NCBI RefSeq assembly: GCF_964194025.1
Contig: NC_134469.1
Location: 17,670,001 to 17,734,000 of the forward strand
From: Convolutriloba macropyga
Taxonomy: Eukaryota
Reading direction: 5' to 3'
DNA: 64,000 nt
The notes under the pieces are model-generated. The model was not told the origin of the DNA. It ran no database searches and worked only from the letters and a program-made list of their open reading frames with translations. The position numbers and the translations under genes are program-made. Positions 1 to 64,000 of the stretch are shown here, in pieces. Within the stretch, counting starts at the first letter, position 1, and the number at the start of each line of letters is the position of its first letter.

Positions 1-148
1 TTTGCCACAGCCCACTCTGACCTCTGAACATATATAGATATAGCGTGTTTTCCCAATGCAAAACAAAAATATAGAAATCAATATAGTACTTCTGTGACAA
101 AAGGAATGTGCGTTATATTCCAACATCACTAAATTGACAGGGGGAGAT

Positions 149-149
<1 letters not shown>

Positions 150-219
<70 letters not shown>

Positions 220-234
220 GGGGGGGGGGGGGGG
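150..234. repeat. (GT)n microsatellite followed by poly-G
   Basis: Directly visible; it explains the spurious VCVC start of ORF 134..520. Confidence 0.95.
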
Positions 235-334
235 TAATGTGAACCAACATGTCTGGTGGAAAGATCTCCGCCATGGATCTGATGAAAACAGTTGCAGGCT
301 GCAGACGAAGCAGAGTAGTTTTTTCTTAGTAACG

Positions 335-3300
335 ATGAGGCTTTTGAAGTTGTGGTACAGCTTCTTTTATTGTTTCTGGATGGGTATTTATGGAGTGGCT
401 GCCTTTGTGCCTTATGTGGACTTTGAGGCTATCGAGCAACTCACTCAATCAGATCTGAGCCTCCTGTTCCCTGTTGACGAAATCACAGGTAAAACACTTT
501 TATTACAACTATTTACTTAAGGGGTCCTTCACACTATAACCCTTGCCCCCCACAAAATTAAAGCTTGGGGGGGGGGGGGGGACAAACAGAAAACATCCAG
601 AGATCTTCGTTGACGCTTTTTGCTTAAGGTAGAAAAGACAGCATAATAGTGGATACAGTGTTCAAAAGTCAGGCACTGGCAGGCACAACATGCGGAGACC
701 ACATTGAGATCATATTCCAGTGTATCTTCCATGTCCATCAGAACCAACAGGAGGAAGAAGCTCACAAGAAGCGTTCCTTCCAAATAATCGATGCATGGGG
801 CAAAACAGAGTCTGGCATAACCCAGGGTAACCTTAACTGGCTAGGGCGACCTTCACTCTGCAAGCTTACGTTCCAAGTAGATGACGGATCAGTTTCGTAC
901 ACTTTTGACTTTTTGGCCAGTATCGTACAGTTTAAGCTGGCAGGTGATCATGTGAAAATCCGGCTCTTCTCTTCAAGTTGAAAGTGAATCTAAATATATA
1001 TATATCTACCTGCAGTAGCCTAAATTACGGATCCTAATGTTTAGCAAACGATTAGAGCAAGTTCTTACGAACACTCGCCAGTGAAAACTTGGAAATAAAA
1101 TGAGCTTTGGTAAAAGTAACAAAAAATATTTACAGTCAAGGTCTGAGATAGATCGAGAGTGGTAATTTTGAAATTCATTGTCCTGTGATTATTTCTGTTT
1201 TTGAAGAAAATAATTAGAGAGCAATTTTTGAAATGTGATTGTTTTGGAGTCGGGGGCTTTACGATAATAAGAAATTGTTTCGTTATTTTTCAAGAAATTT
1301 TTGGTCTTTCCCATTATAGCCCCCCATGAAACTATAGCCCCCCATTATGGTATAATTACCATGATGGGGGGCTATAGAATATCTGACGACTAAGCTGGGG
1401 GGGGGGGGGGGCTATAATGGGAAAGACGCGAAATTTTGTTTTTGGAATTCGAAGGTATCATGATCAAACAAGTGCATTCAATGCATCGTGGGAGAATGTT
1501 CTTGATACAAATAAAATTTAAAAAACTTCAAAAACAGTTGGGCACCAGATTAGAAGCTATTCTGCCCCCCCCCCTCCCCCCGACCCCTCACTCACAAATT
1601 ATGAGTATTTATGTAGCTCTTTACTATGTAAAAATGTAGCAGGTGCGCCTTTGTTTGGAGGCGTAAAAGTAGTATGATGGCAAAGCTGAAGGTCACACCA
1701 GATCATGAAAAATCTGACAACCTGCGCTGAAATCCTAAAAGAGAGCTAATGAAAGAAAGAAGCTGTTTTCCTGTTTTCCCACAGATAAAGATGGTTTTGT
1801 CATTCTTACATAGGACACGACAAATGTTTGATATCACCAGCGTATGACTAAAAATTATGCCCATATAAGCTCTATATTCTGATATTTCCGTGCTCATTCC
1901 AGTTCCATAAACACATTTTTCTATTCTCAATATCACATTTGAAGCTATTCCGATTTCCCCTTCCCCAATGTTTTTACAACCCCCACTTACAAATTATGAG
2001 CAGTCATGTAGGTCGTCACGACTTTAAAACTGGTAATAAATTTTTCCATCAGCGAAATTGCTAAAAAGTTAATGAAAAGTTAGAATTCAAAACCGTTAAA
2101 GTTTAAGTATCTTACATTGAGAGCGTTAAATGTGTTTAAGCCAAATAATATCAACGCTAAGTTTTCCTAACTAAAGTTTTCAGCGCCAAATCTTTCATAA
2201 ATTTAACGCCTTTGCTGCAAAGTTTGCAAGAAAACTTCTCAAAAAATTTCTCTTCCTAGGTTTCAATTTCTCAAACTCTGACATGCTGCTGATTTGTATA
2301 CAACTGTGCGCAAACGAGTTGAAATTGACAAAAAGATGCTTCACTCCCATTAAAATTAAAGAAGTCGCCTGATTGATTGACGGCTTGAGCGTTATTATGA
2401 TAAGAAATTTAGGTTTAGAAAACCACCATCTAATTTTCGAAAAAAAACTGTGAAAGCAAATTTTGTTTAAAACCCATTTTGTTTAAAACAAAAGAATAAA
2501 TTCATTCAATTATTTGATTTATTCAATCAAATAGAGATAATCTAACGCATCCTTTTATTACTTAGCGGCGTTGCTAATTATCATTTTTAATGAGATACGC
2601 ATCAATTCAACGTTTTTTCTGAAATACTGTTTTTGCTCAGTTACAAAGACTGACTGTACATGACCCCAAAATTTTTTTGAGATATTAGGTGTGGTCAGTA
2701 ACTTAGATTCAGTATGTTCGGTTTTATACGCAAGAAATTGTACGTTTTTTATTACAAAATTGAGTTTTTTTATATATAATGTAGTCAAACGTTATGTTGA
2801 ATTTATAATCACAGGAGTTCCAAACGTACCTCTGGAACATAATTTTTGAAAAAAACAAAATTTGGTCGGCTTCCTTCTTTAGCTCATTTATAAAGCTAGA
2901 TGCACAAATTTCGATATTGTTTGTTCTGAAGTTGAAATTTTAAAAGAAGCGTTAAACATTAACGGGGATTCATTTCGTTGAACCACACTCACTGAGTCTT
3001 GAAATGGTCATGAAAAATCAAGTACGCAAGTACTTTTCTCATGATTTCCTATGTTTTGAACCCGAGCATATCAATGGTTTATTCCGTTAAAAACCAAACA
3101 TTCCGAACTGCCGAAAATGAATTTAGCAAATTTAAGAAACCTAACATAACGACAATTTTACGTTTAAAGTGAATATACGGAATCTAAGAGACTAAACATA
3201 CCGACAACTTCTTTCGTTTAAAACCGAACATACCGACGGTAGCAAAAAATAAAACATAAAAATTTTTGTCGTTTATGTATAACCAAAACCGAACATGTTG

Positions 3301-6300
3301 AAAATTTTCTCAAGTTTACAAACGACTGTTTCTGATAGGATCAGTATAGATTGCTACTGAATTGAGCAACAACATTAATAATAGAAAATAGGAAAAGAGC
3401 CTTTGTTAAGGGGCGAACTACACCAACCCCCTCAAGACCAAAATCAACATAGTCCTGTGTCTCCCAGCTGACTGTCAAGCAGGACATCTCATGAAGTTGT
3501 TCAATGTGTCCAGATCCAATTTTCAGGGAACTGTTTCTACAATTTTTTCACTCTTCTTCTAATGAACGGCTTTAGGAGAACATACCTTTTTTTCTTCAAA
3601 AATTATGGACCGCTACCATGTATGAATTGGCACGACTAAAAAACTCGATTAAATATACTCGTATTATTAAGCGAAATCCGGTTTACAATCTTAACGAGTG
3701 TTTCCAATTGGGTTTATGCTTTCAATTTTTGCTTTTTTCAACAATTCATACCATACAAGGCAATATTTTCTTATATTACCATATAAGAAAATTTCTGTTA
3801 TGTTTTACTATAAGGAAAATCGGATCAAACTAATTAATACAATTAAGAAGTAGTTAAACGCCATTTTGGTAAGCAAAACCAAATAGACTAAATTTCGCCA
3901 ATTCAACTATGGCACTTGTAAGGGAAATTCTTGATAGTCTTAAATTTAGACTTCTACATTTATATATTTAGCGCAGACCAATATCTATCTGCCAAGTAAA
4001 TTCTTCTTCTCGATGGTGCGGGCTTTGAATTTTTTTAATCTGATATACTGCAATTAAATAGTTGCGAATGTAAAGTTTTTACTCCGCTGACTAAAATTGT
4101 GAAGTTACCATTTCCTAAATTTGTGAGTTTCAACACAGAAAACTGTAACAAATTCGCATTTTTTGTAACTTTTGATTTACTTTGATGAGAGAAACATTTT
4201 CCCTGTTTTCCCCATGAACAGCTGGAGCCACTGCGTGTGTACTTTGAGGACAATGGGGATTACAATGTGGCCTTCATTCTAGCTGTCATTGTATTGGGTG
4301 TATTTCTCATACTCGTCATTGCAGGTGACATAATCAATTATTATCCTCACGTTATTCATTCTTCATCAACAAACGTAATCTGAGGAGCCAAAATGTCAAT
4401 TCAAGCAATAAATATATTAATTGGATTGGACAGCAGCTTTTCCGAATTTTACAGAATACATGGAAAACTGTTGATCATTTTCTAGAATTTGGATTACTAT
4501 GCGGGTATAATCAGATTAAAGTAGACTTTTTAATATTGGCTCAACTGTTTAGAACTGTCAAAAATCAGAATTGATGACAGAAGTTCTCGGTTTTCTAAAG
4601 GAAATAGAATTGAAGTTAAGTTTTAATCTAATTAGGTAATAATCTATTTTTTGATTTCTGGTTTTGAAAAAATATGTGTAAAGTACGTGTAACTAGTTGC
4701 TTGCAAGATTCTTGCAAGTTTCTATATTCATTTGCAAGAATCTTGTAAGCTTTTTCATTCATATGCTCGGGAAAGGGGGCCGCCAGAGAGGTGAAGTGGA
4801 TTTTTGCAGTAAAAAATTGAAAGATTGTTTTGAATCAGCTTGCAAGATTCTTGAAAGCCTTAAATTCACTCATCACTAGGGGTGGCACGAACGGGAAAAT
4901 GCCAGATTTCATCGANNNNNNNNNNNNNNNNNNNNNNNNNNNNNNNNNNNNNNNNNNNNNNNNNNNNNNNNNNNNNNNNNNNNNNNNNNNNNNNNNNNNN
5001 NNNNNNNNNNNNNNNNNNNNNNNNNNNNNNNNNNNNNNNNNNNNNNNNNNNNNNNNNNNNNNNNNNNNNNNNNNNNNNNNNNNNNNNNNNNNNNNNNNNN
5101 NNNNNNNNNNNNNNNCCCGCTCATCCACATTCTTGACTTAATTGGCTACCAAATAATGAAAGCGATATATATTTTTTCAAAAAACATACACATCGTTCAA
5201 TAAACAACCAATGAAATACGATAACGCCATGCTAGAGGGCCAATGAAAATAGTTGATGAAAATAAGCTGAGGATTACTAGAAAGGACAAAAATGAAAATC
5301 AAACAACAAAGATTATTTACGACCAAAACTATAATAAAGTCTATATAAAGTCTATAATAAAATATATTAATCAAATCTATAATAAAAAAATCATAACAAA
5401 ATCAAACTCGCATCAGATAAAAACCAAAACATTTAAACCTATATTTCATTAGAAAAAACATGGACGTGTTTTCAATGCGATTGGTTAACAGGTAGACAAA
5501 AAGGAGGAAATAAGTGCGAAGTTCAAAAATACTTTTCCATTTTTGAAATCAATTAATTGCACAATTATTATTGTCATTACATATCAACTGAAAACACTAA
5601 AATGTTCAGTTATATCCACATAGGAAGCAATTGAGACAAGTCACTATCCAATGTTCGATGGCGCAAATTTTCAATGCCAATGGACCAACGATTATTGTTA
5701 TAATTTAAAAAGAAACCAAAAATTTTATGAAATATAGAAAAATATAAAAATATAACATTTTACCAAATCTCGTGGTAGCAAAAGTAACAAGCCAAGAAAC
5801 GAACAATTTCTTTCAACAAAAGCCGTTATAACGATTAACATATAGCTCACGGGAGACGCACTGTTACCTGTTTACACTGAGCTACAAATCAACCGAAAAA
5901 CTCTATAAAAAAGACGAAGCTCAAAAACCCAAACTTATTTTTGAAAACAGATATATTCAAAAGTCAGAATAGACTAAAAACATACAACAAAAAGTGATGG
6001 ATTAAGTTTCAACAACTCATGAAGCCAATTGGACCTGTAAATAATGAGACTAAGTAACGAGCCCACAAACAAACGAATTCGTAAAGAAGCCAAAACTTCG
6101 AACAATTTTGCAACATGACACTGCTCAATGCACTATTATATGATGTAACCTGCAAGAACTAAAAATCACTATTTTCTTTTCATCTTAACATCAACGAATC
6201 CTCCTTATAAAAGGACTACTTCGACGTGACAACAAAAAGAAAACCGAAAATTGTACATAATCTCGAAATTTTTAATTAAAATAAAAGGTCGAAGCAATCA

Positions 6301-9300
6301 GTTACAACGCATAACCCAGCGCCAATTTTTATTTCGAATCAACAAAAGTATTTGATAACTCTAATAAGTGAGATAGAGTAACATGGTGACGAAAATAAAA
6401 GAGAAAAGGAGACAAATGAAAAAAAAATCTTTTTTTTTTTAAATTTTAATTCGAAAGTCGTTAGAACAAACAGCTTTAAGTTGAAATCTTCAACTCGGTT
6501 GCGTTATACGTCTTTGGGAAGCAATTAAGGTCTATCGGTATTGGGTAAATGGCGTACAACAACGAAAAGAAAGACAAACTTAGGCAAAATCAAAAACCCA
6601 CAAAATTTTGCGAGATAACCGTGTCTCAGCCCAAAAAGCAAAACTATTCAACAAAAACTATTAACACGCTAGATACGCCTTTTTCCAACGTTATGCATTT
6701 TTCCTACAATCCCTTCTTTTATTTGGACTTGTCAGAAGTGTGATAGTTCGACAAGAAAACAAAATAAACATAAAATTTGCAATTTTGCTAAAAAAAAAGA
6801 AAAATTGAGAACACATAGTACCAAAATAATGAAACATTTAGTTGAATTTAAAACCCTTGCCGACATTTATTTATTCATCAAAGGAAGCCGGTTTCCAATT
6901 ATATTTACTGAGAATGCGCCCAAAGTTGAGAGAAAAAAGAAAAATAATGGCAAAGTTCAGAAATTCACCGACCTTTTTTCAAAAAATATATATTCAAAGT
7001 CTTAACAGACATTAGATAACAACTGAAAAAAATGTCTAGGTTCTTTTATACCTTCTTGAAAAGAAATGGAATTTTAATTGGGGACACTAAGTCATTGAAC
7101 TACAAAAATCATAAGAAATGAAAACAAAACGCAAGAAGTCTATAAAGTCTTTACGAAAACAATTCGTCAGAGCCATGAAAACCGTGAGCTTAATTCTGAA
7201 AACATAATATAATGTAGCTCGTTCTTATTTCTTGTAATTAATATCTGTCAATAATTAAGCCCTGATTTGAATATCTTGTCCGTAATTTACATAATAAACG
7301 TTTACATAGCGGAAAATGTTTGAAAAAAAAGTTCGCGCCCCATTAAAATCTAAAAAAAATTTCATCAAAAGGATTCATGGTGAGATCAAGATCAGCCCAG
7401 ATATTGCTGAGCGTCTGAAAAAACACTCAACTATTGAAATTGGTGCAAAATAGATCAATTCTATACAAAACTGTAAGTTTGTCAAAAATAAATAATGCAT
7501 TTTGTATATTTATCGACAACAAATTTGCCAAAAAATTGAACAAATTATAATTTCAGAAGACTCTTATAGCCAGCTGAAGTACAACTAGCTCTTTTTGAGA
7601 TTAAAACGATTATGGTTGCAAATTAAAGGTGTCTACTTCCAGCAAAATTAAAGCAAGTTGGCTAAAAAAAAGCCCTTTTTCGACGAAAAATTTCAGAATT
7701 TTGAAAAAAATTAGCGTAAATTTTAACCGAAGAACTCATATCCTGCAGTTCAGCAACCCTCCTCTATCTTTAAATATAATTTAAATAACATTACAATTAA
7801 CAATTTTAAAATATTTTGGCATTAATTATGAAAATTTGGTCAAAATTGACGAAATTTTGGTCAAAAATGTGAAAAAAGTAGCTGAATTACGTCTAATATT
7901 CACAAAATTTTAAACCTCGGTCCTATAAAAAACAAAAATTGAAAAAATCTTTTTAGTTCCATATTCTACACTGGACGGGCTTTCTAATGATACCACTCAC
8001 AGCTCTCTACGATTATTATATCGATCGGCCAAAATTGACTGAACAAAAAAAAACCGTTTGAGTTTATAGTTCCTCCCCCCCTCAGAGAGGGGTCGGAACA
8101 ATTAATATTGTTGTATCCCAGCAAGATAAAGACTGAATGTTAAGCATTCCGAAAAAATTTCTAAAATTCTTCCACCGGGAAAAGAAACTAGCTTGAGCTG
8201 AATAAGAGGTCAATAGTTCTCGAAAAACCTATAGTTATTATTATTGCCCCTGATAATAATTTTTTAGGGTGGACTTGGTTCTCAGCAGTGGACTTCCAGC
8301 TTTTCCTTCTGATGGCTGGACTTGTTTATCTCGCATTCAAGCGACCAGTCATCGGAATTGCAGTCGTCTGTGCCCTAGTCGGAGTCTGCATCATAATTAC
8401 AATGATCTTGAGCTCAGTGTATGACCTCCCCCCTGGAGCAACCGCTGGGTTTTTCCATAACGAGTTGTACAGAAAGTATAAAAACACGTGGCAATATTTC
8501 AAAATAATCTACAATAAACCCTACACTCGATTTGCAAGCTATGGTTGCGGGGTCGTTTTGGGTATTGTCATATTCTCCTATCCACAAGCCCAGAGAAATT
8601 TACCCCGAATCGCTGCAATTTGTTTATGGTTTACCGCAATTGGGTTGCAAATGCTTTGTTTATTTTGTGATTACGGTCTGTTTAGTAAGAAGTTTCCCTC
8701 GAAAGGAGGTGCTGCAATGTTTAATGGTTTGCTTCCCTTTATCTGGTCGATGACTATATTCTGGATTATTTGGGCTTGTTGTCAAGGTTACGGGGGTCCA
8801 GCTAATACTTTCCTGTCAATTTATTTCTGGAAGCCACTCGGAAGACAGGAGAGATGTTTCCTGTGATAATAAAATTTTCATTTCATAGTTCGTCTTTTTT
8901 CCAGGAAAGCTTAATCTTTCCAAACTTAAAAAAAGACACTCAACAGAGCAAAATAGTCTTGGGAAAAAATCAATCTTTGTATAAACGTGAATACAGAATC
9001 TCAACCGAGCACTGAATAAATAATAATTTATAATAATTTTGGTTCCGGCGTAATCGCCGCGGAATAGCATTAGGCTACTGCGGCCTGTTCTCACCTATCC
9101 TTTTTCTTATTATCCCCCACATTTTAGACTGTTCATTTTATGGGCAGCATTGCTTTTTTTGGTGACTATGGCACTTTTTTTGCGTCTGAGACTTTCACGT
9201 GGTACCATTATTGCAGCCAACATTGGTCAGGCTATGGTCAACCTGAAGCTATGGTTAAGTAAGAGATCATCCTGACACAGAAAGCTTCACGGAGGCAGGG

Positions 9301-12300
9301 GATTGAACCCTTAATCATTGGCGTGTGACTCACACACCTTACCGGCTTAATAGGGTTGACAATATCAGCATACCATGTGATCAGGAAACACTTCTCTGTA
9401 TTGGGGTGATAGGTATTTATGATCTACCTTATCAACTGTCTCGTGATCCAGTTCTACTACACCACCAACGAGGGCGACTTCCACCTCACAAACTGGTCTC
9501 TCTTCGTCTTCTTCATCGGAAACTTAGGCATCTTTTCATTCTTCAACTACACATTTTTACATTTTTTCCCATTCGGATTCCGTTCTGCAATAAAACAATT
9601 ATACCATTATAGTCGGTACGCTTTTGGTAAATAATCTTTACGCTGTTGCAATCATTTTGAAAAATGAATGTCCAGAAGATATTTTTCATATATTTGTCTC
9701 ACACAAATTTTTTGGCTAAAACTCATTGTATGCAGACATCGTATGCAGACATACGATTTAGATACGATCTTTCTCATATCAGCCTCATATAATTGTTGGC
9801 TTAAATTCATCGTATGCAGACATACAATTCATCATAATGAATTTTTGAAGTTGCCAGAGTAAATTTTTCTGATTTTTTTTTGTACGGAGGCAGTAATAAA
9901 AACATTATTGGCTCTTTCAGGGTTTCAATTCGTTAAGTTTCTGTAAATAAGATATGGCACCAGATTTTTCCAATAACAAAAGTTTTTCGAATCAAAAAGT
10001 GTAAAATATTGATTTGGCCTGTCATATAGACTCTCAATATATGCATTGGCGCTTTGGAGCTGCTTGTTTCAAAAGCTAAAGCTGAAGAATATCGTTACCT
10101 CAGTAAAAACATACAACCAAGAGTATTGTACAGGAAACACAAAAATGTATCTTCATAGCAAAACAACTTTCGAAGAAATTCTGTGGCTCACTTCAAGCCT
10201 TTTAGCTATTATGTGGCTTGAAGCTCCTATTAGCAGCTAAATTAATTTGCACTAGCTCAAAAGTAGTAGAAAGCATATGACATTTCAGTTGATTAAATTT
10301 AGTAATCAATGAAAGAGTCCATCATTTGACTCCTAATACGGGGACCTGACAGATTTTTTGTACAAAAATTTGAATAAATCCAAATATATAAAGTTATATA
10401 AGTGAATACAAACATTTCTTTCATAAAAAGAGTTACTATTACTCTAGTTTTTCTCTAAAAAAGATTTTCTGTTTTCGTTCCCTTTTTGCTGTTCAGTAAC
10501 ACTTCTACTCAAAAACGGAAGTATCAGAAGTTCATAATTGATTTGATCGAATATTAAGGCATTGTCCTAATCTTTATCTGAAGGTCTGCGACATGGTTAA
10601 CTCTGAACACTTGGCAACTCGTACTTAACTTTTAGGTTAATTCAAAGTTGGATCAGAGTGTTTTTCAGAAACAATTATTTTTACTAATTCAGACTCTGTT
10701 GATGTCACATTTTGCTCTGATAGTCTCTGATTCAGACTCTAAATCAAATTTTGATTTTTTTTCTGATTCAGAAGCTGAATCATACTCAGTTTTCAGTCTG
10801 AATTAGTTTAATTTCATGAGTAATTTCGCGGGCCAAGCTAGTTTTTTATCGTTGTTTTCGCTTTTACGTCCTTAGCTAATACAAATTCGTAAATACCTGA
10901 AGAAATTAAGAAAGTTATTTATAGTCGGAAATTTTCTCAAGTTAAAAACTGACTTTGAGATTTTCCAGTTTGCCCTGGATGGTTTTAACCACCTCTTTTC
11001 TTTTTTCCCGGACTTGGGACCGTTAGCGTGTACATACATAAATAAACTATAAGAAAGCTGATATTGCATGGTAAAAACCCGTCTGTAGAGTTTTTCAAAA
11101 CAAAACAAGACATAACAAGGAAAAACGAAATTAAAATAGCCAAAAGGATGTCGGATTTTTTCTCAATTCGAGTAAAAAAAATCTGTCGAGATTTTCCAAT
11201 ATTTCTGGAAGGTTTTACATTTCTCTTTTCACTCCGGGCTTGGGACCGGCAGTGGTGGAATTTCATTTTGATTATGAACATTCTGCTCATTCTGCTGCAA
11301 ACAAGTAAGTTTACAAGCGCCAAAAATTAGTTTTAAAAATTTTCACATCGATTTCGACATCGCAGTTTGCTTTTATGGCACCCAGTGACCAAAATATATC
11401 ACATGTTAATTTGTGAAAAACAGTTTCAGTGCACAATGTTGGAGAAGATGAAAAACTGTGTAGATAACTTTTAACAAAATTTCCATGCTTTTTAGTATTC
11501 GATTCAAAATTGAGAACTTTTTTCGTATCATTTGGGTAAAAATTTGGGATATTTTGGCAATTAGGTGTTTTGATAGTGAGTGTTCTGAAACAGATTAAAA
11601 AAACAAACTTGAGCTCTTAAACATCAGAAAATACTATCGGACCGCTGAACATAAACGTTTGTCCCCTTCTATATGCAAACATGAGATTACCATTATTTGA
11701 TGGTCATCGGGGGTCATAGTGTCATCCTCATAACAGATACAATCAATATGTATTTGATGTCTGTTGCTGCCTCTTAGGCCATATACATTATTAATCAATG
11801 CAAAAACATGCATCAGGTAATAGTGAAGGATGCCAGCGTTTGGGTGTTTCTGCCCTATATGACAGCCCTGTCTCACCTGATAGCAATGTTCCTGACTTTT
11901 CTGTTCGACTTCCCGTTCGGGAGACTGGACGAGATGGTGACTAACTACTTGGATAAACAAGCCATTGAGGAGAAGGAGGCAGACAAGGAAAACGAGGGAG
12001 AGAACGAGGAGGGAGAGGAAGAGGAGGAACCTGAGAGAGGTTAGCTAATCATTCTTCAAACACAAATCTAAACAGCCAGCTACTTGTACTAAATATATTT
12101 TCATCATAAACTCGTAACCTCGATGTTTCTTAAATTAGTCTGCATATACCTCAAAGCTAGCCAAACAACACACAATTTTTTAGTTAAGGAAAAAAGTTTA
12201 ATATTTAACTCTTTTATCAAAAGTTTCTATCAACTTCGATAGCTCCTCGAAAAAAGACGAAGTTCAGAAAACTTCTCAAATTAATATTTCCCAGTTTCGA

Positions 12301-12556
12301 TTTGTCTTTTAAATGATGACTCAAAAGCACCTTTATCGTTGAAGATATCGACAAGTTAAGAAATCGCGTTATGATTCCTGCTATGCTGTTACCCCTCTCA
12401 ATTCACAAATAATTAAGGGTTTCGGTCATTAAATGTTTTGACCCTATAGGCACGAGACGAGGAACAGAAGGAACTGAGGGTACAAGGAGACGGAGGACGA
12501 ACGAAACAGCACCCGAGGGGCCTGAGAGGGAGTCCACTCCTACAGCTGAAGCATAA
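335..12556 (+). CDS. nrf-6: NRF-6-like (nose resistant to fluoxetine 6) O-acyltransferase, multi-exon gene; central exons not visible (gap)
   Basis: Inferred exons: 335-488, 629-943 (NRF motif IDAWGKTESGITQGNLNWLGRPSLC), 3411-3526 (VLCLPADC), 4222-4324 (EDNGDY plus TM helix), 8268-8848 (GWTWFSAVDFQ...YNKPYTR...WACCQGYGG...WKPLGR), 9413-9527, 11866-12039, 12450-12556. Phases are consistent and segments align co-linearly with the paralog at 50569-53047. AATAAA at ~12625. Confidence 0.8.
629..943 (+). CDS. NRF-6-like gene 1, exon 2 (NRF domain)
   Basis: DAWGK-x3-GI-x2-GN-x-NWLG-x4-C motif; acceptor tttttgcttaag, donor CAG|GTGATC. Confidence 0.8.
1304..1427. mobile_element. Small palindromic MITE-like element
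   Basis: Outer inverted repeat gtctttcccattatagccccccc / gggggggctataatgggaaagac, plus a nested near-palindrome ctatagccccccattatggta...taccatgatggggggctatag. Confidence 0.6.
8268..8848 (+). CDS. NRF-6-like gene 1, acyltransferase-3 domain exon
   Basis: ORF 8288..8866 extended to acceptor ttttttag; WTW..A.DFQ, Y.KP..R, GYGG and W.PL.R motifs are shared with the paralog. Confidence 0.9.
9285..9360 (-). mobile_element. Degenerate tRNA-derived SINE head (intronic)
   Basis: The - strand has a B-box GGGTTCAATCCCC at tRNA-like spacing from a degenerate A-box. Confidence 0.45.
9413..9527 (+). CDS. NRF-6-like gene 1, exon VFMIYLINCLVIQ...FIGNL
   Basis: Aligns without gaps to paralog TYMTYLVHILVIQ...FVANA. 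Confidence 0.8.
11866..12039 (+). CDS. NRF-6-like gene 1, last TM exon plus acidic tail
   Basis: LSHLIAMFLTFLFDFPFGRLD aligns to paralog LSYAFAFICVLLLESPVVGIE. Confidence 0.8.
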
Positions 12557-15500
12557 ACATTAAGAGAGAACAACAGCAGGAATTTCAGCTAACTGATGTA
12601 AGCTTAGCAGTATCAAACAAAGAAAATAAAGTTTTAAAGGTCACACAACCAAGGAAATCGATAATACCATTAGTTGTCTTTGAAAAACTAATAGCTATTA
12701 AATTTCTATAACTAGTTAGATTTCCTAAATATGACAAACTAACAGCTGAGTCGTTTTGACATCAGATAATGTGCGTTTTATTAACGAACAGTCTAGTTCC
12801 TAATAATTGGCAATTTATCCCGTCATCAAAATCTTAAAGTAGGAGCCCATGGTTTTTCAATCTCAGTGCACGACTGGAAGAAAAACAGATGTCCACTGTC
12901 GCAAAAAAAAAATGAAAACGTTCTATATCAATAATTACTATCACCCAGTGTATCACACTGTTAAAGGTCCAAACTCAAAACTTAGGCGAAGGAACTTTAT
13001 GCTAGCTGGAAAAATTTCTTTTCTATATAATGTGGCCAATTGAGAAGCAGAATTGATATCATAGAAATGCAGAAAAACAACTCAGAAAAGTGAAGAATTA
13101 TATTTATAAGTAAGATTATTTATAAGAACATTGTTTTTAGCTATGTTACAAAATAGTATTAAATACTTTTGCACAACACAATCTTTGAACATAATTCATT
13201 CCTTCAGCATAGTATTCGACTTTCTTTCATCTGGTTTTCTCGAAAATTTCGTCCTGATTTCTCGATACATAACCGACTACCGTCAGGCGAAATGCTCTCA
13301 AACGACTGGCGAGCGAGCTGTAGGCTTCGTCAGTAGCTAGCTGTGTCTGAGAAACTAGCTTAAGCTCAAATGATGATTGAGGAAATAGGGTTTAATAAGT
13401 GGGGTCGTAATTAAGGGGGTTGAGCGGAGTGAAGGCGGCAGAGCGTGCGAAGTTAGGGTTAGCATGCATGAGATGAGAAATGTGAGGGAAGGAGGGGGTA
13501 AGCGGAAGGACAGGACTGAGGGAGGTCTAAACCTTAAAATCACCTGCCCTTCACGTGATACTGTTATTTTTTGACAGTATCTTTGGTGGCTTGCGCTCTC
13601 AAATACGAAAATTAAATTGCCAGAAAAAAGTGTTTCAAACATTATCAGAAGAAAAATGGGTAGAGCGAAAAGTCACGTGAAAAGCCAACAGGACTAAAAT
13701 AATTGCTACAAATTTTAATATCAGCTACTAAGTGTTTTGGCTCTCTGCGTCCATGCAAGTTGTCGATTGGAAAGCAAACCTTTTTATCGGTGTTGTTTGT
13801 ACGGCACAATTTTTGCTAACGCTTCGATATTATCCACGCCCTAATTTAATAATTTAATTAAGAGGATCCCGATTGGTGAATGTATATTAACCAGCTGTAT
13901 TTTCCCCTTCTTGTAAGGAACACAACGTTTTCCCGGTTTTATATTTTTGAGGTCAAATTAGTTCTATCGTTAACTTTTGCCTAGAAAGTTTAAACTAGCA
14001 TCAATGAAAAACGATCGACTTTTGTTGAAACATTTTTTAACGGTTCTCCTACGCTTTTTCTACGCTTCAGATGAATTACGATTTTTTAAAAAAAAAATGT
14101 CAAAATCACAAAATCTCGCACAGTTCAGATTTATTTGATATTATTCCTTTAAGAATTTATTTAGTTGAATCATTGAATATGAAATCAACAAGGACAGATT
14201 ACGGGTTTAACAAACGCTGATTCAAGCTGTCCAAAGAAGGTGACATACAGCTAGTATCAATATAACAAAAAAGTTAGGCCCTTTGGAGTTATACCTTAAG
14301 ATTGAAAATTCAGTTCGTTCAACTCATGGTTATGTACTAGATATGGTTGGATTTTATGACCGAAACTTAAAATTTCAATTTTTGTAGGTAGACTCAAATT
14401 TGCAGGAATAATTCCAATAGACCTTAATTTATTAAACAGGAGAGCACCTCTCGTTCTTATTGAATATCTCTCGCGTTTTTTTCTGCACACTGGTTCTTTT
14501 AAAAAGAACCATTTTTCTAGTTCTAGTTCCCGCCGAACTATTGAGACTGAATAAACTACTATGGAACAACAGAGTGATAACTTTTGATTGTTCAAAAATC
14601 TTGGACTAAAAAAAGTAACATATTTAACTGCAATTAAGTCGGTTAGCACATTTTTACTGTCACTCGCTTCATATTATTGGCCTACATTTTCTAGATCAAG
14701 GAAGCCCAGAGCAAAATTTATTTTGCAGGAGCAAATTTAGATTAAAGCCATCTTTCTGTTTAGGATATAAATTCAACTTTTTCTCAATTGAGCATAAGCA
14801 GTGCAAAAAACGTTAAAAATAAAATTGTTTGGCTGACAATTTGTTGCTTTCTCCACGACATTAATTACACTTTCATTATGAAACGGTGCGTAACAAACTA
14901 TGAGAGCAAACAAGCATTATTGCACTTGCTGCCAGTACAAATTTTTCGAAAAAGTTTGGAAAAAGCATTAGGGATTTCAAACAATTATTCACACTATACA
15001 GAGTATTAAAAATTATAAGCAATAAGTTCGTGCTGACTGTTACATTGTTCAAACTGTTGTTCAATAACAGCTTTCATTTATTAACCTGAGGTGGAACAAA
15101 TTGAAAGTCATCTGCCGGCAATTGTTCCTGTCTGAGAACCAGTCAAGTGACTACAACTCTAATGACAAAAAGTAGAGTTATAGAATCAAAATAATAAAAC
15201 AGCGTCGTTTTGGGAATTAGAAATTTTGTTTAAAAATTAACCAATAGTTTTTAAAAATTTAACAGGTTTGAGTTAACAGTTTTATGCTAAAAACACCCAA
15301 TTTTTAGCGAGTAGTCTAAAATTGTATGCTCCAGCATTCTATTATCTTTAAAAGAAATATTTACTTATTTGTAGTACTTACAGTTATTCTAAAAGAAAAC
15401 AAGACTACAAGGCACAGTAACTGTTCCGACGTAGCCATTTTCTATACAAAAAGTTATTCCCCCGACCCAAAAAAAGGGGCCTGTCCCTCTCGAACACACA

Positions 15501-17735
15501 TTTGCACGAAGCAAGCACTGAGATGCTTACACATGTATTCTCAACACATACACACGCATACAAACACACCCACGTTAACACGCCCAGCCACTCAAACACA
15601 TCCACACGTTTCTCCACAAGCGCATCAGAGAACACACGCGAAGAGTACGTCACAAATATAAATTAATATTTATATCAAGTTTAATCTGTTAAACATTCAA
15701 AATCCAAATCAATTCAGCCCTCTCCTGCTTCCAAATCGAGCAAATAATATAAAATTTGATTGCATAGATAAATTCAGTGTCGAAACCTTTGCAAGTTTTT
15801 TTATTTGATTTCTCTACACAAAACATCGATTGACCACTCAAGTCTTAACAAACAAATTCCCCACAAAAAGCTCCATCCCTAAAATTGAGGTTGGAACAAT
15901 AAAAAAATATGTGACACACGCTTGCAGAGGTAATTGATATTTTATTAAGAGCACGGTACAAGCACAACGTACACTATCCTACAATCCTGCATGTCTCCCT
16001 TCGAAACAAAAGTTCTCAAAACATTCTACACAATTTTGGACTTTTTGAAGGTCAATTAAGCACATACTTGACTAGACAAAGTTCTGACTTCAATCTTATT
16101 AGTAATTACGCTTTGTAGCATTAAACTCTAGGTTTTAGCTCACAAAAGAATTTGCGCCATTTTGTCACTCACATTGAACATCTTTGAAAGTATTTCATCT
16201 CCAATATTGGATCATAGGAAATTTCTATATAATTCTATTGTCAAAAAATCTTGACACAAAAAGACGAGAAGCAACAAATCAATTCTACAAACAAAATCTT
16301 TTCACACTGGATCAATGCATAAATAACCATTTTCAAATTGCAAGTAAAATTCACAATAAATAATTTATATGAACAAACAACGATTATGATTCGTTATTAA
16401 CTAAATGCCGACAATACTGAATACAACAAAAACAATACAAGATTTATCAGTTTTACGAGTTTCAGCAAGATTTTCCACCCTCTCTAGAAAGTTTTCCATT
16501 GGAATTTTTATTTAAAGTTAATATTCTTGCTTCATGACAATTCAATTCGCGCAATAAATAATGTGTATAAGGTGGTAGTAACATCCGTTCAATATAGGCC
16601 ATTTCAAGCCCATTAGATGCGTGGAGGATAAAAATTACCCAATCGGTTCTGTCAAAGTAACGCAACAATCGAAAAGGGCTAAAAGTTTTTCCTTAAGAAT
16701 CAATTTAAGCAATCGGACTTCTCTGCGAGTTTCGTGAACTGTAGCAGTGTTGATATTCGCTCACCCAATTTTCTTCGTCATTGTGTCTCGAAAACTGTGC
16801 CAAATTCAACTGACGCGGCGACATTTTCTCCGTTCTTGATGGGGAGGTTTTTGGTCTGACTTTGGCAGCTTCGCGACTGAGTTTTGCTCTGCGTGCCGAG
16901 TCGTACACCTGAAAATCTTAAAAGATTCAAAAACTGAAAAAATACATCCCTTTCTTTTAAGGGTCAATATTTTAAGGGATCTTACTTTACGTAGAGATGT
17001 AGAGATGTACAATCTCAAATTTACGTTCGTATCAAATTACAAGGAAATTTGAAAAATATAAGCGAGGATAAAGCATTGATGATTCCAATTCGAATCAAGC
17101 CTTAATCAAGAATATCTCATAATCCTAAACTGTAGACAAACAAATTCAACCATAAAACCAGGCTAATGAATTTAATAGTTAGAGAATTAAAAACGGAAGA
17201 GGTTAACTTGTTCCGGTTGCGCATTGAAAAAGAAATATCCCCTCTATCTCATTTACAATCGTGCAAAACTACCGATCAGTATGATGTCCTCCAAAAGCCG
17301 GAAGAAATGTCTAATTTCGTTCTCATTTTAATTTCCCGGCACAAATTGTAATCTTCAAAATTTTTCAGAGGCAGTCCAAAAACTTAACTTACCTCATTCA
17401 AAAATAACAATTTGCAAACCTCGCACGTTTTCAAATAGAGACGTCACTGGAGTTCAGGTAAATTTTTTAAATAGCAGCGAAAAAATATGAGCTTCAATAA
17501 AAAAAACGCGTACCTTCAAAATTCAGGGGAAAACAGTTATTTAGCAACTGAAAAGACAATGAACAAAGTGCAGGAAGCTAGACGCCATTGTCCGCTTGTC
17601 AAAACAACTTCACAGTCTTTTCTTCTTAGCGTCAAAAAGGCCATTGAGCTCAATACCAATAATGAGCATTGGTATTGAGTTCGCTCTAACGAACGTTGAT
17701 AAACTAATGCACTATGACGTAATGACTGCGCTATC

Positions 17736-20312
17736 TGTAGTAGTCCTTAATTTTTGTAAAACGACATGGGAGAGGGAGAGTAAGATATATAATTTAGGTC
17801 AAATTAGACAAGTTAATTGGGTGTCTGAAGTAAGCGTTCTTTCATAAAGGGTTATTGTTTTGAAGGCGCCAGAGAGGTGATTTGAGTGATATATCTTAAA
17901 CAAACAAATTAATGAACAAAAGCATATTGAGCTGTCGAAATAATTTGATTAATTAGCAAAGTTGTATTTGTGCATCAGGCTAAAGTCGAAGTGAGTGATT
18001 TAAGTCAACTAGAGAGCGAAGATTTGAAGTGAACTAGATTCTTTGAACAGAATTGGAAACTCAATTTGAAGTAACCAAATGTGCTATTTTGAAGTGACAA
18101 AGATAAGGGGGTAGCAGAACTTGGTGCCCTGCAAATGTGGGAGTTATATTAAGCGGACGCTTATGAAATTTTAATGTCAGGTACACCCAATGATCCTCTC
18201 AAGCTGATACACCTTGTGGCCAACCCGACTTCCCAAACCCGAGTTATTAGCACCGGAAGTGGCGTGATTTGAAGGTTTTCGATATTTTGAATGAAAAAAT
18301 GACTGTTTGAGTATGATATAAAGCTAGTTAAGGGTTGCAACGGGTATCAAGTCCAGAGTACTGTACGAGATGATCATGGAAAAGGAGTAAGGATCACTTT
18401 TGGGTATTCTGCGGTGAATAAGCAGTTTTAGCGGAAAAATAATTAACATTTAAATTGAAATAGCAATTTCTCTAAAAGTTGAAGTCAGATTGACCTGAAA
18501 ATTGGGGGATAGACTAATTTGGGTACGAGGAATCCGATTTTGAACTCGGATTTGACCCCAGACCAACCCGCACGGAACTACCGCATGCAGGTGCTGCGGG
18601 ACGTAAAATTTGAATTGCTCGTGGAGTACTGGTAGTAGCATTATGATTTTTGGAGGGTTAGTGTAACTTTTCAAGGGCTGTCTAATGGTGCTATTTTTAA
18701 CTTCCGGGTGCGACCGGAAGTCCGTCACTCGGGTTGACCCGAGTGCCAAAAACCGGAAATTGGCATTTTTGACTGGCCGAATCATTTTGAAATGGTAATA
18801 AAATGATAACCTGAGACAATTAGTGACAAAAATACCCACCCCAGTCAATTTTGACGAACTCGGATTTTTCGGGTTTCGGCACCCACGACTCGTTAAAAAA
18901 TTTCAAATTGCAAACGACTCGCAACGGCTAATCGGTAGGTCACGAAACTTGGCAGGCATGTTAGTGGCACCCTATATTTACTAGAAAATTTTACCCGAAG
19001 ACGTTTTGACCACCACTTCCCGAGATATTGAGTTCTGAAATTTTGGGGTGATCAGTGAGGTTGATGAAAAGTGTGCGCGGTCATTGCTCGTGTTCTATTA
19101 AGATTTAGGTCATAAAAATTGGTGGGTATTTGTAACTATGGTAGGACTTTCCGCGCCAATAATTATTTTTACCAAATTGACCCTTCATCTTTCGCTCTTG
19201 ACCCCTAAGTGACCTCTAGAGGTCACACTTTTGGGCTTTTAGGAATATTAGACTTTTCGGCGTTTTTTTAACCGGGGAATTGCATGAAATAGTTTTAAAA
19301 TTGGAAAATACAATTGGTCTTTGGTTTAGGGTTGAGTTTAGTTATTTATTCAACGCATGATTTTTGACAGGGACTGATTGCAGCTAGTTAATTTGATAGC
19401 GGAAATAAAGGAACAAGAACTTTTCAGAGCAACGTCCGATGTTTACTATACAAACACTGATTGACATGTGAAGTGCAAACATGAGATAAAGTGTAGTGGA
19501 TTTGTTTACATAAGAGTCCAAAGGTCGTTTGTTTAAGATAAGGAGAAAGTTGAACAATGGTTGGTAGCAGTTGGATGACAGACCATAATTCGATATTGTT
19601 TGTTTGCGTAGCAAACAAAGCCCTCCTACAGAATGTGAGAGATTTCAAGTGTAAGTTACAATGTTTACTTAAGAGATTAAGGTTTGTTTGCTTAAGATAA
19701 GAGCGTATTCGTTGAGTATAAATTGNNNNNNNNNNNNNNNNNNNNNNNNNNNNNNNNNNNNNNNNNNNNNNNNNNNNNNNNNNNNNNNNNNNNNNNNNNN
19801 NNNNNNNNNNNNNNNNNNNNNNNNNNNNNNNNNNNNNNNNNNNNNNNNNNNNNNNNNNNNNNNNNNNNNNNNNNNTGGAGATTTTGGGAGAACTTCAGAA
19901 GTTTGATTTCGAACAAGCGAGAGAAAGTAGTTGGTTTAGTGGGACTAAACTTTAAAAGAATTGTAATTGCAAGACCAGTTGGGATACTGAGAGCGTTTTT
20001 GGGTTATTCATTTTGGGAAAGTGAACCACGGTTGTTGGTAATATTATTTTAATTGCTATTATAAATTGTCTTGAATTTGTCTTTTCCATTGATGTGCAAG
20101 TAATTTTCTTATGTGAATTAGTTATGTGAATTAACTTATTTCAAGGCAATCTAACTTACAACAGCATACAAGAGTGGAAGAGGGGAATTAGCAGAGTAAC
20201 GAAGTAACGCTTGCTTCACCAATTCAAAACCTTTGGTTCATATTATTTGATCGATCCTCTGGGCGACAGATTCCCCTCACTGTTGGCCTAGTCAGAAATT
20301 CAGAAGACGACA
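17736..20312 (+). repeat. 5' LTR (~2.6 kb, contains an N gap)
   Basis: Starts TGTAGTAGTCC, ends GACGACA; near-identical to 22579-25229. Confidence 0.93.
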
Positions 20313-20313
20313 T

Positions 20314-20332
20314 TGGCGCTCCTGGGTGGGCT
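20314..20332 (+). promoter_or_regulatory. Primer-binding site complementary to a tRNA-Asn-type 3' end
   Basis: TGGCGCTCCTGGGTGGGCT; reverse complement AGCCCACCCAGGAGCG-CCA resembles the eukaryotic tRNA-Asn 3' end (GAGCCCACCCAGGGACG-CCA). Confidence 0.75.
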
Positions 20333-20463
20333 TCATTTCTTTGTTACTTTTTGCTATAGATTATTTTCTGATAATTTGGAGAGCGTGCGATATTTTCCGT
20401 CGGCGAAACTGCTGAGAGCACACCGAAAATTGATTTACATTTGCGGTTTGGGTTACCAATAGT

Positions 20464-20877
20464 TTGATTATGTTTGATTATCAATTGGTGAAGCGTTTTC
20501 CTTCACCAGGCTACGATGTTTGGGAAGTTTGGCGTGAACATTATTTGAGCACTGGCATGAAGCTGGGATGGACGGATGAAGAGTTGATGAAGTGGTTGAC
20601 TACAAAATTGTGTGGGTGGGCTTTGAATGCAGTAAGTGATTTACCAAGAGGTTATTGGCGGTCGACTCCAGAGAAGCAAGCATGGACACTGACCGAGACG
20701 CTGTATCAGTTTGACATACGATTGTCTGACAATCCACTTTCTTATGAGCGAAGCTACAATTTGTTTATTAGAGGGAAAGCGGGAAATAGGACGGAATTCG
20801 GTGAAACCAGTGATACTGCAGATCAGAGAACACGACAGCAGTGTTCTCAAAGGCAGGTGATTGATACAAAAAAGTAG
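20464..20877 (+). CDS. Gag-like (capsid N-terminal) ORF of the LTR element, truncated
   Basis: WEVWREHY...LGWTDEELMKWLTTKLCGWALNAVSDLP fits the W..W...F......GW.D......L...L.G.A......LP pattern of Ty3/Gypsy gag; located right after the PBS. Confidence 0.6.
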   Translation: MIMFDYQLVKRFPSPGYDVWEVWREHYLSTGMKLGWTDEELMKWLTTKLCGWALNAVSDLPRGYWRSTPEKQAWTLTETLYQFDIRLSDNPLSYERSYNLFIRGKAGNRTEFGETSDTADQRTRQQCSQRQVIDTKK

Positions 20878-20955
20878 CGCTGGCGTTTCTTGAATTGATT
20901 AATTTCGGCAACCTGGCAAAGTTCTGAAGGGTTTGGTATTGGGTCCAGCTGTGGT

Positions 20956-22080
20956 TTGTCAAGAAAAGGAGCTTTCGGTAAGGATCTCTTTGGAGAAGTG
21001 GAAGATACGAGAGTTGCTGGGAGTTGTAGTAGAAGAAGAATTCCAGGTTACGGCGAAGCAGTGGAAACTGGAACTGAGGTAGAGTTTATGGAAGAAGTTT
21101 GTAGTCAAATGAATCAGGAAATTTATAGAGTAGCACTAAGCGAACATAAAAACAGTGGCTTGAAGGAAATTCTGAAATATGCTGTGGAAAAGGATTATGT
21201 ACAGTCGCCAGAGTCTGATGAGATAAGCGATGAACAGTCGGAGGATGACAATTTGTTTGAAGATATTTCGGATACAGATTTTTTGGATGTAGAGGAATTT
21301 GATGTCAACGATGCGAGAAGCGGGACAAATTTTGCCGCGAGTTTGAACTCAGTAGCATGCGACAACGTAACTGCAATAGCGAGCGATTTTGGTGGTGGTG
21401 TCAAAGCTAGCAGAGACGATATGTTGGGAGCCTGGGCCTTGATGGAGTTAAAGACAGGTGTGGTCCAGAATTTCTGCAATGCAACACACGTGGCTGATGA
21501 GACACAAATAAGTACAACTGAGTGCACTGTGGACACTTTGGAGAATTGGACAAGTTCAGGAGGAGTTGATCGGCAGTTTGTATCTGAAACACAGAACGGC
21601 CAAAACGATAAGGCAGTAGTTGACCGGAGTAATTTTGCACAGTTGGGAAAGGAGTTGGAGAAATGGGTGCAATCGCAATTGAGTGCAAGTCAGCTATGTG
21701 ATAGTGTTTTGGTCGAACCAACGGATGAGCATCAAGTGAAAAGTGCTGGAGTTGACAGAACAGGGAAATCTGATCACAATTCAATGACTACAGTGTTGCA
21801 CAGTTGGGTTCATGATAATCAACAGCCTAGGAGGGAGGACTCCAGCGGGTTTTTGGTGGAAGTTGAGCAGAATGTGGAGAGAAGGATTGCATCACGATTT
21901 CCAGAGATTGCAAAGCTGTTGCTGAAGAACCGATCGTTGAGCCAGAAGGAGAGGTGGAGCCGTTTGGAAGCATCAAGACAGCAGTCATGGCAGGATTACA
22001 CGAGAAATGGTAGCTACAGTGGAAGAAGAGGTGGACATCCATTCAAACATCTAAGGAAGAAGGTTTTCATGTACAGGTGA
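20956..22080 (+). CDS. Acidic 374-aa ORF of unknown function inside the LTR element
   Basis: Long open frame; no protease, RT, RNase H or integrase motif recognised. Confidence 0.55.
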   Translation: MSRKGAFGKDLFGEVEDTRVAGSCSRRRIPGYGEAVETGTEVEFMEEVCSQMNQEIYRVALSEHKNSGLKEILKYAVEKDYVQSPESDEISDEQSEDDNLFEDISDTDFLDVEEFDVNDARSGTNFAASLNSVACDNVTAIASDFGGGVKASRDDMLGAWALMELKTGVVQNFCNATHVADETQISTTECTVDTLENWTSSGGVDRQFVSETQNGQNDKAVVDRSNFAQLGKELEKWVQSQLSASQLCDSVLVEPTDEHQVKSAGVDRTGKSDHNSMTTVLHSWVHDNQQPRREDSSGFLVEVEQNVERRIASRFPEIAKLLLKNRSLSQKERWSRLEASRQQSWQDYTRNGSYSGRRGGHPFKHLRKKVFMYR

Positions 22081-22566
22081 AAGAGTGTATGATGAGAGGG
22101 ACGTTGACAGCTAAGTTATCCAAGCCTTTTTACCCAATTTTTGTCTACATTGTATTAATCTATTTTAACAAGACAAGTTGATCAAGCACTATAGCCGTAG
22201 AAAAAATTTTTCAAAAAATAAGATGATTTGGGGAAATGTGTAGTTCTGGTAGATCTATATATAGATTTTTTTACTTTAGTGATTTTAGCGTTCCCTGGGG
22301 AGGATGTATGTCAGAGGCAATAGAATTTGGTCAAAAATCAATGTTGATGAATTAGGTAGAATATGTTAAAATGTGGAAATGCCAAAATGTTTTCAAATCT
22401 GATTTAATCAACCGCTATTGATATTTTTATTGCAGTTAGTTTATTTTAAAGCGGAGCTAAAGCTAAGTGATTCACTTCAATAGGTCGACTATTATTAAAG
22501 TAGGTAGGAGTAAGTTAATCGGGTCGCAGCATAAAGCCTTGCAATTATTCGGGAGAATAATAATCT

Positions 22567-22578
22567 AGGTGGGAGGAG
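22567..22578 (+). promoter_or_regulatory. Polypurine tract
   Basis: AGGTGGGAGGAG directly abuts the 3' LTR. Confidence 0.8.
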
Positions 22579-25229
22579 TGTGGTAGTCCTTTATTTTTGT
22601 AAAACGACATGGGAGAGGGAGAGTAAGATATATAATTTAGGTCAAATTAGACAAGTTAATTGGGTGTCTGATGTAAGCGTTCTTTCGTAAAGGGTTATTG
22701 TTTTGAAGGCGCCAGAGTGGTGATTTGAGTGATATATCTTAAACAAACAAATTAACTAAAAAAAGCATATTGAGCTGTCGAAATAACTTGATTAATTAGC
22801 AAAGTTGTATTTGTGCATCAGGCCAAAGTCGAAGTGAGTGATTTAAGTCAACTAGAGAGCGAAGATTTGAAGTGAACTAGATTCTTTGAACAGAATTGGA
22901 AACTCAATTTGAAGTAACCAAATGTGCTATTTTGAAGTGACAAAGATAAGGGGGTAGCAGAACTTGGTGCCCTGCAAATGTGGGAGTTATATTAAGCGGA
23001 CGCTTATGAAATTTTAATGTCAGGTACACCCAATGATCCTCTCAAGCTGATATACCTTGTGGCCAATCCGACTTCCCAAACCCGAGTTATTAGCACCGGA
23101 AGTGGCGTGATTTGAAGGTTTTCGATATTTTGAATGAAAAAATGACTGTTTGAGTACGATATAAAGCTAGTTAAGGGTTGCAACGGGTATCAAGTCCAGA
23201 GTACTGTACGAGATGATCATGGAAAAGGAGTAAGGATCACTTTTGGGTATTCTGCGGTGAATATGCAGTTTTAGCGGAAAAGTAATTAACGTTTAAATTG
23301 AAATAGCAATTTCTCTAAAAGTTGAAGTCAGATTGACCTGAAAATTGGGGGATAGACTAATTTGGGTACGAGGAATCCGATTTTGAAGTCGGATTTGACC
23401 CCAGACCAACCCGCACGGAACTAGCGCATGCAGGTGCTGCGGGACGTAAAATTTGAATTGCTCGTGGAGTACTGGTAGTAGCCTTATGATTTTTGGAGGG
23501 TTAGAGTAACTTTTCAAGGGCTGTCTAATGGTGCTATTTTTAACTTCCGGGTGCGACCGGAAGTCGGTCACTCGGGTTGACCCGAGTGCCGAAAACCGGA
23601 AATTGGCATTTTTGACTGGCCGAATCATTTTGAAATGGTAATAATATGATAACCTGAGACAATTAGTGACAAAAATACCCACCCCAGTCAATTTTGACGA
23701 ATTCGCGATTTTTCGGGTTTCGGCACCCACGACTCGTTAAAAAATTTCAAATTGCAAACGACTCGCAACGGCTAATCGGTAGGTCACGAAACTTGGCAGG
23801 CATGTTAGTGGCACCCTATATTTACTAGAAAATTTTACCCGAAGACGTTTTGACCACCACTTCCCGAGATATTGAGTTCTGAAATTTTGGGGTGATCGGT
23901 GAGGTTGATGAAAAGTGTGCGCGGTCATTGCTCGTGTTCTATTAAGATTTAGGTCATAAAAATTGGTGGGTATTTGTAACTATGGTAGGACTTTCCGCGC
24001 CAATAATTATTTTTACCAAATTGACCCTTCATCTTTCGCTCTTGACCCCTAAGTGACCTCTAGAGGTCGCACTTTTGGGCTTTTAGGAATATTAGACTTT
24101 TCGGCGTTTTTTTAACCGGGGAATTGCATGAAATAGTTTTAAAATTGGAAAATACAATTGGTCTTTGGTTTAGGGTTGAGTTTAGTTATTTATTCAACGC
24201 ATGATTTTTGACAGGGACTGATTGCAGCTAGTTAATTTGATAGCGGAAATAAAGGAATAAGAACTTTTCAGAGCAACGTTCGATGTTTACTATGCAAACA
24301 CTGATTGACATGTCAAGTGCAAATATGAGATAAAGTGGAGTGGATTTGTTTACATAAGAGTCCAAAGGTCGTTTACTTAAGATAAGGAGAAAGCTGAATA
24401 ATGGTTGGTAGCAGTTGAATGACAGACCATAATTCGATATTGGTTGTTTGCATAGCAAACAAAGCCCTCCTACAGAATGTGAGAGATTTCAAGTGTAAGT
24501 TGCAATGTTTACTTAAGAGATTAAGGTTTGTTTGCTTAAGATAAGAGCGTATTCGTTGAGTATAAATNNNNNNNNNNNNNNNNNNNNNNNNNNNNNNNNN
24601 NNNNNNNNNNNNNNNNNNNNNNNNNNNNNNNNNNNNNNNNNNNNNNNNNNNNNNNNNNNNNNNNNNNNNNNNNNNNNNNNNNNNNNNNNNNNNNNNNNNN
24701 NNNNNNNNNNNNNNNNNNNNNNNNNNNNNNNNNNNNNNNNNNNNNNNNNNNNNNNNNNNNNNNNAGATTTTGGGAGAAGTTCAGAAGTTTGGTTTCGAAC
24801 AAGCGAGAGAGGGTAGTTGATTTAGTGGGACTAAACTTTAAAAGAATTGTAATTGCAAGACCAGTTGGGATACTGTAAGGGTTTTTGGGTTAGTTCATTT
24901 TGGGAAAGTGAACCACGGATGTTGGTAATATTATTTTATTTACTATTATAAATTGTCTTGAATTTTTCTTCTCCATTGATGTGCAAGTAATTTTCTGACA
25001 TTTGTTATCCATACAACTAGAATTGATATTACGAGCTCAATTGTGAATTAACTTATTTCAAGGCAATCTAACTTAAAACAGCATACAAGAGTGGAAGTGG
25101 GGAATTAGCAGAGTAACGAAGTAACGCTTGCTTCACCAATTCAAAAACTTTGGTTCATATTATTTGATCGATCTTCTGGGCGACAGATTCTCCTCACTGT
25201 TGGCCTAGTCAGAAATTCAGAAGAAGACA
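22579..25229 (+). repeat. 3' LTR (~2.65 kb, contains an N gap)
   Basis: Starts TGTGGTAGTCC, ends GAAGACA, followed by TSD CTATC. Confidence 0.93.
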
Positions 25230-26479
25230 CTATCGTTTAAACCCATTCTTTTCAGCCTACTCTTTTGACCCTGACCAAAATTTCGTCAATTTGCTGAACA
25301 AATTTAACTAAACCAATGGGTAAAGGAAAGTCGGAACAGAACAATGAGAAATGTGTAAAATGAGAACGTGAACAAAAAGTAATGCAAAATTTGAAAACAG
25401 CCAGCCAATTCAGAACCAACTTGACGCGACTTGTGCCCTATCAAGCTAACCACTGTAATCTATCATAGCTCGCAGTTTCAAAAAGATAATGAACAAACAA
25501 AGAACGGAAAAGGGACATTTCTTTTTTTTCTACTAATTGCTCACATAAACTCATTTGGCCTTACTTCCTTCAGTTAATGTAGCCAAATATCCTTTTGGGA
25601 AGCCATTGTTCTCGGAAGCCGTTGTTCCAGATAGAAATGAAAAGAATCATTTAAAATTTTGGTCCAAAAAATTTAACAGTTCAAAGCATATTATAGTTCA
25701 AAAAATGACAAGTAACCATCTCTGAAATCAAGAGACAGGTCACTGCTGCCCTGTGGTCTCACAAAAAGAACTTTTAGTTTGTACATTTTGAAACTATATT
25801 TTGTACATTTCCAAATCTTTTCATTCTGTTTCTTTAATTCTCGTTTAGCACTCAAAATAATCCAGGCGTTTTTCAGTTTGCGGTTGCATGAGAAAACATA
25901 GAACGAAGCACTTTTTTCAATGGTCCGTGGGAACGTACAACTTATAAACTATTTTCAAAACAAACACTCTGATTTATTATTACTAATTGTTCGCCTTTCT
26001 CTCTATCCATACATTCCCCTCATGCCCCTAAAAAGCGTTATTTTATAGCTTGGAACACTTCCTGTGCGAAGCAAAGTGGATGCCTGTCCCCTTAATACAG
26101 GTGAGAGAAACTTTGAAATAAAAACTACTTTGAGAAAAGCTTATGAACAAAACTCTCTGCTCGCTTGCAAGAAATGTGTCTACACCTACTTTTCTCGCCA
26201 TCTGTCACAGATTAATACATGCACGAATACCACTATCTCTCATTTTTCTCAGCAGAACGACCTGAGCACTTGTTTTCAAGTGCGGTATTGACTTGTATTA
26301 CAGTTTCCCTGACAAGAATTTAAAAACATAGCTGGCAGATTGCCAGAAAATAGCCGCAATAGATTCGTAGATCGGCCGTCTAAAAAAACAGTAAAAAAGA
26401 CAGACCAAAAAAATTTGCCTTTTCATTGAAGGCTGATCTGTTATATTTTGATTAAAAATCTGTATAAGTTATTGTTGCC

Positions 26480-26750
26480 TCTATTAGCTGATCTCAAATA
26501 ACCTTCATTTAGAGTGACACACACCCATTTGACCTTATCTCTTTCAATTAAAGTAAATAAAAGTCAATTTCAAAGTGAGGAAGTCATTTTTGAGAGTGAG
26601 GTAAGTCAAGTGTGACCAAAAATTTAATCACGCGCATGAACAAAAAAACTCGCTCCACTAAGAGCAAAAAATGACGTCACACATGCAATTCAGTTGAAAT
26701 TGCATGAACGAATGAACAAAAAGTGGCTGTGACGTCATATGGTCGTAACA
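26480..26750 (+). repeat. Dispersed repeat, copy 1 (copy 2 at ~42310-42560)
   Basis: Shared blocks aaataaccttcat..agagtgacac, tgaggtaagtca, ctcgctccactaagagcaaaaaa, acgtcatatggtcgta. Confidence 0.8.
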
Positions 26751-26753
26751 TAG

Positions 26754-29700
26754 CCGGAAGAATTCCGTAAGCGACTCGAAACACCAAAACTTCACAAAAA
26801 GCTGAATCCATTACCTTTGTATCAAGACATTAACTCATTACCTCCCCGGGTCTGATCTAAAAATCGGTGAAATTTAAACCGCTGTCACCAAGAGAAAGAA
26901 AATGCAGCAAAATTTTATTATTGAAAACGTTTGGTAACGTTAAAAAAGTCTGAAATTTTTAGGATGGTCAAAAAACTGATAGCCTGACAAAGCTGACAGG
27001 GCCATCAATTGCCCTCAGATAATTAATGATTCTAGTCTCAAAAAGATCGCGAAAGCAAACGGCAGATAAAAACTTTTCAAAAAGACAGGAAAGTCAAAAT
27101 TATTCAAAAAAGAGTGCTCAAACTTAAGTATCAGAGAACCACTACAATTATATTTCTAATCACGGCAATTAGGACAAAAATAATACATGATTCTTCCTTG
27201 TTGTATATATGCCAGACAACAAGATTTCGTACTAATTCAAAAATTAAAATAGTCATAGAAAAACAAAAGCAACAGTATAATATTCAAAGGCAAAAAATCG
27301 TCTAAAAACAATACCAAGCCCGGAAGAAAATTGCAATGAATAGTAATAAGTAGAAATGTTGGAAAAGACTTTCTAGCAAACTCCCAGTACTGCCTTATTT
27401 TGAATTAAATCAATTGCAAACCGAAGAAACCAAGATCTAAGAAAAAGCTGAATTCATTCAATTTTTTAACAACTGAAAAAATCAATATAACGAATATAAA
27501 AGTAGTTGCCAAGACAAAACTAGAATGATACAAACAAGAATGTGAAGAATATGGACACAATGTTAAGAAAACCGTAACAAAAAGACCAAATCTTCATTTT
27601 TGAAAGTTAAACATCAAAGTTAAAAAAATCAAGAAAAACGAGTACATTTCGTTGATCAGCATTCGAGACATAGAAAAGACAACGAGTCATTGGAGACAAA
27701 AATCCAACCTGCTGAACAGAATAAAACAAGAAAAACCAGAATTCAGAAATACGAAACAATGAAACATTTTGCAAAAAAGTGGTCAAAAAATATTTAAAAC
27801 TGCATTTATGAAAAAAATTTATCTGTTTTTTTTTCAAAATCTTAACACCAAAAAATGATCGAATTTTTATTGAAACGAAATTAAGGTTCCTCATGTTCCC
27901 CAAAATACTATTTCTAGTAATTAAAAGCAAAATACAAACAAAAACTGAAAAAAATTGCCAAAAAACTACAAAAACCGGATTAGCAAATGTACAATTTTAT
28001 GAAACAAAATTACATCGAGGTAGAAAGAGGCATTGAGTATATGAAATATCAAAGGGAAGTTGACATATTAACTGATTTTTGACAAAAAACAGCCAAAAGA
28101 TTCAAAAATGAAGAAATCAGTAGAAAAAAAAGCAAAATTAACTAAAAAATCAAGAAATGTGCCAATTTCGCATTTGAAACGCAATTTCAGGCTATGCAAA
28201 ATACTGTGCTATCAATTTCCGGGGTTTACATTTCAACATAGCATCGATTAAAAATTATTGCTACAAAAATCCAGTATACAAGCAAAAAAAACTAGGCCCC
28301 TTAGACGAAAAAACGGCTAAAAACGGTTATCTATATGTGCCATTCATTCAAAAACTACTTTTCAATGTCAAAAAGTCATTCACTAAACGCAGCGCATGAT
28401 CAAAAAACTTCTCTCGCTCAGAAAAAATTAGTTCACACTGCAATTTTACTCGCTTTCGCTTTTAGGTCAAAACATCGTCTGAACGAATAGTACTTCTGGT
28501 AAAAAAAAAACATAACCGGAAGAATTCCGGAAGCGACTCGAAGCGTAAAAACTTGACAAAAATCCTAATTGCAGCTAAAACCATTACCTTTTTTAATAAA
28601 CCATAAACTCATACTCATTACCCCACCATCCCCCCCCCCTGGTCTGATCTTAAAATTGGTGAAAACCTCTGTCACCAAGAGAAACAAAAAGCCGCAAAAA
28701 TATTTATTATTGATAACGTTTGGTAAGGATAAGTGCAAAATAATTAGGATAGTCAAAACACTGATAGTCTCAGAAAGCTGACAGGGCTATCAACTGCCCT
28801 CGAATAATTCATGATTCTAATCTCAAAAAGATCGCTAAAGCAAACGGCAGATAATAATACCTTAGAAACTAAACTAAATTTTTCAAAAAATAATGCTCAA
28901 AGTTAAGAATCAGAAAACTACTTTAGTTAGATTTCTCATCACTGCAATTAAAGCAAAAACAACATATACTTTGTTCTTCTTGTATATATGCTAGACAACA
29001 TGATTTCAAACTAATTCAACAATTAAAAATAATCATAGAAAAGCAACCGAGTATAATTTAAAGGCAAAAAAAGTTTAAGAACAATTCCAAGGTCGGAAAA
29101 AAATACCATAAAAAGTAATAAGTAGCAATTCTGGAAGAGGCTTTCTAGTACACTCTTAGTACTGCCTTATGTTGAACGAAATCAATTGCAAGCCAAAGAC
29201 ATGACGAAAATCTAAGAAAAAGCCGAAATCATTCAATTTGTTAATAACTGAAAAAATCAATAAAACCAGTATAAATGTAGGTGCCAGGACAGAGCTAGAA
29301 TGATACAAGCTAGAATGTGAACAATATGGACACAATGTCAAGAACACCGTAACAAAGACTAATTCTTGATTATTGAAAGTTCAAATCAAGGTTTAAAAGT
29401 TTTGAAAGTTCAAAAATCTAATTTAAAAAAACAAGAAAAACTAACACCATTTCATTTTTCAGCATTCGAGACATAGGAAATACAACGATACATCCGACAC
29501 AACAATCTATCCTCCTGAACAGATGAAAAAAAAGAAAAAGCAGAAATCAAACATACGAAACATTGAAACATTTTGCAAAAAAAGGTCAAAAAATTTTTAG
29601 GACTGCATTTATAAAAACAAATTAACTAATTTTCAAAAATTTAACGCTAAAAAATTATTGACGTTTTTATTGAAACGAAATTAAAGACCCTCATGTTGCA

Positions 29701-30313
29701 CAAAAACAATATTTCTAGTAATTAAAACCAAAATACAGACAAAAAACTGAGAAAAATAGGAAAAAAACTACCAAAATCGGATTAGCATATGTACAATTTT
29801 ATAAAACAAAATTACATCGAGGAAAAGGAGGCATCGAGTATATGAATTGTCAACGGGAAGTAGTCATATTGACTGATTTTGACAGATATTGACTGATATT
29901 GACAAAAAGACGGCTAAAATATCCAAAAAAGGCCAAAAATTAATTAAAAAATCAAGAAATTTATGCCAATTTTGAACTTGAAACGCGTTTTCAGGCTCTG
30001 CAAAACACTGTGCTATTAATTTCCAAGGTTAACATTTCAATATAGCATCGAATAAAAATCATTTCTACAAAAAACTAAATTACAAGCAAAAAAAATGGGC
30101 CACTTAGACGAAAAAACGGCTAAAAACGGTTATCTATAAGTTCCATTCAGTCAAAAACTACTTTTCAAAGTCAAAAAGTCATTCACTAAACGCAGCGCAT
30201 GATCAAAAAAACTTCTCTCGCTCAGAAAAAATTAGTTCACACTTCAATTTTTCTCACTTTCTCTTTAGGTCAAAACAGCGTCTGAACGAATAGTACTTCC
30301 GGTAAAAAAAAAC
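26754..30313 (+). repeat. Head-to-tail duplication of a ~1.76-kb A-rich unit (26754-28515 and 28516-30313)
   Basis: Both units begin ccggaagaattccg.aagcgactcgaa and end gtctgaacgaatagtacttc.ggtaaaaaaaaa; co-linear but diverged. Confidence 0.9.
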
Positions 30314-30434
30314 CTTAAGAAAACCAATACTCCTCTTCGAGTCGTAAAAAACCAAGAGAAGGCCAATAATAGCCCCAGCTATCGCTGTGCGGCTATTAAA
30401 ATACGAAAACCACCATAACTCGTCTTCGAGTCGT

Positions 30435-30951
30435 AAACATACCCGGCAGATAGCCGGAAAATAGCCGCCGTTGATTCCAATAAGCATGATTGGGATTGAA
30501 ATAACAGAAGATATTGAAAAAGAAAGATTTTTGTACAAAAACATTTTTTAAGTCCGATTTATTTTGAAGGCATTTCGTAGTTGAACATACTTTTGTTTCT
30601 TAGAGAGAGGCTACAGGGGCTCCTATCAATAACAATAAGCATTAGAGATGGTAAATACGACTTATAGGAACGACGTTCAAATAGCGGACATCTAAAATTG
30701 GGCTTTATGGGTTTATCCCGTTTCTACTTCTGACTTCAATTTTTTATACTGACTCTGTTCATTTTGAATTGCTTTGCTGCGCAACTGATGTTCAAAATCA
30801 CTTTTAGCAGAATGAGAGAAGAGAGAAACTAGCCTAGAGAAGTCAAAAAGATTTCACGCAAAATGTTGAAAAGGCGGCAAAATGAGGTAAAGCGAAACAT
30901 TTTTTTATTCGACGAAGTAAAAAAAAATAGGAGCGCTATAATAGCCGGCTG
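30435..30951 (+). repeat. Dispersed ~520-bp repeat, copy 1 (copy 2 at 48093-48611)
   Basis: Both copies run from aaacatacccggcagat.gccggaaaatagccgccgttgattcc to aaaataggagcgctata..tagccggctga; partial heads also at ~26325 and ~46975. Confidence 0.85.
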
Positions 30952-31078
30952 AATAGATGAGGGCGGCTATTAAAAATAACCACCTCAATAATAGCCGTTA
31001 CTGAAACCATTCGGTTAGCTTACAAACTAGCAAATAAGTTTTTTCAAGTGAGATCTAGCATTAATTTTTATTTGGCAC

Positions 31079-34000
31079 CTATAAAGTTTCCCTTTCCATC
31101 GAGACAAAATGTCTCGTAAACGCTATGAGGGCAGGCATGGACGCAGGCAGTGATATTCCTCTTATAAACATTAATTGGACAGTTCACAATTAAATTACCT
31201 GGTCTTGAGATAGTACATTATAGGTCATGTGATTGTTAGATGGCTCTCCACATCCGTAAAGCGAGAACGGTGGCTTCTGCTTTGGACTTGTCATCACATG
31301 AGGTTTAGAGTTGATGTTACTGGTACGTACACCTGGTTTCTAAAATTAAAACATCACGACACAATTTGCACAAAAATTTTGATAGTTTCAACTATTCATC
31401 TTTTGGCAGCGATATTGTCTACCACTATGTGATTAATGTTAGTTTGTAATACTGTAGCTGTACACTAGAATGCATTGCTAATATATAAGAGGCAGTATGT
31501 GACAACTCAAAATATTCATTATTTTAATTGACCTTTCGGGAAAGAAAACGAGGTCGTTGGAAAAAAATGGAGACCAAAAAACGCAATGCATAATTATTCT
31601 GAAATTAATCGTTAACTTTAAAATGGCACACACTTACGCTCTTCAACCTCATCTTCGATTCTGATGGTATTTTTGTTCCCTGGGTAGACCGATTTGATTG
31701 AACGTTGTCCACTTGACACGGCTTCAAAATTCGAGACCTCACATCAGCCCTGTCCCGCTCTGAAATCAATGATCAATGACAGCTTAAATCATTCGAAAAC
31801 GCCCTCTTGAGATCAATGATTCATTACATCAGATGACGACTTGTTGGAAATTCAGACACAGCTAGCACTAAAAAAATACGGCGCTCAATTTATGTAACAA
31901 ATAAAAACTGTCAAAAGAGGTAAAAAAGATGCCTCCATTCATCCTCCGTTACTCATTACGTACCGTTCTGACATAGAGTGGCAGTTACCATTATGGATCA
32001 ATCATTATCAATGATAGTTACCAAAATGCAATCACAATTACCATATTCAATGTAGAAACTTTTACCCGAACACGGCAAGTAAGATACAAATATTTAAAAT
32101 CAATCAAAACTTCTAGAAGACAAAAATTTAAGATTCTTTTCTAATTAAAAATTGAAAACTTACTTTTTCTGGAGAATTTATATTTTGCAGCGTCTCTTAA
32201 AACAAAACCGGCAAACTTTGGACTAATTGTTCTGAAGGGTGAGCGGGTTCAAATGCAGCTGGCCTCAATGGGAGGTCGCTCCAATTTAGTCTATTTAAAC
32301 TAGGGAGCTATAATTCCACTAAGGATTCTAATTATGCTCTTAGATCTTATAAGCGACCACAGAATTTGAATCAGAAGTTTAATTGACAACAGCGCTAATT
32401 ATGCGTATAAAAATTCCGCCATTTGTGTTCAGCAAAAGAAATTTTAATTCACATATGGATCAGTCACTTCTAGCAGAGAAATCACACAAATAGTTTTGAA
32501 TTAAAGTTCTTCACTTAATGGGCTCAAAAGGTACCTTGAAGAACCGATGTCAATGGAACTAATTATGTTGATATTATGTAAGGTAGATATGATTTTCTCG
32601 TTGCAGTAGCCCTACGTTCAGCAAGTAAACTAAGCGAGATTTGTGTTGGACGTCGCGTAGTACAAGTCAATGTATAACTGAGTTAGAATCAAAGCTATTC
32701 TCAATTGCGAAACTTAGGTCGGATAGATGTCAAAATGAAAGAAAGTACCGAAATTACAATTTTCGCTCGGTTAAAGCTGATTTTTAAAAAAAATCGTTCC
32801 AATATTGCTCTGAAAATAATAAAATTAGAAGCGAGTCGTTGCTTGATGAGAACTAATGATTAAGATAAACTTATTAAATAGAGTGAACAAATTTACAAAC
32901 TGTGTGATTTCAGATCATTTGAAGCTAGGAACTATATCAATAAGACCACCGGTAACAATTATTGGTTCCAACGGTTTATTTCTATCTTTCTTTCAAGCCC
33001 CGTCCGTTCCTAGCTTGGACGGGTGAAAAAAGAAGACTCAATGCGATTTCATATCTTTAAAAATTCCAAGACCAGAAACATAATTTTTGCCGATTCCCAG
33101 TTGAAACATCTCCGATTTCCGAATTTTAACATCCTATCACTTCCAGGAGCGCAAATTCGACATCTATCCATTCTTACCGGAAAAAGGGAATACGACAATA
33201 TAGTTTTATTCATTGGTGGAAACGACATCTTCACCTGCTCAACACCATCGAAAAAAGAACCAGAAGAAACAGCAGAAGAACTTGCCCTACTAGCCGAAGA
33301 ACTTGTGCCCCTTGCGACAGAGAAAGTATTTGTAATTGGCATCCCATCACGAGGAAGCGACAGCGCGAGTAAAAAGAAGGCCAAAGCAACAAACGAATTC
33401 ATCAACAAATTAAAAAAAGAGTAAAAAGTGGGAATACATAGGCATCACTGAAGAAGTTTATTCCCCGGAACTACACCGGAGTAACGACGCCGTCCACCTC
33501 ATCGGGAAGGCCCTTGGAGGAATCTGCTCCATATTAAAGAACAAAACCCTACGCACAAATTTAAGCGCAAACAGACAAAAAAGACCATCCAAAGGAATAC
33601 CACTGTGCTAGGAACTGCGAGTGTGGTTCGTACAACTCCACGAATTACCAACGGTACCAGTAATTGGTTCCAAAGGTAAATAAGTTTTTCTTTCCCCAAT
33701 TTATTAGTTCAACCCGTTTAAACTTCGAATTTTTCTGTAAAATCACACACAACGAAATGAGTTCCGAAACATCTGGTAAACAAATTCAATTAGAGGGTAT
33801 GAGTATCCAATGTGAAACCTTTTCTCAGTCAATTGGTAAAAAAGAGGCAATCTTCCGTTGCGTATGCTGTGCCACAATCATGCACATGTCCCCAAGCTGC
33901 ACAAAATTTAGCATCGAAATAATAAATGCAGTTCAACAGGTCAATCAAAACGTTCTGCTTCTATGCAACGCTTGCGTACAGCAGAACAAACGTGATCTGA

Positions 34001-37000
34001 TTCTGGACATCATAAAAAGTCCACCACAAAAATCTAGAAATAAGAGACATTCAAACCACAATCTAAGAAACTATTAGAAGCAAAATAAATGAAATGGAGA
34101 ATAAACTGCCAACAGCTAACAACAACATTGAAAAAACCCCACAGTAAAGTCTAGAAATGCAAATGACCTGGCAATTAGAATAAGAGGAATTGATGAAAGT
34201 AAGAAAGAAACCGCTCGTGAAAGAACTGAAGAAGATATACAAGAAATACAGTCAATCCTCAAATTCCTCAAGCTAGACTGCCAAATTACGGACTGCAGGC
34301 GCATGGCTGCTTTCAAAGATGGAAGGCATCGTACCATTCTTGCAACCATGCAATGCATGTATGACAAAACACTCTCACTACTCTCACTCTCAAGATTGAA
34401 ACGATATAGCAAAACAGTGTACATTAGCAAAGACTACTCCCTGCAAGAAGAAGAGCAACTGAACAACTGTCTGAAGAGCAACTGAATCTGACATTATATG
34501 AAAAACAAGATGAAAATTTGGTCGAGTACTCAGACAATGCTCGGTATTCCTCCTGACTCGCAAAAAATACAGAAAAAAAGAGGTATCAATTCTAACGTTC
34601 AATCTACATAGTTTCATTGATCTACCACGAAGATTTGCATTTGCAAACGCTATTATCCCCTACAATCCAGACATTCTTTGCCTAACCGAAACATGGTTCA
34701 CAGAAGAAGTTCCAAACGAAGCACTCTTTCTCAAAAATTATGTCATTCACAGAAATGACAGAACTTCAAAAGGCAGTGTCTCAAAACATGGAGGTGTTCT
34801 AGTGGCATCTGCATTTACAACCCACCTAAAGACAGCTCACACAGATGGTGCAAGCAGAAGTTGAAAGACCTCACACAAACGCTAAAGTTTTTAGAGAAGA
34901 AAACAAAGCCAAAATCAATCATCATTACAGGAGATCTCAACTTCCCAACCACTGACTGGAAACAAATGTCATCACCAGATGAACTTGACAACACGTGGCT
35001 CAACTATTTCATAGATGAAAATTTTGAACAAATGCTAAACTTCACTGACCTTTTGGGGTATAAAAAACAGCTAGATGTCTTCCTAACAAACGAACCACAA
35101 TTTTGGGTCAATTCAAAAATCGAAATCAAAATTAGTAATAACTATGCCCTCAACAACAAAAAATGCTCAGACCATTACGCTTACATAACACGATACGAAT
35201 GCAACTACGATCAAGCGACCGATCGCAGCAGACCAAAATACGCTTACAAAAGAATAGATTGGATTAATTTCAATTGCAACATCTCAAAAAACCCATTTAA
35301 ACCCTATTGTTACAGTAACGTTGACGAACTTCTTAAACAGTGGTATGAATGGTTCAATCGCCTTTTCGATCAAAATGTCCCAAGGGTAACTCAGCACAGA
35401 TCACAGCTCCCCCCGTGGGTGTCAAAAAGCACATCCCATGAAATGAAAAAACTATCAACTTTGAAACGAAAAGCAATTGCCCATCCAAGTCCTGCTCCAA
35501 GCACACTAAACAAAATAGATTGTCTCGCAAAAAAAGTCAACACACTTTGTGAAAACGATCAAGTCATCTATGAAATCGAGATAATCGCAACACGTCAATT
35601 CAATGTTTTTCAAAAATATTTACGATCAATTAAAAAAGTCTCACCATTCCCAAGCGAGATGCACCTAAATGAACAAACTGCTAACACTAATGAAGAGAAA
35701 GCAGAGTTGTTCAGTTTATTTTTCCAGAGTGTTTTCAATTCAAAAACATCAAAAGTTGAGAACCAGTTCAATTTTGAAGAAAAAGATCTTAATCGCTTTG
35801 ATATTTCAGAAAAAGAAATTGAAAGTATTCTAAATAAATTTGATACTAGTAAAGCCAACCGCCCTGATGATATAAGTAACCTGTTTCGGAAAAATCTATC
35901 AAAAACAATAAGCAGATCCTTACTTCTACTTTTTCAAACATTCATTAACAAAGGTAAATTTCCAGCATATTGGAAACAAAGTGACAAAACACCAATAAAC
36001 AAAGAGGGCGATAAAGCCGCAATCAATATGTATAGACCAATTAATTGCTCATGTTGCCTCTCAAAAGTTTTCGAGAAACTTATGTTCAACAAACTCTATG
36101 AGCACGTTAAAGGAACACTTACGATTCTCAGTTTGGTTTTCGGCCTCAACGTTCACCAATTATTCAAATGTTATGCTTTCTAGACCAACTGTACAAAGAA
36201 GTCGACTCAATTGCACATGATGAACTTTTCGTTTTCTACCTGGATTTCCAGAAAGCGTTTGATACAGTACCCCACCACAGCGTTGTCGCAAAACTGTCGG
36301 AATCAGGGATCGGGGGAAAAGCGCTCAGATTAATAGCCAACCACTGCGACGACAGAAAACAACGTGTTCGCATTGGAACGGCAAAGTCGAGCCTTTGTAA
36401 CGTCACTAGCGGCGTACCGCAAGGTTCAATCTGGGGCCACTACTTTTTCTCGTCTAGCTAAATGATTTACCACAAAAAATCGAATACAGTCAAACCTACG
36501 GTTATGCTGATGATTACAAATTGCTCTCTAATAACAAATATGAACTTCAAATTGATCTCCAGAAATTAAATGAATGGTGCAACAACAACGAAATGCGCCT
36601 CCATGAAAACAAATGCAAGATCCTTTGTTTCAAGAAAAAGTCGCTCTTTACAAAAAAAAATGAAACTGTCAACATCTCGTCTCATCAAAAAGATCTCGGA
36701 ATACAAGTTTGTGATAACCTCACTTGGCATCAAAACGCAAGCACACGAGCCTCCAAAACTCTTAAAGAACTTTGGTACCTCAGAAGAAATCTTCACCAAA
36801 TGCATACAAGGGTTACATTGTACCAATTATATCCTACGCCTGTCAAGTGTGGTATTCGTCTAAATGCGATCTAGTACTCATCGAAAGAATCCAAAAAAGT
36901 GCAACAAAATGGATAATAGGTTCTTCTCTCACATATAAGGAACGTTTAATCAAACTGAAAATTCGACCTCTATCTCTTTACTTCGAACTTCACAGCTTAC

Positions 37001-40000
37001 TACTGCTATGTGATCTCATAAACAATAAATACAACATTGTCATAGAAAAGTCTATAGATTTCAACAACAATAAACGGACAAGACAAGGCGCAAAATGTGA
37101 AATCAAACTTACGAAAAAACTATTATTCAAAAGCGACGAAAATTTCTGGTCGAGAACAGCCTATCTCTATAATATTGTCAACAAACACACAGACCTTACA
37201 GACAACAAAAATATAAAATATCGGATCAGCGACATTTATTGGAAATTCTTTTTTCGAAGTTTTAACGAAATTGACATGTGCACTTGGAGAATTTGCTGCC
37301 TGTGCAAAAACTGTAACCCTATTTCAAAACTATCTCATTTATAACGATCAATAAGGGTGCTTCAACCCGTGCATTGCAGAAGCCTGAACTACTACTACTA
37401 CCACTAACGAAACTCGACTAACTATGCGTGCTGGGTGAGCAGGTTGCAAGATAACATGGGGAAAGAAAAATATGAGTGGGGTGGGGTGGGTTGGGGCATT
37501 CGAGACTTAGAACAATTCGCTTTTAAATTTCTCTCTTCCACGCACATTCTAATCTGTGCATCGTCAAGACCAGTATAGCCCAAAACAGCCCAGACAAAAA
37601 AACGGTTGTATGTTAAAACGGAGCACGTATTCGTTTGGTTCGTCCTTCAAGTGGTACCCAATTACGCAAAATTATGAAAATGAACGAAGACAACTATTAC
37701 TAGTTCAAGGTCATTTCAAGCTATTCGTAGCCGTAATAGTTTGTTTCAGAAATGGAAAATATTTTTTTAAATAATTGTCATAATGATTTTGATTATGTGG
37801 CTTAAATTATCAGCGGCACAAAATTGTCTCTCAATGTTTATCAAGTTTTTCTTGCAAAAACCCTAAACTGTGTTATGGTAAAACGAAGGAACAAATAGCA
37901 TGTAGAAGTCAAAATGAATTAAGGCAGTTGTATAAAAAGCTGCAAAAACGGGTGAAACGGATCGATCTGTTTGAAAACTTAGCAGGGCAAGGTGTAACAA
38001 AAGTCAAGCAATAAAAAACGTCACAGAAAATTTAAATTTAACAAGCTGATTGATTTCATATCTACTGACGTGTTCTGTTATCGATAAAGCAAATGTGGTT
38101 ACACAATTGAGAAAGAAAGGTTAAATATACAATTTGAAATCTAAGGTTTCAAAGTAATCAAAAATCATTTGGTGCGGCTTTTCAAAACAGGTGGCGTATC
38201 ATCTATACCAAAACCTGCCAATTTTGATAGCTTAAAAAAAGAAATTAATAACAAAGCATTAAAATAAATGTGAGATTAATTTTTGACAAAATAGCAGTGA
38301 AAATATGCGATTAGTACAACAGTTTTGGTTGCTTTCATACCTGTGGAGTTAAATAAAAAATGTAGCGTTTTACGTGTAGCGGCTCCCAACAACTCAAAAT
38401 CGTTTTTCAACAGCAGAATTATGAGGAAAAAATCATTAGTGGCATAAAAGGTAATCAAAAATAAAAAAGGATCAAAGAGTGATTTCTTTTTAAAATCCCA
38501 GTAAGTACGCAAAAAAAGTACAAAATGCAGAATGAGTGCTTGTTGACTGGTGTACAGTCAATTACACATGCGGCAAAAGTGCATGCTATCAGTAGAACTG
38601 AAAACTTCTCTTAGTTTTTCAGGTTCGATATCAAGTATCTTTATAATTTGATTTTTCAAAATTTTTTAAAATAATTAACCACTAATAGACAGATCTCAAA
38701 TGGACAGATCTCTCTGTTTTTCAAGACTTAAAAGTTAGGTTAACAGGTGGGGGACCGGTTGAAAATTGTAGTGAAATTCTAGACGCAGAGAGCTTCAAAT
38801 TGATACATATGCTAGCCTGGGATGCCCTCAAAAAAGTCAACAATTTACTGACCAAAAAATGGGGCTAGCATAAAGTTCTCCCATTTATTTTTTTTTAAAA
38901 ATGCGGGAAGAATTAATTGCTACAATTTTCATTTGTGAGCACCAATGACACATTAGAGCGTCTACAAAAATGGCGAATGGTCAAAGAGTTCTTGAGGAAA
39001 TAGCCGGTGTGGCTCGGCTATCTTCCATTTCTGGTGGGAATAATTACTGCGCCACATATCTGAGACGTATTTGAAAAATTTAACCAGAGAAAACCAACTT
39101 TACCTGAAAAAATTTTCTGTGAGTGTAACTTTGACATATCTTTACGGGGTCGTTGATTGCCTTTGCTATCTAATTTACTTAAAACTCTATTTCCTGTGGC
39201 GTCATCATCAAGCGCCGGACTCCGGCGCTCCTGGATATTCTCAGTATCAGCATCTGAAGCTTCACGCGATTCATTGTCGCTTAGTTGCAACTTCGTCATT
39301 CTGGGTACTAATTGTTCATTTTGTTCTCGGTGTTGAGTTGATACGTTGCGCGTTTGAGGCACCATAGTAGTCGGATTGATATTAGTTCTGTCTGAATAAT
39401 TATCAGTAACTTTTGAGCTTGGAGTCTGTACTCTGGTCTGATAATTCGGTTCTGCAGCTCTCTCTTGTGTTTGAGATGTCACATACGAGTTGTTTTCCCA
39501 GAATCTCGGCGAGTGAGCTAGCTCATGTAGTTTTCTCTGGTGACGGTAATTGAGTCGTTCAAGGTATCTCTCGTATTCCATATTCCAGTCGGGTGCGTTG
39601 TAATAAGCCTTGTAAAACGAAACTCTTCTTGAGTCGTCTTCTTTTGCATCAATATGATAGTCGCCCACAAAATTCAAAATCATCAGGCTCACTTATCATA
39701 TCTGAAAAGATAACATTGAATGCAGCCAGCTATCACATTTTGATCTCGAAGCAACATTTAACATATTTATTACGTTTATTGCATTTCTAAGTTGACAGCG
39801 CAAATGGTTCTTGAACCTTCTATTTCGACGACACAATCTGATTGATAACATTAGCAATTACTTGAAATGATTCGAGAGATAGCTAAATTTCATTCGTTTT
39901 TGTCTCTGAATTATCAGACTAAATCTCATACTTGCCTCCGAATTTTTTTAACCATCGGTCATAAATATTGTACAAAAAAAGAATGTGGAACTGCTAAATT

Positions 40001-43000
40001 GCAAAGCCATACACGGTCAGAACATGAATTAAACATACAAAGACATCATAGAATCATTGGAAGTCAAAATTAAAGGTCACAGGCTCGATGGTCAAAGGAG
40101 TGGGAACGCGGATTCTCTTTTCAATGACCATTTGTCGAGTAGTGTGACCACCACCAACACCAGCCCCGCCACCAAAGATGCCTCCTCCAACTTTCGACTC
40201 CGATCTATGAGTTGCCAAACTGCTGGTCCGGCCTCCGCCACCCCCAAAGCCAGCAGCACCCAGACGTGAAAGGGAGACTCGAAGGGAGCTGTTGTCGCTA
40301 CCAGAAATAGTGCTGCCTCCATGGTTCATTGGTAAACCTGAAAACAGGTAAATCAAAACGTCACTTTTTGAGATGCACTTGTGATGTTCGCGCCAACTGA
40401 GATGACACTTTCAAAAAACTTCAAAAAGCTTCTGAAACCGCCGTTTTCATGATAATCGAAGGTCGAACGTCTACAATTTTTTAAGATCAGCGTCATCCAA
40501 AAAGAAATACAAAGCGTCTATTTAAAAACGTTTAAAGAGCCACTTTATACTGAGGTAAGTACTATATTAATAGAAAACATAAACCGTCTAAGGTTGGACA
40601 AATTGCTCTCGAACGCCAGTCGGAACAATTTAATTCAGAGAGGGCTGAGGTCTAGATAAATTTTTCTTTATGGCGGCAGAAAAGTTGACTAGCGAAGAAT
40701 CTGAACCCGCGATAGTCGGCTTGCTAGACTAAAACCACTCAGCTATGCGGTCCTGGTAATATCCTACCTTACAATAGCTTTTGGTTTAGCAACAAGACTT
40801 AATTTATGAAGAGCTATTTAGATCACGCATGAATATAAGTTGAGCGGCCAAAAGTTACTCGAGAGATTTCGACAGAATGTTCTAGAAGAAAACGGTTAAG
40901 CACAAATTTTGCGTCAAGAAAACTTGACAATGAAATTGGAGAAACACAAACTCGGAGGAACAGTTTTGAACTGGTTTACCTTATGTCCAACCAATAGATC
41001 ACGTATGGAGCGCGGTTTCTGCACGGAATACTTCTCGCGCCTCTATTTTTGACAATTTTTTTCTGACGATGCAAAAAACTTCGATGAGCGACGACGAACC
41101 TCGCCTTAGTCAAGAATTAATTAAGCTGATAAATTGATTCAACAGGAAACATCTAATGCTAAACATAACATAAAACAAAGTTCTTTTCCAATTACCCAAC
41201 TGATGTCGTATTCGATAAGGAAATTGAACGAACTCAAACAGTAGGGTATGACTCCGGATCAAACTTCGAGTGACTCCGAATCAAACTCTGAATTTCAGTA
41301 TACACATCCAACAACTTAAAAACATGGCCGACTAACGTCGGGCGTATTGCTCTCAAACGCCCGGCAAGCGGTTGGCTTCGGTGACTATGAGAGGGGTGGA
41401 GCAACGGTGGGAGAGGGGCTCTTTGGCTGCACGGGGCCCACAATCTTACGGCCTGAACAATGTGCAGGGGTGCCCCCCCCCCTCACGCACCCTGAAATTG
41501 TCTCTCAGAACAGTTTCGGTGAATCGCATACTTGGAGACTAATAAGTTGTAAGGCTCTAAGAGAGCTGCACGGCCACTTAAAGCCCTCCGTGAGCTACCT
41601 GTCATCCCGTTTTTGAGTACGAAAAGTCAAATGTGTCAGACAAAAAATCGCATAAGAACACAGACAGGACTGATATAATTTCTACAATCTTCGTTTGAGA
41701 GTAATTAAAAAGCTGTCAAAACATCTTGCAGTGGTTTCGGGACTACAATAAGGTAAACAGAGGGGTTCCCATAAGATATAAAACCTATTTCCAATCAGCA
41801 ATGCAATACGATATGCTAGTCAAGGGATCAACTTCAAAAACTCATTTAATAACTTATATACAATGCAGAAAAAAAATTAGAAACAACCCAGCATTTGGCT
41901 CTTCAAAGCAGTTTATGACATAATAAATCATTAGTCCAATGATTTCAATTTCGTATGAGAAAAGCTTGATACTGCGGCAATCCCTGCAAGAACTGCTTCG
42001 GGCATATTTGAGGTACGGAAACCCAAATTTGTTGAATTAAAACACTACCTAAAATTGAGAGGAGCAATAATTTTGAAATACCTGGCTTCTAGGATAATTT
42101 AATTAACTGACATATCCTGCACTGATTCCACGAGGTTTCAATGCCTCGCGACATCAAACAATTTCTTGGAGTGCGCAAATCAAGCTCGACAAATTTGGAC
42201 TCCCTTAGGTACGACTTGCAGCTGCTAACTACAGACGAAAAATGTCTTCTCTTCATTACACGTTGAGATGTTATATTTTGAAAAACAATATGTATAAATC
42301 ATTGCTGCTTCGATTAGCGGCATTAAAATAACCTTCATATAGAGTGACACTCATTCACTTGACCTTATCTCTTTGAATACGAGCGAGGGAGCCATTTTTG
42401 AATGAGGTAAGTCACGTGTAACCAAAAACTTAATCAGGCAAATGAACAAACTCGCTCCACTAAGAGCAAAAAAGGACGTGACGCACGCAATTCATTTGAA
42501 ATTGTATGAGCGAATGTACAAAAATCAGATTTGAAGTGACTGCAACGTCATATGGTCGTAGCTATCGCATTGCGACTATGAACAAGACAAAACTAATGTT
42601 AACCTCAATTCACTGTAGCTGTCGCAGAAAACAAAGTACCATTTTTATAAATCGGGGAAAACAAACTTTACTAACAGAAACAATCCAAAAGTGTATCACC
42701 ACCTTAATAGCTCAAGTCCTACAGCTCGTTACAAGCACCTTAGAGAGGGAGAGAGAGATAGANNNNNNNNNNNNNNNNNNNNNNNNNNNNNNNNNNNNNN
42801 NNNNNNNNNNNNNNNNNNNNNNNNNNNNNNNNNNNNNNNNNNNNNNNNNNNNNNNNNNNNNNNNNNNNNNNNNNNNNNNNNNNNNNNNNNNNNNNNNNNN
42901 NNNNNNNNNNNNNNNNNNNNNNNNNNNNNNNNNNNNNNNNNNNNNNNNNNNNNNNNNNNNNNNNNNNNNNNNNNNNNNNNNNNNNNNNNNNNNNNNNNNN

Positions 43001-46000
43001 NNNNNNNNNNNNNNNNNNNNNNNNNNNNNNNNNNNNNNNNNNNNNNNNNNNNNNNNNNNNNNNNNNNNNNNNNNNNNNNNNNNNNNNNNNNNNNNNNNNN
43101 NNNNNNNNNNNNNNNNNNNNNNNNNNNNNNNNNNNNNNNNNNNNNNNNNNNNNNNNNNNNNNNNNNNNNNNNNNNNNNNNNNNNNNNNNNNNNNNNNNNN
43201 NNNNNNNNNNNNNNNNNNNNNNNNNNNNNNNNNNNNNNNNNNNNNNNNNNNNNNNNNNNNNNNNNNNNNNNNNNNNNNNNNNNNNNNNNNNNNNNNNNNN
43301 NNNNNNNNNNNNNNNNNNNNNNNNNNNNNNNNNNNNNNNNNNNNNNNNNNNNNNNNNNNNNNNNNNNNNNNNNNNNNNNNNNNNNNNNNNNNNNNNNNNN
43401 NNNNNNNNNNNNNNNNNNNNNNNNNNNNNNNNNNNATACCGACAGACAGAGACACACAAAAACGCACAGAAAGATAGAGATCAAAGGAGCTAGAGAGCGG
43501 CCGATGAGAGACGAAAAGCATTGACACACAACATGGACAGCCAGAAGGATAGTACTTTGATAATATAAGGCGGATAATCTGACAGAATGCAAAACATGAT
43601 CTTCCAATAGCAAGTCTTTACAGCTATAAATCATAATCTTGCCTGCTAGAGCCAAAATTTCTATTGTACAGAAAATTGAAGATCAAGACATTCGACAGAT
43701 TTCATAAACACCACCAGTAATTGCAGTTTCTTCACCACTAGTTGATGCTAAAAAAGTTAAGTTTGCTTTATGTGTACGAATTCTTTCAAATAGAGTGCGA
43801 TAAAATTAAATGCACTCTCGTACCCTATATAAATGAAGCAAAGACTTTGAATGAGATAAATGACATTATCAAAAATAATTAAGAAGAAACTAAACAAAAT
43901 AAAAGTCTCTTTACGACATCTCGTCACTTTTGTTAAACACACCTTGAATGACCAAACTATTGTTTTCAGTTTCTGCGCTACAAACCGTTTATAGCAAAAA
44001 TTGTAATAAGAAAATCCAGCGAATAATACACTACTCAATCAAAGAGAGCTTCGAAAGAAAAGACTAGCAACAGGTGCCTAAATTGCCAATCGTGGATTTC
44101 TAAGAAAAGTGAATGAAATTTCCCTTACATGAGATACACAAAAAAGTTAGCGACAAAATTTTGAGATTGTATAACTCACACTATGTAAAAGCAAACAACC
44201 AACCAACTAACGTCGGAAGAATTCAATTGCTCTAGAAAACGATGAGAGCTTGATCTATTGCAGCCTGTTTCCGTCGCGGGAGGGGAAGGGGGGTGACCGG
44301 AGGAGCGGGAATAAGAAGGTCTTCAAATGGCGCCATTTGAGGTTATTATATACTCGATTAAATTTTCAGGATCTTTTCCGTTATGCGCCATGTAAAAATA
44401 TGGCACGTGCGTCTAGGGGATACAAATAATATCCGCCCACTAAGATGGGGGGCACAAACGGAAAGTATTCCAATTTTTAAAATGACAACACTTTCGGCGC
44501 GCATTTATTTGATTTTTTAAAATCAAATGTCACGTTAATCAATTGAGTTCAGCTGCTTAAAAAGGCAAAAAGTCAAGTGGGTAAAAATCACTCAAAAAAT
44601 CAGAACGGCCAAGCAAAAATTTTACATAAAAAGACGCACGTTTACAATAATGGCTTTAAACTTCGTTCGAGAGCAATTTGTTTGACAAAAAGTCAATGAA
44701 AAACCAATTTGAGTAAACGACGCGAGCACTACTTTTCCGTAGAAAATGAATTACCATGGCATTCGACGGTACAAAACGTTTAAATTACTTAAAGAAATTT
44801 TGATCACCGAAAAGTCAAATCATATACATCAAATCGGAGAACTTCTGATTGCATCTTCACCCACCTCACTAGATTTTGCCCACCCTCAAACATATATACA
44901 TATATAATGTTTGAGTTAACCAGAGTAACTAAACTACCCAATGCTTAAAGATATGCTATTCTAAGCATACTGCAGATTTCTAACTGTTGATCAACAAATA
45001 TTATCGCACCCTGAGATACATTTCTTTGTCTGCTCTCCTGGCTTGACCTTCTGGCATGTGAGTCATCCGCATGGCCCAAGTGGTTGTTGTTACTGTTGTT
45101 GACATCCCATAAGAGGTTATTCCTTCGTGAGACATGAGTTATCCTCTCAACTAGAATGTCCTCCAATGGACACAGCTGCATCGCACGTTTCTCCAGCTCA
45201 CGTGAGTAGCGCAGATATTTTTTGTCTTGATGTTCCTGTTGGTCAAATCATAAAACAATTTATTTAACTTGTAATCGAATAAATTACCAAGGCAATTGAT
45301 ACGTATTAAAGGTGAAAATTAGAGCCAGCTAAAATTTTAAGCTAATGATGCAACAATATCAATTTTACAAAGATACAATAGCAAACCGACTAGTTCCAAA
45401 ATACATAATCTATGGTTTAAAAAATTCATACTGACTAGAGAATTAGAAACAGCAAAAACAGCGGTGCAAAAGTCAAATGATGACCAAATACACTTCGAGA
45501 ACGTTAACAAATCCAAATTATTTGCCCGCTTTTTGACGATCAATTATCACACACTTGCTACTGCACGCTTAGTGCTCATTCGTTGATTATTTGATTCAAG
45601 ACGGGACTATATAGAGACGCAAATGCAACAAATAAAGCTCCAACTGACCGATTCTCTGAGAGCCATAGCAGCCTGCATCTTGGCCAACTCTTGCATAGCA
45701 CTCCTGTGGTTTGCGGCTGTCGTCTGTTGCAACAGGAGTTCCTCTAAGGACAGCTGAGGCTCATTTGCTGATTTGTGTCTCCGAGGCGCTTTCGGAATTG
45801 ACACTAACACATGGCGTTTACTTCGGTCCCAATCAGTGTAGCTAATAGACAAAACCAACAAAAACTAGTTGAACATTCAATTGAAGATAAAAAGTGCCCT
45901 GCCCCCATCATAACGTTCAAGTTTAAGTTTTAAATTCTACGCCTCATTCTGTAAAGATGCAGGAGATTTAATAATGTGGTTCAAAATTATGCACGTTAAA

Positions 46001-49000
46001 CCACTAAAAAATACAGCGCTGTTACTCTTGAAGTTTAGTTGTAAACGATTAAGTTGGGAAACGATATGTAAAATCAGATCTCTTCTGTTTTGCCCCCCCT
46101 CCTCCAGTCCTATATAACCAGTCTGTTTCTACCCCCCCCCAAATATGTAGCTTTTGGTCCTTGGAGATTCCTTATTTTAATCATAATAAATTGCGGGCAC
46201 CTGTAGAAGATTAGATGACTTTTGTTTCCACTGCCATAAAGCAAATCTCAAGAAAGATAAGCGCAAAATAGTAAAATACACATTATTGTCTGCCTACATT
46301 ATAAGCAAAGTTGAAATACTGTAAATGTGACAACTCCATAACTTCGCTACATCATTAAATTGTAAATGTTTTTTCTGCGTAATTGTATGAAATGCAAACA
46401 ATACGCTATAACTAGTGTAATTGGGGATGCAAATGGACGTGGGGGAAGAGGGGAATACAGAGAAAATCCGTCAAATCAACTCATAATAGTTTATTGTTGG
46501 AAACTAACTTGCCCGCATTAGAAAGAAAAACTTGTACATCGAAAAATTTATCAAAAATAGACAATCACAGGCGGTATACTGTCGGATATTTTCCGCAAAA
46601 CAATGTTTGGAAATTGATTGAGAATACTGGAGGAAAATGAAAAACTTAGTCCCGAAAAAAATTACCGGCAAGAAGATTTCATTTCAGATTTCAAGCTTAA
46701 TAAGCAATAAGATTTATTTTTTTTCGACACAAAATGGCCTCCCTAAGAATAGTCAGCCTCCTTCTTCTAGGGAGCTTCATCATTGGTTTCCGTGGCTCTA
46801 AAAGGTTAAAAAATTAGTTGTCGCATAAAGGCGGTTGTTAGTTTCATTCGTCTGCTTGTGCCTTATTAGAGAGCATATTTCTCAGAGGATACTTCTCATC
46901 TTTCATGTATCCTTAATCTGTATATAGTGTTAGTTGTTCTATTAATCTTCATTTTATTGATAGGTTTGAAAAAAACTATAGCCGGCAGACTGCCGAAATA
47001 GCAGCGAAATAGACTTACGTGATGTAGATAGCAACTTTTTGCTGCACTTGTCAACTTTTTCAAAGAAGTTTTCAAAGTAAAAAAAATCTTTTCGAAAAAT
47101 TTCAAATTACTTATTTCATTTTGGTCGCCATAATTTATTATTACCACTAATCACTATTTAGGAGACCAATATTGACCTTTAAAGGGGGTAAAGAGATCTC
47201 AAAAGTCAACTATAATCAAAACACTTATCATCCGGTAAAGCTTAAAATTCACCGTCAATTAGTTTAAGAAATGACGCCACTCACATAAAAGTAGCAAATA
47301 AGCAAAGAAATTGCAGCATGAGAAGATCAACAAAATTGTTCTTCTGAAGTTTGCAGCCTGAAAAAATCTTAAACAGCGCCCGACGAAGAAACAAAAACAA
47401 AAACCAAGATCACCGCAATATAGCTACGCTCGCTCACCTTACAGCTTCGCAGCTATAACAAAATCTTAGATAGACGTAGCGATTGACGAACCCCAGACCA
47501 GTCAATATTCATCGGGGCCTTTTTCATCCGAACATTTCATTTTTAGCTCAATCTTTGATGTACTTTTTTTTCGATTACCCTCAAATATTAGACCCCGAAG
47601 GTGTACTTTAAAAGCAAGGTCATACAATTCAGTAAAAGAACCATTCCGGCGATGGGCTTTAGATGATTTACTTTTTAATTTAAAAACTTTATTACAAATA
47701 AAAACTATTAACTCCATGAACATCTTAACTCCATAAAAAGGACCAATATTCTCCAGACGTTTCAAATGAGGTCTTCACACAACCTGTCCCACCCATTGAT
47801 ACAATGAATAACCAGATACTTGATCACCACGAAATTGCCTTACAGGATTTTTTCGTCAATGATTTTGCGATTTTCGAAAAATCTTCACATTAATTATATC
47901 AGTGTTGGTAGCAATGTGCTCCATAGCCTGATTTAGTAACCACTTCGAACAAACAGTTCCTGCAAACGCAGAAAACATATTTAGCAGTAAACTAGAAATG
48001 CTAGGAAAATAGGAAATTTCAAAGAAAGAATGAATTTTTCCGAGAAATAATTACAAATGTTTAACTCAAATTTAAAAATCTAATTTTATTTAAAACATAC
48101 CCGGCAGATTGCCGGAAAATAGCCGCCGTTGATTCCCATAACTCTATTGGGATTGAAAGAAAAGAAAATATCAACAAAAATGGATTTTTGTATAAAAACA
48201 TTTTTAAGTGCGATTTACTTTGATGTCATTTCGTAATTGAACATACTCCTGTCTCTCAGTGAGAGAATACAGTGTCTAGTATCAATACCAATGAGCATTA
48301 TAGATAGTAACTAAAACTTATGAGAACATATTTCAAGTACCGGGCATCTAAAAACGGGCTTTATGGGTTTATCCCGTTTCCATTTCTGACTTTGATTTTT
48401 TGGATTCAATTTTCTGACTCTCTTCATTTTGGATTGCTTTGCTGAGCAGCTGCTGTTTAAAAGGACTTTGAGCAGAATGACAGAAGAGTGAAACTAGCCT
48501 AGAGAAGTCAAAAAGATTTCACGCAAAATGGCGAAAAAGCGGCAAAATGGGTAAAGCGAAAAAAAGTTCGACGAAGTAAAAAAAAATAGGAGCGCTATAC
48601 TAGCCGGCTGAGAAGATGATGGTGGCTATTAATAAAGTAAATATAAGCCGACTAATGTCGGAGGAATTGCTCCCCAACGGCATGCAGGTGGGAAAATATT
48701 TGATCACGCCGGGATTCAAACAACTGACCTGCCGCTCCTTTGCCAGAAAAACTGACCAATCGCCTATCAGGCCCTTATTGTTGCTATGCTGCAACCGATT
48801 TTTTTTATTAGCAATAAGCTTTACTTCAAAGTGAGAACAATAGAGATCACTCAAAAATGAACGAAAGCGAGAAAAGTCACTTGCGAAGTAAAAGAATGTT
48901 CTAGAAGAAAAGCGTAAAAAAGGTCAAGCAAAAAATTTGCATAAAAAAGACCAGCACGTTTACAATAATTGCTTTGAACTTCGTTCAAGAGCAATTAATC

Positions 49001-49829
49001 AAAATGAAGCATAGTAGACTCTGAAAGGATAGACAACAAGATCATTTTTCAGATCCGCTTTTCAGCCTACCCGACCAGGACACTGAACATAGTTTTTCAC
49101 GGTTTTTCAAGTGTCCAAAACAATTAGAAAAACACCACGAACTTTTCCTTCCCGGGACCAGTGTTTGACAACGCACTAGCGCCTGCTAAGACACAAGACA
49201 TGTATTGTTTTCTCTTACTGTTTTTTTTTTGTATTCTCGGAGAAATATTGTTTTTGTCTTCCACGAAGAGAAAAATCCGGGATAAATACAATGTACTTCA
49301 TAAAAACCAAGAGAAATACAGCGCTACTTGTTCGAATACACAAGCAACAATTACAAGGCAAAATTTCACCGAAACAGTGCTCGAAAATAATTCAAGACAT
49401 CTTATTTTTCCAGCTCGTCCTGTAAAACAAAGAAACTTGCAATAACTCCCAACAGCAATTGCATTGAAGCTATTGATCAGCCAAAAGATAAAAATAAAAA
49501 GCTTCAAAAAAAAAATTTCAATAAAAAAGCTTCACCGAAGTTCATTCCAGAAACTGATTTTTATCTTACGTGACTCTTTTGAAAAAACGACAATCGTAGC
49601 GGTGCCTCAATTTCTGTTCCGTTGACTCAGCAAGCACTTCACTTGCCTCGTGGCCACACTCACAATAGCTATCACTAGTATTCTCTAGAGCATTCAACCT
49701 GAGATCACAGCCCTTGCAAAAATCTGGGGACTCTGAGCTCTTCAGGTCATCTCGGTTTCTTCTTTGTTTGAGAATCGAGCAGTTAATAAGCGGAAAAGGT
49801 TCGATTTCCACAGTAGGTGAATCCACCAT
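31079..49829 (-). CDS. Multi-exon gene, uncharacterised, largely low-complexity/disordered protein; 3' end not resolved
   Basis: Phase-consistent GT-AG exon chain: 49829-49570, 45841-45649, 45235-45010, 40337-~40081, ~39608-39104, 31759-31638, 31339-31199, 31160-31079. It includes ORFs 49566, 45607, 44945, 40054 and 39018. The 40081/39608 junction and the first exon are uncertain. Confidence 0.55.
33041..33540 (+). pseudogene. LINE SGNH/GDSL esterase ORF (frameshift near 33415)
   Basis: IFADSQ (block I), SLPGA (II), LFIGGND (III), and DAVHL (V) in the shifted frame at ~33487-33501. Confidence 0.8.
33757..34485 (+). pseudogene. LINE ORF1: PHD-like finger plus RRM-like region, frameshifted
   Basis: CVCCATIMH...C...LLCNAC, then IRIRGIDES...CRRM...RTIL...VYISKDYS. 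Confidence 0.7.
34580..37344 (+). pseudogene. LINE ORF2: AP endonuclease plus reverse transcriptase, disrupted
   Basis: ORF fragments 34861, 36168, 36521 and 36772 carry APE and RT motifs in order; GYADDYK at ~36500-36520. Confidence 0.92.
39104..39692 (-). CDS. Largest exon of the uncharacterised - strand gene
   Basis: 224-aa open frame with donor CAG|GTAAAG at 39103; acceptor ambiguous. Confidence 0.6.
40690..40753 (-). mobile_element. Degenerate tRNA-derived SINE head
   Basis: The - strand reads TAGCTGAGTGG (A-box) ... GGGTTCAGATTC (B-box-like). Confidence 0.4.
42310..42560 (+). repeat. Dispersed repeat, copy 2
   Basis: Homologous to 26480-26750. Confidence 0.8.
42741..43520. repeat. 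GA/GACA-rich microsatellite spanning an assembly gap
   Basis: GA-rich repeats on both flanks of the N run. Confidence 0.7.
48093..48611 (+). repeat. Dispersed ~520-bp repeat, copy 2
   Basis: Homologous to 30435-30951. Confidence 0.85.
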
Positions 49830-50568
49830 TAGTTTTAAAAACAGAATGCTTGAACAATTTAAACGGCTTGGAGATGGCTGAATTAGTGAATTTGAGCAAC
49901 GTATTTGCTGTGCATGCTAAGGCTGAGCGTTTCAAATACGTGCATTTTTAAATTGGATGCGAGTAATCAATTATTAATTTGCTTAGAAAACACTAGCAGT
50001 AAAATTAGATGGAAAAATCTGTACAATGACAGTTTTCCACAAAAGAAATAATTTCCTTTACGCTTCTTCTCACGTTGTAGGCTGGCTATGTTCTGATAGC
50101 CTTGCAGCGGGTTCTACCTTAACCATGTGGACAAATAAATACAAGTGTTCTACTAAATATGCATTACTAAAAGCAAACAATGAGCCCGCAACTTCCACTC
50201 ACGACTTTTTCCTGGAACCATTCTATCATCATTATCATCAATTCTTATACACCTCTCCGTGAACCCATAATTGTTTCTTAATTTCCACAATGCTTCAGAT
50301 AGTCTCGTGGGGTTGTGAAAATTTGAAGAATAAAGTTTTACTTAAATCTAAATTTATGAGCACCAATTTGGCCGTATGTTGCGTTGACACCCAAACAAAA
50401 CTCAATGTCAGTACAATTCCAACAGCAGAACATATCGGTTACTTAGTTGAGGTTTGACAAAGCTAATGAGAGCCTTAAGTTATTTTTTAAACAAGCACAG
50501 AAGCTACTAGCTCAGGTTATTAACCAAACGTCATCAGAATAATACAAAACTGAAATAGAAGCTTGACT

Positions 50569-53047
50569 TTAGCCGATTAACAGTTTCTCAATTCCGACAA
50601 CCGGAGATTCTAACAGCAGAACACAGATGAAGGCGAAAGCATAGGACAAAACAGCATTGGCCACAAACTGAACGGCGTAGGTTGTTGAGCTGAAGTTGAA
50701 AGTGCTGTCGGCTGTCATGTATAAATACTGGATCACAAGAATGTGTACCAGATACGTCATGTACGTCAGTCTGGACAACGGAATCCAGATTCGCATTGAC
50801 AAAAAGGAGTTGATGAAACCAGCGTATCCATACATGCAAGCCCAGATTAACCAGCAGATACAGCAACTCCACGCGGGTCTCGAAAAGCAATTGTACACAG
50901 CAGACATGAATCTTGAAGGGAAATGTCCAGTTGCAACGCCGTATGTTCCGTACAAAACAGCAATTGAGACTCCCCAAAACATAACCCAGCCTAACGCCAC
51001 GAAATACAAGCTAAGTCCTTTGAACTTTGGTGGGCTTTTAAAAACCATAAAACCAAACAGCATTCCGACGCCGTATGAACAAAAGCGGTTCCAGGGTTTG
51101 ATATACAAGTTGATGAAAACACCATCACTGTTGTAATGCTCTTTAGCATGTACGTTAATCATTCGCGAACTTGACGAAGGTGGGTAATTGTTAACATAAC
51201 TGACAATAAAATTGGACAAAGCGGACAATATGGTTAGCGAAGCAGTAGCCGCAAACCCAATTTTTGGTTGTTTGTACATATAATATACAAGAACTGGAGA
51301 AATCGCAAAAAACTGGAAGTCGTTAGCCAAGTACCAAGTCCAGCCAAGGCAGAAGTTAGATGTATACAAGTTGTTCACGTATAACAAATTGGCCCACCAT
51401 GCTTTCTCGCATCCATCGACCTGATTTATGCCAGGTTGCCATCTTGGAACTGAATCATTTCCCAAAACTTTCCAGATTCCAATTGTGAACAAAATGATCA
51501 AGGCCATAGCCGGTGTCAGCCTTATGTACCTTCGAACATAAAACAGGATCCAGAACTTCGCTTTGATATGACCATCCGCTTTCTTCATCTTTTTCAGAGT
51601 GAGGTAAGTCAACAAAAACGCACTGAGAACAAAGAAAGAATCTACAGACAATGTTGCATTGCCTATGACCTGATAGTTGAACCTTTGGAAGTAGCTGAAA
51701 GAGTAAAAGAAGTTGTTCCAATACATGGCAACACCTGGTTGCAATTTAAGCAAATAGTACATTGTATGACCCAGAATAACCCAGCCCAAACTCATAACCC
51801 TGATTCCGTTGAGACACAGAATTGAACCCTCGCCACTCTTTGTTGATATCAATTTCGGAATGTTAGTCGCCAGGGAAAATGCTATCAAGAACTTACACCA
51901 GGGTAAATGTTCAATTTTCATGGATCGCTTTCCAGATTCGCCTTTCTGAATCAAATAAGAGCTCTCAGGATCTCGTTCGTCGTTGATGGCACCCTCGCTT
52001 GACCGGTAGCTGTTTTCTGATTGGATCAGACGATCTCGCATGTAGACAATAAGGTAGTCCAATCCAGTTCCAACCATGACCAAAGCTCCCAATAACAGAA
52101 ACACAAAAACTGCAATCGCGAAGGTAGCATCGTATTTCCCACTATCCTCGCTAAGTAACGCGGTTTTCTCAAATTTAATTACATTGGTGTTGTTCATGAT
52201 GCCGAGTATCGTATCGAATACTGTTAGAATGTCATCACCAGAGCAACGCTTGGAAAAACAGACACCATAGAACACGCTGTATTCGGTTGAGCTGTTGAGC
52301 TGTTCATGTTTTGTTTGATTGTAATTCTAACAAGATGTTGCTGTGCTTCATAGAAGTCCACGTCCCGACATTCGGACGCACGTCCCAGCCAATTAACACT
52401 GCCTTGCAATATTCCTGGCATCGCTTTACCCCACGCATCTATGACCTAAAAGAACGCGCAATTGACCAGCAACCAAGAAAAAAAAGTAACATCTTTTGGG
52501 ATCCAACTCCCGTTCCTGGACAATGACAGTAATGAAGCATGCAAATAAATAACATATGACATCAAAACGTCTGCAATGGATTCAAAAATTTTCCAAGAAG
52601 CGAGCTTATTTTTCTAAAACGCAACCCTTCTTTTCGATCTTCAATAAATTTAGTTACTATTTCCATTTGCAACACCAGTTATCGATATAGCTATGCGTCT
52701 AGGAAAATCATAAACTGATAATAAATTTTACCAAATCAGGATGAAAAAACTTATACTATTCCCCTTTTCAGTCGAAAACTTCAAATTATAACCTTTAAAG
52801 CTCCCACACTTGTGTTCGGACTCTTCAGTTCATTCACGAGCAGTGCAATTTCAGCCCCACATTTAGTACTCACTCCCCACTTATCTGGATCCGATTCCAG
52901 AAACAGGGACAGGATCTCTGCCGGGTCAAAAGAATCCACAGTTTCAAAAGCTTCCACAACGTCCATCGGCTGCAGATCTATGCCAGATCCATACACGTTG
53001 ACTTGGAGTTGAACGCTTGCCAAACAAAAAACCATCAACAACATCAT
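50569..53047 (-). CDS. nrf-6: NRF-6-like O-acyltransferase paralog 2, two exons (53047-52793; 52445-50569), frameshifted at ~52289-52304 in this assembly
   Basis: Signal peptide, NRF motif VIDAWGKAMPGILQGSVNWLG, and LNGIRV/GHT/VDSFF/RRYIRLTP/WTWYLANDFQ/YIKPWNR/PLSRLTY acyltransferase-3 motifs; intron AAG|GTTATA...TTTTAG|GTC. Confidence 0.9.
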
Positions 53048-55360
53048 TGTTCAGACGTTTGATTAATATTCCACTGTTAAATAAGTTGCAATTAAACGCC
53101 TGGACTGTAGCTGTATTTGTTGCTGAAGTGTCGTTTAGATTTTACAACAACTATTTGTTTAAAATTTCAGCACTAAAGTTCAAGAAAAACCAATAATAAT
53201 GGCATATACGGTAAAGCACAATCACGAAACATCAATTAACATTAGATCAAGTAGAGGCAGTGCAACAAAGCAAAATAGAATTGCGGTTCAGCAAACTCAG
53301 GCAAACATTTACAAATATGACAAAGTTGTCGAATTTGAAACATTCCATTAGAAATTTAAATCGCTCGCATTTCTTGCTGAGAGAAATGGAATAAACGAAG
53401 TGCAGTTGGTAGAACCTATTCTAATGGGGGACCCACCTTGGCTCAAATTACAGCAACATTTTAAAACCGTCATTTTTCGGTAACCACAAGATCACTCTTA
53501 GGCAATATGTGAATTATACTCAACATAAATTTCTAAGCAGACACCCATCTTAGATAATTGATTGATTCAATCGATGACCAATATTAAGCAAAAGTTTTTT
53601 GAAATCAGGATGCTATCTTTTCAGACATTCTGTGCTAATTTCAGTTTTTATTTTTTAACATTCAATTACGTTGGCAGGCTGCGATAGCATTGAAAAAAGA
53701 CTTTGTGCACAATTTGTTTCTGATAAAACTTAAATCAACCAATGTGGTGACCCCAAAAAATTTATAACCAAGGCTTGCATTTCCTGAGATTATTAAATTA
53801 AAACGACAACTAGTAAACGACTTGTCCCTTCTTAACACGTGACATATCCCTATCAACACTTGATATGTCATTATATAGCTCCCTTCATTTAGTACTTAAT
53901 TTATTAGCTTAAAATTCCTATACGGTTCTTATTTCCATCTACGACCATACCTTGTACTTCGTTATGTTTATCCAAAACAACTGGATGCCAAGAGCTTTTT
54001 TTGCACATGAGAACTTGTAGTAAGTACCAAAATTGTTTGACGATTTACCTTCTTAAGTTATGAAAACTTGGTATAATTTGTAAATACTGTACACAAGAAG
54101 TAAGAGAAATTTGAAGTAATTATACTGGTAAAACAGATGTCAACATCCGTTTGTACATCTAATCAAACAACACCAAGAAAGGAAACAGCCTGATGTGGAC
54201 TCACTTGAGAGACTAAATACATCACGCATCAACACAGCCCGAGGTACAGATCTACGGAAATAAACAGCAGAACACTGAGAACTATCCTAGAACTCAATTG
54301 ACCGAAACGTCTTACCTAACTTAAAAATTTCTTTCGCGAAATACTCTTTGTTAACAATAAGAAAAACCTAAAAGCTAATAAATAACTGTACAGGAATTGA
54401 TCGAATAGTAGCTATGGAGTGGATAGCGCGAATCCAAAGCCGTTTTTAATGAGCCAACTGTTGATTGCAATCATATACTATTAAAACTGCACAGTGAAAC
54501 ATCTAAATAGCTACGTTTTAAATGCCTCAATTATTTCTGAAAACAATTAAGTTCTCATCTGAAGAAAACTTAAAAGCGTCACATCTCATTGGTTTTTTAA
54601 AACTTTTTAAAAATACAATCTAAAACTCTCGGCGCATAATAATTGAAACTAGTTGCTGTTGTATTGAACTGGCTGCCCAATTCAAAAATTAGGATCTTAC
54701 TAACTCCTGGGAATAGAAATTTACAAAACAATAGAATTTTCTGGGTTTTTCTCTTAGACGAGACCTTAGTCTAGCCCTTAGTGTTTTGGCCACAAAATAC
54801 CTTTGCAGTGAACAACCTTCTCAACCATTTGGTTTGGAGACGTTTATTAGAGAATAACTTGTTACCAAATTGACAGAAAAATGCAAACCGGCAGTCAAAG
54901 TTGGGGAACTTAAACAATTGTTTCAATTTCTAGCCTGTAACCTATGAAATGACCACAAAATTTGCCTTTTAGCTTTCAAAATGGCAAAACAGAAAAAAAA
55001 CTATGAAAAAAGCAGCGCTCATTGCGTCAGCTCAACTTCTAAACAATGATGAATGTATAGAATAACTGTGGCCCTTATAAAGATACATGCAATAAATAGT
55101 CTCAGAAAGTTGACTAAAACGGGCAAAAATATCTTCTTAACAAAATCCGCTAAAACAGAAAAAAACAAACGAACAAATTAGAATTTGAGAAGCAGCAATC
55201 ATCGTCAACACAACAGTTTTAAACGATTTAAAAATATATTTATTAGCAAAAGTAGCCTGAACGTTTCCGATTCATTTAAGATGAACTAGCAGGCCCGCAA
55301 AACCATAAGAAAACCATTTACACGAATAAAAGCTTTAAAAGAAGTAAAGATTTCTGTTTC

Positions 55361-55432
55361 GTAACAACTCGGGCTCGAACCAATGCTTCTCGTTTAACAG
55401 CCATAGGTCTCACCACTTAAGCTATCCTTGCC
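55361..55432 (-). pseudogene. tRNA-Asn-like pseudogene or SINE head
   Basis: The - strand reads GGCAAGGA TAGCTTAAGTGG ... GGCT-GTT-AA ... GGTTCGAGCCC; stems are degenerate. Confidence 0.5.
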
Positions 55433-55689
55433 TTTTGCTTTTTCTACAGCAAATTGCTGGACAATGGAGTTTGCTTTTTTGCTATACCGCATGCTTAATC
55501 AGCGCAAAAAAATGTGCATATTAGGAGCTTGAAAATGATGGAAAAGCGCGTCTCAAAGGCCATTTATTACTCTAGGTTGCATGATAAAGGACCCCTAAAA
55601 CATGTTACGATAGAAACGCTATTGACCATTGTGCTCAATTGCGACTGATATTTACGAAAGAAAGGTAGATTAGACAATGCGACTAAAAA

Positions 55690-58600
55690 GAGTGTTCTAG
55701 ATTAGCTCAGAATCTGTCAAGCGGAAACTTTGCAGAAAAAACCTACGCCTACAATAAAACTTCAAACTTAGTTCGCAAGCATACTTTTGAAGCCCTCATA
55801 TCCTCGTGGTAACTGCACCTTACTAAAAGCCTTTTTTCCCAGGTTAGGTTCCGACCCATCTACCTTGAGCTTTTTAGGTCATTGACCTCTCTCGATACGT
55901 TCGCCTAATCATGTTGCACAATGCGGCTCTTAAATGTGCTTCGATAGGCCACAAACATGCTAAAATTTTGTCCCATTTTAGAGCTCACGCGTTTAATATA
56001 AAGGATTGTTTTTCAACGGCAGGCATGTGCTTGAATATGCGTTAATTATATAGTATTACCATTTTTCACCCCCCAAACACATACAGGAACATAAACCGAC
56101 TCGCATCGCAAGAATTGCTCTCGAACAACAGGCAGCATGGTGTTTGAGTAGAAATTTTCAGTTCAACCCAGAAGGAACGTACCCGACACGGGTTCGAACC
56201 AATCCTCGACCCTGAATAGCAGTCCACGATCTTACCAACAGCGCTATAACGATCACATACCACCGTTTCTCACAATTGCTTTTATCTTATCAATAGACAC
56301 ATTTCAGATTGAGAGCACTTGAGATCACGCAGAAAAGAAAATATAAAAAGCATGAAAAACTTAGTTGAAAGCTAAGAGTGTTCTAGATTAGCGCAGAAAC
56401 TCTAAAGCTAAAACTTTAATTCGTTCAGGAGCAATTAAAAAACGTAGTACCCAGGACAGTAAATCCTTCCTCTGGGCGAACATACTTCCAAAGCCTCATA
56501 GCCTCATGGTAACTGCACCTTACTAACGGTCTTTTGCCCAGGTTCGGTTCACACCCATCTACTTTGAGCTTTTTATCTAATTGGCCTCTCTCGATATGTT
56601 CGCTTAACCATGCTGCTCAATGCGGCTCCTAAACATCCGCTTCGAATGGCCCCTTAATAAAGCGAAAAAATTTTGGCCCATTTTATATTTCACACGTTTA
56701 ATATACAGGATTACCATCTTCACCCCCCAAACACACAGGAACATAAACCGACTAGCGTCTCAAGAATTGCTCTCGAACAGTCAGCATGGTGCTAAGTAGA
56801 AATTTTCAAGGCAACCAAAAAGGAACGTACCCGACACGGGTTCGAACCAATCCTCGACCCTCAGAAAAGCAGTCCTCTATCTTACCAACTGCTCTGTAAC
56901 CACTACATACCACCATTTCCCACAATCCCTTTTAAACATATTTCAGATTGAGAGCATTTGAGACCACCGAAAATTCAAAAGTAAATCGTGGAAAACTTAG
57001 TTCAAAGCTAACAGTTATAGATTAGCGCAGACTCTGTAAAGCTAAAACTTTGCATAAAAACGTACTTTTACAATAAATACTTCAAACTTCGTTCAAGAGC
57101 ATAAAAACACGTAGTTCTCAGGACACTAAACTCTCCCTCTGTGCGAGCATACTTTTGAAGCCCTCATAGCCTTGTGGTAACTGCACCTGACTAGCAGTCC
57201 TTTGTCCCAGGTTCCGTTCTCACCCATCTACTTTGAGCCTTTTAGCTCATTGACCGCTTTCGATATGTCGCTTAACAATGCTGCTCAACGCGGTTCCTAA
57301 ACATGCGCTTCGAGTGGCCCCTTAAACATGCAAAAACTTTGTCCCATTTTAAGAGGTGACGCGATAATATATAGTATTAACATTTTCTCCCCCCCCCCCC
57401 CCCCCGAAAACACACAGGAACATAAACCGCCTCGCGTCGCAAGAATTGCTCTCGAATAACAGGCAGCATTGTGTTGAGTAGAAATTTTCATGTCTACAAA
57501 AGGAGGGTACCCGATGCGAGTTCGAACCCTCGACCTTCAGAATAGCAGTCCTCCATCTTACCAACTGCGCTATAACGATTAAATACCACCAATGCTCACA
57601 ATCGCTTTTATCTTATCAATAAACACATTTCAGATTGAGAGCATTTGCGATCACGCAAAAATCAGAAAATAAAACGTGAAAAACTTAGTTGATAGCTAAG
57701 ACTGTTCTAGATTAGCGCAGAATCAGTAAAACTAAAACTTTTTTCGTTCAGGAGCAATAAAAAAAATGTAGTATTCAGGACAGTAAATCCTCCATCTGCA
57801 CTAATCTACTTCCAAAGCCTCATGGTAACTGCACCTTACCAACAGTCTTTTGCCCCAGCTTCGGTTCTCACCCATCTACTTTGAGCCTTTTAGCTCATTG
57901 ACCGCTTTCGATATGTTCGCTTAACAATGCTGCTCAAAGCGGCTCCTAAACATATGCTTCGAGTGGCCCCTTAAACATGCAAAAACTTTGTCCCATTTTA
58001 AGAGCTGACGCGTTAAATATATATTATTACCATTTTCATCCCCCAAACACACACAGGAACAAAAAGAGACTCGCGTCGCAAGAATTGCTCTCGAACAACA
58101 GGCAGCATTGTGTTGAGTAGAAATTTTCATGTCTACAAAAGGGAGGCTACCCGACGCGGTTTCGAGCCCTCGACCCTCAGAATAGCAGTCCTCCATCTCA
58201 CCAACTGCGCTAAAACGATTACATACTACCGTTTCTCACAATTGCTTTTATCTTATCAATAAACATATTTCAGATTGAGAGCATTTGAGATCACGCAAAA
58301 AACAAAAAGCATGAAAAACTTAGTTGAAAGCTAAGAGTGTTCCAGATTAGCGCAGAATCGGTAAAGCTAAAACTTTAATTCGTTCAGGAGCAATTAAAAA
58401 ATGTAGTACCCAGGACAGTAAATCCTCCCTCAGGGCGAGCATACTTCCAAAGCCTCATAGCTGCATGGTAACTGCACCTTAATAACGGTCTTTTGCCCCA
58501 GGTTCGGTTCTCACCCATCTACTTTGAGCCTTTTAGCTCATTGACCTCTCTCGATATGTTCGCATAACCAAGCTGCTCAATGCGGCTCCTGAACATCCGC

Positions 58601-61600
58601 TTCGAATGGCCCCTTAATCACGCAAAAATAATTTGTCCCATTTTAGACCTTACTTGTTTAATATACAACATTACCATTTTCATCCCCCAAACACACACAC
58701 AGGAACATAAACCCAGTCGCGTCTCAAGAATTGCTCTCCAACAGCATGCAGCATGGTGTTGAGTAGAATTTTTCAAGTCAACCAAGAAGGAGCGTACACG
58801 ACACGGGTTCGAACCAATCCTCGACCCTCAGAATAGCAGTCCTCCATCTTACCAACTGCGCTACAACGATTACATACTACCGTTTCTCACAATTGCTTTT
58901 ATCTTATCAATAAACATATTTCAGATTGAGAGCTTTTGAGATAACGCAAAAAACAAAAAGCATGAAAAACTTAGTTGAAAGCTAAGAGTGTTCCAGATTA
59001 GCGCAGAATCGGTAAAGCTAAAACTTTAATTCGTTCAGGAGTAATTAAAAAAATGTAGTACCCAGGACAGTAAATCCTCCCTCTGGGCGAGTATACTTCC
59101 AAAGCCTCATAGCGTCATTGTAACTGCACCTTAATAACAGTCTTTTGCCCCAGCTTCGGTTCTCACCCATCTACTTTGAGCCTTTTATCTCAGTGACCGC
59201 TTTCGATATGTCGCTTAACAATGCTGCTCAACGCGGTTCCTAAACATGCGCTTCGAGTGGCCCCTTAAACATGCAAAAATAGTTTGTCCCATTTTAGACC
59301 TTACTTGTTTAATATACAACATTACCATTTTCATCCACCAAACACACACACAGGAACATAAACCCAGTCGCGTCTCAAGAATTTCTCTCGAACAACAGGC
59401 AGCATTGTGTTGAGTAGAAATTTTCATGTCAATCAAGAAGGAGCGTACACGACACGGGTTCGAACCAATCCTCGACCCTCAGAATAGCAGTCCTCCATCT
59501 TACCAACTGCGCCACAACGATTACATACTACCGTTTCTCACAATTGCTTTTATCTTATCAATAAACATATTTCAGATTGAGAGCTTTTGAGATCACGCAA
59601 AAAACAAAAAGCATGAAAAACTTAGTTGAAAGCTAAGAGTGTTCCAGATTAGCGCAGAATGTGTAAAGCTAAAACTTTACTTCGTTCAGGAGCAATTAAA
59701 GAAATTTAGTACCCAGGACAGTAAATCCTCCCTCTGGGCGCGCATATTTCCAAAGCCTCATAGCGTCATTGTAACTGCACCTTAATAACAGTCTTTTGCC
59801 CCAGCTTCGGTTCTCACCCATCTACTTTGAGCCTTTTATCTCAGTGACCGCTTTCGATATGTTCGCTTAACAATGCTGCTCAATGCGGCTCCTAAACATG
59901 CGGTTCGAGTGGCCCTTTAAACATGCAAAAATTTCGTCCCATTTTAACAGCTGACGCATTAAATATATAGTATTACCATTTTCACCCCCCCCCCCAAACA
60001 CACACAGGAACATAGACTCGCGTCGCAAGAACTGCTCTCGAACAACAGGCAGCATTGTGTTGAGTAGAAATTTTCATGTCTACAAAAGGGAGGCTACCCG
60101 ACCCTCAGAATAGCAGTCCTCCATCTCACCAACTGGGCTATAACGATTACATACTACCGTTTCTTACAATTGCTTTTATCTTATCAATAAACATATTTCA
60201 GATTGAGAGCATTTGAGATCACGCAAAAAACAAAAAGCATGAAAAACTTAGTTGAAAGCTAAGAGTGTTCCAGATTAGCGCAGAATCGGTAAAACTAAAA
60301 CTTTAATTCGTTCAGGAGCAATTAAAAAATGTAGTACCCAGGACAGTAAATCCTTCCTCTGGGCGAGCATACTTCCAAAGCCTCATAGCTGCATGGTAAC
60401 TGCACCTTAATAACGGTCTTTTGCCCCAGCTTCGGTTCTCACCCATCTACTTTGCGCCTTTTATCTCAGTGACCGCTTTCGATATGTTCGCTTAACAATG
60501 CTGCTCAAAGCGGCTCCTAAACATGCGGTTCGAGTGGCCCCTTAAACATGCAAAAATTTTGTCCCATTTTAACAGCTGACGCATTAAATATATAATATTA
60601 CCATTTTTCACCCCCCAAACACACACAGGAACATAAAGAGACTCGCGTCGCAAGAATTGCTCTCGAACAACATGCAGCATTGTGTTGAGTAGAAATTTTC
60701 ATGTCTACAAAAGGGAGGCTACCCGACGCGGTTTCGAGCCCTCGACCCTCAGAATAGCAGTCCTCCATCTCACCAACTGCACTATAACGATTACATACTA
60801 CCGTTTCTCACAATTGCTTTTATCTTATCAATAAACATATTTCAGATTGAGAGCATTTGAGATCACGCAAAAAACAAAAAGCATGAAAAACTTAGTTGAA
60901 AGCTAAGAGTGTTCCAGATTAGCGCAGAATCGGTAAAGCTAAAACTTTAATTCGTTCAGGAGCAATTAAAAAATGTAGTACCCAGGACAGTAAATCCTCC
61001 CTCTGGGCGAGCATACTTCCAAAGCCTCATAGCTGCATGGTAACTGCACCTTATTAACGGTCTTTTGGCCCAGGTTCGGTTCTCACCCATCTACTTTGAG
61101 CCTTTTAGCTCATTGACCTCTCTCGATATGTTCGCATAACCAAGCTGCTCAATGCGGCTCCTGAACATCCGCTTCAAATGGCCCCTTAAACACGCAAAAA
61201 TAGTTTGTCCCATTTTAGACCTTACTTGTTTAATATACAACATTACCATTTTCATCCACCAAACACACACACAGGAACATAAACCCAGTCGCGTCTCAAG
61301 AATTGCTCTTGAACAGCATGCAGCATGGTGTTGAGTAGAAATTTTCAAGTCAACCAAGAAGGAGCGTACACGACACGGGTTCGAACCAATCCTCGACCCT
61401 CAGAATATCAGTCCACGATCTTACCAACAGCGCTATAACGATTACATACCACCGTTTCTCTCAATCGCTTTTATCTTATCAATAAACATTTTTCAGATTG
61501 AGAGCATTTGAGATCACGCAAAAAACAAAAAGCACAAAAAACTTAGTTGAAAGCTAAGAGTGTTCCAGATTAGCGCAGAATCTATAAAGCTAAAACTTTA

Positions 61601-64000
61601 CTTCGTTCAGGAGTAATTAAAAAAATGTAGTACCCAGGACATTAAATCCTCCCTCTGGGCGAGCATATTTCCAAAGCCTCATAGCGTCATTGTAACTGCA
61701 CCTTAATAACAGTCTTTTGCCCCAGCTTCGGTTCTCACCCATCTACTTTGAGCCTGTTATCTCAGTGACCGCTTTCGATATAATCGCTTAACAATGCTGC
61801 TCAATTCGGCTCCTAAACATGCGGTTCGAGTGGCCCCTTAAACATGCAAAAATTTCGTCCCACTTTAAGAGCTGACGCATTAAATATATAGTATTACCAT
61901 TTTTCACCCCCCAAACACAAACAGGAACCTAAAGCAACTCGCGTCGCAAGAATTGCTCTCGAACAAGAGGCAGCATTGTGTTGAATAGAAATTTTCATGT
62001 CTACAAAAGGGAGGCTACCCGACGCGGGTTCGAACCCTCGACCCTCAGAATAGCAGTCCTCCATCTCACCAACTGCGCTATAACGATTACATACCACCGT
62101 TCCTCTCAATCGCTTTTATGTTATCAATAAACATATTTCAGATTGAGAGCACTTGAGATCACGCAAAAAACAAAAAACAAAAAGCATGAAAAACTTAGTT
62201 GAAAGCTAAGAGTTTTTAGATTAGCGCAGAATCTGTAAAATTAAAACTTTACTTCGTTCAGGAGTAATTAATAAAAATGTAGTACCCAGGACAGTAAATC
62301 CTCCCTCTGTTCGAGCATACTTCCAAAGCCTCATAGCGTCATTGTAACTGCACCTTAAAAACAGTCTTTTGCCCTAGCTTGGGTTCTCACCCATCTACTT
62401 TGAGCGTTTTATCTCAGTGACCGCTTTCGATATGTTCGCTGAACAATGCTGCTCCTAAACATGCGGTTCGAGTGGCCCCTTAAACATGCAACTTTGTCCC
62501 ATTTTAAGAGCTGACGCATTAAAAATATAGTATTACCATTTTTCACCCGCCAAACACACACAGGAACATAAAGAGTCGCAAGAATTGCTCTCGAACAACA
62601 GGCAGCATTGTGTTGAGTAGAAATTTTCATGTCTACGAAAGGGAGGCTACCCGACGCGGGTTCGAACCCTCGACCCTCAGAATAGAAGTCCTCCATCTCA
62701 CCAACTGCGCTATAACCATTACATACCACCGTTTCTCTCAATCGCTTTTACCTTATCAATAAACATATTTCAGATTGAGAGCATTTGAGATCACGCAAAA
62801 AACAAAAAGCACGAAAAACTTAGTTGAAAGCTAAGAGTGTTCCAGATTAGCGCAGAATCTGTAAAGCTAAAACTTTACTTCGTTCAGGAGTAATTAAAAA
62901 AATGTAGTACCCAGGACAGTAAATCCTCCCTCTGGGCGAGCATACTTCCAAAGCCTCATAGCGTCATTGTAACTGCACCTTAATAACAGTCTTTTGCCCC
63001 AGCTTCGGTTCTCACCCATCTACTTTGAGCCTTTTATCTCAGTGACCGCTTTCGATATGTTCAATTAACAATGCTGCTCCTAAACATGCGGTTCGAGTGG
63101 CCCCTTAAACATGCAAAAACTTTGTCCCATTTTAAGAGCTGACGCATTAAAAATATAGTATTACCATTTTTCACCCCCCAAACACACACAGGAACATAAA
63201 GAGTTGCAAGAATTGCTCTCGAATAACAGGCAGCATTGTGTTGAGTAGAAATTTTCATGTCTACAAAAGGGAGGCTACCCGACGCGGGTTCGAACCCTCG
63301 ACCCTCAGAATAGAAGTCCTCCATCTCACCAACTGCGCTTTAACGATTACATACCACCGTTTCTCTCAATCGCTTTTATCTTATCAATAAACATATATCA
63401 GATTGAGAGCACTTGAGATCACGCAAAAAACAAAAAACAAAAAGCATAAAAAACCTAGTTGAAAGCTAAGAGTGTTCTAGATTAGCGCAGAATCTGTAAA
63501 GTGAAAACTTTACTTCGTTCAGGAGCAATTAAAAAAATGTAGTACCCAGGACAGTAAATCCTCCCTCTGGGCGAGCATACTTCCAAAGCCTCATAGCGTC
63601 ATTGTAACTGCACCTTAATAACAGTCTTTTGCCCCAGCTTCGGTTCTCACCCATCTACTTTGAGCCTTTTATCTCAGTGACCGCTTTCGATATGTTCAAT
63701 TAACAATGCTGCTCCTAAACATGCGGTTCGAGTGGCCCCTTAAACATGCAAAAACTTTGTCCCATTTTAAGAGCTGACGAATTAAAAATATAGTATTACC
63801 ACTTTTCACCCCCCAAACACACACAGGAACATAAAGAGTTGCAAGAATTGCTCTCGAATAACAGGCAGCATTGTGTTGAGTAGAAATTTTCATGTCTACA
63901 AAAGGGAGGCTACCCGACGCGGGTTCGAACCCTCGACCCTCAGAATAGAAGTCCTCCATCTCACCAACTGCGCTTTAACGATTACATACCACCGTTTCTC
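55690..64000 (-). repeat. Tandem array (satellite) of ~630-680-bp units, each with a tRNA-derived head; >=13 units, continues past the window
   Basis: B-box regions recur at ~56191, 56839, 57519, 58158, 58806, 59457, 60100 (deleted), 60730, 61378, 62027, 62659, 63287 and 63922. Confidence 0.95.
62017..62087 (-). ncRNA. Representative tRNA-like (Pol III type 2 promoter) head of an array unit; not a canonical tRNA
   Basis: TAGCGCAGTTGG (A-box), GAGGA-CTGCTAT-TCTGA, GGTTCGAACCC (B-box), then TTTT ~9 nt downstream; D and acceptor stems do not pair properly. Confidence 0.55.

What the first reader, a model, noticed from the sequence alone, without database searches (positions are those of the whole stretch)
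335..12449. Every donor in NRF-6 gene 1 is AG|G with poor +2..+6 consensus
Seen: CAG|GTAAAA, CAG|GTGATC, CAG|GGAACT, CAG|GTGACA, CAG|GAGAGA, TAG|GCATCT, GAG|GTTAGC. All 7 have exonic AG, all four nucleotides appear at +2, and none is GTRAGT. The neighbouring - strand gene uses ordinary donors (GTAAGA, GTCAGT, GTAAGT) without needing exonic AG. Inference: either exon-side U1/U5 pairing compensates for weak donors, or the introns arose by insertion with AG target duplication. Two intron classes may coexist in this genome.
Basis: partly seen in the sequence, partly recalled or inferred. Interest (0 to 1): 0.7.

Follow-up and report, generated by a model that had tools for sequence, protein, structure and literature searches.

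The report
Exon-end AG needed by weak intron starts
In this acoel worm gene all seven introns follow an exon ending in AG and three start with GG, GA or GC instead of GT, a rule already described in a copepod and a tunicate and seen here in a third animal group, mostly in recently gained introns.

Summary
Every exon ends in AG, and +2 is T, T, G, T, A, C, T.

The RefSeq model XP_075239645.1 of Convolutriloba macropyga uses the GA, GC and last GT donors exactly. A second assembly has the same letters. Its exon differences are 15 synonymous to 2 non-synonymous, with no indels.

A homologue in another assembly reads straight through the sites of introns 3, 5, 6 and 7. It shares introns 1 and 4. 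So the non-GT introns are recent.

Among 26 GT donors of actin, tubulin and the neighbouring paralogue, only 10 follow AG, which gives p=0.0012 for 7/7. Every weak or non-GT donor follows AG, and every donor without AG is GT with G at +5 (p=7e-4 without this gene).

The same "AG obligate" rule is published for Eurytemora affinis and Oikopleura. I found no paper on it for acoels.

Duplication of an AG target is not supported. GG and GA introns also carry a covarying terminal stem.

The assembled gene lacks a roughly 260-residue middle exon. This scan has noted the same intron class elsewhere in this genome.

The parts
335..488 (+). Exon 1 (start codon, signal-like N-terminus). It ends in phase 1 at donor D1, CAG|GTAAAA.
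   Evidence: ORF. The homologue in L086 ends at the same codon with CAG|GTAAGC.
629..943 (+). Exon 2 (NRF domain). Donor D2 is CAG|GTGATC at 943|944. The acceptor is uncertain: 629, 650, 659 and 683 are all in frame.
   Evidence: Pfam PF20146, E=5e-8. tblastn of homologues. The homologue's codons continue 'KLAGANY' across this site without an intron.
3411..3526 (+). Exon 3. It starts at 3411, not 3453. Donor D3 is CAG|GGAACT at 3526|3527.
   Evidence: 'ANYTNPLK...CLPADC' is conserved in the homologue. The homologue reads ...NNFQ LEPQ... without a gap, so the GT at 3533 is not the donor.
3527..4221 (+). Intron 3, GG-AG, single-copy and absent from the homologue. The terminal stem pairs 3527-3538 (GGAACTGTTTCT) with 4190-4202 (AGAAACATTTTCC). 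The first AG after the stem is the acceptor.
4222..4324 (+). Exon 4 (membrane helix). Donor D4 is CAG|GTGACA at 4324|4325, in phase 1.
   Evidence: tblastn. The homologue has the same donor position, CAG|GTAAAC.
4325..8267 (+). Intron 4 as assembled. It holds the gap 4916-5115. The exon for about 260 residues (first half of the acyltransferase domain) that the homologue has here is absent.
   Evidence: No similarity in 4325-8267. No match above 37% identity anywhere in the assembly. A second assembly agrees with the window from 5856 on.
8268..8848 (+). Exon 5 (second half of the acyltransferase domain). Donor D5 is CAG|GAGAGA at 8848|8849.
   Evidence: tblastn E=1e-31. RefSeq model. 84% identical to the homologue.
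8849..9412 (+). Intron 5, GA-AG, absent from the homologue and from all paralogues. The stem pairs 8849-8863 (GAGAGATGTTTCCTG) with 9382-9396 (CAGGAAACACTTCTC). A nested high-copy repeat lies at about 9019-9343.
9413..9527 (+). Exon 6. Donor D6 is TAG|GCATCT at 9527|9528, in phase 1.
   Evidence: RefSeq model. 97% identical to the homologue. The read-through frame 9528-9634 carries a 1-base indel in the second assembly.
9528..11865 (+). Intron 6, GC-AG, absent from the homologue and the paralogues. Its end pairing is weak and no different from that of GT introns.
11866..12039 (+). Exon 7 (last helix and acidic tail). Donor D7 is GAG|GTTAGC at 12039|12040.
   Evidence: RefSeq model. 85% identical to the homologue.
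12040..12449 (+). Intron 7, GT-AG. It appears to be absent from the homologue, whose tail is one open frame.
12450..12556 (+). Exon 8, with the stop codon at 12554-12556.
   Evidence: RefSeq model. Three synonymous and no non-synonymous differences between the two assemblies.

Best explanation
The seven sites are real 5' splice sites of an NRF-6 family (NRF domain plus acyltransferase-3) gene of the acoel Convolutriloba macropyga.

In this genome the only fixed letters of a donor are the exon-end AG and the first intron G. When the exon ends in AG, the intron may begin GT, GC, GG or GA and may lack the usual G at +5. When the exon does not end in AG, the intron has a full GTRAGT-like start.

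Inferred mechanism: the ordinary major spliceosome removes these introns. Pairing of U1 (and later U5) with the exon end makes up for lost pairing on the intron side.

The weak and non-GT donors belong to introns gained recently in this lineage. The strong donors belong to old, shared introns.

GG and GA introns have a further aid. Their first 4-5 bases and a TGTTTC core pair with GAAACA plus the complement of those first bases, 7-18 bases before the 3' end. The first AG after this stem is the acceptor.

Shown here: the junctions, selection on the exons, the recency of the introns, the AG-versus-weak-donor association, and the stem with covariation.

Inferred, not shown: the snRNA pairing, any role of the stem in splicing, and RNA-level use of D1-D4.
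For: Junctions:
- RefSeq XP_075239645.1 maps exactly across the GA, GC and last GT donors.
- A second assembly (L013, 96% identical over 7.1 kb) has identical letters at these donors and at the acceptors of introns 5 and 6. In E5-E8 it shows 15 synonymous and 2 non-synonymous differences and no indel. That gives dN/dS of about 0.04 in the spliced frame. The introns hold 52 indel columns.

Recency:
- The homologue in ENA ERZ25878734 has E3+E4 in one exon and E5+E6+E7+tail in one exon, aligned without gaps at the sites of introns 3, 5 and 6. It shares donors D1 and D4.
- At least nine paralogues cover the sites of introns 5 and 6 in one exon.

Association with exonic AG:
- Background donors were resolved against intronless paralogues. 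10 of 26 GT donors follow AG.
- The AG-versus-strong-donor table gives p=6.7e-6 for all 40 donors and p=6.7e-4 without this gene and its homologue.
- All six non-GT donors found follow AG. This includes alpha-tubulin CAG|GGATCT and beta-tubulin CAG|GCATGT, both at paralogue-specific positions.

Stem:
- Duplex z-scores are -4.1, -2.2 and -1.9 for the GA and GG introns. They range from -1.3 to +2.0 for 33 GT introns.
- The terminal arms covary around the same core: GGAA/TTCC, GGAT/ATCC and GAGAG/TTCTC.
- AGGGAWCTGTTTC occurs 180 times in the genome, against 24 for the reversed control.

U1: at least seven of the U1 genes found by Rfam begin with the standard ATACTTACCTGGC.

Precedent: Robertson 2017 (PMC5714493) reports obligate exonic AG for the GA and GG donors of E. 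affinis, in recently gained introns, with a normal U1 5' end. Frey and Pucker 2020 (PMC7072748) report a conserved AG upstream of GA in E. affinis and O. dioica.
Against: - No RNA reads or transcript contigs could be inspected. The evidence for splicing is a public gene model plus comparative data.
- D1-D4 have no public model. NCBI's coding sequence starts inside E5.
- The gene as assembled lacks a large exon, so its 5' and 3' halves may not be one transcript.
- The background sample is small: 28 donors at about 16 independent positions, for which p=0.034. It comes from highly conserved genes only.
- 7/7 was noticed post hoc.
- Only three stems with the TGTTTC core were seen. GC introns show no clear stem.
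- The snRNA sequences beyond the first 13 bases of U1 were not read. Several lower-scoring U1 copies lack the standard 13-mer, and their 5' ends are unknown.
Confidence: 0.72

Rival explanations
1. The weak and non-GT introns are relics of a mobile element (introner or MITE-like). It inserted into exons, brought its own G-starting end and inverted terminal repeats, and duplicated an AG target that now serves as the exon end and the 3' splice site. On this reading the AG|G rule reflects insertion preference, not the needs of the spliceosome.
For: - The introns are lineage-specific.
- GG and GA introns have inverted terminal sequences with a shared TGTTTC/GAAACA core. Two unrelated genes have nearly the same first 11 bases, GGAACTGTTTC and GGATCTGTTTC.
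- The 13-mer AGGGAWCTGTTTC is 7.5 times more frequent than its reversed control.
- Transposon-derived introns with inverted repeats, and with splice sites co-opted from target duplications, are known (PMC11282704).
Against: - Intron 3 is single-copy, and the first 135 and last 69 bases of intron 5 are unique in 1.18 Gb.
- Three of four uninterrupted sites in the homologue have no AG.
- No direct repeat beyond (C)AG flanks the introns.
- Newly gained GT and GC introns (introns 2, 6 and 7, and two in the homologue) follow AG as well but show no stem.
- Only 7.5% of GGAWCTGTTTC sites are preceded by AG.
- The arms covary between copies while the core is kept. This suits selection on pairing at least as well as it suits inherited repeats.
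Confidence: 0.25
2. Nothing special: AG|G is the ordinary animal consensus, 7/7 is a chance run in one gene picked out by eye, and the three non-GT donors are rare oddities.
For: - AG at the exon end is the general consensus (Mount 1982, as cited in PMC5714493).
- The p of 0.0012 is post hoc, and the background sample is small.
Against: - The association between exonic AG and weak donors holds in data that exclude this gene (p=6.7e-4).
- Non-GT donors turned up in 2 of 21 tubulin introns examined, and both follow CAG.
- Three of seven introns in one gene being GG, GA or GC is far above the human rates quoted by Robertson 2017: 0.006% for GA and 0.014% for GG.
Confidence: 0.06
3. Artefact: the gene is a dead copy broken by insertions, and the public model stitches its pieces together. 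Or the odd letters are assembly errors.
For: - A roughly 260-residue exon is missing from the assembly, and an assembly gap lies in intron 4.
- NCBI models only the 3' half.
- No transcript-derived protein for this gene was found among 15 billion proteins.
Against: - Two assemblies have identical splice-site letters.
- 15 synonymous against 2 non-synonymous differences, and no indel in 976 exon bases, all in the spliced frames.
- Removing each intron restores the homologue's protein alignment without a gap.
- The read-through alternative at 9528-9634 is frameshifted in the second assembly.
Confidence: 0.05

Closest known systems
GA and GG donors of the copepod Eurytemora affinis (Robertson 2017, PMC5714493)
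   Same: - The intron starts with G followed by A or G and ends with AG.
[quoted passage not shown]
- A is usual at +3 (5 of 6 here).
- The introns are idiosyncratic to the lineage.
- The standard U1 5' end is present.
   Different: - A different phylum (Xenacoelomorpha).
- GC donors with poor consensus belong to the same set here.
- GG and GA introns here carry a terminal stem with a conserved TGTTTC/GAAACA core, which that paper does not mention.
- The frequency in this genome was not measured.
GA-AG and other G*-AG introns of the tunicate Oikopleura dioica (Frey and Pucker 2020, PMC7072748)
   Same: GA is flanked by a highly conserved upstream AG, and the introns are removed in a normal animal gene set.
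   Different: - Introns here are long (0.4-3.9 kb). From my own knowledge, Oikopleura has a compact genome with tiny introns.
- No variant U1 with a changed position 7 was found among the U1 copies scored here.
Non-canonical introns of Fritillaria borealis, and introner or MITE-derived introns (Henriet 2019 as summarised in PMC11282704; PMC13326754)
   Same: Species-specific positions, inverted terminal sequences, and coexistence with a minority or majority of old GT-AG introns.
   Different: - Fritillaria introns mostly start with AG and end with AC or AT. Here +1 G and the 3' AG are kept.
- The introns studied here are not multi-copy, and no target duplication is visible.
Dependence between exon-end and intron-side positions of ordinary U1-type donors (-1G/-2A against +5G), from my own knowledge of the splice-site literature (Burge and Karlin 1997; Carmel et al. 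2004)
   Same: Donors that lose intron-side matches keep exon-side matches, and the reverse.
   Different: Here the trade-off extends to the loss of the near-invariant +2 T.

Membership tests
AG-dependent G|GN donors (Eurytemora/Oikopleura type) | The intron begins with G followed by a non-T base and ends with AG. | tested here: met
   Intron 3 is GG...AG, intron 5 is GA...AG and intron 6 is GC...AG. Each is the only placement with a 3' AG that restores the protein. Alpha-tubulin GG and beta-tubulin GC introns show the same.
AG-dependent G|GN donors (Eurytemora/Oikopleura type) | AG is obligate at the end of the upstream exon, whatever the phase. | tested here: met
   6 of 6 non-GT donors follow AG, in phases 0 and 1. 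Background GT donors follow AG in 10 of 26 cases. The sample is small.
AG-dependent G|GN donors (Eurytemora/Oikopleura type) | The introns are lineage-specific and recently gained. | tested here: met
   They are absent from the homologue in another assembly and from at least nine paralogues. The tubulin cases lie at paralogue-specific positions.
AG-dependent G|GN donors (Eurytemora/Oikopleura type) | Spliced in RNA. | not testable with these tools
   Only indirect evidence: the RefSeq model, selection in the spliced frames, and gapless restoration of the alignment. No reads were available.
AG-dependent G|GN donors (Eurytemora/Oikopleura type) | The standard U1 5' end is present, meaning no dedicated U1 variant. 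| tested here: inconclusive
   At least seven Rfam U1 hits start with ATACTTACCTGGC. None of the scored hits has a non-A at position 7. Several lower-scoring hits lack the 13-mer, and only 42 of many candidates were scored.
Introner or MITE-derived introns | Many near-identical copies in the genome. | tested here: not met
   Intron 3 has one full match and one 44-base match. The ends of intron 5 are unique, and only a nested repeat of about 325 bases is multi-copy.
Introner or MITE-derived introns | Terminal inverted repeats. | tested here: met
   Met for the GG and GA introns. Not met for the GC introns or the new GT introns.
Introner or MITE-derived introns | Target-site duplication at the junctions. 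| tested here: inconclusive
   Only (C)AG is repeated, which the splice consensus itself would give. Three of four empty sites in the homologue lack AG, but the synonymous sites there are diverged.
U12-type (minor spliceosome) introns | A donor of the form RTATCCTT and a branch site TCCTTAAC close to the 3' end. | tested here: not met
   The donors are GGAACT, GAGAGA and GCATCT. No TCCTTAAC occurs in the last 90 bases of any of these introns.
NRF-6 / acyltransferase-3 protein family (the host gene) | An N-terminal NRF domain followed by a complete Acyl_transf_3 domain. | tested here: inconclusive
   The NRF domain is present (PF20146, E=5e-8), and so is the second half of the acyltransferase domain (tblastn E=1e-31). 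The first half, about 260 residues, is absent from the assembly. It may lie in the gap.

The most novel reading that the evidence does not exclude
The acoel has a separate class of structure-assisted introns. A terminal stem (the first 4-5 intron bases plus TGTTTC, paired with GAAACA plus their complement) together with an exonic AG defines the 5' cut in place of the GT..G signal. The first AG after the stem defines the 3' cut. A few hundred such introns would have spread recently through genes as conserved as tubulin. That would be a new way of marking introns in a bilaterian, and possibly an animal introner family.
Probability: 0.25. Interest if true: 0.8.

Novelty: new member of a known kind. 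Interest (0 to 1): 0.55.

Why it matters
Gene finders that insist on GT or GC donors will break genes in this genome and probably in other acoels. Knowing that AG|G is the working rule allows correct models.

Acoels sit at or near the base of the bilaterians. A third, independent animal lineage with AG-dependent G|GN donors, concentrated in newly gained introns, gives a comparative system with three lineages. That system can address how a spliceosome comes to tolerate loss of the +2 T, and how new introns arise.

The terminal stem with covariation gives a direct target for mutation tests.

Tried and rejected
- My first reading was that the GG, GA and GC donors were model artefacts: an in-frame GT at 3533, a read-through last exon at 9528-9634, or a dead gene. 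I rejected it on the RefSeq model, the homologue's uninterrupted exons, the frameshift of the read-through frame in the second assembly and dN/dS of about 0.04.
- I searched for a transcript-derived or full-length protein of this gene. The word search with E5, the exhaustive representative search and the word search with E1 gave only genomic ORF calls and the 310-residue RefSeq model. The look-up of encoding contigs had no record for P0258.
- Multi-copy test of the introns: intron 3 is unique, and intron 5 is multi-copy only in a nested repeat.
- A scan of the window and of about 350 kb of fetched loci for further TGTTTC/GAAACA stems behind AG|G found only the three known cases.
- Rfam and tRNA scans of the gene region found nothing.
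For the same reason the U1 sequences beyond a 13-base pattern, and U5, U6 and the U12-type snRNAs, were not read. I did not try to obtain those letters another way.
- The 176-kb ENA contig that carries P0259 and P0261 spans the assembly gap. I did not fetch it, and the gap was neither filled nor looked up.
All searches used single exons by reference. Scripts translated only short windows (up to about 48 residues) across candidate junctions to score them.
Full report
**What the locus is.** The window is C2:17670001-17734000 of an assembly of 1,175,981,408 bases. That size equals the published Convolutriloba macropyga assembly, 1,175.98 Mb (PMC13650328). NCBI proteins named for this species match the genome exactly (P0011 on L002; P0258 and P0260 in the window).

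Gene 1 belongs to the NRF-6 family. Exon 2 matches the Pfam NRF domain (E=5e-8). Exons 4, 5 and 6 align to residues 34-74, 310-502 and 505-540 of the large single exon of the - strand paralogue at 50572-52275, and to many NRF-6 proteins.

**The gap, tested first.** The N run 4916-5115 lies inside the intron that follows exon 4. No similarity to any NRF-6 protein lies on either flank. So no reading frame crosses the gap.

E4 ends in phase 1 and E5 starts in phase 1, so a direct join would be in frame. It would, however, skip about 235-260 residues of the acyltransferase domain. The closest homologue in another assembly has those residues in one exon between E4 and E5. That exon finds nothing in gene 1's part of the window, and only paralogues at 34-37% identity anywhere in the assembly.

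A second assembly of the same species agrees with the window from 5856 onward. The exon is therefore either inside the gap, whose length is only an estimate, or lost.

**The seven donors.** All seven strings are present. The cuts are 488|489, 943|944, 3526|3527, 4324|4325, 8848|8849, 9527|9528 and 12039|12040.

NCBI's XP_075239645.1 (310 residues) maps without a mismatch to 8312-8848, 9413-9527, 11866-12039 and 12450-12553. The public model therefore uses CAG|GAGAGA, TAG|GCATCT and GAG|GTTAGC. For introns 5 and 6 the same protein can be obtained by sliding the cut one or two bases. Only the GA-AG and GC-AG placements end in AG.

The ENA contig L013 is 96.2% identical to the window over 7.1 kb. 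It has the same letters at these donors and at the acceptors of introns 5 and 6.

In E5-E8, read in the spliced frames, the two copies differ by 15 synonymous and 2 non-synonymous changes and by no indel. There are 210 synonymous and 756 non-synonymous sites. The three introns hold 52 indel columns. The alternative of reading through 9528 to the stop at 9632-9634 carries a 1-base indel in L013.

**A homologue in another organism.** P0263, found with exon 1, led to ENA ERZ25878734 contig ctg22341l (L086 and L087). Its only match in this genome is the window's exon 3, at 79% identity. It therefore comes from a different organism.

- Exon 1 ends at the same codon, with CAG|GTAAGC.
- Exon 2 is split by an extra intron, CAG|GTACCC.
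- Exon 2 runs on through 'GANYTSPIK' and ends at AAG|GCACCT, a GC donor at a position of its own.
- The rest of exon 3 and exon 4 form one exon that ends at the shared donor, CAG|GTAAAC.
- A middle exon ends at TGG|GTAGGT.
- E5, E6, E7 and the tail form one open frame, with 84%, 97% and 85% identity to gene 1.

The alignments are gapless at the sites of introns 3, 5 and 6. This fixes those junctions to the base. It excludes the in-frame GT at 3533, which would add two residues.

At least nine paralogues in this genome also cover the sites of introns 5 and 6 in one exon. Introns 2, 3, 5, 6 and 7 are therefore specific to this lineage. Introns 1 and 4 are older.

**Is AG|G more than consensus?** I resolved donors in actin and in alpha- and beta-tubulin genes by scoring every in-frame junction against intronless paralogues of the same genome.

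Of the 26 GT donors (including the paralogue's AAG|GTTATA), 10 follow AG. At that rate 7/7 has p=0.0012. That figure is post hoc.

More telling is the pattern over all 40 donors. All 16 that are non-GT or lack G at +5 follow AG. All 17 that do not follow AG are GT with G at +5 (Fisher p=6.7e-6). Leaving out gene 1 and its homologue gives p=6.7e-4. Counting only unique intron positions gives p=0.034.

Two more non-GT donors appeared in this sample: alpha-tubulin CAG|GGATCT (L077) and beta-tubulin CAG|GCATGT (L082). Both lie at positions that other paralogues lack.

Where an intron is present in only one of gene 1 and its homologue, the copy without it lacks the AG in four of six cases. The difference is always synonymous: GCA/GCC, CAG/CAA, TTA/TTG and AGG/CGT. 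This fits AG being held in place only where an intron needs it. Synonymous sites are diverged enough that it is no proof.

**A stem at the ends of GG and GA introns.** I compared the duplex energy between the first 30 and the last 60 intron bases with shuffles. The z-scores are -4.1 (intron 5), -2.2 (tubulin L077) and -1.9 (intron 3). For 33 GT introns they range from -1.3 to +2.0, and for three GC introns from -1.2 to -1.4.

The three stems share one design. The first 4-5 intron bases, a one-base bulge and TGTTTC(C/T) pair with (G/A)GAAACA, one or two bases, and the complement of the first bases. The terminal arms covary: GGAA/TTCC, GGAT/ATCC and GAGAG/TTCTC. The stem ends 7-18 bases before the 3' end, and in all three introns the first AG after it is the acceptor.

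AGGGAWCTGTTTC occurs 180 times in the genome, against 24 for the reversed control. The 11-mer without AG occurs 2404 times against 750. Most copies of the core are therefore not behind AG.

**Origin by insertion?** Intron 3 is single-copy. In intron 5 only bases 171-495 belong to a repeat with thousands of candidate copies, and its ends are unique. No direct repeat longer than (C)AG flanks the introns. Three of four empty sites in the homologue lack AG. Duplication of an AG target is therefore unsupported. An old, decayed element cannot be excluded.

**snRNAs.** Rfam finds at least 25 U1 genes. At least seven of them start with the standard ATACTTACCTGGC, and none of the scored copies has another base at position 7. 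Several lower-scoring copies lack the 13-mer.

**Comparison with what is known.** Robertson (2017, PMC5714493) found GA and GG donors in about 12% of the introns of E. affinis. AG was obligate at the exon end, A was usual at +3, the introns were recent, and the U1 5' end was normal. Frey and Pucker (2020, PMC7072748) report the conserved upstream AG for GA donors in E. affinis and O. dioica.

Fritillaria and introner-type introns share the inverted ends and the recency, but not the kept +1 G and 3' AG, nor the single-copy state (PMC11282704). U12-type signals are absent.

Full-text searches found no paper on non-canonical splicing in acoels.

**Earlier notes of this scan.** They report the same intron class on other pieces of this genome. 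I used them as leads only.

**Verdict.** The compensation and two-class reading is supported by correlation. The target-duplication reading is not supported. This is a new member of a known kind, with a structural twist that deserves an RNA-level test.

**What was not done.** Searches used single exons by reference. Scripts translated only short junction windows.

Noticed in passing
window 4325-8267 (gap 4916-5115): Gene 1 as assembled lacks the exon for about 260 residues (first half of the acyltransferase domain) that its closest homologue has between E4 and E5. No copy above 37% identity exists anywhere in the assembly. Yet E5-E8 are under strong purifying selection.
   Followed up: partly
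window 9019-9343 (inside intron 5): A nested repeat of about 325 bases, with about 90% identical copies on every chromosome (2138 first-look candidates, 40 scored). No tRNA or Rfam match.
   Followed up: partly
window 50572-53047, - strand: A second NRF-6 gene with a 568-codon single exon. The RefSeq model XP_075265166.1 is flagged LOW QUALITY and bridges a frame break near 52293-52299, where CAGCTCAAC is repeated. Its one intron is AAG|GTTATA.
   Followed up: partly
L086 / L087 (ENA ERZ25878734 ctg22341l): The homologue in another organism has its own lineage-specific introns: CAG|GTACCC inside exon 2, and a GC donor AAG|GCACCT 25 bases from the site of gene 1's intron 2. Intron turnover with AG|G donors therefore goes on in both lineages.
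   Followed up: partly
G000 C1:48266398-48281699 and dispersed sites: The U1-like 13-mer with C at position 7 (ATACTTCCCTGGC) occurs six times in one 15-kb cluster. The T variant (ATACTTTCCTGGC) makes up about two thirds of the first 100 rows, well above what base composition predicts. Whether any of these is a U1 variant gene is unknown.
   Followed up: no
L077 (alpha-tubulin, C3:20.48 Mb) and L082 (beta-tubulin, C15:17.33 Mb): Even tubulin genes carry paralogue-specific non-GT introns: CAG|GGATCT...TTGTAG with a terminal stem, and CAG|GCATGT...TTTCAG.
   Followed up: yes
window 34861-37344, + strand: A frameshifted fragment of a non-LTR retrotransposon (Exo_endo_phos_2 E=1.7e-4; RVT_1 E=1.3e-5).
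   Followed up: partly
window 39021-39692, - strand: A 224-codon open frame matching the Pfam family CCSAP (centriole, cilia and spindle-associated), E=1.5e-10. I did not model its introns.
   Followed up: no
window 57300-64000, - strand: At least eight related short open frames (motif 'FVDMKISTQHNAACCSRAIL'), the last three starting about 635-650 bases apart. Tandem Repeats Finder, whose longest period is 500, listed nothing.
   Followed up: no
window 143-234: Two (GT)n runs and a run of 14 G lie about 100 bases upstream of gene 1's start codon. Further long G or C runs lie in introns 1 and 2 (569-581, 1398-1410, 1564-1581).
   Followed up: no

Follow-up and report, generated by a model that had tools for sequence, protein, structure and literature searches.

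The ends of three introns of one gene in the acoel Convolutriloba macropyga pair with each other, and the likeliest reason is that these introns were left by jumping DNA. The gene, a membrane acyltransferase (NRF-6/O-acyltransferase-like), lies in a stretch of 64,000 nucleotides that we analysed as a whole (the window). We lean towards the reading that all three introns are introner-like and transposon-derived, and that the Convolutriloba lineage acquired them in a gene that is otherwise conserved. Such introns are a known kind, apparently unreported so far in acoels.

Donor choice at three joins

The gene is carried by two partial RefSeq models, XP_075239283.1 and XP_075239645.1, split around an assembly gap, and both proteins can be rebuilt exactly from the window letters, which, with their coordinates, are as described in the initial annotation. 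Its parts, with the evidence that places them, are:

3411..3526, + strand: exon C, end of the NRF domain (...CLPADCQAGHLMKLFNVSRSNFQ); tblastn with P0005, the Symsagittifera roscoffensis ortholog, weak Pfam NRF match, RefSeq rebuild (RefSeq ends this exon at 3532, not 3526)
3527..4221, + strand: intron 1; a cut at 3526/3527 makes it GG-AG, a cut at 3532/3533 (RefSeq) GT-AG
4222..4325, + strand: exon D, first transmembrane helix (LEPLRVYFEDNGDYNVAF...VIAG); P0005 tblastn, with a GT donor next to it at 4326
4916..5115, no strand: assembly gap, where the RefSeq gene is split
8268..8848, + strand: exon E (G-WTWFSAVDFQ...FWKPLGRQ), acyltransferase-3 domain; P0005 tblastn, RefSeq rebuild
8849..9412, + strand: intron 2, GA-AG; RefSeq XP_075239645.1 join, ortholog alignment
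9089..9313, no strand: high-copy repeat inside intron 2; word depth about 10^4-10^5 vs 18-37 in the flanks, contig breaks
9413..9527, + strand: exon F (VFMIYLINCLVIQFYYTTNEGDFHLTNWSLFVFFIGNL + g); RefSeq rebuild
9528..11865, + strand: intron 3, GC-AG in RefSeq; RefSeq XP_075239645.1 join, ortholog alignment
11866..12039, + strand: exon G (A-LSHLIAMFLTF...EEPER + g); RefSeq rebuild
12040..12449, + strand: intron 4, GT-AG; its ends do not pair (p about 0.7-0.85), and the S. roscoffensis ORF lacks it as well
12450..12556, + strand: last coding exon of the RefSeq model; RefSeq rebuild

The gap sits between the exons at 4222-4325 and 8268-8848 and touches none of the three introns. An ortholog exon of ~245 aa (residues about 267-510) was not found in 4326-8267, and the only match to this segment of P0005 is in the paralog; the two sides of the gap are therefore not continuous gene sequence, and the missing exon presumably lies in the gap.

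All three proposed joins are gap-free in alignment to the S. roscoffensis ortholog, including 8848/9413 and 9527/11866 (PLGRQAFMIYLI, FIGNLALSHLIAM), and at every site the reading frame is exact again once the intron is taken out. The join 8848/9413, initially proposed with a GA donor for want of a phase-0 GT, is also the one used by RefSeq XP_075239645.1, and no in-frame GT alternative was found for intron 2, the nearest GTs (donor +8 and +15) both causing a frameshift. RefSeq is likewise identical to the initial proposal at 9527/11866, but here an in-frame GT donor at 9627 (TTG/GTAAAT), which would add 33 aa, competes with the GC. GC-AG is an ordinary minor donor variant. Least agreement is found at 3526/4222, where RefSeq XP_075239283.1 departs from the proposed GG donor and cuts at the GT at 3533 (SNFQGT/LEPL), adding Gly-Thr. 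Since these two residues are missing in S. roscoffensis, which reads NNFQLEPQ, and in a third, acoel-like ortholog, which reads QNVTLLPE, GG at 3527 is favoured over GT at 3533, and is perhaps the donor of intron 1.

The three donors (CAG/GAGAGA, TAG/GCATCT, CAG/GGAACT) have a G at +1, a purine at +3, and AG at the exon end, and every intron ends in AG. These are the features of relaxed-donor G*-AG introns (+1 G, 3' AG, exon-end AG, +3 purine, GT not needed), which occur in Oikopleura dioica. U12-type motifs (/RTATCCTT donor, TCCTTAAC branch site) were found at none of the three introns.

The chance that an assembly or sequencing error conceals a true GT in the organism is close to nil. Logan contigs from four DNA runs on two samples have zero differing letters over 8076-9088 and 9314-12055, which excludes assembly error for introns 2 and 3; this range takes in both acceptor AGs as well as GA at 8849 and GC at 9528, where the initial annotation had suggested looking for a GT hidden in raw reads. 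An independent ENA contig (L001, 96% identical) agrees with the window in donors and arms; the inserts occur in a haplotype about 2-4% diverged.

Exons E-G are under purifying selection (pN 0.106 vs pS 0.86 against the S. roscoffensis ortholog, with synonymous sites saturated), and from this ratio, the intact frames, and the RefSeq models we infer that the introns are excised from RNA; RefSeq's odd junctions may derive from protein alignment, not reads. If instead the gene were dead or dying, the inserts would be unspliced transposon insertions in a pseudogene and the RefSeq junctions artefacts of alignment to the S. roscoffensis protein. The gene is indeed split by the gap, with about 245 aa of domain absent from the window and only two partial RefSeq models, and intron 2 holds the high-copy repeat. 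We nevertheless rate a dead gene as very improbable, given that every exon is open and gap-free against an ortholog with saturated synonymous sites, that the frame is restored at three of three sites, and that the diverged haplotype has the same inserts.

Pairing between intron ends

The inverted repeats reported in the initial annotation, at each donor and 13-31 nt before each 3' AG, are present in all three introns:

3524..3538, + strand: intron 1 stem, 5' arm (CAGGGAACTGTTTCT), overlapping both candidate donors; pair probabilities 0.7-0.95 in the full-intron fold
4190..4205, + strand: intron 1 stem, 3' arm (AGAAACATTTTCCCTG), ending 16 nt upstream of the 3' AG
8845..8863, + strand: intron 2 stem, 5' arm (ACAGGAGAGATGTTTCCTG), top inverted repeat within 751 nt
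9382..9399, + strand: intron 2 stem, 3' arm (CAGGAAACACTTCTCTGT), ending 13 nt upstream of the 3' AG
9527..9540, + strand: intron 3 stem, 5' arm (GGCATCTTTTCATT); -16.0 kcal/mol, weakest of the three
11822..11834, + strand: intron 3 stem, 3' arm (AGTGAAGGATGCC), ending 31 nt upstream of the 3' AG

Positions -4 to +15 are thus paired with -13..-44. Duplex energies between donor(-5..+20) and acceptor(-50..-5) are -18.4, -22.0, and -16.0 kcal/mol for introns 1, 2, and 3, and the true pairs beat both 2,979-8,938 random windows (p=0.001, 0.003, and 0.011, in the same order) and dinucleotide shuffles (p=0.0045, 0.015, and 0.046; about 3e-4 combined by Fisher's method). The stems exceed chance modestly. 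The donor's best partner anywhere in the intron is the pre-acceptor segment in introns 1 and 2, and the second best in intron 3. Among eleven introns of one gene family, the four non-GT introns all pair better than the seven GT introns, and the energies separate completely (Mann-Whitney p=0.003). Immediately 5' of each 3' arm stands a TGAT/TAAT motif, putatively branch-like.

These numbers bear on whether the introns are simply ordinary relaxed-donor introns, with G-N donors accepted by the spliceosome and inverted repeats that arose by coincidence in AT-rich sequence. The stems are short and imperfect, and each reaches only p=0.005-0.05 against composition-preserving shuffles. Intron 1 holds 20 inverted repeats of about this size, its stem among them; the intron 3 stem falls outside the top 25 of 142; and pairing just as strong (-17.2, p=0.001) joins a neighbouring segment to the rival, non-used GT donor at 9627. 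Coincidence is nonetheless unlikely in view of the combined probability over three introns, the position of the partner just before the acceptor in each of them, the complete separation of GT from non-GT introns, and an arm motif common to introns 1 and 2.

A second possibility, which we hold to be conceivable if not likely, is structure-guided intron definition, in which a selected, functional end stem, in an intron of whatever origin, replaces U1/5' splice-site recognition at non-GT donors. Such selection would fit the stronger pairing of the non-GT introns, stems that cover the donor itself together with the last exon bases, the intron 1 stem predicted at 0.7-0.95 in the full-intron fold, the putative branch-like motif beside each 3' arm, and an exon-end AG that is kept although the codons differ synonymously from those of S. 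roscoffensis (CAA to CAG, TTG to TTA). However, a 5' splice site inside a stem should hinder pairing with U1 and U6, the intron 2 stem has a probability of only about 0.29 in the full fold, and the arms are identical in the second haplotype, so that compensatory changes do not appear there. Moreover, an intron in a third acoel-like contig has an ordinary GT donor and, at its ends, a strong stem, and the sequence common to the arms of two introns is more simply explained by descent than by convergence. A stronger form of the idea, to which we give slightly less credence, is a helix-defined class of introns in the Convolutriloba lineage, in which an intramolecular helix and not U1 pairing defines the intron: a helix between the 5' splice site and the pre-acceptor segment would offer the spliceosome a bare G...AG pair, with the branch-like TGAT/TAAT at the helix's inner end and any +2 base allowed. 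If true, splicing in a bilaterian animal would follow a structure-dependent code.

Recent gain and a probable transposon origin

At all three sites the genomic ORF of the ortholog (P0005, contig L002) in S. roscoffensis, the closest sequenced relative, is unbroken, which indicates that these introns belong to the C. macropyga lineage alone; the in-window paralog ORF at 50569-52275 is likewise unbroken there, and the introns are also absent from the third acoel-like contig, L004. GT is the donor of the two introns that C. macropyga and S. roscoffensis have at common positions and whose donor is inside the window (Cmac_A and the one with its donor at 4326). It is also the donor of S. roscoffensis introns 1, 3, and 4 and of Cmac_B, some 8 codons away from a GC-AG intron that belongs to S. 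roscoffensis. L004 itself has, at a position of its own, a 191-nt GT-AG intron whose ends form a perfect 14-bp repeat (E -23.7, p=0.006), so that pairing goes with recent gain and not only with odd donors.

The initial annotation held that the three stems differ in sequence, but introns 1 and 2 have a 14-nt motif, CAGGGAAnTGTTTC, in common in all four of their arms. A fuzzy search of both window strands with CAGGGAACTGTTTC gave 23 matches; four of these coincide exactly with the arms, each in the right orientation. The donor of intron 1 and the acceptor segment of intron 2 cross-pair at -20.4 kcal/mol, and the reverse complement of the intron 2 3' arm resembles the intron 1 5' arm. Two readings had been offered initially, structure-guided definition and relics of transposons; the lineage-specific sites, the shared arm motif, and the L004 repeat favour the latter, and we infer a transposon origin.

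By this origin, a short non-autonomous DNA element with terminal inverted repeats (introner- or MITE-like) would have inserted into coding sequence at ...AG^, bringing a 5' end that starts with G, with GT not obligatory, and a 3' AG. It would be removed by a spliceosome that tolerates any +2 base where the exon ends in AG, as in Oikopleura and Eurytemora. The former inverted repeats would then pair in the pre-mRNA, in a stem that takes in 1-4 bases at the exon end and 12-15 at the intron start, with its partner 13-31 nt before the 3' AG; the two splice sites would thereby come close to each other, which may aid intron definition.

The stems, at 13-19 nt, have the form of terminal inverted repeats, with 3' arms that are subterminal (13-31 nt from the AG). 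The TIRs of hAT elements start with YARNG and are flanked by an 8-bp target-site duplication; the arm starts, CAGGG, CAGGG, CAGGA, and CAGAG, resemble such hAT ends. No clean target-site duplication, of 8 bp or otherwise, was found at the borders, where only AG(G)/CAG repeats occur, and an 8-base comparison of exon end with intron end matches at 5/8 in introns 1 and 2 vs 2-3/8 in other introns, a weak duplication signal. The 5' arms include exonic CAG, and since S. roscoffensis also has CAG at site 1, the 5' arm cannot simply be element sequence. No further copies of the introns were found within the 64-kb window, and the 5' 240 nt of intron 2 lie in a contig that is single-copy at k=31. Also against a transposon origin, intron 4 is lineage-specific yet has GT and no stem, and the intron 3 stem is weak by shuffling and is equalled by GT 9627.

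Comparison with known intron systems

The tunicate Fritillaria borealis (Henriet et al., 2019, as reviewed in PMC11282704) has GT-AG introns at conserved positions and non-canonical introns at species-specific ones, with inverted repeats at the intron ends, a proposed MITE origin, and a spliceosome of changed tolerance. C. macropyga resembles it in having GT introns at conserved sites, species-specific non-canonical introns, and end repeats. The Fritillaria borders, however, are mostly AG-AC/AG-AT with clear target-site duplications, whereas those of C. macropyga are G(N)...AG with duplications at best vestigial and a subterminal 3' arm.

In the copepod Eurytemora affinis, the exon before a GA/GG donor must end in AG and these introns are of recent origin (PMC5714493), and the likeness of the C. 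macropyga introns to those of Eurytemora and Oikopleura extends to the G followed by A, G, or C, the exon-end AG, the +3 purine, the recent look, and gene models that break at the introns. Eurytemora differs in that end pairing is present in C. macropyga but unreported there: terms for end pairing or inverted repeats are absent from PMC5714493.

Introner elements are described in Amoebophrya, Micromonas, and other aquatic eukaryotes (PMC7789003, PMC9860276), and among animals in only two groups (PMC9860276). Shared with C. macropyga are end-complementary repeats of 8-20 nt, short direct repeats over the borders (in C. macropyga only AG(G)/CAG), predicted hairpins that join the borders, and aquatic hosts. 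Introners are, however, defined by many near-identical copies, none of which could be demonstrated here, and Amoebophrya differs in its highly variable borders and seemingly absent U1.

Nonconventional introns of euglenids also pair at their ends, often as CAG/CTG, and a transposon origin is suspected for them (PMC11282704, PMC12501133). As in C. macropyga, pairing brings the intron ends together, but it involves +4..+6 with -8..-6, the introns lack G...AG borders and a polypyrimidine tract, and their release as circles follows a probably non-spliceosomal route. With spliceosome-like G(N)...AG borders and stems that join -4 to +15 with -13..-44, the C. macropyga introns fall outside the euglenid class.

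Gene structure and the gap in the assembly

RefSeq annotates the NRF-6/O-acyltransferase-like gene of Convolutriloba macropyga, carried on chromosome OZ077300.1, as two models, and the protein of each is reproduced exactly from the window:

335-4383, XP_075239283.1 (protein P0015), 250 aa: exons 335-488, 629-943, 3411-3532, and 4222-4383
8312-12556, XP_075239645.1 (protein P0002), 310 aa: exons 8312-8848, 9413-9527, 11866-12039, and 12450-12556

The first model runs past its exon into an intron and meets a stop at 4383, and the second starts at an internal methionine; the 192-aa exon at 8273-8848 falls in the same protein cluster as XP_075239645.1, 'nose resistant to fluoxetine protein 6-like [Convolutriloba macropyga]'. 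In the full-length ortholog from the acoel Symsagittifera roscoffensis (XP_063713963.1, P0005; 823 aa), about 245 residues (approximately 267-510, the acyltransferase domain) separate VIAG from WTWFSA. The sole match to these residues in the window is the minus-strand paralog, and there is none anywhere in 4326-8267. Because of this absence, an exon of about 740 nt most likely lies hidden in the gap at 4916-5115, whose flanks would then be discontinuous gene sequence, and its loss would explain why one gene was annotated as two. The gap touches none of introns 1, 2, and 3.

Among C. macropyga homologs, protein searches returned only the RefSeq fragments of this gene and one full-length paralog, XP_075243252.1, which is evidently intronless, along with foreign homologs. 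The paralogous NRF-6-like gene within the window (50569-53047, minus strand) comprises a single exon of 568 aa plus a GT-AG intron (52792 to about 52447). Near 52330 its frame changes, through either a 35-nt intron or a frameshift, and this junction was excluded from the comparisons.

Donor sites of the three introns

The introns of the gene, and those of its ortholog in an S. roscoffensis genomic contig (L002), are as follows:

489-628, C. macropyga: GT donor
944-3410, C. macropyga: GT-AG, at LAG|ANY
3527-4221, C. macropyga: intron 1, GG donor in the initial annotation
from 4326, C. macropyga: GT donor
8849-9412, C. macropyga: intron 2, GA-AG
9528-11865, C. macropyga: intron 3, GC-AG
12040-12449, C. 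macropyga: intron 4, GT donor
1052-1818, 5752-9223, and 9962-10142, L002: GT-AG
2015-5558, L002: GC-AG, between SPIK and TKIN

The placement of introns 1 to 3 at gap-free joins holds: L002 encodes ortholog residues 511-823 in one uninterrupted ORF and residues 201-266 in another, and reads straight across all three sites (NNFQLEPQKVY at the first, PLGRQAFMIYLI at the second, and FIGNLALSHLIAM at the third). Nor is there any interruption at these sites in the in-window paralog (ORF 50569-52275, minus strand). Between C. macropyga exons E (8268-8848), F (9413-9527), and G (11866-12039) and S. roscoffensis, pN is 0.106 and pS 0.86 (saturated), values that indicate strong purifying selection on the gene; a working product would then require removal of the inserts.

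The unusual donor letters of introns 2 and 3 are real. Contigs from four sequencing runs of two samples, compared with 8076-9088 and 9314-12055, show zero differences, so that GA at 8849 and GC at 9528 are confirmed in both samples, as are the two acceptor AGs. Depth in these runs is even over exons and introns alike (18-50) and contigs cross the exon/intron borders, and the runs are therefore DNA. An independent ENA contig (L001), 96% identical over 7.1 kb, agrees.

The three donors differ in how firmly each can be read. The GA-AG and GC-AG introns are both used by the RefSeq models. For intron 2, GA-AG is the sole reading with an AG acceptor because the nearest GTs, at +8 and +15, both break the frame; a stwintron, a U12 intron, and RNA editing were considered for the GA donor, and the letters fit none of them. 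For intron 3, an in-frame GT at 9627 (TTG|GTAAAT) would add 33 aa, the 99 nt between it and the GC donor form an open frame, and this GT may serve as an alternative 5' splice site. L001 carries a 1-nt insertion within 9528-9626 that would exclude the GT donor, but we gave it little weight, as it lies in a T-run and is possibly a homopolymer error. The GG donor proposed for intron 1 is unproven: RefSeq uses a GT at 3533, six bases downstream, which adds Gly-Thr, a dipeptide missing from both the S. roscoffensis ortholog and the protein (P0022: QNVTLLPEK) of L004, a third acoel-like contig. GG and GT are about equally likely.

Within intron 2, the ENA gene call P0001 on L001 reads the TGA at 8864 as tryptophan (ERCFLW). 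This readthrough is not real; TGA was evidently treated as a sense codon by the metagenome gene caller.

Pairing of the intron ends

Inverted repeats linking each donor to a segment just upstream of the acceptor had been reported for introns 1 to 3, and we found them at the same positions. Their duplex energies were computed over the windows proposed with them (donor -5..+20 against acceptor -50..-5).

Pairing of the ends of introns 1 to 3 (duplex energy; p against random windows; p against dinucleotide shuffles)
Intron 1: -18.4 kcal/mol; 0.001; 0.0045
Intron 2: -22.0 kcal/mol; 0.003; 0.015
Intron 3: -16.0 kcal/mol; 0.011; 0.046

Seven GT introns gave p=0.12-0.97 against shuffles, and the six of them scored against random windows gave p=0.27-0.96. 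The ends of the S. roscoffensis GC intron pair weakly (p=0.04-0.08), partly through A/T runs. Overall, 4 of 4 non-GT introns pair better than 7 of 7 GT introns (Mann-Whitney p=0.003). The best partner of the donor in the entire intron is the pre-acceptor segment in introns 1 and 2; in intron 3 this segment ranks second, with the caution that the unused GT donor at 9627 (9626-9645) pairs with 11834-11854, adjoining the 3' arm, at -17.2 kcal/mol (p=0.001). When full introns are folded, the stem of intron 1 has pair probabilities of 0.7-0.95 and that of intron 2 about 0.29. All arms are identical in L001, the second haplotype, with which they were compared for covariation.

The initial annotation regarded the stems as different in sequence, which is contradicted by a motif common to the arms of introns 1 and 2 (CAGGGAAnTGTTTC-type). 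Searched with up to 2 mismatches, AGGGAACTGTTTC matches only the 5' arm of intron 1 and the reverse complement of the 3' arm of intron 2; CAGGGAACTGTTTC, searched with up to 3 edits on both strands of the window, has 23 sites, and the arms of introns 1 and 2 account for precisely four of these, each oriented as expected. The donor region of intron 1 also cross-pairs with the pre-acceptor segment of intron 2 (-20.4 kcal/mol). This similarity suggests that the ends of introns 1 and 2 share an ancestor. The arms start with CAGGG and CAGAG, whose resemblance to hAT-type ends is a lead only.

End pairing also occurs with an ordinary donor. L004 is a metagenome scaffold (CHAS20-1) encoding an acoel-like ortholog, 57% identical, with a 191-nt GT-AG intron at a position of its own (1891-2081, LLPEK|VYFED). 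Near its ends lies an inverted repeat of 14 bp without mismatch, TCTCACATTTTGTA / TACAAAATGTGAGA; the first arm begins 14 nt in from the 5' end, and 17 nt separate the second arm from the 3' end. The duplex has an energy of -23.7 (p=0.006), and the predicted fold of the intron is one hairpin over the whole length. Because the pairing here accompanies a lineage-specific intron with a GT donor, L004 is easier to reconcile with relic terminal repeats than with a structure compensating for odd donors.

Age and origin of the introns, and neighboring features

Introns 1, 2, and 3 are all lineage-specific. The introns at 489-628 and from 4326 occupy positions common to S. roscoffensis, and intron 4 is missing from the S. 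roscoffensis ORF. The 944-3410 intron lies about 8 codons from the GC-AG intron of S. roscoffensis, through either intron sliding or independent gains. In L004, a separate intron lies downstream of the intron 1 site, at a distance of five codons, and there is none at VIAG|T (VVAG|TSID in L004), where C. macropyga and S. roscoffensis have one. These differing positions indicate that intron turnover in the gene is high among acoels. GT introns, including those at positions common to S. roscoffensis, lack stems, whereas the lineage-specific non-GT introns have them, and this contrast within one gene is a compact test case for telling whether introns need their paired ends or have merely inherited them.

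The original observation is thus real apart from the GG donor and the supposed unrelatedness of the stems. Introns 1 to 3 are most likely recent gains derived from transposons, which a spliceosome tolerant of G-N donors removes; their paired ends would be relics, though these may still assist splicing. Several features argue against a simple transposon origin: the 64-kb window holds no further copies of the introns, and candidates picked up with the arm motif were all weak (49136/49371 among them); at k=31, intron 2 is single-copy in its 5' part; of target-site duplications there is at most a vestige (introns 1 and 2 match at 5/8 positions); the 3' arms do not reach the intron end; S. roscoffensis, too, has the exonic CAG that pairs in intron 1; and intron 4 is lineage-specific yet has GT and no stem. 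Intron 2 also contains, at about 9089-9313, a very high-copy repeat with a tRNA-like GGGATTGAACCC stretch, and a second lies just upstream of exon E (7800-8199), their summed word depth being 10^4-5x10^5 against 18-50 for single-copy sequence. An Rfam scan of 3000-13000 found nothing, including in the intron 2 repeat.

To our knowledge, non-GT donors at appreciable frequency occur only in larvacean tunicates and one copepod. The published account of the tunicate Fritillaria borealis likewise sets canonical introns against non-canonical ones that are species-specific and carry inverted repeats (PMC11282704). Hairpin-ended non-canonical introners are found in Amoebophrya (PMC7789003), and euglenids pair their intron ends through CAG/CTG (PMC11282704). 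Eurytemora affinis likewise has GA/GG donors of recent origin, always preceded by an exon-end AG and with a purine at +3, but, unlike here, no pairing is reported (PMC5714493). A survey of 3,325 genomes found introners in only two animal groups (PMC9860276). Our literature search found no description of non-canonical or introner-type introns in acoels, nor does the S. roscoffensis genome paper mention them. If acoels prove alike, they would show that recent intron gain on a large scale, together with a relaxed splice code, arose independently in another animal group, and the finding in this lineage bears on both annotation and intron-gain theory. BUSCO completeness is low for both acoel RefSeq genomes (10.64898/2026.04.26.720859), and RefSeq both splits the present gene and joins it wrongly in part; allowing G-N donors in gene finding would probably yield better acoel annotations, on which debates about early bilaterian evolution draw.

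Elsewhere in the window, units about 640 bp apart repeat across 56000-64000, with similar minus-strand ORFs (MEDFYSEGRGFEPASGSLPFVDMKISTQHNAAC...) and strongly negative GC skew; they are missing from the TRF output because its longest period is 500. Other features are:

33000-37350, plus strand: long ORFs of a non-LTR retroelement, with an endonuclease-reverse transcriptase match at 34861-36180
20460-22080: 374-aa ORF
39021-39692, minus strand: CCSAP-domain ORF (E=1.5e-10)
16705 to beyond 22556, minus strand: 348-aa CCSAP gene in RefSeq, in a region (at 16.7 kb) with a 4.85-kb duplication (ORFs 18450-18848 and 23293-23730) and two gaps
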